A DNA stretch of 64,000 nt, taken from assembly GCF_964204865.1 (NCBI RefSeq), contig NC_135260.1, positions 21,266,001 to 21,330,000 on the forward strand, given 5' to 3'. Of the stretch, positions 1 through 64,000 are shown piece after piece (within the stretch, counting starts at the first letter, position 1; the number at the start of each line of letters is the position of its first letter). Source of the DNA: Styela clava. Lineage: Eukaryota. The notes under the pieces are model-generated. The model was not told the DNA's origin. It did not search any database and saw only the letters and a program-made list of their open reading frames with translations. The position numbers and the translations under genes were made by a program.

Positions 1-20
1 TTCTTGGCAATTTCTTTGGC
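1..20 (-). CDS. VCL: vinculin coding exon 15, partial (AKEIAK...)
   Basis: tttcag| acceptor then GCC AAA GAA ATT GCC AAG; truncated by the window edge. Confidence 0.75.
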
Positions 21-3000
21 CTGAAATAGTAAATATACAAAAATATACAATAATTTTGAAAAAATGAGCACAAACTTTGTTATACCTTGGAACAGTATTA
101 AATTAGAAGGGCCATCTATTTGAAAGGAGATTATGGATTAAATTGATGAATATCTTAGCTTTTGGACATTGTGTGTGTATCAGAACCTCATGCCCACCTT
201 CCAATACAGGGTGTGATAAAATGAGTTGGAAATTCTCAAAAATATTTCCATTTTTTTTTATTATTAAATAATGGCTTCTACATTACATACATACAAAATA
301 TCATTGGATGGTTATATAAAAAAAATGCTCGAATCCAAATACAAGGTGCAAATCTTGGAATAAAGCAAATTAATTTCCATCACATATCTTTAATTATGAA
401 ACTATGACTTTGTCTTCTACTTCTAATAATATTCATCATAAAATAAATAGTAAATTAGGGCTGGGCAAATATTCGAATAACGAATCAAAATTAAATCATT
501 CGAATTGCATTTTACTATTTGAATATCCAGAACCACAGAACTCAGGGAAGGCTAAATCGATTACTTGAATTGCTCGAGAATTTACCCACGACTCTTGCTA
601 ACAGACAGTAAACACAAACTTGAGAAACTGTTGATTTTGCGTTATGGTGTTTTTTGCAGTACCAATATTTGTTATTCGACTGTTCGGTATTTGTTAAAAA
701 TATTCGAATTATTCGATCAGAAAAAATATTCGATTCCGCCAATCTCTACTAGTATTGTAATATTCAAATTACCTCTTTTGAGTCGCCTCTTCCAGTTTGA
801 ATCAAATGTTCAAGATCTTTAAGTAATCGATCACATTCCGCAACATTCTTCAACAACGCAAATCTAGCGTTAGGGTCAGAGATTCGGGCTGCTATTCTGC
901 ATGGAAGAATTGAATGAAGACAGTGAGAAAGTACAATGAAAACATATTTTCAAATTTGAGGTTCAAAAGTAAAACTGAAGACAAAACTTACTGTCGAGCA
1001 TCACCAAGAAGAGACTTAGTTCTAGCAAGTCCTCGGCCGCCATCTTTAACTCCAGGATTATCTAACCATCTGGCAATCTGGATGAAACAAGATTATCAAT
1101 TATTAAGATCAAATTTTTTTCGGAAATCTGCTATTTTCATTGATCTTTCACAAACCAAGCAGGAAATTTTGTGTACAAAGGATTGTTTGAAAAATTGCCT
1201 ATCCTTAATTCCACATTTCTTATAATGCTGGATCAGTTCGTGTGTGGCCTGAGACACAAGAAGTATTGAATAAAATCAAGTCATGAGTTCATAGCAATAA
1301 AAAAGCAGAATCGAAGACAGGTAAAAATAAAGACGGACTGGCTATACTTCTGTGAAGCTAAAAAATACTTGTATCGTATAAAATGGGATCAGGCTCTATT
1401 GTGAATATTGCTTCTTTTTATTTATAAATTTTATTCCATTATTGAACTTTTGATCTACTGTGTCATGTTTTTGAGGAATGCTTGGTTGGAGGACTGGTTT
1501 CACATAAGAAAGGACAATTATTTTCATCTACATTTCTCATTTTTTTTTGAAACAAAAAAATTCTTGGGACCTGAAGATTAACCATTGGGCAAGGAGTATA
1601 TCAAGAAACAGGAAAACCTTGTACATTATTGTTTCAGCTGTAACACATATCAGTCGTTTGGATTGATTATACCAGATTATAACCTTCATTGAACACAAAA
1701 TTTTCAATTGTTGGGGTTGTGAAAAAATGGACTTTCTGTGCAACTCATGGCCAAATCGATACCAAATGTTCAGATGGAAGTACAAAAGATGGAAAATGTC
1801 TTTCACTCCAAATATTGCTGTTTTATTTCAGATTCTATGGCATACCTTTATATGATAATTGGTATAGTATAATTTTGCAAACATGGTAGACTGGTAGTGG
1901 CAGGTAGTCTTTTGTGTCCATATTTTTAAGCATTGCTCTTTTGTTAAAGTTAAAATATTTTTAGTTACTCTTATTGTTTGGATATAAAGTAGAAAATATC
2001 ATTTTTCACCTCCTCCATTTTTGAGTCCAATGTAGCAACAGACTTTTTACTTGCGAGAGCTTTTGCGACTTTTGCATTGAGAGCTGTAAGTTTATCAGCA
2101 ATACTTTTTGATAAAGCAACAGCTTCTGGAGTGTCACCCAATCCCCTGTGGAATATAGACTTGCATAAATAAAATTATTCTTATATCAAAATTTTTGAGT
2201 TTGTCCCAACTATATGAAAAATTTATTACTCTAGATAAAATATGCTATGCAACTGGCATGGGATATTTTTCACAAACAAATAGATAATTAGAAGTAGAAA
2301 TATCAAATGTGGGGATCGCATCGCAAGTAAAAATGCATTAAGGTGTAAGTATTTGCAATAAACAATTAAAAAGGGCTTGCATTTGTTAAAGTTTATGTCA
2401 TCATTAATTAGATTTTTTCACTATTGAAAGCCTGGTGCCAACTATTTTAAGTCAAATAGGAAAGGGCAATCTAAGATGAGTAGGCTTGTGAGATCAATCA
2501 ATGTGAGAGAGAATTGTGAACTTCCAAATGTGTCATTGGGACATTCCTTTTTTAAAAAGCACCAGGAATAATAGTAAACAGACAAATTTCTGGTAGAATA
2601 ATTCTATGACATTGTGATTATTTATTTTAAATATCATAACATCAACTATACTAGTTTGTATTTGGTTACTTGGGGAAAAAATAAAAGACTCACAATGTTC
2701 TAAATTCTTCTAGTTTTTGCATCATGTCATCAATTTCATCACACAATTGTATAATATCATCACGATCTTTACAACTACCCAAACCCATGGCTATTTCTCT
2801 ACCAGCTTTGGTGACATTATGCACATGTTCTGCACCTTCTTTCGGTTTGGCAGACAGGTTGGCAAGCCATTCCTATGTATACATACATGATCATTGAAAA
2901 TATACCAAACTTTTACCCAAGGATGACAAAAACCCAAAATTACAAAACAGAATTTAAATCAGAAAATAAAGGAAAGTTAAAGATTACTTTAGTTAAACAG

Positions 3001-6000
3001 TGTTTGCTTGGTTTGTTAATTCTTTTCAAAAATGTTTGAATTTTATTGAAGGCCTTTTTGGTCTTACTGTAAGACTTAATTTGCTATTTTTATATTATTA
3101 AATACAATGAATGTACAGTAATTCATACTTATTCTCTACTGAACACGAATCAACTTGGGAGTACGCAATATTCAGTAGCCTAATGTTTCCCCAAACATAA
3201 TCAAGCGCATTTAAAGAAATATTACCCTGGCTGCAGGCATTGTTTTGACCATTCCAGAATGAGCCATAGCTAATTTATCCATAGCTTCGATCGCATCATC
3301 AACATCTTCCATTAATTGATCAAGTTCACCATTAATTTGTGTTGCTATTTGTTTTGCTTCCGCAGAGTTTCCTTTTCCGCTGTATATGGTTTAAAAATAA
3401 CCTATTGTTACTATCTACAGAGTTTACTTATCAACATTATTTAAAAAACTATTCAAATAGATCTTGAATAAATCCCAGTAAATATGGTAGTTCCGGTTCA
3501 ATAAAATTAAATCAAAATCATGATATTTCATTATGACTCAGTAAAACTACCAATGTTGTAAACCAGGATCTAAAAAATTGCTGCATAGAACAAAAATGTA
3601 CAACTTCTGAATGTCTGTATTACTTCCTCATATATTGTATTGTACAATTTGATTACTTTCTTTCACCAAATAAATTGACATTGTGGGTGCAGTATGGTGG
3701 TTAGAGCATTGAAGGTAACTATGTTGGTGCAGATCTTAAACCCTATCTATACTCATTACCTAACTAATGGTGTAATAAAATAGTGGCTGTTCTCAAGTCA
3801 GTGGTTGCTTCTACAAGTCTTGTTCGGTGTGAAAATATGAAAATGGCTCCTAACAGAAAAGTTGTCTTTCAATGGAAGTACTCGGCATGAATAATTTTGG
3901 AATATACGATGACAATATCCTAAAAGGTTTTTCAATCAATCTATTCCAATTGTTATTAAAATTACATACTTCGCTCTCAGATCTGAAAGTTGATCTGTCA
4001 GTGTACCAAGATGTGCCGTTGTACCCAGTATTTTATCACCCAGAGGTCCACCCGCTTGATTTCCTATTTCTTTTGCACCATCAAGAATCTCACGAAGTGC
4101 GAGTTCTCCAGGCCCTCCTAAAACAGGTAACAATATATAGAATCTTCGAATCAGATGCTGTAGAAAACTTACGATAACTAGAAAAATTATTCCAACTTGA
4201 TTTCACGTAGGAATAGCCAAATCTAAATAACTATTCCAAATACTAAAATTATATTTTCCGAAAACAGAATTTAGAAATGCAAAAAAGTTAAGATAAAGTC
4301 AGAGGTTTCACCATCATTTGATAGGTTGCAAAGTAAGATTTTTCATCATAATTTGAGAATTAAATTGCTTGAAATGATAATTTTTAAAGATAACTATTCT
4401 AAATTATCTATCCTAATGAGATGAACATATTCACTGGTCAGGTCACATTTGACAAACTAAAACAAAGTGTCACAGTCAAAATCACTGATTTGCGATGAGG
4501 ACTACTCTTTTCATACGCATAATCAATTTATTAGGAAACGATAACAAACCTGCTGGTGCATTAGGGTTATTGAGCCAATTTTTAGCCGGTTGCATTTTTC
4601 TTGCCATTTTTTGTTGAGTTTGTTTCAATTGCAAAACGTTGAGGGGATCAGTGTTTGCATCATCTGTGGAAACTAGTTGAAGGAGCCTGGATGTATAAAA
4701 AGAATGTTACAACACCCTTTGTACTATTTTCTCCAACCTTATAAGACAACGTATTAAGTTCAACATCCAAGAAACAAGTTAGCGGACATTTGCCCATCAC
4801 AATCACATCAATAGGTTTGACAGTGGCATACGATAGTCCAATGTGCACACAGAACTCATTTCAAATACATAACAATGGTGGAAATATTTAAATTCATAAT
4901 GTTTTTGTCAAATCAAACAGCTATAATTTTTATTCTGAGTGGCATGGCGGAGGTGACATTTGATGGCCAGAAAGAGAATTGTGTGTAAGATTGATAAGTA
5001 CAGTCATCAATATACAACGAACACTGTGACCAATAAATTAAACTTTGTCCATATCTATTTATGGAAATTGCAAAGCAATGGAAAATAGCATCACAAGTCA
5101 CAATATGTAGACGTCTAACAGGGTATGGATATCTCGCATAATATGTTTATTTAATAACTAATTTTCTTGTCTCAAAATGCAGACTAAACCACGGAATATT
5201 TATTCAAATATTAGTTCATTTCGCTGCTAATTGAAGCCATGTCCATGAATGCTTCCCAAGAAGTCTAGTCTTTAGTTATTGATTTGTTAATTCAGTCACC
5301 TAATTATTTCAGTAATTCTCTCAGATATCTGAGTTGTATAATATTCACGATTTCCTATTGCCGCTTCCTGAGCTTTTCCTGGTTTATCAACAGTCTGAAC
5401 AAATGCTTTTAAACCTAAAAAAAATTGAGATAGTGAGAAGATAGAAGATACTGACGAGATAATGGACTTTAGAATTTTTCTAGTGTTGATATAGTACGAT
5501 TTTTTAAAGAAGCAGTTACCAAAATTTACCATTCCATAATATAACACTATAAATACCTCTGTCCTACTCAAACCTATGTAGCTAGTTGGCAGGTCATCTG
5601 ATCTGCAGATAATGGTCCAACCTAATCTACTTGTAACGACAGTTCATGGGACGGAGACATACCCATCGTAATGTATTGTAAACGCAGAAATATAAATTTA
5701 AATTTTTCATGTTCCCAAGAAACAGAAAGCTATTGCTTTTGGCTTTACCAAAGGAAATCGATGGCCTACAATATGCGCATTTCATGGATTACTCGTATTT
5801 TTAAATATTCTGCTAAAAGCTTCCCGAAAGGGGACCACGAGCCATAAAAGATTAAAAAGTAATATTGTACTAGAAATCAATCCTGGAATGTAAGCTTTGA
5901 CTTGGTCCATTTCTTCTGTCAGAGCAGCTACATGATTTTGATTTGTTAAATCTTTACATCTGTCACCAATCATTCTTGCTAGAGTTGTGGTTCCTGAAAT

Positions 6001-9000
6001 TCAACATATCAGTATGTAAAATGTTTAGCTGTACTGAATGTAAAGATATTTAGAATTTTTCTCCTCCAGATAGACACATCCCAATAAGGTGGTGGTCATG
6101 ATCTGAAGAATAGGCTTATGTGATACCACTCTACTCAGTCGTAGATGGCCTCATGCTAATATAGGGTGTATTGTATTATTCGTATAGTATATATTAGAGA
6201 TGTACCGATACCACTTTTGTCGCCGATACCGATCCGATACCAGCTAAAAACGCCGATACCGATACGCAGATACTACAAAAAGGCCGATATTACCGATACC
6301 GATACTATGTAATTATTACTTAATTAGGTGTGCTGTGTAGGGCAGACGGGTTAAAACAATGGTCTTTGAGCGTTGTTCATGGTACACATTATTTCAGATC
6401 GAAAAAAAAGATATATCACATAATATGAAATTGATGTTTGGTGTTTGCTTCAACTGATTAAGATACATTGTACAGTAACGCTAGTAATCTCGGTGTTCAA
6501 TTGAAACTCATAAGCCGGGATGTCCAATTTGAACTTGATATGAATATCGCGACCTTCGAATATCGTTATTCGAGTTTAAAAGAATATCGAATATCACCCA
6601 CACATTCTAGCGCCGCCGTCCTACGTTCAAATTAAAAGCATTTTACAAATATTTTTTTTCGTGGCTAATCGTAATCGTCGACGCAATAAGTCAAAGCCAA
6701 ATTGAAAGAATATCAATCAGCACCGACAAAAAGAAGGCCTACCTATAACCGTCGAGGATGTTTTTTTACTTTACTATTTTATAATATAAAATATTTTACA
6801 ATTGCTATCATAAATTTTGAATTTAGTTTATCGATGTCGACGGACTAAATGACACTCGTACTTGACGACAAACAGTCAGCATTTATAGCCGTGCCAAAAG
6901 TCCTTGTGCCGTTAATAAGGACCCCAATTCCACTGTATGATTTAAAACTGGGCGCCTAGTTGCTTTTTGTTATGTGCTGTGTTGATATATTTCTTCATAA
7001 TTACTATGTAATATTAAAAATGTCAATATAAAAAATTGACAGCGAAAATAGCCAAATTAGTTGAACTAGTTTGGCTGATAAATAGCTAAAAACATGTGAA
7101 TCCTATTTTTTCGTGGGGGTGGGGACATGTATGTCTCATAGCTCACGATCTCTCCAGACAAAAAATAAATTAAAAAGTAGTATTCCAACTTATCTTTTAA
7201 AACATTCTGGACCATATCAAAAAGATAAATATATCGGGAATATCGGCCTTAATTCAACCGATACCGATACATGGCCGATACCGGAAAAATGGCCGATACC
7301 GGAAAAATGGCCGATATTGCCGATACCGATACATCGGTACATCTCTAGTATATATAGGACTGACAACAACATTTTGAGGAATTAAATGGGAATAAATCAC
7401 AGTGTCATAATCAGCCAACTTCTAACTACTCAATAGATCCTCACTTAATCGGATTATTAAAGCTAAATTAATTAAAAAATTATTAAAGATAACTATAGTA
7501 TATGTTAAGTAAATAGGTATATTTGAAATTACTTTATGGCATTCCTACCTGGAGTAAGAGATTTAACAAAAACTACAAGATCTTCCATTCCTGCCACAAT
7601 TGATGATTGGTTTAAGTAATCTCGAACATTTCGGCAAACTTTACATATTCTTCGAACCTAGAAATAAAAAATGAATGATGAATTAGATTACCTATTAAAA
7701 ACAGTTGGCAATAAAAATATGCATATTAATTCTTGCGCTAATGAGTTTGAATATGAGTCTTCAGTTGAGTTTCATGTGAATATATTGTTCCATAGAAATT
7801 GCTATATCAAGTGCCAACAGTGGAATTGGCAAATGCCAAATAGTTCAAGAATTTTCAAATAATCGAAAAGAAAAGAATATAATTGAAACATTGAAACTCA
7901 TTCTAATGAAAGATTCATAAAAACTAAAACATAAAACATCACAGTGATATTCATATTCTGTTAAAACAAATACCTCTGCTTCATCAAAAACAAGCAACAA
8001 ATCAGATGTTCCTTGTAATATTCCTCTTGATCCAGCTATTAGTTTTTTCCTTCCTTCCATTCCTTCAGGAGTCATTTCAGCAGTTTCTCTTTTTTGATCA
8101 ATAGATAAGAGTTGTGATGCTTGCACAAGCATGTCAGCAGATGTCTCAACCCTGTAATCATGGTTAAAACATGATTTACGTTCAAAATATGTCATTAAAA
8201 ATCTCTGAATATCTAATAAGCTCCTTTGTTTGAAGTAAAATGAAGAGATCATGTATGTTATTGCGAACAGATGCCAATAAATAGTTTTAGATGAATGTTT
8301 ACCTGATCACCATGCAAATATTACTTATTAGTAGAAGGCTGTTTATTGGCATTTTTTATTTTGCATGGTGATCAGGTAAACATTCATCTAAAACTTAGAT
8401 CTCCATCAAATCTAACATTTTCGACTTGCTAATTAAATTTTCAGAAATAAAATTTTAAATTGAGTTTTTTTAGTTTTAGAAGGAAAGAAAAAACCCAATC
8501 CGACTCAAATGCAATTGAAGATTTCGAGAAGTTCATTTATAAAGTTTATGGGCCAGTTTCCGGTTACATAAAATAACCTATTTAGCATGACAGTTGCTTT
8601 CAGTTGTAAAAAGCCTGTTACTTTTCAAGAGCTGGTGGAGTGTCCAGTTTGAGTATTTCATCTTTAGTATCTTTAATTTGGTCTTTTCCCACCTGTAAAG
8701 GAAAAAAGATCTTGTAGCTTTATTGTAGCTTCTAATATTCAGAATGTTAATGATCAGCATAGCATTTTGAATTGGTCGAGGTTGTCAATGACGACCTGTA
8801 TTTCATTCTACTTGCTATGATTATCACTTTTTTTCAATGTTCTGCTATTGTGTTTTGCAGCTATGAACAAATAGCATTTATATACCTATATAAATTATAT
8901 TTATTATAATATATAATTTATTATATAGGGTAACTCATATTATATAAATATTAATTTATTATATAAATTATATTATTTATATGCTATATAAATACATAAT

Positions 9001-11573
9001 ACAATAAAATTGTCAATATCTAATTTCATAATTGGTATTAGTTTGTGGGTTAACATTAGGAAAAAGCTGTGATATGGGACAGTTTGTATTAAAAGTGGCT
9101 TGGTATTATATATCCGCCATACAGCAGTTACGTCAATATTTATCCATATAATTACAGCCACATGAATATATTAAATTGAATAAGCGGAAATATAACGGAC
9201 CAGGCATTAGCGATGCTTAACAGGAAGTAGGTAATCAGGCTTAGCGTGATGATCAATCATGAGTGGAACGTGGAAAAGCGACGTGATTATTTTCTGAATT
9301 CCTTTCCCAGACAACTCCCTTCCAAACATACAATTTAACAACGCAAAACGTACATATTGCTGAGAGATTTACGTCACTCATTTCTCTCGAAAACAATCCG
9401 TATTCCCCATATATGGCAACCGGCCTGTTCTTTTTTGCGCAGAAATGTTATCAGGTGTTGCGTGCTTAAACGATTGAAGTTTAGATTCTCTCGATTTAAA
9501 AACGTTATTCCGTCGTGTACGGGCAAAATGGTTGGACGTTCCCACGTTTGCGCCGCGCATGACCTGATGATTACACTCAAAGATTGAAGACGGCCGGTTG
9601 TGGCCCAAATATTTCTCATCTTTTGCACTCAAATATCTATAGAATTTGATTAATCTCGTTTGACTAATTAATTATCAGTATTACATACTTAATTTGTCAT
9701 GATCAAAATTAAACATCAGATTTATCGGCTATTTTAAAATCGGAAACATGTCTTTTATCACGTCAATTTGGCAAAGTCTAATCTAAGTACCATAATATGT
9801 AAAAGTCTAATCTAAGGCCAAACATAACAAGTAATTTCAAAATGGTGACGTACATTTGAACCCATGTGTATATCAGTGGGTTAAATCCATATGCGGGTTT
9901 TCCTAAAAAACCATGGGTTAGGGTTAATATGGGTTCAAATATCCGCAAAACAAAAAGAATTTCTATAGGTGCAATTGTCATGGGTTCAAATGTACTTGGG
10001 TTGAAATGTACGGGTACCTTTCAAATAGTATAGTTTTCTGCATATTGCTAAACTCCCAAAGTGGAAGTCTAACCTGGACTACCAGACAATTTTTTGAAGA
10101 ACACATTTTATATTTAGGGATAAATTCGTTATTTCAAGTAAAATTTATGAAAATTGCTTATTTCGAAATAAGCAATTTTCAGTCTTTTCATAAATTTTAC
10201 TTGAAATAACGAATTTATCCCTAAATATAAAATGTGTTCCTCAAAAAATTGTCTGGTAGTCCAGGTTAGACTTCCACTTTGGGAGTTTAGCAATATATTT
10301 CGAAATAAGCAATTTTCAGTCTTTTTATAAAATTTACTTGAAATAACGAATTTATCCCTAAACACTAAAGTTTGTTGTAGAATGATGAATATGAATGTTT
10401 GCACCACCTTCACTTAATTATAAATTGGAAAACCAGTAAAGAAGTTGAAAGCAAACAACAACTTTTGCAACAATTTTAATATGAATATAAAACAAGTTGG
10501 AGGCCAATGTTATATATGTTATGTATGACCTTTGCTAATCAACCAATCCTGTCGATTTTTATCATATCATAAATGTCTTTGTCTTAATAAACAACTTTTA
10601 TAATGAAATCAATCCTGATCTTACCTTGACAAGGTTAGACACAGCAGCTTTTACAGTCAGAATTGGATTAATGAGATCAGGCATCTGGTTTCCATCTTTA
10701 CCTTGTTCATGAATTAATACAAGGGTTGAAACCTGGAATGAATAAATCAACTTTTAAACTAGTATCCAGATTGAATGACTCATACAAAAATAAATGTTTT
10801 CAAAAGACGGCCTATGAATAAAGTGTGTATATACTGCATAATACGGGATATGATGTTGAACAATAAATGAATTCATATGACTTCATATTACAGCTGCACA
10901 GAGGATGACAAGAACAAACAAAAATGGGAATTTTCCCTGCCTCTTGTTGCAAAGGTGTGCTATGACTACCTAAAATACAGCAATTAAGAGTACTGTACTG
11001 ACACTATCGACTGACACAGTATGATGTGTATTTTTGGGTAATTTCTACCCAAACATAGATCAATTTACATAGTCACATTCACCCAAAGACTATTTAGTCT
11101 AAAATCATCCTTATTATTTGATTGGGCTTGATCATCCTTATTATTTGATTGGACTTGTCCCACATTGACATGAAACTTCTTTAATTCAGTCATCCATCAA
11201 ATGTCTGTCTTAAAGTGGAAATTTATCTGACCTTAAGTTCAAGTCACTTTCAGGTATAAGATCTTGAACAGAGGACTGTTTTCAAACCTTGTTACTAAAC
11301 TGCTGAAATGAACAGTGGATTATAGTTGTCAAGTAGTGTAAGTCAATAGTATTTTGGTGTGAACACTGAACAGTAAATCTGTGTTTATAGTGAACTACAC
11401 CTATGAATTTTGTTTCGAATTTGTTTTTCGAAAAAATAATAAAACAAGGTGAATTGTCTGTTGTTGAAGTTTCATATTTATTTTAAAAATATAATTCATG
11501 ATCCAAGTATGATTACCTGTTCTGCCACAGGCTCCAAGATCATTTGGATAGTTTTGGTGTGAAACACTGGCAT
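1..11573 (-). CDS. VCL: Vinculin, 5' part: 15 coding exons, about 580 aa, gene continues beyond the window start
   Basis: The spliced translation begins [19 protein letters not shown]|[11 protein letters not shown]...AAVSNLVK|[24 protein letters not shown]...[20 protein letters not shown]|VRRICKVC, collinear with vertebrate vinculin (MPVFHTRTIESILEPVAQQ...). All introns are GT-AG with consistent phases. Three vinculin repeats are present ([31 protein letters not shown]). Confidence 0.97.
456..748. mobile_element. hAT-like MITE in a vinculin intron
   Basis: Imperfect termini TAGGGCTGGGC...GCCAATCTCTA with many subterminal (A)TTCGAAT motifs; the TSD is not clean. Confidence 0.5.
773..896 (-). 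CDS. VCL: vinculin coding exon 14 ([11 protein letters not shown]...GRGDSKE)
   Basis: atgcag| acceptor, |gtaat donor, 124 nt. Confidence 0.9.
992..1077 (-). CDS. VCL: vinculin coding exon 13 ([16 protein letters not shown]...)
   Basis: catccag| acceptor, |gtaagt donor, 86 nt. Confidence 0.9.
2010..2145 (-). CDS. VCL: vinculin coding exon 12 ([13 protein letters not shown]...DSKMEE)
   Basis: ccacag| acceptor, |gtgaa donor, 136 nt. Confidence 0.9.
2694..2872 (-). CDS. VCL: vinculin coding exon 11 ([10 protein letters not shown]...LEEFRT)
   Basis: catag| acceptor, |gtgagt donor, 179 nt. Confidence 0.92.
3226..3379 (-). CDS. VCL: vinculin coding exon 10 ([12 protein letters not shown]...MPAAR)
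   Basis: tacag| acceptor, |gtaat donor, 154 nt. Confidence 0.92.
3970..4117 (-). CDS. VCL: vinculin coding exon 9 ([11 protein letters not shown]...QLSDLRA)
   Basis: Lies inside ORF 3936-4133; ttttag| acceptor, |gtatgt donor, 148 nt. Confidence 0.93.
4550..4686 (-). CDS. VCL: vinculin coding exon 8 (LLQLVSTDD...WLNNPNAPA)
   Basis: catccag| acceptor, |gtttgt donor, 137 nt. Confidence 0.9.
5300..5414 (-). CDS. VCL: vinculin coding exon 7 ([10 protein letters not shown]...ITEIIR)
   Basis: Poly-T ag| acceptor, |gtgact donor, 115 nt. Confidence 0.9.
5871..5993 (-). CDS. VCL: vinculin coding exon 6 ([20 protein letters not shown]...PGLIS)
   Basis: tttcag| acceptor; weak donor |gtacaa but phase and homology fit; 123 nt. 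Confidence 0.88.
6195..7347. mobile_element. Non-autonomous hAT element
   Basis: Perfect 15-bp TIR TAGAGATGTACCGAT/ATCGGTACATCTCTA, perfect 8-bp TSD GTATATAT (6187-6194, 7348-7355), subterminal CCGATA arrays at both ends. Confidence 0.9.
7549..7657 (-). CDS. VCL: vinculin coding exon 5 ([10 protein letters not shown]...VKSLTP)
   Basis: tttctag| acceptor, |gtagg donor, 109 nt. Confidence 0.93.
7974..8151 (-). CDS. VCL: vinculin coding exon 4 ([10 protein letters not shown]...LLLVFDEAE)
   Basis: Lies inside ORF 7845-8252; ttacag| acceptor, |gtattt donor, 178 nt. Confidence 0.94.
8271..8395. repeat. Compound inverted repeat with a 36-bp perfect arm
   Basis: AGTTTTAGATGAATGTTTACCTGATCACCATGCAAA and its exact reverse complement about 40 bp downstream, plus ATGCCAATAAA/TTTATTGGCAT. 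Confidence 0.85.
8622..8692 (-). CDS. VCL: vinculin coding exon 3 ([23 protein letters not shown])
   Basis: tttacag| acceptor, |gtaac donor, 71 nt. Confidence 0.92.
9844..10018. mobile_element. Small MITE with GG...CC termini (Merlin-like?)
   Basis: GGTGACGTACATTTGAACCC / GGGTTGAAATGTACGGGTACC inverted ends; flanks TTTCAAAAT vs TTTCAAAT resemble an imperfect TSD. Confidence 0.45.
10042..10361. repeat. Spacerless palindrome of about 255 bp plus a repeated fragment
   Basis: Arms 10042-10164 and 10165-10296 are reverse complements centred on TTTC|GAAA, with one 9-bp indel; 10295-10361 repeats the centre and part of the right arm. Confidence 0.9.
10625..10732 (-). CDS. VCL: vinculin coding exon 2 ([10 protein letters not shown]...AAVSNLVK)
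   Basis: ttccag| acceptor, |gtaag donor, 108 nt. Confidence 0.93.
11517..11573 (-). CDS. VCL: vinculin coding exon 1 ([19 protein letters not shown])
   Basis: ATG at 11573, donor CAG|gtaatc, 57 nt. Confidence 0.95.
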
Positions 11574-11741
11574 GATGTTTGATTGTTTATTACTGTATTA
11601 ATAAACCTACAGTAAATTAAAGATAACAATTAATTAATATATCAATTAATCAAAAAGTATATGCTCAACAAGAAAATATATGAACAGAAAGAAATAATAA
11701 TTCAATCACAGACATCTGGATATAGGCATGTTTTTCATATA

Positions 11742-13142
11742 CAAGGTGTGGCTAAAAAGAAACGAGACTATTGAATTTAGAAGTTTATTTAGATGCATAT
11801 CGTACAATGTCTGCATTGTCTAACACATACACGCCCTAAGCCATCTCTAATTGTCCCCTTCGAAATATTCCCCATTGGCTTTTATGCACTTTTCCATTCT
11901 TTTTGACCACGCTTTAAAGCACTGTGAAAATTCTTCTTTTGTAATGGTTTTGAGGTGTCTAGTCACGCTGGTCTTGATATCCTCGACTCCTTGGAAGCGT
12001 GTCCCCTTGAGAATCCCCTTCAGCTTTGGAAAAAGAAAGAAATCGCAAGGGGCTAAGTCCGGCGAATAAGGTGGATGATGCAACGTGGTGATTTCTTTCG
12101 AGACCAAGAACTGTTTCACGCTGAGGGCTGTGTGGGCAGGAGCGTCGTCGTGATGCAAGATCCAAGTTTTTCCCGCCCAGGAAGCTCTTCGTTTCTGACG
12201 AATTTTGTTGACAAGACGAGTCATAACTTCCTTGTAAAAGTGTTGGTTAACCGTTTGTCCTTGGGGAACAAACTCATGATGCACCATTCCCTGGTGGTCA
12301 AAGAAGGCGATGAGCATCACTTTCACTTGTGAACGTTGCATGCGGGCTTTCTTTGGTCTGGGAGAGGACACACTTTTCCACTGACGACTCTGTCGTTTTG
12401 TTTCCGGATCATATTGAAAGACCCATGACTCGTCTCCTGTGATGATGTTTTCCAAGAGTTTTTCGTCTGCTTCTATCTGCTGAAGGATGTCTCGGCATGC
12501 ATTCAATCGTTGAGCTTTCTGCTCATCAGTCAAGAGCCTTGGCACCATTTTGGCACAAACCTTTTGCATGCCCAAAGTGTCAACCAAAATGGTGCGGACC
12601 GTTTCTTTGTCCATCCCAATTTCGTTGGCAATGACGCGAATTGTTAAGCGACGGTCACTGCGAACCAACTGCCCAACCTTTTCGATGTTGGAATCAGTAG
12701 TGGAAGTGCAAGGCCTCCCTGACTTCGGATCATCCTCCGCATCCTCCCTGCCTCCCACAAATCGCTTGTGCCATTCAAAAACTCTTGCTCTGGACATGGA
12801 ATAATCTCCATAAACATCACGCAACATCTGCAAAGTCTCAGTCGCCGTTTTTCCAAGTTTGACACAAAATTTAATGTTAATTCTTTGCTCAGTCGTCATT
12901 CTTTAATTGAACCCCCTATTGCCTAAAAACTCAATCAGATCTCGCACAGCAATTTTTTCAACAAGCAGTTAATCACATTCACTTATGGCTTCTAAAAAGC
13001 AAAAATAATTGCGATGTTGTGTCAAAACAGCTGTTGAACAAAGAACACATATTACGCCACACTGTAAAAGTGTTGATTACCGATGGTTAATCGTGTTGCG
13101 CAATCTGTGACGTCAGTCTCGTTTCTTTTTAGCCACACCTCG
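11742..13142 (-). mobile_element. Full-length mariner (Tc1/mariner, DD34D) element, 1401 bp
   Basis: 28-bp TIR C(A/G)AGGTGTGGCTAAAAAGAAACGAGACT with one mismatch, TA TSD on both sides, intact transposase ORF. Confidence 0.96.
11847..12899 (-). CDS. Mariner transposase, 350 aa, uninterrupted
   Basis: HTH N-terminus (EQRINIKFCVKLGK), GRP, KMVPRLL linker, ITGDESW, HHDDAPAH, YSPDLAPCDFFLF; 34 residues between the second and third Asp. Confidence 0.95.
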   Translation of the reverse strand: MTTEQRINIKFCVKLGKTATETLQMLRDVYGDYSMSRARVFEWHKRFVGGREDAEDDPKSGRPCTSTTDSNIEKVGQLVRSDRRLTIRVIANEIGMDKETVRTILVDTLGMQKVCAKMVPRLLTDEQKAQRLNACRDILQQIEADEKLLENIITGDESWVFQYDPETKRQSRQWKSVSSPRPKKARMQRSQVKVMLIAFFDHQGMVHHEFVPQGQTVNQHFYKEVMTRLVNKIRQKRRASWAGKTWILHHDDAPAHTALSVKQFLVSKEITTLHHPPYSPDLAPCDFFLFPKLKGILKGTRFQGVEDIKTSVTRHLKTITKEEFSQCFKAWSKRMEKCIKANGEYFEGDN

Positions 13143-13421
13143 TAGATACTAAATCATAATAACCAGTACAACACACTATCCAAATTCCAAGAATTTCCTT
13201 TTCATTTGGCTCAATAAAATAAACACTCCATGTGTCTCACAAACGAGGCTGATGCTTCATATCACGCCATGCTTGTCTCAATAATAATCTAAATTAATCG
13301 CGGCCATCACATGACCAAAATTGCTGTTTTTTTCTAAAAACTCTCGAATGCTACGGTAAAATTTTTTTGTATCATTACCGATATTGAGGGACAACAATGT
13401 CCAGACGTCTCCCGAAGGAGG

Positions 13422-14092
13422 GAGTGGAAGTGGTGACTCCTCTTCGGCCCATGGGCCGGGGCCACGGCCCATCAAATTGGGCCTCGGCCCATCAGGCTAT
13501 GGGCTGCGGCCCATCAAGTTGTGTAAAGAAACTATTCACTTGGCTAACACAGACAGTCCCCAAACTCATAATAGAACTAAAATGTAAAAAATCTGAACAA
13601 AATTTTGCCCTAACCTGGTACACATACTACAGGAGTTTATTTTTTTAGTTCGAATATTGACAATTTTGTAAAAATTGAAAATTTTGGTAAGATAATTGAA
13701 TTTTTCCTAGCTTGATGGGCCACGGCCCATTTGGTAGGGCTTATGACAGTATAATATGCAACTTCCTAAACATTGATTCAAAAATAATTATATTCAATAT
13801 CTTGTAATCCGGATAATATGTTTTCAACAGGAATGGTGACTCCTCTACGGCCCATAGGCCGGGGCCACGGCCCATCTAATCGAGCCACATGGGCTGTGGC
13901 CCATCAAGCTATGCTATCAAGCTTTTTCACATTATAGTTCTATCATGAGTTCGGGGACTGTCTGTGTTAGCCAAGTGAATAGTCCCTTTACACAACTTGA
14001 TGGGCCGCGGCCCATAGCCTGATGGGTCGAGACCCAATTCGATGGGCTGTGGCCCCGGCCCATGGGCCGTGAAAGAGGCACCACTTCCACTC
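13422..14092. mobile_element. Foldback-type MITE with TIRs of about 160 bp and internal GGGCCnnGGCCCAT repeats
   Basis: GAGTGGAAGTGGTG...ATAGAACTA (13422-13580) is the reverse complement of 13934-14092 with scattered mismatches; internal partial copies. Confidence 0.8.
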
Positions 14093-14507
14093 TATGTTTT
14101 AGTAACAATTTAGCATAGTTCTGTTGAAAAAATTATCATTTTGCTGTTTTGGGCAATCACAGAATCAGAGTCTCAATTTGATATAAAATAGGCTATTGTT
14201 TGAGAGAGATTTACCGGAAAATGGGCATTGCAACAAAAATATGCATAAAGTTGCCCGGTATACAAGTAGGCTTATACGATACAGCCATCCAGTCATCAGA
14301 GTTCAGGTGTCAGCTCATTGCAGATTTTTGGATTTTCTTAAAAACTAATAAGTTATCTGATACTGATGACCATATTATTTTTTTTCTAAAACTGGAGGAC
14401 TGGAAGTCTAGTGACACCATACTGTCATACTGCTGTAGGCTACTGTCATAATACTGTAATACTGTACTATACAGAAGGCTAGAATGTATGTAATCCCATA
14501 TATTACT

Positions 14508-14773
14508 GTATTACAAAACTTGGTCCTTTGGCAAAATTAGGACACGAGAAACCTATAAAGTACGGTAACTTTAAAAGTAGTCTAATTAGAAAACAGAGTT
14601 TGTTTGGGTAATGCTTGTTCGTCCCTGACTGATAGCAAAAGCCTGTGTTACAAAACTTGGTCCTTTGGCAAAATTAGGACACGAGAAACCTAGGCCTATA
14701 AAGTACGGTACCGTAACTTTAAAAGTAGTCTAATTAGAAAACAGAGTTTGTTTGGGTTATGCTTGTTCGTCCC
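14508..14773. repeat. Tandem duplication with a period of about 138 bp
   Basis: TTACAAAACTTGGTCCTTTGGCAAAATTAGGACACGAGAAACC...GTTCGTCCC occurs twice. Confidence 0.85.
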
Positions 14774-14982
14774 ATTACCATAATCAGTTAAGATAGCAAA
14801 AGCCTAAAAACTGACAAACAGACGTGGATAAAAAAAAATTACTCAACGTCAGTATAATGCCAAATGGAGTTCCAGAAATTCGACAAGGCTACTGTAGAAT
14901 GTTTGATTACAAATAGCCTATATACCGATACTGATATACAGATATGGAAGAAATATCCCTGTTCCACTGATTGACAACTTAC

Positions 14983-15130
14983 CGTGTGATCAACCCACAA
15001 CTTATCCCGTATTCACATATAATGGAACGTTGATTTTTTTAACTCACTATTGCTAACTAACGGTAAAAATATGCGAAGCGAAGGATTTTCCCATTCAGCA
15101 GGCACATAAGTTCACTGGACTCACGGGTGT
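14983..15130 (-). promoter_or_regulatory. Candidate non-coding first exon / promoter of vinculin
   Basis: A splice acceptor lies 33 nt upstream of the vinculin ATG (tgtag| at 11607-11608). A consensus donor CG|GTAAGT is at 14977-14983 in locally CG-richer, non-repetitive sequence. The pairing is inferred. Confidence 0.4.
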
Positions 15131-15238
15131 GGCGCATCGTGCTTAGCGTTAAGAACAGTGGTTGGTTCCCAAATTTTTTTTTCGCGACCCCAATTTTTAT
15201 AAAATCAAAGCCTACAGATACTCGCGACCCCACACCTA

Positions 15239-15638
15239 CCGTGTTTTCCCAAAAATGAGACTGGGTCTTATTTCAATTTTCTTCCGAAAAATAACACTAG
15301 GGCCTATTTTCGCGGGATGTCTTATATTTTTATTTGTCAAAAACAAAGTTACAAAGTAGAGAATTACGGTATTTTCAAATATACAAAATATGAAAACCAA
15401 TATACATTTACTTATAAATAACACGCTTTTATTCAAAATATTTGAAAATTTTATTCAAAACATAGAACATTAATCATTTAAAACGTGTAGGAGAGATTTC
15501 TTGCTATTGACCAGGTCAAAAATAAAATTACGTTATTGACTAGGTCTTATTTTAAGGGAAGGGCTTATATTAAAATTATTTTCCAAATTCAGCCTAGTTC
15601 TTATTTTCAGGGTAGGTCTTATTTTCGGGGAAACACGG
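15239..15638. mobile_element. pogo/Tc2-like MITE, 400 bp, nested in a hAT-like end fragment (15156-)
   Basis: TIR CCGTGTTTTCCCAAAAAT / ATTTTCGGGGAAACACGG, TA on both sides. Confidence 0.8.
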
Positions 15639-16964
15639 TAGAAACGTTCAGCAACTTCAAAAATTAGTATATAAGTTCCCTCTTTCGAAGCACCCCATTT
15701 GATTCATAGATACTGTTTGTGACGGGCTATCTTGGATTCTTTACTTCACTTAGATTACTGTATTTAACTCTTTTTTACAATGAAGAGAAGCAGGAAATAT
15801 TCCAATAAGCTAGTAGAGCCTAAGCCACCAGTATTCAATTCAGTCAGATCTCTCGTCGAATTACCAAAATTTCTTCCTTCCGATAGCAAGTCGTTTGAAA
15901 TCAGTGCGATTCTAAATTCTGAATTCTATTTCAAATACAACATTTGCTCCGTCATATTGAAGATATCGCTTGGCCATTATTTCTCGTCTTATCACCCCGA
16001 ATATTATTATTAAACTACATCCCTTCTTTAGATATGAAAAATGACATCGTCTAAAACTTTTCGTTGTTGGATATATTCGAATTGTCGGTTATTGTTCAAT
16101 ATAACAAATCATGTATGAAATAAGCGTATCGATACTAAAAACAACCATGTATTCCACTAGTACCTGACTTACTCTATTGTACTCTAATAAATGGTTGGTT
16201 GTAAACCTTTCTACACCCTCGGACTGTTCACATTAGATAAAATGTATTCTCGGAACGGAACTGTGTCCGAACTTTCCAAGTTCTGATTTACTTTTGAATT
16301 TACATAATACATAAAAAGCTCAATCGAACGCTTCGATTGCACAAGGCACACGGATTTCTGAAGAAAACACGAGATTCTGCACACACCATTCGATAATGGA
16401 CATATACGTCAAAATTGAGTGGTATATTTGCGGCATAATGTTTTTTAGTCAGAGCAAGAATTATCTTTTTGTAAAAACTGAAAAACCAATACAAGTGTAT
16501 AAAAATTGACGTTTCTAAAATTTTCGAACGAATATATCAACTGGAATATGCAGAAACGCAATAATATTATAGACACGATAGAAAAATTTAAATAGAGAAA
16601 GAGACAACGAATCCCGGAGCCAGTTATTTTACGATGGCGATAAGGGCGATATTAAATCCGACATGAAAGTTAGTATTGTAGTAAGAATGAAATTCATTTG
16701 AAACTTTGGGTTGCAAATTGATTCCCATATCTTTCTTCGGTGTCTCGTCGCCAATGATCGCACAATATCTTTCGAGTTCATCGAACTGAACGCGCAGTTC
16801 TTCGAGAAATGAAAGCTAAGCATTACTGTCCACCGACTGACTTTACATGCGCGCTGAATAAAGCATTTGGATGTAGATCGCCGAGCAATCACACCACAAT
16901 CACGAAACACACTTAAGCCTATATGAAACCATGAAATTTTTAAACGTCTGCTTTAAAAATAGCT

Positions 16965-17033
16965 TGGTAGACCGAGGCTAGGGCAAGCTTGTTTGGTGTG
17001 AAGAAAGACTTTTGCCCTAGCCTCGGTCTACCA
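16965..17033. repeat. 69-nt hairpin with a perfect 22-bp stem
   Basis: TGGTAGACCGAGGCTAGGGCAA ... TTGCCCTAGCCTCGGTCTACCA. Confidence 0.9.
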
Positions 17034-19758
17034 TGTCATGATAGATTGCTAATTTTCAATTCACACTTCAATTTATTTTTAGTATCGAATAAAACAATTG
17101 AAGAAGTTCAATACATAAATGACGTTAATAAACATAACGTGATGGGATTTTAAAGACCACTGTTTATTGTTCCAAAAAGTCTGTTCCCAAAGTCTAAGTG
17201 GAATAACGTAAAGATTTTAATTAAATTCACGTACTGATTTTTGTAATCATAATCTCATTCTGATATTGCACCGCATGCTTCCCATGGAAATACATTTATT
17301 GGATGTTGTACATCGTCATTAGTTGCTAGTTGTATTAAAGTTATATAAATTTAATTGGACCAGTAATTTATCATTTTTGGCTTCATACCGAATAATTATC
17401 TATACTAGTTAATTTTCAACTGTTAATAGATAAAAATAATATAATAAAGCTAAGTGTTTAGAATTCGGGAAGTTGTGCAATACTGCTTGTATTGTAACCC
17501 AGCAGTAGCATTTCCAATGCGGAGAGCCACGATCTTGAGTTAAGTATGGTAGTTTACACGCTATATTGTATACTAGTCTGATATTCATCTAAATATGAGC
17601 AATGCAATTACTCTCAATTGAGTCTTTTATTATAATTTCATTTTTTTAATCGAGTCGTAGCGATTACCATATTCGTACTGAGAAAATTTTTGTTTGCGAT
17701 GAATTTGACAGCGAATTCACATTGAATGCGTTTTAACTCTATTTCATAAGCGTTTGCTCTTTTGTCAGTACAGGGAGACCTCGGGTTATTTATTATAATT
17801 TCATTTTTTCAATCGAGTCGTAGCGATTACCATATTCGTACTGAGAAAATTTTTGTTGGCGATGAATTTTACAGCGAATTCACATTGAATGCGTTTAACT
17901 CTATTTCATAAGCGTTTGCTCTTTTGTCAGTACAGGGAGACCTCGGGTTATGACGGTCGCGACTTACGGAACGATGTTTCGAGGTTACAAACGCGCACTC
18001 CATAACGCTGTTTCGAGGTTACGAACGCAATTAACGAACATATACAGATATAAAAGATAATACTGTACTGTAATATCTAAGCCTATAAACTGGATCATTG
18101 TGATCAAGAAAATCAGTGCTCTGGGCTCATTGGTTTTCGTTATAGCTAATTTCTCCAAATTCATGAATTGGATCGATATAGGGCCCGTTGTAACCAAAAA
18201 TATAATTGAATCGATAAAATATGGTAATTAGTATTCCAAACCCGAATCGATAATCCTAATGGAATCGATATCACCATACGCACATACGTATAAGTATTTG
18301 GAGTCAAGTCGTCTGTATCAGTGTCGTTTCGCCATGTCTCTTCATCGTTTGTTCTCTGTGTATAACTACAATATTAAACTCATCCACAACGTTCAATGTG
18401 TTCTTTGTGTGCTAAACTATTACGATTATGAACGAATAATCACTAAGCTTCAGTCACATGGTACCAGGGCTGCCACTCTAGATATTTTATATCTAGATCT
18501 AGATATTTTTTTCAAGATCTAGATGTAAAATTTGGAGCCTAGATGTTAGCTATAAAATCTAGATATTCAAGGTTCGAAGTATTATTCAGTGGGAAATAAA
18601 TAAATAGATGTGTATAATACTGTGATAGGTGAATTTATATTATTTCATTATTTAGAAGAATTGATGTAAGATTGATAAAACTCAGTTATATTGTATTCGT
18701 CCACCGCTACCATATGTAATTAATATATTTAAATAACAAATTAAACATGTGACGTTTTAATTAACGTTAAATAGAAAGGACGACGTTGGTTCGATGAGTC
18801 AGCGCTTAGTATTGCATTGTTGCCAAGGCTGAAAGGGGTGAGAATAACTTGTGTTGTACACTCTAAAAAAACTTGAGTCAATCGCGTGACTAATTCGAAA
18901 GAGTTAGGAACAAAATGACTCAATCGTGACTCGAGCGTCATTTCTCTCGCACTCTCACTCGTTTTTGAGTCAAATATTCTCTCGTTTGACGACCGCCTTC
19001 TTTCTCTCGCCGCTAATTTCTTTGTATATTTTTTAAAGTTGGAACCGGCGAAGCGTAGAATTGGCGGGGAAATCGTCATTTCTCCTCTCGCGTTGTCGAC
19101 GGCGGTTGTTTCGGCCGGAGGTTATCATGCAGCATGGCCACTCGCAGCTTGCGTCGCCTATCAGTTACGGTTAAATATATTATGCTGGGATTTTTATTTT
19201 GCGTGAGAGGCCAATAGGACAGTTGGATGGGGTAGGCTAGGTCGTTGTTTTTTTACAAGTGGATTACAAAGTGAATTGCTGTTATGACAGATGGAATTTA
19301 GCTTTCACCTGCTACATTCTGACAGTGCTAACAGCTTTGGGGCGGTTGTCCGTTGTCGGTAAGTGATTGCTAGCAGTGGATTCAAATAAGATTATCGAAA
19401 TGAGCATGAACTGCAGTATAGCACAACTGGCTACTGAGCCAAGTTAGATCTGCCGGCCTAAGCTACCGGTAGGCCTATTGTCTGACTGTTAAGTTAACTT
19501 TATGTCTGAAGTAGGCTACATGCTGTTCAAGCTCAAGTTACAGGGTCTATAAGACAGTACAACTAGCCTATGTCAGTCTGCCATCTCTTTCTTTCTTAAA
19601 CAGTTACCGATAACTCATTGCAGTGTTAAATTGGTACAGGTACTTTTATCACACTGCTTGCACAGCTATAGGCCTGGTATATATACTTGTCTTGTTTTGT
19701 TCTTTTATTGCAGTTAAGCATAACTTAGATATAACAGTAATCAAAGTAGTTTCTTGCA

Positions 19759-22702
19759 ATGGAATTTTCTCAAAATTTTTCTGTGAATGAAGTGGTGTCA
19801 TTTCTCAAAGAGAAGATTTTAGTAACATCCGAAATTGAACACATGATTCAAAGTAAGTTGGTACTTTCAACTTCCACCATGCCAATAAAATATGTGCATA
19901 TTATCCAAGATATATATTTATATATATATAGGGAATTCACTTTTTTGATGATTTTCCAACCTATTTTCAGAGGAGCAAATTAATGGCCAAACTCTGCTGG
20001 ATTTGAATGATAGCGATTTAAGGACTCTTGGATTCTCAACAATTCGTGCCGTGAAGGAAATGCAACGACTCATAATGCAATGCAAAAACGAAGCAAATGG
20101 CCCAAGTGTCATGTTGTGCCTAGAGGAGCCACCTGTAAGTAAATGGTTTATTGTACTGGTGTATCTACTTTCCGTTAGGTATATCATATTCGTGTTCTTT
20201 ATCTACAGTTTGCCAATCTTCATGGAAAGATTCTCCAGTTTTCAGGGGGTTGTGATGTTATTGGACATTTGAATGAGAATGGGTATCTTAGACGAAGAGA
20301 TCAGAAAATATTTACGAACATTTGTGTGGAAATATTAGTTTCTGAAGCTGTTAAGAGAGGATACAAAAAAAAGTAATTCATGTTTGTCTCGTAAGCGGGA
20401 GATGTTGAGATTGAGTCCTATGCAGGTCATCCCGACTGAGTGTAAATAATTGAGTAAGCTTATCCCGACCAACCTCATTCTCACAATATATAGTGGCTAC
20501 TGGTATAGAGCCTGGTTTGAAGCGAAAAGCGAAGAAACATATCACCTTCATAAAAAAATTATGGTCAGTCCTTGATGTCCTATTATTGTGGCACCCTGCC
20601 TGCCATGGGAACTTACCGGTACTATTTTTGTAGTGTTATGCTCTGGGTCTAATTGATCCGGGCTTTTGACAATTGCAGTTTACTCGTTTGATATAATACA
20701 TTTTTTATTGTTTATTAGCTACCCGCCATCTGCATTGAAAGTTGATCTCGCAAAATCAATTGTCGAGGAATTTCCAAAGCTGAAGTTAAAGTTAGAGGGA
20801 ACAACCGGATATGTACGTATTATCCTTTTGAGATAATTTCGCTTTCCCTACAAGGCATTATTTAATCTCATGAATCTTGTACACAATATTTCGTCATTAA
20901 GGCTGTATTCCTCTCTTCTGAAGTTGCCAAAATGGGTGTTAAATATGATTCTGTGTTTACTGCGAGTCTGCTCTCTGTCAGCTTTGTCATTAGGGCTCTT
21001 TTGTTGTTATTGTTAAATTGCTAAAAATGTTTTTAGGGCCATTATTATGATCCTCTTCGTGGTTCCGGCTTTATAGAAAACAAGCTCAAAACTTTACGAA
21101 AACAAATGGCAATAGAAGATAAGATGTATAAAAAACAAAAGAGAAGCCACTCAACATATGCAAGTAGTTCCAGTTTTGAGAGTAGCGAAGATGCTGACAC
21201 CAGTGGGAGTACTGTTGAACTGGATGCCTCACTTCTGGAAGACGATAGCCCTATACTGAAAAAGGTGGGAAATTTCTTATTTTTTTATAGGTGGTAATTT
21301 TTATTTCTCCGCAGCTAGTATTTTATTGGAATATTTTATATGCATATTGCTTTTCAGATTAAATGGCTGAAAGAAACCACACCTAACAAGGACAATAAGG
21401 CAGAAATATATAACATAATGAAGGAAAGTCATGACTATCGTAGGCTTGAAATACAGCTGAAGCCTATGACCTTAACTGACATTTTAGAAAAGTACCCAAG
21501 GTTCTGTGATGCTTATGAGGGTGGATTGGTAAGTTAGCAATAAATCTAGATGTAAAGTGCAATGTACATAGGCTGTTTATTATTGTATTCGGTGCTCCTG
21601 AAGTATGCGAACCAAGATGGCGGACATCGAAACGTAGCATGGGTAACAGGTTAGGGTTGGGCCATAATTTTATTCCAATTTTCGTTAACTTAGTCCTATT
21701 ATGAGTTCTTCCAAGTCCTTCCGTAGTATTTGTACCTAAAATTATGGCCTAACTCTAACCTAGTACACATATTACATTCCGATGTCCGCCATCTTGGTTC
21801 GCATTCTTCAGGAGCCCCTTGTATTCATCACATCAAGATATTTTTAAGAAGTACGGATATAGAAAGCATCTTTTTTTTTACATGTGCTTCTTGTGGACTC
21901 AGATTGACTGTGAATTTGAGATGAATTACCCGGAGTGTAAGAAGTTTATGGAAATTTTTCCACCACTCATTCAAAAAATTCTTAAAATGGATCAGGATTG
22001 TGTTCAGTGTGATGATGGTATGTGCTTTATGCTTTATATTACTGATATTTTATGTATAAATACTGGTTGACTTAGAACTATCTCTGCCACATTTCCAACT
22101 GGGCGGCAGTGAAATAGCTTTATTATATCTATGTTTTTTGTGTGAGAGCATATTTAGAGTACTTGACACATTTTAGATGGACTAAAGAGTCTTCTAGTTC
22201 TATCGAAGATTTTGCCACCTCTCAACACAAAGGGGAGGAAAGGACAAGAGCAGTGGGCATTATTTAAGTTTCAAGGGGTGCGTACTCTGTTTCCTAACTT
22301 GTTTGCAAAATACCATAGCAGATGCAACGTGACATGTTTCTGAATGAATTTTCAAAGTGATGACATCGTTTGGAAACTTATTCATTCTTTTTTATTCAGG
22401 CCGGCTGCAACGTTGGATATTATGCTGAAACCAGGCCTCCATCATTGAGACAGCCATTTTTATTGGTCATTGGTCCGAAATCTCATCCTGAGGAATTCTT
22501 CTTAATTCTTGACAAGAAAGTGGTGCCAGTTGGAAATTCATCATTGCTGGCTTTTTATAGACTGTTCGCTTCGTTTTGGATTTTTGGAATTGAGTACTAT
22601 GAAAAACTGGCAACTTTCTTCAATTTTTTTGAAGCTATTCTTTTCGGCATGGATCCCAAACCTTCAGTGGCCTCATTGTTGGCTGCATTGGACTTTGTGT
22701 AA
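19759..22702 (+). CDS. Intact 9-exon gene, 477 aa: N-terminal SAM domain and SAMD3-like / transposon-accessory C-terminus
   Basis: Exons 19759-19852, 19971-20134, 20209-20372, 20719-20812, 21037-21264, 21358-21528, 21903-22017, 22177-22277, 22400-22702, all GT-AG, total 1434 nt with no internal stop. SAM-like FSVNEVVSFLKE...EQINGQTLLDLNDSDLRTLGFSTIRAVKEMQRLI; motifs YPPSALKVDLAKSIVEEFPKL, ILEKYPRF, QPFLLVIG, AFYRLFASFWIFGIEY. Confidence 0.85.
21591..21818. mobile_element. Merlin-like MITE in intron 6 of the SAM gene
   Basis: Long TIR GGTGCTCCTGAAGTATGCGAACCAAGATGGCGGACATC / reverse complement ending GGAGCCCC; perfect 8-bp TSD TTGTATTC; related half copy at about 36441-36520. Confidence 0.8.
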
Positions 22703-24480
22703 AAAAAAAAAAAATGATCCTACATAGACGGCTCAAAATGAAAATGTGCTGATGCCACCCTTTGTAATTTTTGTGTGTCCACTTTGTTTATTTTGTTTTT
22801 ATACTGATTTGGCCCTATGTTAAACCATCATGTCAGAGTACGACTTGTTAGTTTATACACTTTATAAAAAATCGATATGTATACACGAATTATGCATTGT
22901 CTCTTTTTAGCGTTCAAAAATGCAGATTTTATAGCCCGATGTTCATCTCAAAATGAGATTTTTTTTCGGAACTTTCTAAAGCGATTGTCTCATATCGCCA
23001 AAATTTGACATAGGCCACTGCAGTTTTGAGTCGTCGATGTGAGCAAACACTGGGGTCATAATTTTCATTATGATTTCTTTCTGTGAAATTTATTTCATTT
23101 TCTTTTGTTCATTGGTGATTGTGGATTAGTCTGCATCTTCGGTGATTGTTTATTGTGTTGCTGTTTATACCCTTATATAGCAACACAATTAGCGATCACC
23201 GAAAATGCAGATGCGCTCACGCTTGAGTGTTTTTGAAGTTCTTTTCCAAGAAAAATTTGGTATATTTAATTTCTGCTTTTTTGGTAAATGCATGGGTAAC
23301 TTAAGAAAGTTGAAATGGGGCTGTGGGAATTGGAGAGGAAACCAATAACTCACTTTTTGGTGACTCTATCGAGTTGTAAACTTGACTCAAAAAAGAGCCA
23401 TCGCAAATGATCTTGACGACTCTATCAAGGGATAAATTTGACTCAAAAAAGAGTCATCACATGACTCTTGACGACTCTATTGAAGCGGAAATTTGACTCG
23501 AAAAAGAGTCATTGTGCGTGACTCTTTTGACGACTCAATCAAGGGATAAATTTGACTCAAAGAAGAGTCATGTGCGTGACTCAAGTAAAGAGTCAAATAT
23601 TTCTTGACTCTTTGAAAGAGTAGGAGGCTCGTTGAGTCAAATTTAAGTCAATATTTTTTAGAGTGTAAAGTCATTTAAATCCATAAGTGATATTGAATTT
23701 GTCTCTTCAAACATCAACCTATCGAAATGCCAAAGTGTATGCACTACCAGCAAAAATTTAGAAAAGATCGTCTTAAGGAATCAGCCTTTAAGGCAGGGGT
23801 TCCCAAACTTATTTGGCCGCGGGCCAAAATTTCAAGGCGAGGATACTCGCGGGCCAGTAAAGCAGAATGACCAAAGAAGCGCGACGTAAAGGCTGGGGTT
23901 CAGGGCGCGCTTAAGCGGCCTGAGAAAATTTTGAAAAATAGGCACCAAAATAGGCTGCAAGATTGATTTTAGATACACCCAGTATCGCATGAAATAAACT
24001 TCATAAGTATAATAGTTTGGTGATAGAATACGCGAGGAATAACAAGCACGACTTTCAAAAAGGATTTGTAACTGATAGCGACTAATGAAGTTACTTGCTC
24101 ATCTGGAGTACGGCTTCGTATAAATGTCTACTCATATCAGGGTTGTCCAAAACGAATCGAATATTCGAATGTATTCGAATATCAAAGTATTCGAATACCT
24201 TTTCGGCTGATTTTCGAATAACTACGAATAGTAGCCACTTTTCGTCGTAAACGTGGTGTTTCGTTTTACTGGAATCTTCAAACGACTTTTTACGCTGTCT
24301 CACGTATTGTAATGACGATGAATTAGAATTGGCACTTTGATTGTTTATATTCTGTGTGACCGTACGTCGCATAGTGTTGCGACACATTTGCAGGTTTGCG
24401 TGGGTGGACATTGCCGACATTCGTCTACGAGGCTTCTAATTTACAAATTCATTTCCATTACGTCGAAAAATTGACAATTA

Positions 24481-24945
24481 CCGTATTTCCCGGCTAATAA
24501 GTCGCTTTTCTAGGCCACCAAGATAAAGTGATTTGTGACCCTTTCGTTTTGCCGATTCAGCAGAACACGACAAGAAAACACAGCTGTGAAATAACCCGTG
24601 GACGTACAGTGTATTACTTCCAAAATCTTCACAGTGTATTACTTCACATTCCAAAATTATTTCAACATTCGGGTTAAAAGGTTGTCCAAAATGATTGCCG
24701 CTTTACTAATTAAATTTACCGCTCAATTGTTAAAAATAGTTAATTCTGTGAGTATGATTCTACCAAACTAACATGATCTGGTTCTAAACATTTAAAATTA
24801 TTAGCGCATATCAGCATAACTGAACAACAGGGACACAATTTTTCTACCCGTCTTATTGAAGGCCAAATGGAAAAACCCCTTTTTGGAGTGCTAAAAATAG
24901 ACATCGTCCTATTTGCCATGTGGACTTATTAGCCGGAAAATACGG
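24481..24945. mobile_element. pogo/Tc2-like MITE (duplicate copy 1)
   Basis: TIR CCGTATTTCCCGGCTAATAAGTC / GACTTATTAGCCGGAAAATACGG, TA TSD. Confidence 0.85.
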
Positions 24946-27461
24946 TATTTATAGCAGTCATTGTTACGATATCCAATAAATTGTCACAAGTTGGAAAAAC
25001 AAGTCGGTTTATTAGAAAATAATTTCTGATAACGATAGTTAAAAGTATCGATCCTTTACCAGGATGATTTTTTGTTGCGCAAAATAATCCAATCCATGAC
25101 TGGTACCAGCATTTAAAATGTCATGCCGTATTAATTTAATTCTGTTCAATGTAACTCGTGGTTGTATCGACAATCTGTGGACATAAAATGTGTGGTAAAC
25201 TGACCGATTTTATTAAAAATTGAATTCATATTTTATATTGATAAAATAATGGAAGTATTAATACCAAATACCACGGGCATTTGTGGACATGAAATACGTG
25301 GTAAATTGCCCAATTATAATTTCGGATTCGTATTTACAACATAATTAAACTATTATAATTCTAAAATGCAACGGCGATCTGTGATCTTAAAATGTGTGAG
25401 AAACTGCCCGATCCCATGGAAATACATTTATTGGATGTTGTACATCGTCATTAGTTGCTAGTTGTATTAAAGTTATATAAATTTAATTGGACCAGTAATT
25501 TATCATTTTTGGCTTCATACCGAATAATTATCTATACTAGTTAATTTTCAACTGTTAATAGATAAAAATAATATAATAAAGCTAAGTGTTTAGAATTCGG
25601 GAAGTTGTGCAATACTGCTTGTATTGTAACCCAGCAGTAGCATTTCCAATGCGGAGAGCCACGATCTTGAGTTAAGTATGGTAGTTTACACGCTATATTG
25701 TATACTAGTCTGATATTCATCTAAATATGAGCAATGCAATTACTCTCAATTGAGTCTTTTATTATAATTTCATTTTTTTAATCGAGTCGTAGCGATTACC
25801 ATATTCGTACTGAGAAAATTTTTGTTTGCGATGAATTTGACAGCGAATTCACATTGAATGCGTTTTAACTCTATTTCATAAGCGTTTGCTCTTTTGTCAG
25901 TACAGGGAGACCTCGGGTTATTTATTATAATTTCATTTTTTTAATCGAGTCGTAGCGATTACCATATTCGTACTGAGAAAATTTTTGTTGGCGATGAATT
26001 TTACAGCGAATTCACATTGAATGCGTTTAACTCTATTTCATAAGCGTTTGCTCTTTTGTCAGTACAGGGAGACCTCGGGTTATGACGGTCGCGACTTACG
26101 GAACGATGTTTCGAGGTTACAAACGCGCACTCCATAACGCTGTTTCGAGGTTACGAACGCAATTAACGAACATATACAGATATAAAAGATAATACTGTAC
26201 TGTAATATCTAAGCCTATAAACTGGATCATTGTGATCAAGAAAATCAGTGCTCTGGGCTCATTGGTTTTCGTTATAGCTAATTTCTCCAAATTCATGAAT
26301 TGGATCGATATAGGGCCCGTTGTAACCAAAAATATAATTGAATCGATAAAATATGGTAATTAGTATTCCAAACCCGAATCGATAATCCTAATGGAATCGA
26401 TATCACCATACGCACATACGTATAAGTATTTGGAGTCAAGTCGTCTGTATCAGTGTCGTTTCGCCATGTCTCTTCATCGTTTGTTCTCTGTGTATAACTA
26501 CAATATATTTACTCATCCACAACGTTCAATGTGTTCTTTGTGTGCTAAACTATTACGATTATGAACGAATAATCACTAAGCTTCAGTCACATGGTACCAG
26601 GGCTGCCACTCTAGATATTTTATATCTAGATCTAGATATTTTTTTCAAGATCTAGATGTAAAATTTGGAGCCTAGATGTTAGCTATAAAATCTAGATATT
26701 CAAGGTTCGAAGTATTATTCAGTGGGAAATAAATAAATAGATGTGTATAATACTGTGATAGGTGAATTTATATTATTTCATTATTTAGAAGAATTGATGT
26801 AAGATTGATAAAACTCAGTTATATTGTATTCGTCCACCGCTACCATATGTAATTAATATATTTAAATAACAAATTAAACATGTGACGTTTTAATTAACGT
26901 TAAATAGAAAGGACGACGTTGGTTCGATGAGTCAGCGCTTAGTATTGCATTGTTGCCAAGGCTGAAAGGGGTGAGAATAACTTGTGTTGTAAAGTCATTT
27001 AAATCCATAAGTGATATTGAATTTGTCTCTTCAAACATCAACCTATCGAAATGCCAAAGTGTATGCACTACCAGCAAAAATTTAGAAAAGATCGTCTTAA
27101 GGAATCAGCCTTTAAGGCAGGGGTTCCCAAACTTATTTGGCCGCGGGCCAAAATTTCAAGGCGAGGATAATCGCGGGCCAGTAAAGCAGAATGACCAAAG
27201 AAGCGCGACGTAAAGGCTGGGGTTCAGGGCGCGCTTAAGCGGCCTGAGAAAATTTTGAAAAATAGGCACCAAAATAGGCTGCAAGATTGATTTTAGATAC
27301 ACCCAGTATCGCATGAAATAAACTTCATAAGTATAATAGTTTGGTGATAGAATACGCGAGGAATAACAAGCACGACTTTCAAAAAGGATTTGTAACTGAT
27401 AGCGACTAATGAAGTTACTTGCTCATCTGGAGTACGGCTTCGTATAAATGTCTACTCATAT

Positions 27462-29685
27462 CAGGGTTGTCCAAAACGAATCGAATATTCGAATATCAAA
27501 GTATTCGAATACCTTTTCGGCTGATTTTCGAATAACTACGAATAGTAGCCACTTTTCGTCGTAAACGTGGTGTTTCGTTTTACTGGAATCTTCAAACGAC
27601 TTTTTACGCTGTCTCACGTATTGTAATGACGATGAATTAGAATTGGCACTTTGATTGTTTATATTCTGTGTGACCGTACGTCGCATAGTGTTGCGACACA
27701 TTTGCAGGTTTGCGTGGGTGGACATTGCCGACATTCGTCTACGAGGCTTCTAATTTACAAATTCATTTCCATTACGTCGAAAAATTGACAATTACCGTAT
27801 TTCCCGGCTAATAAGTCGCTTTTCTAGGCCACCAAGATAAAGTGATTTGTGACCCTTTCGTTTTGCCGATTCAGCAGAACACGACAAGAAAACACAGCTG
27901 TGAAATAACCCGTGGACGTACAGTGTATTACTTCCAAAATCTTCACAGTGTATTACTTCACATTCCAAAATTATTTCAACATTCGGGTTAAAAGGTTGTC
28001 CAAAATGATTGCCGCTTTACTAATTAAATTTACCGCTCAATTGTTAAAAATAGTTAATTCTGTGAGTATGATTCTACCAAACTAACATGATCTGGTTCTA
28101 AACATTTAAAATTATTAGCGCATATCAGCATAACTGAACAACAGGGACACAATTTTTCTACCCGTCTTATTGAAGGCCAAATGGAAAAACCCCTTTTTGG
28201 AGTGCTAAAAATAGACATCGTCCTATTTGCCATGTGGACTTATTAGCCGGAAAATACGGTATTTATAGCAGTCATTGTTACGATATCCAATAAATTGTCA
28301 CAAGTTGGAAAAACAAGTCGGTTTATTAGAAAATAATTTCTGATAACGATAGTTAAAAGTATCGATCCTTTACCAGGATGATTTTTTGTTGCGCAAAATA
28401 ATCCAATCCATGACTGGTACCAGCATTTAAAATGTCATGCCGTATTAATTTAATTCTGTTCAATGTAACTCGTGGTTGTATCGACAATCTGTGGACATAA
28501 AATGTGTGGTAAACTGACCGATTTTATTAAAAATTGAATTCATATTTTATATTGATAAAATAATGGAAGTATTAATACCAAATACCACGGGCATTTGTGG
28601 ACATGAAATACGTGGTAAATTGCCCAATTATAATTTCGGATTCGTATTTACAACATAATTAAACTATTATAATTCTAAAATGCAACGGCGATCTGTGATC
28701 TTAAAATGTGTGAGAAACTGCCCGATTTACCAACATTTGAGTTATGATAATAGAATTAAATTAACACGGTAAGGCATTTTAAATAGTGGTATCGGTCATG
28801 GATTCGAATATTTTGCGCAGCACAAAATCATCCTAGTAAAAAGTCCATACTTTTAAATACAAACCAATGGCAACCATCATCCAAATTAGTTCCCAAGAGC
28901 GGGATAAAATATAAATTCTTTTTCTGACGTGTGACAATTATTCGTGAGTACGAAAATAAGAATAAAAAACTAATTATATTCGGCACAATATCACCGCAAT
29001 CTGTGGACATAAATTGTGTGGCAAACTCGCGATTAATATTAATTTTTGATTCCTATTTCCGTATTCACAAAATACAACGGCGATCTGTGGACTTGGAATG
29101 TGTGGTAAACTACCCGATTATAAATAATTTTTGATTCCTATTTTCATATTTATAAAATAATAAAAGTATTATTACTCAAACATACAACGGCGATCTTCGG
29201 ACCTCAAATGTGTGGTAAAGTTCCCGAATATAAATAATTTTTGATTCATATTTTTGTACTCGCGAAAAAATTGTCACAAGTCGGAAAAATAACTCATACT
29301 TTATCCCGCTTTTTGGCAAATAATTTGGATAATGGTTGATATTTGAAAGTATGGGCGTTTTACTAGGATGATTTTGTGTTGCGCAAATATTCAAATCCAT
29401 CATCGATACCACTATTGCCGTATTATTTTAATTCTGGTGACATGACTCATGGTATATAAAATATATACTGCAATAATCTGCAAATATGAAATGCCTGGTA
29501 ATATAGCTAGGTTGTAACCTGTAGATAGCAGTTATTCCATTGCTTATTGTATGGAAATTCCTACATACATTTAGATAAGCTTCAATTAACGGATTTTATT
29601 TTCGAAGTATTCGAAATTTCATATTCGGAAAAAATAATTTCGAATGTATTCGAAATAGTGAACTATTCGGTTTTGGCCATCCCTG
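27462..29685. mobile_element. Non-autonomous hAT-like element with TTCGAAT subterminal repeats (left end also at 24138)
   Basis: CAGGGTTGTCCAAAAC / GTTTTGGCCATCCCTG inverted ends; TSD not cleanly recoverable. Confidence 0.65.
27795..28259. mobile_element. pogo/Tc2-like MITE (duplicate copy 2), innermost element of the nest
   Basis: Same TIR and TA TSD as 24481-24945. Confidence 0.85.
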
Positions 29686-30045
29686 AACTGTCTCATATCA
29701 TAGTCAAGTTTATTTTTTCCATCCAGTAAAAATAACAAACGAAATTATGAAAAAAGTAAAATTGACACACATTTTCCTGGGAAGGGAAATCGCTGGGAAC
29801 TGATTATCAGGCAGCGACACCCAAGGTTTGATATTTAATTAAATTTGTAGTTGAAGTTTATAAAACACTGTTATCTCTGGTGAGTATGGTTTTTGCAGTT
29901 ACCAGTTGTGCAGTACTACCAAGGTTGAGATTGACCCCAGAGATAAGAGATGACCTCAGATAGCGACTCATGTTTTTTTTTTGTTAAACAAAAAAAACGT
30001 CTCAATGTATATGAATATTAAAAAAAAACGAATAGTCAACATAAT

Positions 30046-31791
30046 TTACTTGTGCATTTTTGTAGATACGTGTAATTGGGGTTTGCTCGAAATCAGATGT
30101 TCAAAACGTGTCTCCAATTTGTAACATTGTATTCGCAATACCGCACTCAAGTGATTATCTGTCAGTCTGGACCGTAGTTTAGATTTGTTAAGGTTCATGA
30201 CTGAAAACATTTGCTCACAGATGTATGTGGATCCAAACAAGCAAGCCATTCTTTTGGCATGTGACAGTAAGTTGGGATATTTTCTGCCACTCAAACTTTG
30301 ATAAAAATTAATAATGCTGTCATTATTAAATTTCTGTTTTGCTGCTGAATCTTCTTGCAAATCAATACTTTCAAATTGCAAGCAGGCATCGACCACTTCT
30401 ACATCACAATCGAATGGTGACGCAAACAACTTCAACTCGGCAGAGTAAGTTCTGAAGTCAGCAAAGCGACGAGAAAATTCCTCCAGTAGTTGCCTCTTCT
30501 TGTTCTTCCAAAAAACTTGAACATGTTTTTAGATGAGTCAATTTTCGTTCTCGAAGGTGCGTTTTATTCAAAGCTAGTTTACGTTCAGTAGACCGAACAT
30601 CGTCGAACATTTCTGCAGCTAATTTGTTTCAGCCTTGAAGCTTCAAATTTAAAGAATTCATTACCCCGTTTATATCCACCAGGAAGGCCAAATCACATAG
30701 CCACACAACATCTTGGAAATCAGAGATAACCTTATTTTTTCCTCTACAAAATTCGTCAATTTCACGGCGAAATTGGAAAAATCTCTCCAAAGTTGCTCCA
30801 GTGCTTAGCCAGCGAACCGCGGTGAAATATATAACATCTTCATAATCGGAATTGATACTTTCCAGAAAGTATCTAAATTGGCGGTGATTAAGCCCCCGAC
30901 TTCGAATGAAATTAACCAAAATAACAACAATATCCATCACATGTTTCATTTGCAATATGTGCATGATCAAGGCCTCCTGGTGTATGATGCAGTGGTAAGT
31001 AATCAACTGATTGAAACAAATAACTTTTTCCTTCAGTAATGCCGTGACGCCCGATCGGCGCACAATCATTGAAGGAGCACCATCTGAGGTGACGCCAACC
31101 AACTTTTCCCAAGATATGTTATGTTCGTTAATTGCATTACAAACCGCATCAAATACATCCACGCCACGTGTTGATCCTGAAGCTTTTTAGCGCCAACATT
31201 TCCTCGTGCAAATCAAAAGAATCAGTTATACCGCGGACAAATATTACTAACTGTGCAGTATCAGTCAAATCTGTGCTTTCATCGAGTGCTATGGACAAAT
31301 GAGAAAAGCTTTTCAGCAAATCAGTGAGCTGGACATTCAAATCCTCTCCAATATCCTCAATTCTTCTAGTAATTGTGTTGTTAGAAAGACTGATGCTGGA
31401 AAACTTACTTTTTACTTTTTATTTCATCATTGTTGCATCATGCATTCACGGAAAAATTCACCTTCAACAAACGGACGATTCTTTTTAGCGATGTTGTGGG
31501 CAACAATATAACTGGCCAATGACGTGGATTCACTTTCATTTGACATTTTTTTAAACATGTTTGTTTGACTTTTGTAAGAATCTAACAATGAATTAAATTT
31601 TGAAATACGCCGCTCACCCGTCAAATGATCATAATTTGAAGAATGTTTCGTCTCATAATGGCGCTTGATGTTGTATTCTTTCAGAACAGGAATAGTTTGT
31701 TGACAAAGAAGACAAATCGCTGAAGTTAGGAACGCTGCCAAACATCCAAAAAACGCCTGTTTTCAGTGTCTAGGTTTCGTTTTTGTGACAT
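30046..31791 (-). pseudogene. Frameshifted hAT transposase (SPIN/GTF2IRD2-like)
   Basis: Fragments in order: ICLLCQQTIPVLKEYNIKRHYETKH (BED-like finger), SIALDESTD, VTSDGAPSM, HCIIHQE, VRWLS, FGSTYICEQMFS (hAT dimerisation); several frameshifts and stops. Confidence 0.92.
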
Positions 31792-33864
31792 CTTCAAGCT
31801 TTCTTAATATAGGGCTGATACGTGATACCTAAAAGACTGCCGTACGCAATCCTAATACAGGTACGTAAGTTAAGATACCGGTATAATTGAATTGTTACGA
31901 ATTACACGTGCTTAAATTGTGATAATGACGTAACAATTGGCGGCATCTACGACGTAAAAGGGTGAACACATTTAAATTGTTAAACGTGCTAGTATTTATT
32001 CACAGTTATAGTTTCACTAATGTTCGGCGGGCCATTTGAAATCGTCTCGCGGCCGTAATTGGCCCGCGGGCCGCGGTTTGGGAACCCCTGCTTTAAGGAA
32101 TGAATTGCCCATTCAGATGATAAGAACAAAGCCCTTTGTAAGTTCTACAGGTGGGAATTGAATTTGAATTCTAGGTTATGTTAGCTTCTTCGAGATCCAA
32201 TATTACTGTATTATGTAATACAATAAACTTTGTATGCTCCTGTTTTGTTAATTTTCATTAAATTCAATGACTTCATATCTAGAGGTATTCTTCTAGATGT
32301 TTTATTTTTCAATCTAGATGTTTTTAGTCAGGCAAAAGTAGCAGCCCTGCATAGTACAGTACAGTATTGTGCACAGTTCCAGTGATACAGTACTGTACAC
32401 AGTTTCAGTGATACTGTACTGTACGTCATTTTGGTTGTTTAAGCCGGTTTTTTCGTAACTTGTTTGATCGTTTTTTTTTACTTTTGTCCTTTGTTGTGGA
32501 CTCATTTTTTTTTTTTAATTTTTTTAATGTTAGTGCATCAAGGTTTGCTTTTATTCACGTGAAGTGGAATTGTTTTCTGTTTTTCTAATAAAGTTCTTAT
32601 TTGCATTATTTGTACATTTTATAATATAATAATTTAATATAATATAATTTAATAATATAATTTAATAATATAATTTATAATAATAATATAATACAATACA
32701 GTACGATGTGTAGCCTATGGAGTAATTCATGCACTGTACCACTGTATGTTCCGACTTGAAATTCGGGGAACTGCGTCGTAAGTCGAGGACTCCCTGTATC
32801 GGTATTTTAGTTACAATAAAACTATTTCACCTAAAAAAGAAACATCATGACTGGGAACTGAAATTATTTACTTTTGAATTGTTACAAAGCCAGAACAACA
32901 TGGTTTGACAAATTTTAGTAAATTCAGAAATATGTGTGTTAAATATAGGTATCTCAAATAAGGAAAACGTAATTCCTGGGATGAAGATCAAATGTGGTGA
33001 TTGTTGACAAAAGATTGCACCTGTAAGAGAGCGTTGCCAAAACTAAGTAGTACGGGTATGCAATCTGTCACAGTAGACCAGTGGTTCCAAACCGCTGGTC
33101 CGCGGACCAGTGCCGATCCGCGAAGCTTTTTTGTCGGTCCGCGAGGAATTATGTTGTTTTTCTACCGTCTCGATCGCAGACGAAGTTTCAGAAACCTAAA
33201 CATCGACACGCGTGCTTTTCACGCGTTCTGCATGCTTTTCCTAATTAATATGGCCATCTAAATAAAAGCTTATGCATATTTCTTCGTTTAAACCAGAAAA
33301 CAGTCAGGAACAGTATAGGGCTTCGCCATCAAGTAAGATGTGAACTTGTTGCGACCCTGCAGGTGGTCACGAGACGCACAACAAATGGATTCTATATTGG
33401 ATGTGTTTTATCTAAGTTAGTCATCTACTCTAACATATTTCAAATACATATGGCATTGCGAAAATGAATTAATAAAACATATTTTCAATTAGGTGCAATT
33501 TGTGTAGATAAATCTTTAGTTATATTCCTTTCTACAAAATTGTTTAAAATACACACGCGTGGAGTACAAATAAAATATAGTACGTCTCTCCGCCATCTAA
33601 TCCATGTCGCTTTTTTCTCTAAATTTGTATTGTAACGTTCATTCTCAATGCAGTTACTAGTAGCGATTTCACTCAAAAATATTGACGAGATCAATGTCAG
33701 CCTGAGAAAGAAAGGAAAGGTAGCAAAGCAAATTAATTGTGATAGTAAGTTCTATAACCAATTCAAATTTTTGTTCTTGCTCATTTTAATATCTATCTTA
33801 TAAGCCTAGTTGGAAACCTATTGACAATAGGCTCACCAATCAATAATTTTATGTGGTTCAGTAG

Positions 33865-34299
33865 CAAATTTTAGAAAATGGAAGTACTCGTTCGTGGAAT
33901 CACTCTAAAATTGCAAATATCGCATTTGTTTCTTCATGTATCCTCGATCCCGGTTATTAGCTAATTGAAGCTAACCGTTTATGGACTAAATAACTTGTTG
34001 TTATTTCGCCATACTTGTTTGTCACCGGATGCCTCAATTCCCCACTTGCTTCTGTCCGGTGAGTGATTATATATAACTTGAAATAGTATTCTCCGAATCA
34101 CTCACCGGACAGAAGCAAGTGGGGCATTGAGGCATCCGGTGACAAACAAGTATGGCGAAATAACAACAAGTTAGTTAGTCCATAAACGGTTAGCTTCAAT
34201 TAGCTAATAACCGGGATCGAGGATACATGAAGAAACAAATGCGATATTTGCAATTTTAGAGTGAATCCACGAACGAGTACCTCCATTTTCTAAAATTTG
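33865..34299. repeat. Long inverted repeat with 204-bp arms and a 27-bp spacer
   Basis: 33865-34068 is the reverse complement of 34096-34299, with about 4-5 substitutions. Confidence 0.93.
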
Positions 34300-34482
34300 T
34301 TATATATAGTTATATATAGTCATTCTAACTCTACACTTTACGGAATGCCCACCTTGACAAAACTTGCTCGAAATATTAGAAAGCGGTACTCTGGCTAAGT
34401 CTAGACCAGACCAAGTACGGTCCGTGGGTGTTGGGAAATACAATTTGTGATAACTTGGAAATGCAACTCAATGTATCTATTG

Positions 34483-34778
34483 TTGGACACATTTAGTGGC
34501 TATAACGATCGTTTCAATATTATGTTGTTCTCGTTCTTTGACACGTTTTTAAAAAATCGCTTTTCTCATTCCGTCTAAAATTTTGCTGTATTATTTTTTA
34601 TCCATGGGAACACGGATTTTAGTCAGTGTCATGACTGGCTGTACGTTTTGATTCTGCAAAATTCTTGCTACTGGAAATTCAGAACTTTTTTGAGGGTACC
34701 GGTAGCGTCAAAGGTACCGGTAAAGACTGATTCGCTCTGGTCTAACGTGTCCATATATTTGTGCGTAGCTCTCTTGTT
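34483..34778. mobile_element. Dispersed short element, Helentron-associated (HINE/DINE-1)-like
   Basis: TTGGACAC...ACGTGTCCATATATTTG...CTCTTGTT shared with 46973-47210; sub-terminal inverted GGACAC/GTGTCC and T-rich flanks. Confidence 0.45.
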
Positions 34779-34789
34779 ATGATAAAGCG

Positions 34790-36125
34790 TTTTTGAAACT
34801 TGGATTTACTGAAGTAAATGGTAAGCCTAAGTGTGTTGTCTGCAAGAAAATTCTTTCCAAAGAATCAATGAAACAAAACAAACTACAACGTCACCTCGAA
34901 TCAAATCACCCGGGGCCGGGTTGCGTCAATAAACCCGTTGAATATTTTGAACGCAAATTGGATGTGCTATTAGCACAAGCAAAAGTCATGAAAGTATTTA
35001 CTACTGTGAATAAATCCGCTGTATACGCTTCTTATATTGCTTCTTACGAAATAGCAAGGCAGAAGAAACCACGTGTTACTACAAGTAATGAAAAAGGTTG
35101 TAAACATCATGATAGGAGAAAAGGAGAGCGAAAAGTTGAATTCTATCGCATTGTCGGACAATACCGTTAAAAGAAGAATCGAAGACATGTCCGGTGATTT
35201 GCTGATTTGCTTGACCAAATCGTTGATCAAACGAAAGCTTCTCCTTACTATGCCATTCAATTAGACGAATCTACCGATGTAGCAAGTTTCCTCAACTTTC
35301 AGTATTTATAAGATATATTTATACCGGAGAGGTCTTGGAAAATCTGTTGTTTTGTAAAGCTCCGACATCACATACGAAAGGGCAAGACATTTTCCGTGGG
35401 ACAATTGTGCGGGAATTTGCACCGATGGGCGATGGCGCGGCGGCAAATACTGGTATCAAGTCTGTAGTTGTTTTCACAACTACAAAGTCCCAGGGATAAA
35501 ATGGACGCACTGTTTTCTGCACAGGCAGGCATTGGCCACAAAAAAAAAATGTCTGAGGAGTTGCATGAAACACTAGGCATAAAAAATGCGTTAGGCATAA
35601 AAAATGCGTTAACTACATTAAGGCAAGACCTCTCAATCAACGTCTGTTTTCTTCTTTGTGCCAGGAAATGGGCTCCCTCCGAGCATTCTTCATTGTTATT
35701 ACATTCAGACGTGTGCTGGTTGTCACGAGGTCGAGTTCTAAATAGAGTTGTTGAATGCAACAAGAGATAATGTGAAAAATACAGCCAAGAAAAGTTTATA
35801 GCAAACGTGACGTATTTAGCGGACATATTTGCCTCGTTGAATTCGCTCAATCAAGCCAGGCAAGGTCCCGGATTCACTGTAATCGATCACAATACCAGCT
35901 TATTACAAGAAGTTGAATCTGTGGAAAAGTTACGTGATACAAAATGAATATGAATGATATGTTTCACCTGCTAAAGGCATATATTTTTGAAAGAAACGTC
36001 AATATGCGGAATACCATATCTGAGCATCTAGCTAAAAGGCTTGAACAGTATTACGATATCGCAATAACGCCCACTAACAAGCAAGATTGGATGATTAATC
36101 CATTTGTGTGCCGCAAGTTAAAAAA
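34790..36125 (+). pseudogene. Degenerate hAT transposase (Buster/ZBED5-ZBED8-like); probable left TIR CAGTGGTTCCAAACC at 33079
   Basis: LGFTEVNGKPKCVVCKKILSKESMKQNKLQRHLESNHP, IALSDNTVKRRIEDMS, YAIQLDESTDVAS, LLLHSDVCWLSRGRVL and YLADIF across frameshifts. Confidence 0.88.
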
Positions 36126-37112
36126 GGTTGCGGAGCACTGTCCTATGACAGGGATGGCGAAGCTTTTTCAATGAATGGGTCAAAAATTATATTTTTATCG
36201 CGAAACAAAAAGAGTGGATCACAGATTATAATATTTAATCAATGTTTGTATCTATAAAAATCTCTGAAATCCTTAGTTTTGTGCTTTACTCATGCAGCAC
36301 TTCTATCAGGGATTTTTTATGGCATCCAATGTTACAAAATTAGAGTACGAAAACACACATAGGAATCACTAAAAACGTTGAGGATGCGTCATATTATTTT
36401 ACAAAGAGTTCGGGGAGAATTCCACTCTGATATTGTTATCGGACCACCTGAAGTATGCGCACCAAGATGGCGCACAACCTAAAAAACAGTATGTGTACCA
36501 GGTTTAGGGTTCAGGTTATGCGACATCTTGAAGCAGCTATATATTTTTCGATCAGCTTTCAACCACGTTAAGGCACTTTTACACATTGTCATTCAGATTT
36601 TTAGGATTTTATTTCTGAAAGATTTTGTTTTCTCAACGGCATTGTAGGCGAGAAACTAATGAAATAAAAAGTAGCATCTAGTTCTCGCATAACTCTCAAA
36701 ACAGTCTGCAGATGAACTTTCGAAAAAGTTGCTAGAAATGAACCGATCAATTAATTGCATTGTTATGTCATAAGGGATGTCAGAGCCAATAGCTGAATAA
36801 CGGTGCAGACATGCATCCAACATTGGGGGTTTTGAAAATTACCATACCGGCCCGGTATTTAACAATTTGAATATGACCGATCGCAGCCCTGACTGCCCAA
36901 CTGACGGTACATTATAATATTTAGGTGATTGATATCAATTCTTATCACTGATATGTTAGCATTTTTTATTCTTGCCTCGGCGGGTCACGAATAAAACTCG
37001 GTTTCGCCTTGGCGGGTCAGTTGTTCGCCATGCAGTGGTTTGTTTTCATGCTTCATGACTCGTGGCTTCATTTTAAAGTCTATAGCACATGCCCCCGTTT
37101 TTCAGTATAGTA

Positions 37113-37378
37113 CAGGAGTGGGCAAAATTTTCTAGTAAAAGAGACACATGCAAGTCAAAATATCTGGGAGCCGCATTATTATTTTAAAATTAAAAATATA
37201 TATATATTAGAATACCGTGAACTGAATTGACCGCTTAATGAATTAAAAAGAAAAACTGTTATTCTAAAGTTCCTCTTAGTTAAATTTGGATAATATATAA
37301 TTATCGCCAGCGAGAAGAGCCGCACTAAAACTCCGGCGCGCCTCATGCGACTCACGAGCCGCTGTTTGCCCACCATTG
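37113..37378. mobile_element. hAT-like MITE
   Basis: CAGGAGTGGGCAAA / TTTGCCCACCATTG ends with GAGCCGC subterminal motifs. Confidence 0.6.
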
Positions 37379-38266
37379 TCATAGTGGTGTTTATAGTTTT
37401 ATTTTGGTTGGTTAATTCCAAAACCTATTATGTTCAAACATGTCATGTTCAACAAAGTGAAAATAAACTTCAACTGGGTTCAGGTTGAGAACCACTAACT
37501 AAGCAAAGTGGACTCGGATTTTCGATATACGAGATTTGGTTTTAAAATTGCCGCTGCATTGGATTTGATGATAGATTAGTGTCTTACTACTTCCTCTAGT
37601 CCAGTATGCTAGAAATATTGTTGTATTTGGCCAATAACTACAATAACAAATTAACTTTCATTTATTAAGCATATATTAACATTTTTTTTCATTTCAGTTA
37701 TTCCACTTACTGATAAAAACAGCCGTCTCAGGCGTAGCCAGCGACTACGCAGGAGGCAGCTGAAACCTGGCGAGGACAATATACTTACTTGGGTATGTTC
37801 TTAGATTATACAAAAGTATTGACGTACACTAGAAAGGATATTTTTTGACTGTTAAGTAATATGATAGGATTTACATATTTATTCCGGAGAAGAGGACATA
37901 ACATAGAAATCCTTTTTAGTCAAAATTTTTTATTGGTAAATTAAAAACTAGTAAATTCTTTTATTTGAACTATGCATCAGAAGATGAATTGATTGGGGTA
38001 GGGCTGTCCAAGCGAACCAAATTATTCACAATAGAATCGCAAATTATTCGAATCAATTTGCGAATTGCTAAAATGAGGTACATCCAGCGGAAAAAAGCGT
38101 CACGAACGAACACCCCTGTACGGCATATTTCTCTTGCCTTCATTTTGCGGTTGCCTATCCATTTCATGCATGGTCATAACTGGAGAGTTATTATCGCTAA
38201 TGACGTTTGTGAGAGACTACACAGTACAATTTAGTTTCAGGAAAAAATACTAGTTTTATAAATAGT

Positions 38267-38458
38267 ATTGATTTGGAGCTATTGAGTCAGTAATCATAGG
38301 AACACGGTATGTGCAACTCGAAGCTGGAATACATGCTGGGGGATCCTTACGATGGAAATACATTGATTTGGAGCTATTGAGTCAGTAATCATAGGAACAC
38401 GGTATGTGCAACTCGAAGCTGGAATACATGCTGGGGGATCCTTACGATGGAAATACAT
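38267..38458. repeat. Perfect tandem duplication of about 94 bp
   Basis: ATTGATTTGGAGCTATTGAGTCAG...GATGGAAATAC occurs twice. Confidence 0.9.
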
Positions 38459-38625
38459 GTGTTCAATGGAATTTGTAATTTCCTATGATGGCAATACTTT
38501 GTATTTATTATACGTCTATTACTATGACAAATAATTGCACTTTATCATTTTGATGGTTGTTGTACATTAACAACAATACGGCCATCAAATAATAGTGTCA
38601 TCCCTAGCTCCGATTTCGAGAGCTT

Positions 38626-39390
38626 TTAGGGATAAATTTGTTATTTCAGGTAAAATTCATAAAAGACTGGAAATTGCTTCTTGCAAAATTCTCCAAATTC
38701 ATAAATAAATTCATAAATAAATTCATAAATTGGATCGATAAAGCGCCCGTTGTAATTATACAACAGATGACAACCAAAAATATAATTGGATCGACGACAT
38801 CCATATGCTAATTAGTATTTCAAACCAGAATCAATAACGCTATGGATATCACCATACGCACATACGTATATATATATAGGGTTTCAATTCGATATTCAGA
38901 AAAGGTCTGGTATTTAAAGTCGAGTGTTCGAAGGAGAGACAAGGAAGCAAAAGCCTCGTCTCCTAGATACGTGTCGTTACGTCATGATTTGTAATACTCA
39001 TCGTTTGTTCTCCATGTATATCTACAAGAATAAAATAAAGACTGGAAATTGCTTATTTCGAAATATTCCAAATTCATAAATTGGATCGATAAAGGGCCCA
39101 TTGTAATTAGTAACAGATAGCAACCAAAAATATAATTGAATCGATGACACCAGATGCTAATTAGTATTCCAACCCCGAATCATTAACTGTAATGGAATCG
39201 ATATCATCATACACATCATATACGTATATAATATGGGGTTTCAATCGAATATTTAGGAGGTCTTGTATTTGGGAGTCAAGTCGTATCAGTGTCGTTTCGT
39301 CATGTCTTCATCGGTTGTTCTTCGTGTATATCTACAACATTAAACTCCTTTACAACGTTCAACGGGTACTTTGTATGCTTAAAGTATTAC
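38626..39390 (+). repeat. Two copies of an unclassified dispersed repeat (others at about 18140, 26272, 42620 and a fragment at 10113)
   Basis: Shared core TTGGATCGATAAAGGGCCC...CAACCAAAAATATAATTGAATCGAT...ATGGAATCGATATCACCAT. Confidence 0.7.
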
Positions 39391-39662
39391 TGATAGAACT
39401 GGCATTGTCGCGACAGGACATTTACCTGACAGAGCCTGCGTTGCCGATTTGTGTGAATTAGATAAATTCGTTTCTTTAACACTAATATTACGGCATATGC
39501 TTGTCGAAAATCTGTGTCTTTTATCAATCCTACCATTTTATCAGCGCTGTATATATGTTAGCTTTTCACTTAGGAATGTTTTGGGGCGTTGTATGGATCA
39601 TATGCTATATAAAGCTTATGATCACAAAGCTTAGAGACAAATCAACCCCATACTTTCAAGCG

Positions 39663-40283
39663 AGGAATCCTACTCAACCAACTATAGCAGAACCAACTCC
39701 GAATACTAATAGATCAAATCGAGAAGACATCGAGACAGTTGTGCCCATTCATGCTCTCCACGTTTCCAATTCCTCACTCTTTCTATATACATGTATATGT
39801 AGCCAATTAGTTGTTATGTAACTACAAAACTACACCAAATTGGCCCAATTCGTGAGAAACTCATGAAAAACAGAATTAATTATTCCCGTTATAGCAATTA
39901 TCAATTTCTCAAAATCCAATTTCAAGATTTAATAGCCTTTCAGTGCCATCCCATGTAAAAATAAAATAACGACAACATTGGGTTGAATATAGGAATCCTA
40001 CTCAACCAACTATAGCAGAACCAACTCCGAATACTAATAGATCAAATCGAGACTGTTGTGCCCATTCATGCTCTCCACGTTTCCAATTCCTCACTCTTTC
40101 TATATACATGTATATGTAGCCAATTAGTTGTTATGTAACTACAAAACTACACCAAATTGGCCCAATTCGTGAGAAACTCATGAAAAACAGAATTAATTAT
40201 TCCTGTTATAGCAATTATCAATTTCTCAAAATCCAATTTCAAGATTTAATAGCCTTTCAGTGCCATCCCATGTAAAAATAAAA
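39663..40283. repeat. Tandem duplication with a period of about 328 bp
   Basis: AGGAATCCTACTCAACCAACTATAGCAGAACC starts at 39663 and 39991; copies nearly identical. Confidence 0.9.
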
Positions 40284-40469
40284 TTTATTTCCAGTAATAT
40301 TCCAATAACGTAAATTCGAAATATCTTGTTAAAACCAAATTATCCACTTGAGAACAATTTTTTACATCTCATAATTGGAGTAATGCGTGGCCAGGAATAC
40401 GGTGACTTGGCAATAACAAGTTAATTGCTAGTAATGAACTTTAAGAAAACACTTTTAATAATGTTTGAT

Positions 40470-42256
40470 TATAGTGAACCGAAAGCTAACCAGAAACGGG
40501 AATGACCCGTGATTCGTTGATCGTTAATGTAAAAATCCGTTTCTTTATTCTATTTTAATTATCTGGCAGAAAGCTATATATTCAGCAATGTGTTTTGTGT
40601 TAATCAGACTAGATTTGATCTAATTGTGTGTACATTGTATTTTTGTATATATTGTCGGAATTACAATAAACTCGTAAGGTGTTTTCAAACGTCTCATTAC
40701 TACAGCCGAAGGCTATCGACAGATAGATAGTTCGAGTTAACTAACGCAAGACAAAATTATTGTCAATCAATGCTGGGGTTACAATACACAAATCAGACCA
40801 ATCTACAAACAATCTATGTGTAGTGATAACTAATCACTATATTTGGAGACCCCGACCTTTGGACTGCCTTCTGACTCAGATCAACCACGGAGCAGACAAC
40901 AATCCTACGGAGCCAGCCTACGGAGAGGAACTCGATAAGATAAGTTTCACGTTTTAATTTACATCCTATAAGTCGCAACTAAGGGTGCCTATTGCTAATC
41001 ATACAATTCTCTATCTTCCAACAGGCCTATCGCAAAAACTCGAGGAACCGTGCAACAAGAACTAAACTTACATCCTATAAGTCGCAACTAAGGGTGCCTA
41101 TTGCCAATCATACAATCCTCTATCTTCCAACAGGCCTATCGCAAAAACTCGAGGAACCGTGCAACAAGAACCAAACAAAGGATCAAACTCATCCATACAG
41201 TGAACGAAAAGGACATTTCACATCGCCCAAGGCAATATTGACTGTCTGACCTCGGAATTGAAGTATAATTCCTCAGCCGAATTTTGGTACGTACATCATT
41301 TTCGACTAACTTATGACGTCCATTTTCGACTAACTTATGACGTCAAGAATATTTCCATTCGATATCTTTTTGAAAAAGTCTATCTAAGGAAACCTCCGAG
41401 AGTAGCTCTTCCTTTGAAAAGTCACATTCTGGAAAAATTCAACTCATATCGTCCAAATTAAAAGCGAGTATGTCTCTTGATGATCAAACAAGAAAAGGTC
41501 ATTCTAGCACTTCGGGAAATTTTGATTTATTCAGCGATACTCATACTCCACCTTCCCGGCCATTACGACAATATGTCTCTTGAGATCCTTTTAAAATACC
41601 ATCATTTTGGATTGATTCCCCGCAATTATGGTTCAGATGCGTTGGGAGCGCATTTTCACGAGCAGGCATACCTACTGAAACCAAAAAATTTGATGAAGTT
41701 TTGACTGTTTTAGATAACTCAGTTATCGATAGAATTGGCTTGGATTTACTAGAGATACATGGAGTTAGGCCATATGCTCAGCTTAAGGAAGCTTTGTTGA
41801 CAAAATTTGCACCCACGGAAGATCAGAGATTGACTGCATTTTTGCACACTTCCGAACTAGGAGATCAAATGCCTTCTGAAATGCTAAAACGTTTGAAATT
41901 TTTAATCGGACCTGAACGTTTGCAGGAAACTCTTGCTAACAGCCTGCTCAAGAAGTTATTTTTAGAAAAGTTACCGTCATCTATCAGAAATATTTTGGCG
42001 TAAAACTACGACAATACAGTGGACCAATTGGCAATTCAAGCGGATCGAATCGTACAAAACTCGGATTTTTCAAAACAAGACACGTATGTACAAAGTCAGG
42101 TGCAAAATAAATTACTTGAAGCAAAAATTAATGACCTTGCCGATAGCTTCAGAGAATTTTCCACTAACTGGCAAAAACCGAATTTTGTCAATCATCAGAA
42201 TAAACGAGGATTTCAATCTACAAACAATCTATGTGTAGTGATAACTAATCACTATA
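40470..42256 (+). mobile_element. Truncated Gypsy-like LTR retrotransposon: 5' LTR 40470-40841, PBS, gag relic, 3' LTR stub
   Basis: LTR ends TATAGTGA...TCACTATA with an internal AATAAA; PBS-like TGGAGACCCCG at 40844; the last ~42 bp of the LTR recur at 42216-42256. Confidence 0.75.
41590..42215 (+). pseudogene. Gypsy gag relic
   Basis: PYAQLKEALLTKFAPTEDQRLTAFLHTSELGDQMPSEMLKRLK...LKKLFLEKLPSSIRNILA*...DQLAIQADRI, typical of invertebrate Gypsy gag; stops and frameshifts. Confidence 0.8.
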
Positions 42257-45200
42257 TATATATATATATATATATACATAAAAAATGTATGTAATTATTC
42301 TTTTATACAATACGATTTATATTTTCATCAATGATAATGTAACATCTTATAATATCTTAACAGACAATCAAAACAATGTTTCCTGAATTTCTCAACGTTT
42401 TTCTTGTTTCAAAATTTTCAATGTTTTGATTCTATGTTTGGAACTTATAGGCACGATAATTATGTCTAAAAACCGATAATTCCATTCCAAAGGAAGGGAG
42501 TATTATATAGGGATAGATTAATAATTTGACGAATATTTCTAAAAGCCAAGAAAAAGGCTGTAATAATTTGACGAATATTTCTAAAAGCCAAGAAAAAGAC
42601 TGATTATTAATATTGAAGAAATTCTCCCAATTTAAAAATCAGATCGATAAAAAGCCCGTTTTTAATTAGGCAACAGATGGCAACAGAAAAATAATTGGAT
42701 CGATTGCATGGCAGGTGGTAATTAGTATGCAAAACTCCAATCAATAAGGCTAATGGAATCGATATCACCATTCTAATCCTCGGAATATAGATTTATAGAT
42801 CAAAACCTTATACAATTCTTTAAAATTCTGATTAGGTTAAAATCCTGGGAAAGACATAATTATCGTATGTTTTCTGTATATGAGAGTAGGTCTTGCTGTT
42901 GTTCTATCCATTCTTACAACTATCGTGTCTTACAATTATGTATACTGTACAATAAACGAAAGAAAGGATTGTCGCAATTGTCCGTTTGTCTGCTGTCATC
43001 TATGGGGGGGGGGGGCAAAGGATCCTAAAACCTCCCTAAATGCAATTTAAAACTTCTTGGGCAACAGTTTTATCTATATTTATACACCTACAGCCACAGT
43101 CAGGTTTTGCATTTGCATTTGTCTTATTAGAACTGAATTCATCAGAATTGAGTAAATAAAGAATTGGGAGTATGTGCACAACAGTTTTCAAAACTTCTGA
43201 ATTTTTTGACAAGTTGATGGAGCCGCGATCTCCTTTTATAACTCTGAAAATCATAAACATGCAAATATCAGCAGCAATTTGATTGTAACTGCATATATTT
43301 CATCACAATATCGAAGAAGGAGTTTTTATTGTACGATAGAGACAGAAATAGGGTTGCGCAATAATATTTGATTATTCGGTTCGATTCGGGAAAATTTTTC
43401 TGTTTGACATTGTCTACCTAATTTTTTACATTATGGTGCTGTGCCAAGCTTGGAATTTGAATCGGAGTTTTTTGAATTGCAACCATGATACATGCTTTAA
43501 AAGGTTAGACTCTCATTCAATAAAAAACAAAATTGTTAAAAAAAAAACAGATAACATCGCGCAGGAAAAATAATTTGTTTCTTTATTTTTCACTTCGATA
43601 TTCTATGTTTAAGTGAGAAATTCAGGTTTGTATTGAAATTTTATTCTTGAAGGTCTTCATAATAGTAAATTATGTAGCTGTGTGCTTCATCCCTGGCTGA
43701 TAGTGAGTGGGGAAATTTTCTTTGTACTTGATTTTCAGATCCAAAAATTTTCTACTTTCATCAAGAATCATGACTCAAGGTGAAGCACAAATATGGGCCA
43801 ACATCATTAAAGTGTCTTTGCTATTTTATTAAGTTGTTGAAGAATAGTGAAGAGAGGGACTAGTTGGAATAAATAAAGTAGTTTTTATGCAGTGAGAAAT
43901 GGGAAAAAAGTTCTGAAATAAGGTTGGGAACTACTAGTCTGAAATATTATGTTTAAGATTATCACAATAGTTCCAGGAGGTTTTCTAAGTTTGCCCATGT
44001 ATGAATACATCTAAAATTATTCATATTTAATAATGCAGATTATTTGATTTGGGGACAAAATGGAATGTTTTTGACTAATTGGCATTCTTTTTTTTTGCAT
44101 AGTGCCAGTTTTACTAATTATGCAATTTTCCTTTTAACATTTTAGATATTCTGCAATCAAATAAATCATATTTTGAACATAAAGCCAACGATTCAACCAT
44201 TTATTATTGAATATAATATTTTATTGCAGAAATCTATCACTTCAGACCTGAATACATTTACTGTGAAATTGCCATCAAACCTAGTTTTATTTTTGTATGG
44301 TATTGAGGATAAATAAAGCACTTGCGTGATATGAAAGAGACAACAACGTACTTCAATTCCAAGATGGCAAAATTGCCAAAATTAAGTGAGTTTTCTTAAA
44401 TCCTGCTGTTTATATACTCAATGCTTGTAGGTTCAAATTTCAAAATTACCTAACCCAATTTGCCAATTTGAGTTTTTGTTCCTTAGCTGTCAAATTCAGG
44501 TACTCAAAAGTGTTGATAGCGCTTCCAGCTATTATTTATTTACCTATTTATTCCACCAAAGTGTAAGATAATATATAAATAATATATTTGAAACTTGTCG
44601 CAATGCACCAGTTATTCTGATATGATGATTCAACTCCGAGCCCCAGATTTAGATATTTATAGGTAATGTCTATAGCAGCGATTCCCAAAGGGTGTGCCGC
44701 GAAAATGAACATAATTTTGTTGAACATTTATTTTACTTTTCTATTTCGTTTATTGCTGAGAAACAGTAGAGGCAAACACTTCATAACAGAAAGTGAACGA
44801 CATGGGTTTATGACTTTGAATATTTTGTCTTCAGAATGGTTGATTTTTGGTAACAAAACAAAGTCATAGACCCATCAACCCATCAAATATGAACAAAAAG
44901 TAAAACAAACTAATAAATAACATTGCGACGAAGATTGCAAAAGTCAATCAAATATGTATAAATTGCATACATCAATCGATTGACCATACAGAAGATGAAT
45001 TTTCTGAAAAAATACATGAAACTTTCAAACTAATAAATATAGTTTGGAACAATATTTTAAAATTGTAATTAAAACTTACAATATAATATTGGTTTCCATC
45101 GTCGACCTTCGACGAACATTCTTGAATGAGGGTACATATAATTATCAGTCCAGGAGCGGTTTTAATATTGGTCCAAGTGTAGTACCAAACTCTCCTCCGA

Positions 45201-45607
45201 CTGGTTTATTGATATATATTTAAATTTTACCAGACATTTTACAAAGAGCGGTCATCTTCAATTTTGTTAGTAATCTAAACTTCTATCTATATAACATACA
45301 ACACTTTCAATTAATCTTGTAAACTCATTTTATCTATAATTTTCCTCATTCAAAGTTCAAATATTAATCATTATCTTATTTATAACCAAGTTGAATATTT
45401 CAACTTCGCCATATAAACCAGGCCAATCCGGACGTGAACAAAACATCACTGAAATATTGCAACAATAATTTAAAGATTAGTACGCAGATAAACGGGTTTT
45501 CTGATAATAGTTAGATAAATCACATCATTGTAGTATTCGACCACGGCTGATAACAGTTTGTTGATATACGTTTACGTCTAAAATGAGATCCTAGAGTTTT
45601 CTGTATA

Positions 45608-45753
45608 TTAATCCGGACTAATGCTCAAATTCCCAACGCTTATCTGAATTAACTAAGCGATAAGGATGCAAATTTGTATTAGCAAAAAGCGACTGCATTA
45701 TTTATTAGTTAATTCAGATAAACTTTGGGAATTTGAGCAATAGTCCGAATTAG
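45608..45753. mobile_element. MULE-like MITE
   Basis: TIR of about 48 bp TAATCCGGACTAATGCTCAAATTCCCAA... and its reverse complement; 10-bp direct flank TTTCTGTATA on both sides. Confidence 0.7.
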
Positions 45754-46972
45754 TTTCTGTATACAGCAGTTATTTTTTGCCCTTGCGACCCAGCTTATAT
45801 GCTATTCTGCAAGCTGTTATCAAACTACCGCGCGTTGGACGGTCGGAACAAGGAGCGCGAGAAAAATCTAATTTTGTGCAGAAAGTTGTATAAAATGATG
45901 GTAACGTAACTGTGTGGAAATAGCCAGTGCCGTGTTACAATGGTGTCGACCGCACAGGAGCAGATATTTTCCATTGCATAACTTGGGACAGAAGAGAAAC
46001 TGATGAAGCACAAAATGCTACTTTGGAAAGATGTTGTTGTTGTCGCATTTTGCTAACTCAAACCTCAGTTTTTCTTACAACCCAAGATGTTTCGTGTTCA
46101 TGCATGAAGCTCTATCACAATGGTACGTACGTCTAAGCTCTCGACATCTGTCATGAGTTACGTAAGCTATTTTATGAGTTGTTTATTCAATTAAATTGTA
46201 TTTGTGTGATGTACAATACTGATTCTTGCGTAATTTTGATAACAATATGCTTTCATTCTCATTATATTACAGTATTGTTTCAAAAATCTTTCATCGAGCC
46301 TCTGAAACAACTTCACAAAACCTGTGTAATATTATCCGTTTATTTCACAATGAATTATTATAAATACTTTTTATCTTTTGAAATTTTTACTCTCTCTTTC
46401 TCCATTAACACTTCGGCACAAAGTAAATAATTGCACGTACCCTATAGAATTAAAATTACATTGATGTGTCTTCAAAGTTAACATTATGTTTTCACCCGTT
46501 GTTGGCAAGTTGTGAGATAGATAGTGGGAAATTTGACTTAATGCTGTTCGATCGAAATTCGGGGGACAACGCAACATAATTTCTATTTATTAATTCTTCT
46601 GAAATAGAGCAATTTATGTGTTACCGTTTAAAAATCCAAATAAAAACGATTCATAAAAACGATTCCTGATTCGATTTTTAATTGTCTACCGAACATATTT
46701 AGATATTGTTAGCGGATATTCCTGAACAAAAAGATAGAATCCATTTATGGAAGTACAACGTCATTTAATTGATGTTGCGGTGATCGGAATTTCCGTCCGA
46801 CCTAAAGATTTCTGTTGATTTCCATGACGAAACACCATCAAACATGATTTTTTGTCATCTTATACCAGAGCTACAATTTTTACCAAAGATCCGTTTTCAA
46901 AACTTTGAAATCACTAAGTTATGTACTTTTAAATCAAACTCCAAAAAGCGTTATAAAGTCAAATACAAGTTA

Positions 46973-47210
46973 TTGGACACGTAGTGGACATAACGATCGT
47001 TTCAAAATTTTGTTGTTATTGTTATTATTTGTCTCCGTCAACACGTTTTGAAGACATCGCTTCTCTTCGAATACTGGACCAATTGCTTTGCAATTTTTAG
47101 TGGTTAAAGATAAAAATTTTCTCCAGAAGGCTATTACTTTTTTTCTTGCTATGACGTCATCAAAATTATGCGACTCTACGTGTCCATATATTTGAGAATA
47201 GTCTCTTGTT
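46973..47210. mobile_element. HINE/DINE-1-like insertion specific to array copy 1
   Basis: Absent at the homologous sites (about 52315, 56872, 59717); inserted at TT; sub-TIR TGGACACGT/ACGTGTCCA; (TTG/TTA)n tract. Confidence 0.55.
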
Positions 47211-48491
47211 CTCAAACAATGGACACGAATCTCGATCATCGAAACTGACTGGATCTGGAACGGCTAGGTCTTCGTTACCTAAGTGAGAACAAAGTGTGCC
47301 AACATAGATGTACAATCATTACAAATACAGACAAGCGTGGCTGAATAAAAACTATGTCGATATTTCAAAAGTGTTCCAATAATTAAAAACAAGTTTTCAA
47401 GGTTTATCGTGAAATACCTTGCCAACAAGTCATGAAAAATTTCAATCAACCTCTAGTACTGAAAGTTTGAAACCTATCCTTAGGGTGGTACTAATTATGC
47501 AATTTTCCTTTTGAACATTTTAGATATTCTGCAATTAAATAAATAATATTTTAAACATAAAGCCAACGATCCAACCATTTTTCATCTTGTCATTAATAAA
47601 TATATTTTCTTGCAGAAATCAAGACTCCATCTCAGACCTGCTGAATACATTGACTGTTAAACAAACCTAGTGTTATTTTTTGTATGTATTGAGAATAAAT
47701 AAAGCACTTGCATGATATGAAAAAGACAGCAACGTCTTATAATTACAAGATGACAATCATTCCTCAAAATGTAAGTACCTATGGCTATGTGGTAAAATTG
47801 AAGAATAATATTTTTCTGTAGAGGGGTAAGTTTTCTTTAATCCTGCTGTTTTTATTACTCAGTGCTGTGATTTGTCGACAATTAAGGCATGCCTGTAAAG
47901 GTTCATATTTCAAAAATACCTAACCCAATACGAGTTTTTGTACTTTAGGTGTCAAATTCAGGTACTCAGTGTTGATGGAGCTTCCAACTATTTAGTGACC
48001 CTATTTTATCAGGGTGTAAGATTTAAAAAAATATATCCAAAACATTTCGCTATGCGCCAGTCATTCTAATATCTAATAGATAGGATGGCTTACACATAGC
48101 CATAACGTGATGATCCAACTCTGAGCCCTATATTTAAATATTTACAGTTAATGTCAATAGCAGCTATTTCCAAAGGGTGTGCCGCGAAAATGAACATAAT
48201 TTTGTTGAACATTTATTTCACCTTTTTATGTCGTTTATTGTTGAGTAACAATAGAGGCAAACACTATATAATAGACAGTAAACGACACAGGTCTATGACT
48301 TTGAATATTTTTTCTTCAGAATAGTTGAATCAACCTCAAAGTCATAGACCCATCAAATATGAACAAAAGGTAAAACTAATAAATAACATTGCGATGGAAG
48401 ATTGCAAAAGTCAATCAAATATGTCTAAATTGCATATATTAATGCTTAACAAAGCATACAAATAACCGTTGCATATTTTATGTTATGCAGG

Positions 48492-49310
48492 ACTCGCTAG
48501 AACATTAGCAGATGTTGTTATGTACTACAGTAACGGGGGGGAGAAACAATCGAAAGCTTGACTAAAATTTCATCCGCAATTGTTGGGCTCCTCCAACCCT
48601 ATCTTAGCAAAGGGAACCAAGTATTTTGTGACAGGCTTCATATGTCATTGAACTTGGCAGATTATCTACGTGAAAAAAAAACATATCTGACATATCAGAA
48701 AAGGAGCCCCTGCTGAAATAAAATAAAAGCCTGATTCAATGCGGAGTTGTAAGATTGATTATGCTTTAAACTTTGGACTGACAAAAGGCCCCCACGATGA
48801 TCTTCATTTATTATCGTGGAGATGAAACAATCACTAAGGAAGTAAAAGGGCTCGAATCAACTGTCAATAAACAGTCTGTTGGAAAATATAATCAATTTAT
48901 GGGGGTCGTCCCGGCAGACCAATACACATTTTGCAAATTTAGCAGAAAGTCTGTAAGTGGTGTGAAAAGGTTTTTGGCTCAGAAATATGTGCAACAAAGA
49001 AGTGGTCCAGGCCGGCTGAAGAGACCAAATTTATTCATTTGCTTAGCTTCAGCAGAGACCTAACACCCGATCAGGTGAATGTTGGGAGAGGGGCAACTCA
49101 GCGGAATCGACGATTCCGATCGGCATCTGCCCTCGTTGGATCGAACAGAAATAAATACAATTTATGTTCAGAAAATGTTCGGGTCTGGGCAGAGACTTGA
49201 AGAATGAACTTTTGCAGCAAAGGCATAATGGGCGTACGCAAAGTCACATTTTATTGTCAGTGTAGGGAAGCCTGGGCTTCATTCTGAGCTTTTCCCATTA
49301 TCATCTTCAA
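48492..49310 (+). pseudogene. piggyBac transposase relic (3' part)
   Basis: LLQPYLSKGNQVFCD, KQSVGKYNQFMG(G)V, FSRKS and a decayed Cys-rich tail. Confidence 0.8.
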
Positions 49311-52300
49311 AGTGGAGATAGTTTGTAGGTTTAGTGTCATAGTGTATATAAATCATTTGTAAACAAATGCATCGTTTCTATGTTATTCAATGTATGTATT
49401 TGCTGTTCTGTACTGTCATCATTGCACTATTGTACAGTGTACTAAAGTCATTTCCATATGTGATAATCCTCTGTGTATATATCCACCGTGTCATTGTTGA
49501 TTTTTATTTATAAAAATTCATTATGTTCATTTGGAGTTTCTACAGTGTGCTATTGACAGTTTTCGCAGATCCAGGTGTATGCAGATTTTGGGGTACAATG
49601 GGGAAATACAGCCAAATATGGGAATTGAAGTATGACAGAACAATGGTATTCAGCAAACGAATAAGACGAAGACCAGACAATCACGGCACGAGTATTTTCA
49701 AATTAAAGATATAAGATAAAATATTGAATACAAATACGAAAATATTGAAACACGTATATTAAGCAAAGAGCTATTATTTCAAGCCCACAGACGGAAGGCG
49801 CTGATTTCAGCAAACAAGAGATAAGGCTCACAAAGCCATAACTACTCTCGCGAGCAACAATGTTTTGGAAGTCCCGAACTATCTTGAAACTTGAAGCAAT
49901 TGTTTTGGCAGTGAATGTCGAATTTCAAAACAATACGCCGCTTCATTTATAAAATCTTTCACTCTTACTAATTTCCCTTTCTTTCCCGTCCCCGCCCCAT
50001 AAAGTTTTTGTTTACAGTTTGTATATACAGTATACATGTGTTTGATGTAACAAACTATGAATATTTTTCATCAATAGTTATATAGCAATGATATTGACAA
50101 CACTGACTTTATTGAATAATTTAATTCAGAAATAAGATAGATAATTATGAAATGTTCAATTATTATATTTGACATTTCATGCAAAGCTGCAAAACAAAAT
50201 ATTGACAAACGAGCTAACATGGATCCATATGTTGTAGGGGTAATCGGCAATGGCCATTTATTGAATACTGTGGTGATTCCGCATTTCACTCTGCGAAGCA
50301 TCATGGACAATGCCCATGCGATATACAAGAGAGAAATTATCCAACACGTTCCAAATCATTTACGGACATGAACATATTGGTGAAGACCGTTTCTTTTTTA
50401 CAAGACCGAGCTTTCGCATGAATGACCCAGAAGTGGAAGCTATCATCACAAGCATTGCAACTTTTGGTATCTTCAACATGTCGCTAGAACATTTTAAGAC
50501 TGTACATAGAGAATGTATTAAAAACAAGCAAACCGCTCAATCTGGCGGTTTTTGAAAGCGGGTCAGTTCAGTTTCGAATTGAAATGATGCTACCAAGAGG
50601 GGTTGGAAATTATAACGCGTAACTTGGTCGGAGACGCCAAATCGAAGATTTCGCACTTATTCTTAGCAGGTAAACTCTCAAATTACTAACAAATATGATT
50701 AGCTACACGAATATTGCTTGCGTGAAAATGTTACTGTAAAAAATCGACAACAAAAAAGAACCGAAAAGATATTTTGACATATTTCAAGACTACAACAAAA
50801 AAGTTCGCACAACGAAGGAACCGTATTTGTAGGCCCAATGACATCCAGTTGATTGAATTTCGGATATACTCAAGTTTTAGACGCACGAGAGACGAGTATG
50901 CGGTTATCAACGTAAAGGTGCAGCATATTTGGGGCTGTTAATTAGAAGATAGCTACGTCTCTCCTTCGAAGGTGCTCAGAGATGCACGTTCCAACTTCCA
51001 ATATGATGCAACGAGTATGTAGATCTTCCACAGATACTATTTATCGATAAAACCAAATAAGGTAATTCGGAAAACAAATTAGCTCTATATTCTGTAATTC
51101 CTTCCAGGTACACTTTCTCACTATCTATTTAAAGGCGTTAAAATCGGCTATAAATTACAAAACATTTCAAAATCGAACTCTAGCATACCAGTACGTCTAG
51201 ACTTGGCCAATTGATAATGCTTCTTATATCCAATTTTAATTTCGGAAACTTGAATCTCAGACAAATTGAATAAATCGCAGCAAGCGAAACTTTACAAAGC
51301 CATATTTTACACTTATTGCCCAATGAAGGCTATTCAATTACGGCAAAATGCCTCATTCGAAGCGCTACATCATTAATATACGAGCTGTATAGCTAACTCA
51401 TTGTGAAACTAAATGTATAGAATGTCTAGTTGAAGACAACTTTGTAAACGCCTTTATCGTTTATAAATCCCATTTTATCGGCGTTATAGGCTAGCATGGC
51501 ATTTAGGTATGTTAGGTATTATCTGTTTATCTCACAATGAATTATTAGGATCTTATTCATCGTAATATTATTTTTAATCTATAGTTTCTTTACTTTAATT
51601 ATCACGTTTTGAATAAGTTCACAACCATGCTTTCATATCCACGTGTCTACAATACATGCACGAAAAACATAGGTCGAACTCTAAACATATGAGATTGCGA
51701 GTCCTTGACTCAAGTCTAAAGTGCACACTTGATTTTGGGAGTTGATTATCAAATCATCACAGCCATCAAATTTTATATTATATATATACTTTTCATCTTT
51801 TGGAATTTTTACTCTCTCCATTAGCACTTTGGCACAAACTAAATAATTGCACGTGCCCTATAGAATTAAAACTACATTGATGTGTCTTCAAAGTTAACAT
51901 CATGTTTTCACCTGTTGGTAAGTTGTGAGATAGTGGGAAATTTGACTTAATACTGTTCGATCGAAATGCGAGGGACAACGCAACATTAATTTCTATTTAT
52001 TAATTTTTCTGAAATAGAGCAATTTATGTGTTACTGTTTCAGCTGGTTGAATCAGCTGGTTGAATAGGTCTGAAAATTGTCTAAAAATCCAAATAAAAAA
52101 CTATTCATAAAAACGATTCCTCATTCGATTTTTAATTGTCTATCGAGCATATTTAGATATTGTTAGCGGATATTCCTGAACAAAAAGATAGAATCAATTG
52201 GTATTCATTGTAAGTACAACGTCATTTAATTCGTTTTCAAAACTTTGAAATCACTAAGTTATGTACTTTTAAATCAAACTCCAAAATGCATTATAAAATC

Positions 52301-52832
52301 AAATACAAAGGGTAATTCTCAAACATATAGACACGAATCCCGATCATCGATACCGACTAGTACGACTAGGTCTTCGTTACCTAAGTGAGAACAAAGTTTG
52401 CCAACATAGATGTACAATCGTTACAAATACAGACAAGCGTGGCTGAATATAGACAAGCGTGGCTGAATAAAAACTATGTCGATATTTAAAAAGTGTTCCA
52501 ATAATTAAAAACAAGTTTTCAAGGTTTATCGTGAAATACCTTGCCAACAAGTCATGAAAAATTTCAATCAAGCTCTAGTACTGAAAGTTTGAAACCTATC
52601 GTTAGGGTGGTACTAATTATGCAATTTTCCCTTTGAACATTTTAGATATTCTGCAATCAAATAAATAATATTTTAAACATAAAGCCAACGATCCAACCAT
52701 TTTTCATCTTGTCAGTAATAAATATATTTTCTTGCAGAAACCAGACTCCAACTTAGACCTGCTGAATACATTGACTGTGAAACAAACCTAGTGTTATTTT
52801 TTGTATGTATAGAGAATAAATAAAGCCCATTG

Positions 52833-53817
52833 ATGTCGTACAAAAATTCCAACATTTCGTTCCTTATCAACAGTTCTCGACAGACAAATCTATGATAGGG
52901 TATAATGTATATATTTCAACAATACAACCCGAAGAAGCCAATAAAGTGGGCTCCTTGCTAGAACATTGGCAGATGCCAAGACTGGATATTTTTTGAAAAT
53001 ATTTATGTACTACAGTAACGGGGGGAAAGAAACAATCGGAAGCTTGACTAAAATTTCATCCGCAATTGTTGGGCTCCTCCAACCCTATCTTAGCAAAGAG
53101 TATTTTGAGTAACCAAGTATTTTGTGACAGGCTTCATATGTCATTGAACTTGGCAGATTGTCTACATGAAAAGAAAACATATCTGACATATCAGAAAAGG
53201 CGTCCCTGCTGAAATAAAAAAAAAAAAACAGCCCGATTTCAATGCGGAGTTGCAAGATTATGCTTCAAACTTAGGACTGACAAAAGGCCCCCACGATGAT
53301 CTTCATTTATTATCGTGGAGATGAAACAATCACTAAGAACGTAAAAGGGCTCGAATCAACTGTCAATAAACCGTCTGTTGGAAAATATAATCAATTTATG
53401 GGGGTCGTCCCGGCCGGCCAATACACATTTTACAAATTTAGTAGAAAGTCTGTTAAGTGGTGTAAAAATTTGTTTTTTGGCTCATAGAAATATGTGTAAC
53501 AAAGAAGTGGTCCAGGCCGGCTGAAGAGACCAAATCTATTCATTTGCTTAGCTTCAGCAGAGACCTTACACCCGATCAGGTGAATGTTGGGAGAGGGGCA
53601 ACTCAGCGGAATCGACGATTCCGATCGGCCTCTGCCCTCGTTGTGCGAACCGAAACAAATACAATTCATGTTCAGAAATTGTTCGGGTCTGGGCAAAGAA
53701 TTGAAGAATGAACTTTTGCAGCTACGCTATAATGGGCGTACGCAAAGACACGACATTTTATTGTCAGTGTAGAGAAGCCTGGGCTTCATTCTGGGCTTTT
53801 CCCATTATCATCTTCAA
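52833..53817 (+). pseudogene. piggyBac transposase relic
   Basis: QQFSTDKSMIGY, QYNPKKPIKWA, ADAKTGY, KPSVGKYNQFMG, FSRKSVKWCKNLFF. Confidence 0.85.
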
Positions 53818-54704
53818 AGAGGAGATAGTCGGTGGAGCAGTGTATATAAATCATTTGTAAACAAATGCATCGTTTCTATGTTATTCACTGTATGTACTTG
53901 CTGTTCTGTACTGTCATCATTGTACACTGTGCTAAAGTCATTTCCATACGTGATAATCCGTTGTGTATATATCCACCGTGTCATTGTTGATTTTTATTTA
54001 TAAAAATTCATTATGTTCATTAGTGTGTGAAGTTTCTATAGTGTGCTATTGATAGTTTTTGCAGATCCAGGTTTATGCAGATTTTGGGGTACAATGGGGA
54101 AATACAGCGAAATAAGGGAATTAAAGTATGACAGAACAATGATAACAAACTCGGAAAATATTCAGCAAACGAATAAGACGAAGACCAGACAATCAGGGCA
54201 TGAGCATTTTCAAATTAAAGATATAAGATGAAAAATTGAACTCAAATACGAAAATATTGAAACACGTTATGTTAAGCAAGCAAAGAGCTATTATTTCAAG
54301 CTCACAGATGGAATAAATTATTTTTTCAAAGGCGCTAATTTCAGCAAACAAGAGATAAGGCTCACAAAGCCATAACTACTCTCGCGAGCAACAAATGTTA
54401 TTGTTTCATGAAATATGTTTTGGAATTCCAAAACTATCTTGAAACTTGAAGCAATTGTTTTGGCTGTGAATATCGAATTTCATAACAATACGACGATTCT
54501 TCTCTAAAATATTTCACTATTACTAATTTCCCTTTCTTCCCCTTCTCCGCCCCACAAAGTTCTTGTTTACAGTTTGTATATACAGTATATACATGTGTTT
54601 GATATAACAAACTATGAATATTTTTCATCAATAGTTGATATAGCAATGATATTGACAACACTGCCTTCATTAAATAATTTAATTCAGAAATGAGTTAGAT
54701 AATT

Positions 54705-56020
54705 ATGAAATGTTCAATTCTTATATTTGACATTATTTCATGCAAAGCTGACAAACGAGCTAACATGGATCTATATGTTGTAGGGGTAATCGGCAATGGC
54801 CATTTGTTGAATACTGTGGTGATTCCGCATTTCATTCTGCGAAGCATCATGGACAATGTCCGTGCGATATACAAGAGAGAAATTATCCAACACGTTCCAA
54901 ATCATTTACGGACATGAACATATTGGTGAAGACTCGTTTTTTACAAGACCGAGCTTTCGCATGAATGACCCAGAAGTGGAAGCTATCATCACAAGCATTG
55001 CAACTTTTGGTATCTTCAACATGTCGCTAGAACATTTTAAGACTGTACATAGAGAATGTATTAAAAACAAGCAAACCGCTCAATCTGGCGGTTTTCGAAA
55101 GCGGGCCAGTTCAGTTTCGAATTGAAATAATGCGTACCTGCAGATGGTGCTCACTTGTATTCACTTGGTGATGATGCTACTAAGAGGGGTTAGAAATTAT
55201 AACGCGTAACTGGTCGGAGACGCCAAATCGAAGATTTCGCACGTATTCTTAGCAGGTAAGCACCCAAATTACTAACAAATATGATTAGCTACACGAATAT
55301 TGCTTGCGTGAAAATGTTACTGTAAAAAATCGACAACAAAAAAGGACCGAAAAGATATTTTGACATATTTCAAAACTACAGCAAAAAAGTTGGCACAACG
55401 CAGGAACCGTATTTGTAGGCCCAATGACATCCAGTTGATTGAATTTCGGATATACTCAAGTTTTAGACGCACGAGAGACGAGTATGCGGTTATCAACGTA
55501 AAGGTGCAGCATGTTTGGGGGCTGTTAATTAGGAGATAGCTACGTCTCTCCTTCGAAGGTGCTCAGAGATGCACGTTCCAACTTCCAATATGATGCAACG
55601 AGTATGCAGATCTTCCACAGATACTATTTATCGATAAAACCAAATAAGGTAATTCGGAAAACAAATTAGCTCTATATTCTGTAATTCTTTCCAGGTACAC
55701 TTTCTCTCTTTAAAGGCGTTAAAATCGGCTATAAATTACAAAACATTTCAAAATCAAACTCTAGCATACCAGTACGTCTAGACTTGGCCAATTGATAATG
55801 CATCTTATATCCAATTTTGATTTCGGAAACTTGAATCTCAGACAAATTGAATAAATCGCAGCAAGCGAAACTTTACAAAGCGATATTTTACACTTATTGC
55901 CCAATGAAGGCTATTCAATTACGGCAAAATGCCTCATTCAGAGCGCTACATCATTAATATACGAGCTGTATAGCTAACTCGTTGTGAAACTAAATGTATA
56001 GAATGTCTAGTTGAAGACAA
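54705..56020 (+). pseudogene. Unidentified intronless ORF relic of about 430 codons (copies at 50147-51420 and 63335-64000)
   Basis: Protein-like blocks persist through stops and frameshifts: MDLYVVGVIGNGHLLNTVVIPHF, DPEVEAIITSIATFGIFNMSLEHF, RICRPNDIQLIEFRIYSSF, RLGQLIMHLISNFDFGNL, DILHLLPNEGYSITAKCLI. No family recognised. Confidence 0.45.
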
Positions 56021-56029
56021 CTTTGAATG

Positions 56030-56550
56030 TCTAGTTGAAGACAACTTTGTAAACGCCTTTATCGTTTATAAATCCCATTTTATCGGCGTTATAGGCTAGC
56101 ATGGCATTTAGATAATTAGGTATTATCTGTTTATTTCACAATGAATTATTGGGATCTATAGTTTCTTTACTTTAATTATCACGTTTTGAATAAGTTCACA
56201 ACCATGCTTTCATATCCACGTGTCTACAATACGTGCACGAAAAACATAGGTCGAACTCTAATGAGATTGCGAGTCCTTGACTCAGGTCTAAAGTGCACAC
56301 TTGATTTTGGGAGTTGATAATCAAATCATCACAGCCATCAAATTTTATATTATATATATACTTTTCATCTTTTGGAATTTTTACTCTCTCCATTAGCACT
56401 TTGGCACAAACTATATAATTGCACGTACCCTATAGAATTAAAACTACATTGATGTGTCTTCAAAGTTAACATCATGTTTTCACCTGTTGGTAAGTTGTGA
56501 GATAGTGGGAAATTTGACTTAATACTGTTCGATCGAAATGCGAGGGACAA
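56030..56550 (-). pseudogene. Unidentified convergent ORF relic (copies at 51426-51978 and 46371-46577, partial)
   Basis: Blocks HNLPTGENMMLTLKTHQCSFNSIGYVQLYSLC, YIYNIKFDGCDDLIINSQNQVCTLDLSQGLAISLEFDLCFSCTYC and IIPNYLNAMLAYNADKMGFINDKGVYKVVFN*. Confidence 0.4.
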
Positions 56551-58649
56551 CGCAACATTAATTTCTATTTATTAATTTTTCTGAAATAGAGCAATTTATG
56601 TGTTACTGTTTCAGCTGGTTGAATAGGTCTGAAAATGGTCTAAAAATCCAAATAAAAAACTATTCATAAAAACGATTCCTCATTCGATTTTTAATTGTCT
56701 ATCGAGCATATTTAGATATTGTTAGCGGATATTCCTGAACAAAAAGATAGAATCAATTGGTATTTATGGTAAGTACAACGTCATTTAATTCGTTTTCAAA
56801 ACTTTGAAATCACTAAGTTATGTACTTTAAATCGAACTCCAAAATGCAATATAAAATCAAATACAAGATTTATTCTCCAACATATAGACACGAATCTCGA
56901 TCGTCGATACCGACTGGTACGGCTAGGTCTTCGTTACCTAAGTGAGAACAAAGTTTGCCAACATAGATGTACAATCGTTACAAATACAGACAAGCGTGGC
57001 TGACTAAAAACTGTCGATATTTCAAAAGTTTTCCCAATAATTAAAAACAAGTTTTAAGGTTTATCGTGAAATACCTTGCCAACAAGTCATAAAAAATTTC
57101 AATCAATCTCAGGGTGGTACTAATTATGCAATTTTCCTTTTGAACATTTTAAATATTCTGCAATCAAATAAAGAATATTTTGAACATAAAGCCAACGATC
57201 CAACCTTTTTTCATCTAGTCATTAATAAATATAATATTTTCTTGCAGAAATCTGACTCCATCTCAGACCTGCTGACTACATTGACTGTGAAACATACCTA
57301 GTGTTATTTTATGTATGTATTGAGGATAAATAAAGCATTTGCATGATATGAAAAAGACAGCAACGTCTTATAATTACAGGACCACAATTATTCCTCAAAA
57401 AGTACCTATGTGGTAAAAATCAGAGAATAAAATTTTTTTCGAGAGTGGTAACCCAATTTGAAATTTTCACTTTAGGTGTCAAATTCAGGTACTCAAAGGT
57501 GTTGATAGCGCTTCCAGCTATTTATTGACCTTATTTTATCAGGGTGTAAGATTTAAAAAATATATCTAAAACATGTCGCAATGCGCCGGTCATTCTAATT
57601 ATCTAATAGATAGAATGGCTTACACATAGCCATAACGTGATGATCCAAATCTGAGCCCTATATTTAAATATTTACAGTTAATGTCTATAGCAGCGATTCT
57701 CATGGGGAGTGCCGCGAAAATGAACATAATTTTGTTGAAAATTTATTTCACCTTTTTATGTCGTTTATTGTTAAGTATTGTTGAGTAACAATAGAGGCAA
57801 ACCCTACATAATAGACAATAAACGACACGGGTCTATGACTTTGAATGTTTTTTCTTCAGAATGGTTGATCAACCAAAGTCATAGACCCATCAAATACCAA
57901 CAAAAGGTAATAACATTGCGACGGAAGATTGCAAAAGTCAATCAAATATGTCTAAATTACATATATTAATGCTTAACAAAGCATACAAAAAACCGATGCC
58001 TATTTTGGGTTATGCAGGAGCTGTAGGAGCTTTTCTGAATAAGGGTGACGTCCTGCTATTTCCTCACTAACTAGAATAACATCAGCTTAGTGCTTCTCGT
58101 ATTCATGAATTGTTTACGGAAATTGATTCGTTTGGATGCTTTGATTGACCTTCAGGAGGTGAATCTCTCGAAAAAAAAGTATTCAAGAATATTCAAGACT
58201 AATTGAAACGAATAAATATAACTTGGAACATTATTTTAAAATTGATGCTCAGATCAATAATGCACTATAACATTGGTTTCCGTCGTCGACCTTAGACGAA
58301 CATGACAACTTGGAGGAGGGTACATAGAATTCTTAGACCAGAAGGAGCAGCATTTAATATTCAGTCCAAGTGAAGTCCCAAACTCTCCTCCGACTGGTAT
58401 ACATTTTGTCAGGTATTTCAAAAAGAGCGTCATCTTCAATTTTTTATAGGTAAATGAAACTTCTATATATGTAATAAACAATACTTCCAACATTGTAATG
58501 AATGATATCGTATATTACTCGTCGTCGTGAGTGATCATGGTGAGTAAAATCAAGATATGCTGACTTCATGCTAATTGGATATTTTGTTCTTATGATATAA
58601 TTGGGTTCTGGAGTTTGTGTAAGTTTGTAACACTGTTTATTCACATTTA

Positions 58650-59437
58650 GATTCAAACGAAGACAGCAAAGAGGAATATATTCTCGAAGTCAGTGTTGGA
58701 AGCGATTCTGAAGAACTCGATGATCAACCATCTACAGCTCCGTCCGTCAAAGAGAGCTAAAATAACAAGAAGAGGTTGAGCTAGACGACTGAGAGGTGCT
58801 AGACAACAAGCTCCAGCTGATATTGTGACAAGAAAATAAAGCGAGATGTTACTTCCAATAATGATATGGCCCAAAAACCCAGTATAACTTTCGAAATCAA
58901 GGTTGTGGGGGTAAAGAAATGCCGCCAACTGATAGTAGATCGAATGATTAGTTCAAACTCTTTTTAGCGAGGAATGAGTAATCATTATAGTCGTGGATAG
59001 AAACCTTTGACTGTTGGTCCGATTCGCGGTATCTACACCATGACTTGTTTGCAAATGCCATTTTCCGAAGTGGACTCCAGGCCATTTTCCATACAATGCT
59101 TCAATGTTGTGATATCTCGAAGGACAAATGGGGATAAAATACAGTCCATCATCAACTATGTCGTACAAAAATTCCAACATTTCGTTTCTTATCAACAGTT
59201 CTCGACAGACGAGTCTATGATAGGGTATAAGGTATCTATTTCAACAATACAACCCGAATAAGCCAATAAAGTGGGGACTCCTTGCTAGAACATTGGCAGA
59301 TGCCTAGACTGGATATTTATTGAAAATATTTATGTACTACAGTAACGGGGGGAAAAAAACAATCGAAAGCTTGACTAAAATTTCATCCGCAATTGTTGGG
59401 CTCCTCCAACCCTATCTTAGCAAAGGGAACCAAGTAT
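58650..59437 (+). pseudogene. piggyBac transposase relic (5' part)
   Basis: Acidic N-terminus DSEELDDQPST, DKIQSIINYVVQKFQ, QQFSTDESMIGYK (first catalytic Asp motif). Confidence 0.82.
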
Positions 59438-61629
59438 TGTTTACAGCTTTGTGTATACATGTGTTTGATATAACAAACTATGAATATTTTCTTCAATAGT
59501 TAATATAGCAATGATATTGACAACACTGCCTTTATTAAATAATTTAATTCAGAAAAGAGATAGGAAATGTTTAATTCTTATATTTGAAGATAGAATCTAT
59601 TGGTATTCATGGTAAGTACAACGTCATTTAATTCGTTTTCAAAACTTTGAAATCACTAAGTTATGTACTTTAAAATCAAACTCCAAAATGCATTATAAAA
59701 TCAAATACAAAGGGTAATTCTCAAACATATGACACGAATCCCGATCATCGATACCGACTGGTACGGCTAGGTCTTCGTTACCTAAGTGAGAACAAAGTTT
59801 GCCAACATAGATGTACAATCGTTACAAATACAGACAAGCGTGGCTGAATATAGACAAGCGTGGCTGAATAAAAACTATGTTGATATTTCAAAAGTGTTCC
59901 AATAATAAAAAACAAGTTTTCAAGGTTTATCGTGAAATACCTTGCCAACAAGTCATGAAAAATTTCAATCAAGCTCTAGTACTGAAAGTTTGAAACCTAT
60001 CGTTAGGGTGGTACTAATTATGCAATTTTCCCTTTGGAACATTTTAGATATTCTGCAATCAAATAAATAATATTTTAAACATAAAGCCAACGATCCAACC
60101 ATTTTTCATCTTGTCAGTAATAAATATATTTTCTTGCAGAAACCAGACTCCAACTTAGACCTGCTGAATACATTGACTGTGAAACAAACCTAGTGTTATT
60201 TTTTGTATGTATAGAGAATAAATAAAGCACTTGCATGATATGAAAAAGACAACAACGTCTTATAATAATTACAGTATGACAATCATTCCTCAAAAAGTAC
60301 ATATGTGGTAAAATTCAGAGAATAATATTTTTCTGTATAGTGGTAAGTTTTCTTAAATCCTGGTGTTTTTTTATTACTGAGTGCTGTGATCTGTCGACAA
60401 GGCATGCTTGTAAAGGTTCAAATACCTAATCCAATTTGAGTTTTCGTACCTTAGGTTTCAAATTCAGGTACTCAGTGTTGATAGCGCTTCCAGCTATTCA
60501 TTGACCCTATTTTATCAGGGTGTAAGATTTAAAAAATATATCTAAAACATGTCGCAATGCGCCAGTCATTCTAATTATCTAATAGATAAGATGGCTCACA
60601 CATAGCCATAAAGTGATGATCCAAATCTGAGCCCTATATTTGAATATTTACAGTTAATGTCTATAGCAGCGATTCCCAAGGGGTGTGCCGCGAAAATGAT
60701 CATAATTTTGTTGAACATTTATTTCACCTTTTTATGTCGTTTATTGTTGAGTAACAATAGAGGCAAACACTACATAATAAACAGTAAACGACAAGGGGAT
60801 ATGACTTTGAATATTTTTTCTCCAGCATGGTTGAATCAACCAAAGTCCTAGAGACCTAGACCCAACGAATATGAACAAAAAGTAAAACGAACTAATAAAT
60901 AACATTGCGACGGAAGATTGCAAAAGTCCATCAAATATGTTAGACAAAGCATACAAATAAATAACCGATGCATATTTTATGTTATGCAGGAGCTGTAGGA
61001 GTTTTTCTGAATAAGGGTGGCGTTACCTGCTATTTCCTCACTAACTAGAATAACATTCTTATTTTACAGTTAGTTATATTGCATTTTCCATGACGACTAG
61101 TGCAATATTTTAAAACTATTTATAAAAAAATCCAGCTTAGTGCTTCTCGTATTCGTGAATCGTTTACGGAAATATCGATTTGTTTTGATGACTTGATTGG
61201 ACTTCAAGGAGGTGAATCTTTCGAAAAAAAAATTCATAGAATATTCAAGACTAATTGAAACGAATAAATATAACTTGGAACATTATTTTAAAATTGAGAT
61301 GAAAACCGATGCTCAGATCAATGAATACACTATGATAATTGTTTTCATCGTCGACCTTAGACGAACATGACAACATGAAGGGGGGTACATAGAATTCTTA
61401 GAGCAGGAGCGGCATTTAATATTCAGTCAAAGTGAAGTCCCAAACTCTCCTCCGACGGGTGTACATTTTGTTAGATATTTCAAAAAGAGCGTCATCTTCA
61501 TTTTTTTTATAGGTAAATGAAACTTCTATATATCATATGTAATAAATAATACTTCCAACCTTGTAATTGAATGATATCGTATTTTACTGGAGTTTGTGTA
61601 AGTTTGTAACAATGTTTATTCACATTTAG

Positions 61630-62955
61630 ATTCAAACGAAGACAGAAAAGAGGAATATATTCCCGAAGTCAGTGTTGGAAGAGATTCTGAAGAACTTGAT
61701 GATTAACCATCTACAGCTCCGTCAAAGAGCTAAAATAATAACAGGTCGACTAGACGACAGAGGTGCTAGACAACAAGATCCAGCTGATATTGTGATAAGA
61801 AAATAAAGTGAGATGTTACTTCCAATATTGATATGGCCCAAGAACCCAGTATAACTTTCGAAATTAAGGTTGTGGGGGTAAAGAAATGCCGCCATGTGAT
61901 AGTAGATTGAATGATTATTTCAAACTCTTTTTAGCCAGGAATTAGTAACCATTATAGTGGTGGATAGAAACTTTTGTGACTGATGGTCCGATTCGCCGTA
62001 TCTACACCATGACTTGTTTGCAAATGCCATTTTTCGAAGTGGATTCCAGGCCATTTTCCATACAATGCTTCAATGTTGTGATATCTCGAAGGACAAATTG
62101 GGATAAAATACAGTCCATCATCAACTATGTCGTACAAAAATTCCAACGTTTCGTTCCTTATCAACAGTTCTCGACAGACAAATCTATGATAGGGTATAAT
62201 GTATATATTTCAACAATACAACCCGAAGAAGCCAATAAAGTGGGCTCCTTGCTAGAACATTGGCAGATGCCAAGACTGGATATATTTTGAAAATATTTAT
62301 GTACTACAGTAACGGGGGGAAAGAAACAATCGGAAGCTTGACTAAAATTTCATCCGCAATTGTTGGGCTCCTCCAACCCTATCTTAGCAAAGAGAACCAA
62401 GTATTTTGTGACAGGCTTCATATGTCATTGAACTTGGCAGATTGACTACATGAAAAGAAAACATATCTGACATATCAGAAAAGGCGTCCCTGCTGAAATA
62501 AAAAAAAAAACAGCCCGATTTCAATGCGGAGTTGCAAGATTATGCTTTAAACTTAGGACTGACAAAAGGCCCCCACGATGATCTTCATTTAATATCGTGG
62601 AGATGAAACAATCACTAAGGACGTAAAAGGGCTCGAATCAACTGTCAATAAACCGTCTGTTGGAAAATATAATCAATTTATGGGGGTCGTCCCGGCCGGC
62701 CAATACACATTTTACAAATTCAGTAGAAAGTCGGTTAAGTGGTTTAAAAAGTTGTTTTTTTGGCTCATAGAAATATGTGTAACAAAGAAGTGGTCCAGGC
62801 CGGATGAAGAGACCAAATCTATTCATTTGCTTAGCTTCAGCAGAGACCTTACACCCGATCATGTGAATGTTGGGAGAGGGGCAACTCATCGGAATCGACG
62901 ATTCCGATCGGCATCTGCCCTCGTTGTGCGAACCGAAACAAATACAATTCATGTT
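61630..62955 (+). pseudogene. piggyBac (PGBD4-like) transposase relic, most complete copy
   Basis: DKIQSIINYVVQKFQRFVPYQQFSTDKSMIGY, ADAKTGYILKIFMYY, VFCDR, KYNQFMG, FSRKSVKWFKKLFFWLIEI across frameshifts. Confidence 0.88.
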
Positions 62956-64000
62956 TTTCAAAGGCGCTAATTTCAGCAAACAAGAGATAAGGCTCACAGA
63001 GCCATAACTACTCTCGCGAGCAACAAATGTTATTGTTTCATGAAATATGTTTTGGAATTCCAAAACTATCTTGAAACTTGAAGCAATTGTTTTGGCTGTG
63101 AATATCGAATTTCATAACATTACGCCGATTCTTTTCTAAAATATTTCACTCTTACTAATTTCCCTTTCTTTCCCTTCTCCGCCCCACAAAGTTCTTGTGT
63201 ACAGTTTGTATATACAGTATACATGTGTTTGATATAACAAACTATGAATATTTTTCATCAATAGTTTTTATTTCAATGATATTGACAACACTGCCTTCAT
63301 TAAATAATTTAATTCAGAAATGAGTTAGATAATTATGAAATGTTCAATTCTTATATTTGACATTATTTCTTGCAAAGCTGACAAACGAGCTAACATGGAT
63401 CTATATGTTGTAGGGGTAATCGGCAATGGCCATTTGTTGAATACTGTGGTGATTCCGCATTTCATTCTGCGAAGCATCATGGACAATGTCCATGCGATAT
63501 ACAAGAGAGAAATTATCCAACACGTTCCAAATCATTTACGGACATGAACATATTGGTGAAGACTCGTTTTTTACAAGACCGAGCTTTCGCATGATTGACC
63601 CAGAAGTGGAAGCTACCATCACAAGCATTGCAACTTTTGGTATCTTCAACATGTCGCTAGAACATTTTAAGACTGTACATAGAGAATGTATTAAAAACAA
63701 GCAAACCGCTCAATCTGGCGGTTTTCGAAAGCGGGCCAGTTCAGTTTCGAATTGAAATAATGCGTACCTGCAGATGGTGCTCACTTGTATTCACTTGGTG
63801 ATGATGCTACCAAGAGGGGTTAGAAATTATAACGCGTAACTGGTCGGAGACGCCAAATCGAAGATTTCGCACTTATTCTTAGCAGGTAAGCACCCAAATT
63901 ACTAACAAATATGATTAGCTACACGAATATTGCTTGCGTGAAAATGTTACTGTAAAAAATCGACAACAAAAAAGGACCGAAAAGATATTTTGACATATTT

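What the first reader, a model, noticed from the sequence alone, without database searches (positions are those of the whole stretch)
18859..23665. Recently mobile CACTA-like element with no transposase, carrying an intact spliced SAM-domain gene
Seen in the sequence: 12-bp CACTCTAAAAAA TIRs; a TA target duplication shown by an exact empty site in the adjacent duplicate (about 26990); subterminal palindromic repeats; and nine GT-AG exons that splice to a stop-free 477-aa protein, with candidate 5' UTR splice sites (donor about 19359, acceptor about 19713). The six-frame track shows this gene only as fragments, and there is no room for a transposase. Established: CACTA/EnSpm systems use a transposase (TnpD) plus an accessory protein (TnpA) that binds subterminal repeats, and SAM domains oligomerise. 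Inference: this could be half of a bipartite transposon system, an accessory-only element that supplies a SAM-polymerising end-binding or regulatory factor and borrows transposase in trans. It may also be a living relative of the source of SAMD3-like host genes. The ORF stayed intact even though an intron acquired a MITE, which suggests selection on the protein.
Basis: partly seen in the sequence, partly recalled or inferred. Interest (0 to 1): 0.85.

Follow-up and report, generated by a model that had tools for sequence, protein, structure and literature searches.

The report
Transposase-deleted CACTA-like transposon keeping partner gene
This is a recently inserted copy of a two-gene CACTA-like DNA transposon of the sea squirt Styela clava that has lost its transposase gene by an internal deletion but keeps an intact, expressed partner gene, and that partner gene family sits beside related transposases in many animals.

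Summary
Window 18859-23665 is a 4807-bp element with CACTCTAAAAAA inverted ends, a 2-bp TA duplication, an exact empty site at 26990 and clustered GAGTCA end repeats. It carries a nine-exon GT-AG gene of 477 codons. Seven of its eight splice junctions are seen in RNA-like runs from three studies.

This is not a dedicated half of a bipartite system. It is one of about eight copies, all different deletion derivatives of a roughly 7.1-kb two-gene ancestor.
- The copy on C3 has, at the point where the window copy is deleted, a 697-aa C2H2 plus CMC/CACTA-type transposase ORF.
- The copy on C1 shows that ORF ending 18 bp before exon 1.

The partner gene is the element's own second gene, not captured cargo. 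Its family lies on the same strand next to related transposases in 21 of 80 loci from other organisms, and inside three other TIR/TA-bounded families in this genome.

Copies differ neutrally (dN/dS about 1), so the intact ORF reflects youth, not selection. The SAM assignment is probable. The SAMD3 link is only a language-model lead.

The scan noted related elements elsewhere in this genome before (s1-817584, s1-829524).

The parts
18857..18858 (.). left copy of the 2-bp target duplication (TA)
   Evidence: a single TA at the empty site 26990-26991
18859..18870 (+). 5' terminal inverted repeat CACTCTAAAAAA
   Evidence: the same 23-nt end pattern occurs 15 times in the genome against 0 for the control pattern
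18875..18972 (.). 5' subterminal region with four GAGTCA/TGACTC motifs
18859..19686 (+). 5' leader shared by all copies. It includes a conserved candidate splice donor G|GTAAGT at 19359/19360, whose use is not shown.
   Evidence: alignment of seven copies; no joint seen at this donor
19686..19687 (.). deletion junction. About 2.5 kb holding the transposase ORF is missing here, from 13 nt before that ORF's acceptor AG to about 15 nt after its stop.
   Evidence: compare L008:1335-3459 and L009:5116-6484
19759..19852 (+). exon 1 (ATG at 19759; first half of the SAM-like domain)
   Evidence: joint 19852>19971 in X1, X5 and X6
19971..20134 (+). exon 2 (second half of the SAM-like domain)
   Evidence: It aligns weakly to the BICC1 SAM domain, E 0.086. 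It is the only copy of this exon in the genome.
20209..20372 (+). exon 3
   Evidence: the only copy in the genome
20719..20812 (+). exon 4
21037..21264 (+). exon 5
21358..21528 (+). exon 6
21591..21818 (.). high-copy MITE in intron 6 with 82-nt inverted arms and an 8-bp duplication TTGTATTC. It is shared with the C3 copy and absent from the older subfamily.
21903..22017 (+). exon 7
22177..22277 (+). exon 8
   Evidence: the Gnomon model P0121 on a sister copy uses the same joints
22400..22702 (+). exon 9 with the stop codon. This is the most conserved C-terminal domain (three strands followed by helices).
22703..23653 (+). 3' UTR. A spliced RNA-like contig runs from exon 8 to 23667.
   Evidence: X1 record 6
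23357..23640 (.). 3' subterminal repeats: four direct repeats of about 56 bp, 14 GAGTCA/TGACTC motifs and four GACTC-N6/7-GAGTC palindromes
23654..23665 (-). 3' terminal inverted repeat
23666..23667 (.). right copy of the target duplication (TA)
26990..26991 (.). exact empty site (single TA) in the neighbouring duplicate
   Evidence: the DNA run has a contig that joins 18854 to 23664
25412..28725 (.). second copy of a 3.3-kb tandem duplicate whose first copy (17280-18858 plus 23666-25411) holds the element
   Evidence: 99.4-99.7% identity, 4 mismatches and 2 indels

Best explanation
What it is. The element is a non-autonomous internal-deletion derivative of a two-gene DNA transposon of Styela clava. 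The transposon is about 7.1 kb and belongs to the CMC group (CACTA/EnSpm-Mirage-Chapaev).

Ancestral layout, shown by combining sibling copies:
- a CAC... inverted end and GAGTCA subterminal repeats;
- a roughly 0.8-kb leader;
- a single-exon ORF of about 830 aa for a C2H2-finger DDE transposase;
- 18 bp after its stop, the acceptor of a nine-exon gene for a 477-aa protein (SAM-like N-terminus, helical middle domain, conserved C-terminal domain);
- a roughly 1-kb 3' UTR, further GAGTCA repeats and the other inverted end.

History of this copy. A deletion with short similarity at its ends removed exactly the transposase ORF. The partner gene, its acceptor and both ends remain. The copy then inserted (or the deleted form transposed) at a TA, after or alongside a very young 3.3-kb duplication. 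It makes correctly spliced mRNA.

Inferred, not shown:
- It can move only with transposase supplied in trans by a sibling.
- The partner protein plays the part that TnpA plays in maize En/Spm. It would bind the family-specific subterminal repeats and bring the ends together through its oligomerising N-terminal domain, while the C2H2 transposase cuts at the CAC ends.
- The two genes share the leader through alternative splicing.
For: Element and insertion.

Spliced and expressed gene.

Copies and their different deletions.
- C3 copy (L008:1368-3458): a 697-aa ORF exactly where the window copy is deleted.
- C1 copy (L009): transposase residues 360-829, then a stop 18 bp before the point equal to window 19687, then exon 1.
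- The older subfamily keeps only the first ~78 codons of the transposase, joined into mid exon 4.

CMC affinity of the transposase:
- Homologs of 800-850 aa occur across Metazoa.
- 15 of 31 aligned members hit PF02992 (best E 7e-7) and 4 hit DUF4218.
- C405, C408, H615, H619 and E639 are invariant. This fits the C(2)C plus H(3-4)H plus E signature, the CA..TG termini and the 2-5 bp duplications given for this clade in PMC12730594. Animal CACTA elements have 2-bp duplications in PMC1636069.

The partner gene is native to these transposons:
- An HMM of its family hits the same strand beside transposase homologs in 21 of 80 metagenome-derived loci (17 downstream, 4 upstream, none on the opposite strand). 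That includes 14 of the 31 loci with at least 2.5 kb downstream.
- L066 has CACTGTAAAAC ends and a TA duplication around both genes.
- Three other Styela families have both genes inside CACT... ends with TA duplications, and transposase ORFs of 797-840 aa.
- Each family has its own enriched subterminal 6-mer.
Against: - No copy with both genes intact exists in this assembly for this family. The C3 transposase lacks about 130 C-terminal residues, so no source of active transposase is identified.
- The shared-leader splicing was not seen. RNA-like contigs read through the donor at 19359 and stop at 19687-19718, where the assembly graph branches.
- The runs are only guessed to be RNA, although spliced joints are absent from the DNA run.
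- Nothing shows that the partner protein binds DNA. The fold searches gave only weak rows: BEN domains at Z 4.8-5.2 for the middle domain, and lambda-integrase arm-type and AP2-like rows at Z 2.8-3.8 for the last domain. Pfam finds no BEN domain.
- The SAM call for the Styela protein itself is weak when tested exon by exon.
- The empty site may be the other haplotype placed in tandem by the assembler rather than a true paralogue.
Confidence: 0.8

Rival explanations
1. One reading: an evolved accessory-only element, one stable half of a bipartite system whose other half carries only the transposase.
For: - In this assembly the only complete partner gene (this copy) and the only near-complete transposase (the C3 copy) are on different elements.
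- In a sister family with CACTGTTAAAAAAA ends, about 30 loci keep the partner gene's last exon. Only one 9462-bp copy and one fragment have transposase. Paired ends give sizes of 5.5-6.3 kb.
- Transposase-less, partner-bearing derivatives are therefore common.
Against: - The window form is a single copy.
- The eight copies carry four different deletions, with junctions typical of random internal deletions.
- The C3 copy also keeps exons 4-9, so it is not a clean 'other half'.
- dN/dS among copies is about 1.
- Relatives in other organisms and three other Styela families carry both genes in one element.
- The sister-family copies could not be fetched to see whether their partner genes are intact.
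Confidence: 0.1
2. A non-autonomous element that captured a host SAM-domain gene (as Pack-type elements do), so the gene is cargo with no role in transposition.
For: - Exons 2 and 3 are unique in the genome to this copy.
- The older subfamily lacks exons 1-3.
Against: - The C1 copy has exon 1 directly after the transposase stop.
- The C3 copy keeps the last 254 nt of intron 3.
- The same gene family is linked on the same strand to related transposases in many other loci and families.
- No close host orthologue is seen. The next best match to exon 9 outside Styela is 46% identical.
Confidence: 0.03
3. A Tc1/mariner-type element, because of the TA duplication.
For: TA duplications are seen in six of seven scorable copies.
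Against: - One copy has TG/TG.
- The ends are CAC...GTG with long subterminal repeat arrays.
- The family's transposase has the CMC motifs and PF02992 affinity, with no Tc1/mariner domain.
Confidence: 0.01

Closest known systems
Maize En/Spm (the type CACTA element) with TnpD transposase and TnpA accessory protein
   Same: - CAC...GTG ends and arrays of short subterminal repeats.
- Two element-encoded proteins in one orientation, with the transposase coding region lying upstream of the multi-exon accessory gene behind a common leader. The En/Spm layout is as summarised in PMC1636069.
- Transposase family affinity to PF02992.
   Different: - A 2-bp rather than a 3-bp duplication.
- The transposase carries N-terminal C2H2 fingers.
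- The partner protein has no detectable similarity to TnpA. It is built from a SAM-like domain plus two domains without a Pfam family.
- Alternative splicing from a shared leader is not shown here.
Animal 'TRC' CACTA elements (SmTRC1 of Schistosoma mansoni, PMC1636069; Spongebob, PMC4298943)
   Same: - Animal hosts and 2-bp duplications.
- A Transposase_21-type transposase.
- Shorter transcripts encoding a second protein that lacks the transposase domain.
   Different: - Those elements end in CCC, these in CACT.
- The SmTRC1 paper reported no similarity between its second proteins and anything in other animal or fungal elements. Here the second gene belongs to a family conserved from cnidarians and echinoderms to fish, and linked to the transposase in many loci.
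[quoted passage not shown]
   Same: CA..TG termini, 2-5 bp duplications, and C(2)C and H(3-4)H motifs before the last catalytic E.
   Different: Placement within the clade (EnSpm, Mirage or another branch) was not resolved. There is only a weak DUF1258 row, E 0.018.
PIF/Harbinger two-ORF transposons (transposase plus Myb-like DNA-binding partner)
   Same: Works like it in principle: a second element-encoded protein is needed or used alongside the transposase, and deletion derivatives depend on trans supply. This comparison rests on general knowledge and is an analogy only.
   Different: A different transposase superfamily, 3-bp duplications, and an unrelated partner protein.
Vertebrate SAMD3 / SAMD3-like proteins
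   Same: - The nearest ESM Atlas clusters to the sea-cucumber family member P0247 are named SAMD3 or SAMD3-like (score 0.95).
- Without the SAM part, a SAMD3-like cluster still ranks 7th at 0.86.
- Size is similar (about 500 aa) and the SAM domain is N-terminal in both.
   Different: No alignment-based support was obtained. No SAMD3-named protein appeared in the phmmer or word-based searches. Homology and direction of descent are open.

Membership tests
CMC / CACTA-like DNA transposons | Termini 5'-CA(C)...(G)TG-3' as inverted repeats | tested here: met
   CACTCTAAAAAA, 12/12 inverted. The same ends occur in all copies.
CMC / CACTA-like DNA transposons | Short target duplication: 2-5 bp for the clade, 2 bp for animal TRC elements, 3 bp for canonical plant CACTA | tested here: met
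   2 bp (TA in six copies, TG in one) with an exact empty site. This fits the clade and animal TRC elements (PMC12730594, PMC1636069). It does not fit the canonical 3 bp of plant CACTA.
CMC / CACTA-like DNA transposons | [quoted passage not shown] | tested here: met
   Met in the sibling copy L008:1368-3458, not in the window copy, which has no transposase. C405, C408, H615, H619 and E639 are invariant in 31 homologs.
CMC / CACTA-like DNA transposons | Match to Pfam Transposase_21 (PF02992) | tested here: inconclusive
   The Styela ORF itself has no PF02992 row, and a six-frame genome search found none. However, 15 of 31 aligned homologs match, best E 7e-7.
En/Spm-type organisation | Arrays of subterminal repeats at both ends | tested here: met
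   18 GAGTCA/TGACTC motifs are confined to the terminal 110 and 305 bp. Sister families have other family-specific motifs.
En/Spm-type organisation | Two proteins made from one transcription unit by alternative splicing of a common leader | tested here: inconclusive
   The donor at 19359 is conserved in all copies, and two similar acceptors precede the two ORFs. No such joint was seen in contigs.
TnpA (Pfam Transposase_24) accessory proteins | Sequence similarity to TnpA | tested here: not met
   No such Pfam row for the exons or for 60 family members.
SAM domain proteins | Significant match to SAM_1 or SAM_2 | tested here: inconclusive
   - The window exons give no Pfam SAM row, no BLASTP match to P0247 and no profile match to the family alignment A3.
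- Exon 2 aligns with the BICC1 SAM domain at E 0.086.
- Eight family members have SAM_1 hits, best E 6e-7.
- The model of P0169 matches the BICC1 SAM domain.
- The domain is split by intron 1, and the joined protein was not searched.
SAMD3 family | Alignment-based homology over the non-SAM part | tested here: inconclusive
   Only language-model feature similarity. No SAMD3-named protein was found by sequence searches.
BEN domain proteins | Pfam BEN match or a strong structural match | tested here: not met
   Three BEN chains are among the top five VIA rows, but at Z 4.8-5.2, within the noise range stated by the tool. There is no Pfam BEN row.
Tc1/mariner | TA duplication together with a DD(34-37)E/D transposase | tested here: not met
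   One copy has TG/TG. The family's transposase is of CMC type.

The most novel reading that the evidence does not exclude
The SAM-like (in fish, apparently CIDE-N/PB1-like) plus conserved C-terminal-domain protein is the ancient, metazoan-wide accessory protein of one clade of CACTA-like transposons. It would be a functional counterpart of plant TnpA: it reads family-specific subterminal repeats and pairs the ends through a polymerising N-terminal domain. Partner-only derivatives such as this one would be a recurrent, successful parasitic form. Vertebrate SAMD3 would be a domesticated descendant of this gene.
Probability: 0.25. Interest if true: 0.75.

Novelty: new variant of a known kind. 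Interest (0 to 1): 0.55.

Why it matters
Two-protein transposition is well studied in plant CACTA elements. For animal relatives, the one detailed study found no conserved second protein (PMC1636069).

This work shows three things:
- A single gene family is linked, on the same strand, to one clade of animal CMC transposases across many hosts.
- The gene is correctly spliced and expressed from a young copy in Styela.
- Transposase-less copies that keep it are common in this genome.

That gives a concrete candidate for the animal accessory factor, with a defined candidate binding motif (GAGTCA repeats) and a testable pair of genes. If the SAMD3 lead holds, it would also give an origin and a hint of function for a vertebrate gene of unknown role.

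The window element itself is an ordinary deletion derivative.

Tried and rejected
- Pfam on each exon: nothing useful.
- PF02992 and PF15992 (DUF4769) six-frame searches of the genome: no hit, and the controls did not ring either, so these are uninformative.
- Search for a partner with the same 23-nt ends: only the eight family copies plus one odd site.
- Tc1/mariner reading: rejected.
- Selection among copies: dN/dS about 0.75-2 on 10-24 changes, so no signal. Values for the C13 and C6 copies are invalid because those copies have a deletion across exons 8-9.
- SAMD3 by sequence: two word-based searches returned only 6-7 close relatives. Cluster names of 20 phmmer hits were all 'uncharacterized', with one 'PB1 domain-containing'.
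- Papers: no paper in the library links SAMD3 or SAM domains with CACTA/EnSpm.
- Fold searches: Foldseek on the full homolog model found only the SAM part. VIA-align gave no row at or above Z 5.3 for the whole model, or Z 4.2 for the last domain.
Whether those partner-only copies are intact is unknown.
- Joined protein: the 477-aa protein was never sent to a search, family, fold or structure tool. It was assembled only inside local scripts, to check frame and stops and once as a local tblastn query against fetched loci, which gave no hit. All external searches were exon by exon by reference.
Full report
**Source.** The window is C14:21266001-21330000 of a 377-Mb assembly. A protein 94% identical to exon 9 is annotated in Styela clava on a contig whose length equals C8 of this assembly. 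The organism is therefore taken to be the ascidian Styela clava.

**Observation: ends and insertion site.**
- The element spans 18859-23665. It has 12/12 inverted ends (CACTCTAAAAAA), each flanked by TA.
- Both 30-nt flanks recur 8.1 kb downstream, abutting on a single TA at 26990-26991. This is an exact empty site without a footprint.
- It lies in the second copy of a 3.3-kb tandem duplicate that is 99.4-99.7% identical to the first. I cannot tell a true young duplication from two haplotypes placed in tandem. Either way the insertion is younger than about 0.1-0.6% divergence.
- A DNA run holds a contig with the empty junction.
- GAGTCA/TGACTC occurs 18 times in the element. All occurrences are in the first 110 bp or the last 305 bp, against 0.37 per kb elsewhere in the window. 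There are four GACTC-N6/7-GAGTC palindromes and four direct repeats of about 56 bp at the 3' end.

**Observation: the gene.**
- My first model had a misread coordinate for exon 9. The Gnomon protein of a sister copy corrected it.
- The nine exons are 19759-19852, 19971-20134, 20209-20372, 20719-20812, 21037-21264, 21358-21528, 21903-22017, 22177-22277 and 22400-22702. All have GT-AG borders and give 477 codons with one terminal stop.
- Contigs of three RNA-like runs from three studies carry seven of the eight joints at exactly these positions. The DNA run carries none. Intron 2 is implied by a contig that has exon 3 with 30 further letters on each side.
- One spliced contig continues from exon 8 through the 3' UTR to 23667.
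- The proposed 5' UTR intron (19359 to 19713) was not seen. Contigs read through the donor and reach 19687-19691 upstream of exon 1. The assembly graph must branch there because the leader is repeated in the genome, so contigs cannot settle the point.

**Copies.** The 5' end, the 3' end and exon 9 each recur at seven to eight places.
- Oriented comparison shows two subfamilies and four different internal deletions.
- C3 copy (L008, 7.48 kb, TG/TG duplication). It is 98.7-99.3% identical to the window copy over the shared parts. Where the window has 19687-20464 it has 2.1 kb holding an open 697-aa ORF (L008:1368-3458). It lacks exons 1-3 but keeps the last 254 nt of intron 3.
- C1 copy (L009). 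It lacks the 5' end. It holds transposase residues 360-829 with one frameshift. The stop lies 18 bp before the point equal to window 19687, then comes exon 1, then a deletion to exon 8.
- Five older copies (87-97% identical). They are on C13 and C6, plus three on C8 that share flanks and so are one insertion later duplicated. They keep about 78 N-terminal transposase codons joined out of frame into mid exon 4.
- Exons 2 and 3 occur nowhere else in the assembly.
- The simplest history is an ancestor of about 7.1 kb: leader, transposase ORF, nine-exon gene. The window copy is the derivative in which a deletion between two similar pyrimidine-rich acceptor regions removed the transposase ORF and little else.

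**The transposase.**
- The ORF has hundreds of homologs of 800-850 aa in fish, insects, echinoderms, Hydra and host-associated metagenomes. The C3 ORF therefore lacks about 130 C-terminal residues.
- On its own it gives only weak Pfam rows. Of 31 aligned members, 15 hit Transposase_21 (PF02992), 4 hit DUF4218 and 2 hit Plavaka.
- The alignment has invariant C405/C408, H615/H619 and E639, after conserved acidic positions.
- This is the signature quoted for the EnSpm-Mirage-Chapaev-Transib clade, whose members have CA..TG ends and 2-5 bp duplications (PMC12730594). Animal CACTA elements with 2-bp duplications were described earlier (PMC1636069, PMC4298943).
- The TA duplication therefore does not point to Tc1/mariner.

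**The partner gene is native to these transposons.**
- phmmer with exon 9 finds 219 representatives. Among them are proteins of 450-550 aa from sea stars, sea cucumbers, sea urchins, a priapulid, soft corals and many teleosts.
- The window exons align colinearly with these proteins.
- Several members have Pfam SAM domains. The fish members instead carry an N-terminus that looks like CIDE-N/PB1.
- I built an HMM from eight full-length members and searched six-frame translations of 80 metagenome-derived loci that had been found with the transposase alignment.
- 21 loci have family hits, all on the transposase strand. In 17 the hit is downstream and in 4 upstream. Of the 31 loci with at least 2.5 kb downstream, 14 have a hit.
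- In L066 both genes lie between CACTGTAAAAC ends with a TA duplication.
- Three more distant Styela families have both genes between CACT... ends with TA duplications, and uninterrupted transposase ORFs of 797-840 aa:
  - C3:19914096-19923557, 9462 bp;
  - C8:8722414-8729701, 7288 bp;
  - C13:17627148-17634219, 7072 bp.
- Each family has its own enriched subterminal hexamer: GAGTCA here, and TAGTAA, CGGTAA and AGTAAA in the others. That pattern is expected if a family-specific protein reads these repeats. It also argues, by inference, against cross-mobilisation by the other families despite nearly identical terminal 12-mers.

**Selection.** Among Styela copies, exons 5-9 show dN/dS of about 0.75-2 on few changes, and divergence equal to that of the introns. 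The window and C3 copies differ by one codon in 304. The ORF is intact because the copy is young. Long-term constraint is shown only by conservation of the family across phyla.

**Partner-only derivatives are common.**
- A profile of the last domain hits at least 52 places in the genome, while the transposase profile hits about a dozen distinct places.
- About 30 of the former belong to the family of the 9462-bp element. Paired exact ends give sizes of 5.5-6.3 kb with no transposase match.
- This agrees with two earlier first-reader notes of this scan (s1-817584, whose length of 9462 I matched, and s1-829524).
- I could not fetch these loci. Whether they share one deletion or keep intact genes is open.

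**What the partner protein may do.**
- A model of the sea-star homolog P0169 is confident (pLDDT 86.9).
- Its N-terminus matches the polymer-forming BICC1 SAM domain.
- Residues 56-172, which correspond to exons 3-5, give BEN-domain chains, two of them DNA complexes, among the top five rows, but only at Z 4.8-5.2.
- The last domain was modelled from window exon 9 (pLDDT 89). It is three strands followed by helices, and its best rows have Z up to 4.1. They include lambda-integrase arm-binding and AP2 domains at Z 2.8-3.8.
- All of these are within the noise range stated by the tool, and Pfam finds no BEN domain.
- The TnpA-like role is therefore an inference from position, linkage and the repeat architecture, not a result.

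**SAMD3.** The ESM Atlas places P0247 nearest to clusters named SAMD3 or SAMD3-like (0.95). Without the SAM part a SAMD3-like cluster still ranks 7th at 0.86, next to clusters with CIDE-N or DUF4769. No sequence search returned a SAMD3-named protein. This is a lead only.

**Limits.**
- The runs are contigs and their RNA status is a guess. They cannot show transcript ends.
- The joined 477-aa protein was not submitted to any search, family or structure tool. It was used only in local scripts.

**Verdict.** The element is a young, expressed, transposase-deleted derivative of a two-gene CACTA-like transposon. The notable result is at family level: a conserved partner gene of an animal CMC clade.

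Noticed in passing
window 21591-21818: MITE with 82-nt inverted arms and an 8-bp duplication TTGTATTC (hAT-like length). Its word depth in all four runs is hundreds to thousands of times that of the flanks, so it is a very high-copy family that is also present in RNA-like contigs.
   Followed up: partly
window 17280-28725: A 3.3-kb tandem duplicate at 99.4-99.7% identity, one copy filled and one empty. It could be a real young duplication or two haplotypes assembled in tandem.
   Followed up: partly
window 25159-25455, 28473-28769 and 28997-29271: Short arrays of a repeat unit of about 100 bp (60-81% alike) at the end of each duplicate copy and just beyond.
   Followed up: no
L008:5767-7082 (C3 copy): A 1.3-kb insertion in the 3' UTR of the C3 copy, with inverted GGACACGTAG / CTACGTGTCC near its ends. 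It is probably another small transposon.
   Followed up: no
G000 C19:5.43-6.09 Mb: About eight evenly spaced (~100 kb) copies of a truncated transposase relative (358-364-aa frame, one TGA each), each with a partner-domain hit about 750 bp away on the same strand. This looks like a large segmental array containing a decayed two-gene element.
   Followed up: no
L029, L044, L076, L099 (metagenome loci): In four loci the partner gene lies upstream of the transposase on the same strand, ending a few hundred bp before it. Gene order is therefore not fixed across the clade, unless these are tandem elements.
   Followed up: no
window 20121: All four runs, DNA included, read C where the assembly has T. 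This changes a Leu codon to Pro in the linker after the SAM-like domain. It is either a strain difference or an assembly error.
   Followed up: no
teleost family members P0207, P0230, P0234, P0254, P0224: Fish members of the partner-protein family carry a CIDE-N/PB1-like N-terminus in place of SAM. Both are domains known for head-to-tail oligomerisation, which suggests the N-terminal module is interchangeable.
   Followed up: partly

Follow-up and report, generated by a model that had tools for sequence, protein, structure and literature searches.

The window, i.e., the whole 64,000-nt stretch of Styela clava contig NC_135260.1 that was analysed, contained a head-to-tail array of five same-orientation units (U1 to U5; 3377, 5122, 4507, 2894, and >3989 nt, respectively), each opened by an 18-nt anchor that recurred at 44112, 47489, 52611, 57118, and 60012, all on one strand. 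This anchor spacing agreed with the five units of about 3.4, 5.1, 4.5, 2.9, and >4.0 kb described in the initial annotation. U5 was cut by the window end at 64000, and the right edge of the array lay beyond it. At the left edge, anchor/unit comparison found no unit homology left of 44112, and none of 12 comparisons (left flank with unit, and head with neighbouring hAT elements) exceeded the shuffled maxima. The features were as follows:

44112 to 47488, + strand: U1, the edge copy, composed of head, unique segment, and tail, without piggyBac or DUF6589 module
44676 to 44702, + strand: hAT-type end stub (copies at 48161, 57691, and 60667), with 8-9 mismatches per 27 nt against hAT-like ends at 32090 and 33079
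45326 to 46329, unstranded: segment found in U1 alone, 1004 nt
45609 to 45752, unstranded: MITE-like inverted repeat within the U1-only segment, 144 nt (55-nt arms, 87% complementary)
46970 to 47210, + strand: 5' remnant of a hAT element with a BED finger, of which U2 to U4 have lost most
47481 to 47487, + strand: TAGGGTG at the unit junction (also at 52603 and 60004), a possible hATm terminus matching the terminus consensus (PMC6004678)
47489 to 52610, + strand: U2, with a deletion fusing the head to mid-piggyBac at 48492/48496 (3-nt filler)
52611 to 57117, + strand: U3, with a 1.9-kb deletion at 52826/52833 (6-nt filler)
57118 to 60011, + strand: U4, with 2-nt microhomology at the 59438 deletion and 1 nt at the 59587 junction
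60012 to 64000, + strand: U5, sister copy of U3 (0-2.9%), bearing a 650-nt deletion at 62955 with 2-nt microhomology
61587 to 62955, + strand: dead piggyBac transposase, 5' part and core (U5), by profile and structure-sequence matches
48496 to 49330, 52833 to 53830, and 58608 to 59438, + strand: other piggyBac parts, the second with a Cys-rich end read by eye
54750 to 55281, + strand: dead DUF6589-family DDE transposase core (U3), by HMM, with copies at 50195 to 50695 and 63380 to 63911
55282 to 56100, + strand: region once read as a - strand ORF, with no - strand signal and a weak colinear DUF6589 match at 55503 to 55613

The unit was composed of remnants of unrelated DNA transposons, namely piggyBac, a DUF6589-family DDE transposase, a BED-finger hAT element (5' part), and a hAT end stub, and this nest replaces the composite of piggyBac, orphan ORF, and foreign sequence proposed before. 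The module order had previously been given as constant. The hAT-type stub was present in four of the five units, but U1 lacked the piggyBac and ORF modules, U4 lacked the ORF module, and U3 lacked the stub. Overlap of the piggyBac-bearing copies (U5 60012 to 62955 plus U3 53673 to 57117) gave 6389 nt, the earlier estimate of about 6.4 kb; U1 additionally kept two tail stretches, of 118 and 231 nt, missing in U2 to U4, and the 231-nt piece is ancestral as judged from its resemblance to a neighbouring hAT, so that 6.4 kb is a lower bound and the ancestral unit would have been a piece of roughly 6-7 kb.

The piggyBac assignment was based on a PF13843 match (E 1.2e-12, in one of 25 frames scanned) and a match to piggyBat transposase 9c0f (E 8e-6). 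The longest + frame was 81-121 codons across all four piggyBac copies and at most 110 in their majority consensus; three comparisons around the gene yielded no inverted match beyond shuffled maxima, and no TTAA-flanked ends were seen, the same outcome as in the initial annotation. This remnant shared core and Cys-rich end with piggyBac transposons (PF13843) but had no TIRs, TTAA, or open frame; piggyBac was a passenger of the unit. The view that piggyBac transposition did not build the array is supported.

The hAT-type stub, presumably of hAT origin, was located ~565-680 nt inside the unit, away from the junction, and was absent from U3. The BED-finger hAT remnant matched 34480 to 34566 (73% over 99 nt, E 5e-9), with zf-BED at 34769. 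No hAT transposase was matched in 21 frames of head and tail, and Rfam gave no matches at the gathering threshold.

The supposed + strand orphan ORF belonged to a family, DUF6589: an HMM built from 21 relatives matched the core at E 4.1e-17 and 6.3e-18, PF20231 (DUF6589) was matched by 16 of 17 longer relatives at E<=0.01 (6/17 above its cut-off), and the core was 37-40% identical to its best relatives. The longest open frame in this region was partly a wrong frame. The intact relative P0016, modelled in place of the remnant (pLDDT 78), had P-element transposase as best VIA match (Z 8.0, rmsd 5.7, 263 aligned), followed by integrases, Hermes, and Tn5, and its acidic residues were conserved across relatives (D47 in 41/41, D257 in 60/60, and E500 in 39/41); Foldseek of the same model against PDB returned nothing at E<=0.001, and the family profile, run against PDB sequences, returned zinc-ribbon-like ribosomal proteins only (E>=0.011). 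Judged by this homology and modelling, the ORF is a decayed second DDE transposase gene, with an RNase H-like fold bearing D, D, and E predicted from P0016. It resembled the DUF6589 (PF20231) family in core homology, the relatives having the predicted fold and the conserved acidic residues, but was itself truncated, internally deleted, frameshifted, and without element ends. From its motifs, the gene may be Academ-like. Academ elements are described with TIRs and 3-4 or 9-10 bp target duplications (excerpted text of PMC10045372), and no element ends were left here for comparison. A single publication naming DUF6589 came up, and it does not mention a DDE-like fold; the link may stand in Kojima 2020 or Repbase.

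The convergent - strand ORF of the initial annotation could not be retained: its longest - frames (50 codons in U2 and 49 in U3; control median 68, 134 segments) and fewest stops (7 and 9; control median 8.5, with 7 or fewer in 50 of the 148 controls) made it no more open than control DNA, and searches of Pfam, PHROG (E<0.1), and PDB matched nothing in the region. An amino-acid composition test for coding was without power, the known core itself scoring within the null. A viral origin of the + ORF region was likewise dropped, six frames and two relatives having no PHROG match (E<0.1). The DUF6589 C-terminus was not detected colinearly beyond 55613, and a scrambled gene was considered: (i) four out-of-order + pieces (~54124-54291, 50264-50380, 50738-50827, and 51087-51236) beat 44/44 controls with a 22-sequence profile; (ii) with an 87-sequence HMM, one piece alone kept its position, in U2 only; and (iii) with averaged-BLOSUM profiles of old and new sequences, two or three pieces reached z 2.9-5.1, against z 3.1 and 2.8 in minus-strand and reversed-profile controls. 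One piece overlapped a colinear match, and the out-of-order pieces are at most suggestive.

Divergence between units was 0-20%, depending on module. U1 differed from the other units by 10.7-20.6% in the head and 4.0-5.3% in the tail (U1/U2, 76/564 [13.5%] vs. 28/587 [4.8%], Fisher p 3e-7; U1/U4, 76/562 vs. 10/247, Fisher p 2e-5). Internal heads were also more diverged (~7%) than internal tails (1-4%), and therefore part of this edge asymmetry is regional; within the head, U1 was the outlier in 4/4 tests, one with p 0.053. The junction blocks were nested (J2/J4, 5/494 differences; the other five pairs, 3.4-5.8%), and U2/U3 was mosaic at 50137, with 85/1373 differences (6.2%) to the left and 52/2205 (2.4%) to the right (0/2000 permutations as extreme). 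Copy divergence was thus nested and mosaic, not star-like. Large deletions, their breakpoints marked by 1-2 nt microhomology or by 3-6 nt filler, further distinguished the copies. Other tandem duplications in the window measured 95, 109, 163, and 317 nt, and one of 8.1 kb had an internal deletion.

We consider the array, at a probability of roughly 0.7, to have arisen from part of a transposon graveyard by local, segmental tandem amplification, followed by unequal exchange, re-duplication, and end-joining deletions. The ancestor of the copies already had broken coding parts, since lesions were common to copies: all three copies with the DUF6589 core held the same three in-frame stops of the U3 core, and no piggyBac copy had a frame above 121 codons, in keeping with the earlier statements that many lesions are shared and that amplification postdates gene death. 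The order of events, which is based on pairwise distances (no tree) and a small sample of 7 breakpoints, would be as follows: at about 11-15% divergence, a founding duplication gave a dimer and with it the tail/head junction; the chimeric unit bearing this junction was next multiplied by unequal exchange (3.4-5.8%); at about 1%, some 7.4 kb running from 52185 to 59587 were duplicated, which gave rise to U5 and to the junction between U4 and U5; and end-joining deletions eroded every copy. Such two-stage growth, from small tandem to unequal exchange, and deletions inside TE arrays are described in the available part of PMC5932611.

The youngest step could also be read as an assembly artefact in which U5, the other haplotype of U3, was joined at 59587: U3 and U5 had 0-2.9% differences and reciprocal deletions, the sequence from 59587 onward was a 1%-diverged copy of that from 52185, the high identity beginning exactly at this junction, the window held a near-identical duplication at 17-29 kb, and U5 and the neighbouring 8.1-kb duplication (1/1571 and 1/1731 differences) could represent haplotypes left uncollapsed. 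This reading is quite improbable, as U1 to U4 showed 1.2-17% differences, private deletions, and a transition excess (431 transitions and 419 transversions over all, non-independent pairs; unlike random base error), which is beyond two haplotypes and leaves at least four units.

Among the mechanisms offered earlier, unequal exchange agreed with the mosaic divergence, but rolling-circle replication or eccDNA did not agree with the nested mosaic ages. In that reading, a Helitron-like concatemer or re-integrated circle would have laid the copies in one event; every copy and both transposase remnants were on one strand, and rolling-circle concatemers have been proposed to give rise to TE arrays (PMC5932611, in part), but copy ages were unequal (1% to 20%) and copies mosaic, no Rep/helicase was matched in the frames scanned (part of those of the unit), and the array started with TACT, not the 5' TC that defines Helitron HLE1 together with a 3' hairpin and CTRR (PMC11417382, in part). 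No hairpin (stem score >=6, GC >=50%) preceded CTRR-T on either strand from 43500 to 64000, and the 25 longest of 1341 inverted-repeat pairs included none of HLE2/Helentron type near the junctions, a comparison that decayed 12-16 nt repeats could escape. A one-event origin is very unlikely.

The junctions themselves could point to a transposase. TAGGGTG was found at three of the four internal junctions, the fourth (57110) reading CAGGGTG after a 28-nt deletion that took its first base; the motif occurred once elsewhere in the window (both strands), and its junction copies lay 8 nt left of the start of U1 homology. hATm termini are given as 5'-TAGGGTG and CACCCTA-3' in the text seen of PMC6004678, and maize Ac ends produce tandem direct duplications of 8 kb or more (PMC3744419, in part). 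The first duplication may thus have been non-random, with a transposon end as its source: hATm transposase would have made it, by (a) alternative transposition of the reversed-ends type, in which an hATm end was joined to a target in a hAT remnant nearby, or (b) double insertion of an hATm element that carried nested transposons; further growth would have been by unequal exchange. This account seems doubtful, because the motif was noticed post hoc, U1 itself lacked it, no CACCCTA-type partner end was present in the window even with up to 25% mismatch allowed, the junction had no target duplication of 8-9 nt, and the 21 head/tail frames gave no hAT transposase; what the array offers is a direct duplication, several kb long, whose junction may carry a hAT end, in more than two copies. 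An equally tentative combined scenario has an hATm end joined into the neighbouring dead hAT to give a founding dimer seeding a composite satellite, caught early, with the DUF6589 gene as a same-strand, out-of-order patchwork from an older duplication-deletion round; if true, it would be an animal case of transposase-made tandem duplication seeding a composite satellite from a transposon graveyard.

The graveyard amplification preferred here makes this an ordinary kind of repeat array and no new mobile element; the array encodes nothing and is most likely without function. Its maintenance as a piRNA-cluster-like transposon store is hardly credible on sequence grounds: the surroundings were TE-dense, and graveyard loci may include piRNA clusters (PMC12628747, in part), but no sequence feature favoured this reading, the transposon remnants of the window lay on both strands, and the copies were losing TE sequence, not gaining it. 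The term nascent macrosatellite was fair as a description of five kb-scale tandem units, repeated head to tail as in a satellite, but these units were not homogenised within the window (0-20% divergence; 2.9-5.1 kb).

As far as the excerpts of PMC5932611 go (McGurk and Barbash 2018), Drosophila TE-derived arrays (R1, Bari1, hobo, and the D. guanche P-related array) are likewise kb-scale head-to-tail transposon units with lost terminal repeats, post-expansion internal deletions, and growth by unequal exchange, but their unit is a single element, often with a junction target duplication, whereas the unit here was a nest of several dead elements in five copies within the window. In the hypothesis of Satovic-Vuksic, Majcen and Plohl (2025; PMC12628747, in part), 'TE graveyards' give rise to composite satellites whose tandem monomers likewise have successive degraded-TE stretches; the monomer here was 6-7 kb, of low copy, and not homogenised, and would thus represent at most an early stage of a composite satellite. 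A search that left subscription journals and Repbase aside found no literature joining piggyBac, tandem array, and macrosatellite. Tandem arrays of transposon debris are already known, and the array as such matters little. It offers a worked example of a composite repeat growing from a transposon graveyard, as hypothesised in PMC12628747; three of its stages can be dated, and it shows several kb-scale deletions for every few percent of divergence. The side result, DUF6589 relatives with a predicted DDE-transposase fold, may outweigh the array in usefulness.

The array was genuine, and an anchor word on the same strand at 44112, 47489, 52611, 57118, and 60012 divided it into five units (U1 to U5) up to the window end at 64000. 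U5 60012-62955 and U3 53673-57117, added together, gave 6389 nt, in agreement with the ancestral unit of about 6.4 kb proposed in the initial annotation. The constant module order proposed with it held for the shared strand of the five units but not for their content: U1 contained neither piggyBac nor the ORF module (an "orphan" + strand ORF plus a convergent - strand ORF), and U4 also had no ORF module. U1 harbored a unique 1004-nt stretch and, in its tail (right part), two extra pieces, 118 and 231 nt long. The longer piece resembled the 5' part of a BED-finger hAT element (34480 onward; 73% across 99 nt, E 5e-9), and since this likeness carried on at its edges, its absence from U2 to U4 reflects loss.

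The window was animal DNA with about 35% GC. A vinculin start was located on the - strand at 11573 by motif scan, with a - strand exon at 7848-8306 matching PF01044 (Pfam E 7.4e-9), which places the array about 32 kb from that start codon, on its upstream side. Its surroundings were rich in mariner, hAT, and Gypsy remnants.

Features outside the array (window positions)
11847-12902, - strand: stop-free mariner transposase frame (351 codons), possibly young or intact; it ends upstream of the vinculin start, some 270 nt away
40799-42291: remnant of a Gypsy-like gag (DUF7041, E 1.5e-13) with an identical 44-nt repeat on either side, at 40799 and 42214; the repeats are probably what is left of the LTRs of a deleted element
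30046-32090, - strand: decayed hAT element with Spin-doc finger and hAT dimerisation domain, end motif at 32090
about 34400-36140, + strand: decayed hAT element with BED finger, end motif at 36140
19952-22702, + strand: short frames, among them one weakly matching SAM (E 0.021); by sequence, the frames look like parts of a further decayed or spliced gene
13422-14092, 10100-10376, and 28749-29453: MITE-like inverted-repeat elements
38267-38458, 39663-40284, 40959-41176, and 17626-17951: tandem duplications in two copies (96-100% identity), with lengths of 95, 317, 109, and 163 nt, respectively

An 8.1-kb duplication at 17280-28726 was arranged X..M..Y X' Y', the 4.8-kb middle being absent from the second copy: 17280-18858 was repeated at 25412-26991 (1/1571 differences) and 23664-25412 at 26988-28726 (1/1731), i.e., two bases differed in 3302. 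It could be a very recent duplication or an uncollapsed haplotype (an assembly effect). Together with the short tandem duplications, it displayed an array-like duplicating habit elsewhere in the window; local duplication occurs at many scales in this region.

The piggyBac remnant matched PF13843 (E 1.2e-12, one of 25 frames), and its nearest solved protein was piggyBat transposase (E 8e-6). Its longest + strand frame did not exceed 121 codons in any copy or 110 in the majority consensus. Three inverted-repeat searches around the gene all stayed under shuffled maxima, in line with the lack of piggyBac TIRs noted earlier; the array is not a piggyBac element.

The + strand ORF proved not to be an orphan: it was a dead DUF6589-family core (54750-55281 in U3, with copies in U2 and U5). 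Searched with stops as X against 1.84 billion proteins, the U3 frame retrieved four at E<=0.001. The top match (6.2e-8, 40% identity) carried DUF6589 at E 1.6e-5, under the curated cut-off; DUF6589 was matched by 16 of 17 longer relatives, above cut-off in six. When 1278 window chunks were screened with an HMM of 21 relatives, matches fell at 55024-55302 (E 4.1e-17) and at 63651-63929 (E 6.3e-18); a second colinear piece adjoined upstream (z 5.9-11 versus 44 control segments), and a weaker one lay at 55503-55613 in U3 only (2/200 shuffles). Out-of-order + strand matches, seemingly significant with the first profile, were mostly lost with a larger HMM and marginal by a third method, in which controls themselves attained z 3.1, and a scrambled DUF6589 gene is not claimed.

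The species-named eukaryotic relatives were from clam and sea urchin only, which would suit a marine invertebrate as host. D47 (41/41) and D257 (60/60) were invariant and located at strand ends, and E500 was nearly invariant (39/41) on a helix. The predicted model of one relative, P0016 (pLDDT 78), had P-element transposase as its top structural match (a middling Z of 8.0, rmsd 5.7, 263 aligned), followed by integrases, Hermes, and Tn5; a Foldseek search with this model gave no match at E<=0.001. We read the family, possibly "Academ-like" from its motifs, as a DDE transposase. The relatives (P0006-P0088) reached about 1000 aa, with an RNase H-like fold and invariant acidic residues; they resemble transposases belonging to a family widespread in animals.

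The array's genes were already dead when copied, as the initial annotation had held: three in-frame stops of the DUF6589 remnant were common to all three copies, the U2 copy having one extra stop and a 44-nt deletion, and between-copy changes were nine non-synonymous versus one synonymous. The convergent - strand ORF (55282-56100 in U3) fell away: its longest frames were 50 and 49 codons versus a control median of 68, its stop counts were ordinary against controls, Pfam, PHROGs, and PDB gave no match, and no - strand DUF6589-profile signal was present (0/36 profile windows beat all shuffles). We treat it as not real.

Rolling-circle or eccDNA amplification, also offered earlier, did not fit: a one-step concatemer would give copies of equal age, contradicted by U1 versus U2 divergence of 13.5% in the head (left part) and 4.8% in the tail (p 3e-7), and no Helitron 3' end was found (ends as defined in the accessible text of PMC11417382); by the ends tested, the array is not a Helitron. 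Growth would instead have begun with a founding dimer, each internal unit deriving its tail from copy one and its head from copy two, which predicts the U1 asymmetry. This is qualified by internal heads being more diverged than internal tails as well, although U1 remained the outlier within the head alone (p 0.0008 to 0.053, four tests). Blocks at the internal tail-head junctions differed by 3.4-5.8%, save J2/J4 at 1.0%; this near-identity began precisely at the 59587 breakpoint and most plausibly reflects a re-duplication of 7.4 kb, with 1 nt microhomology at the joint. U2/U3 divergence dropped from 6.2% to 2.4% near 50137 (0/2000 permutations), a mosaic that, judged by sequence, marks unequal exchange or conversion, the former being among the mechanisms first suggested. 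Among five breakpoints inspected in the array, three had 1-2 nt microhomology and two had 3-6 nt filler.

That an hATm end took part in the first duplication seems improbable. TAGGGTG, the hATm terminus in the part of PMC6004678 available, occurred at three of four internal junctions, 8 nt left of the U1 homology start, and once elsewhere in the window, and maize hAT ends can produce tandem direct duplications (PMC3744419, in part). However, the motif was recognised post hoc and was missing from U1, and searches turned up neither a partner end nor a target duplication nor any hATm coding remnant.

A search thin on subscription journals found no publication combining piggyBac, tandem array, and macrosatellite; further related literature, available in part, comprises PMC10799480, PMC10294476, bioRxiv 2025.10.24.684071, PMC10045372, and PMC5751038. 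As far as the accessible texts go, Drosophila TE arrays grew by unequal exchange, lost termini, and accumulated deletions (PMC5932611), and composite monomers are hypothesized to arise from transposon graveyards (PMC12628747); the array here behaves like both. Of the "nascent macrosatellite" idea, the five head-to-tail units stand, but the array is a candidate only. It is real, its earlier description was partly wrong, and known processes suffice for it.
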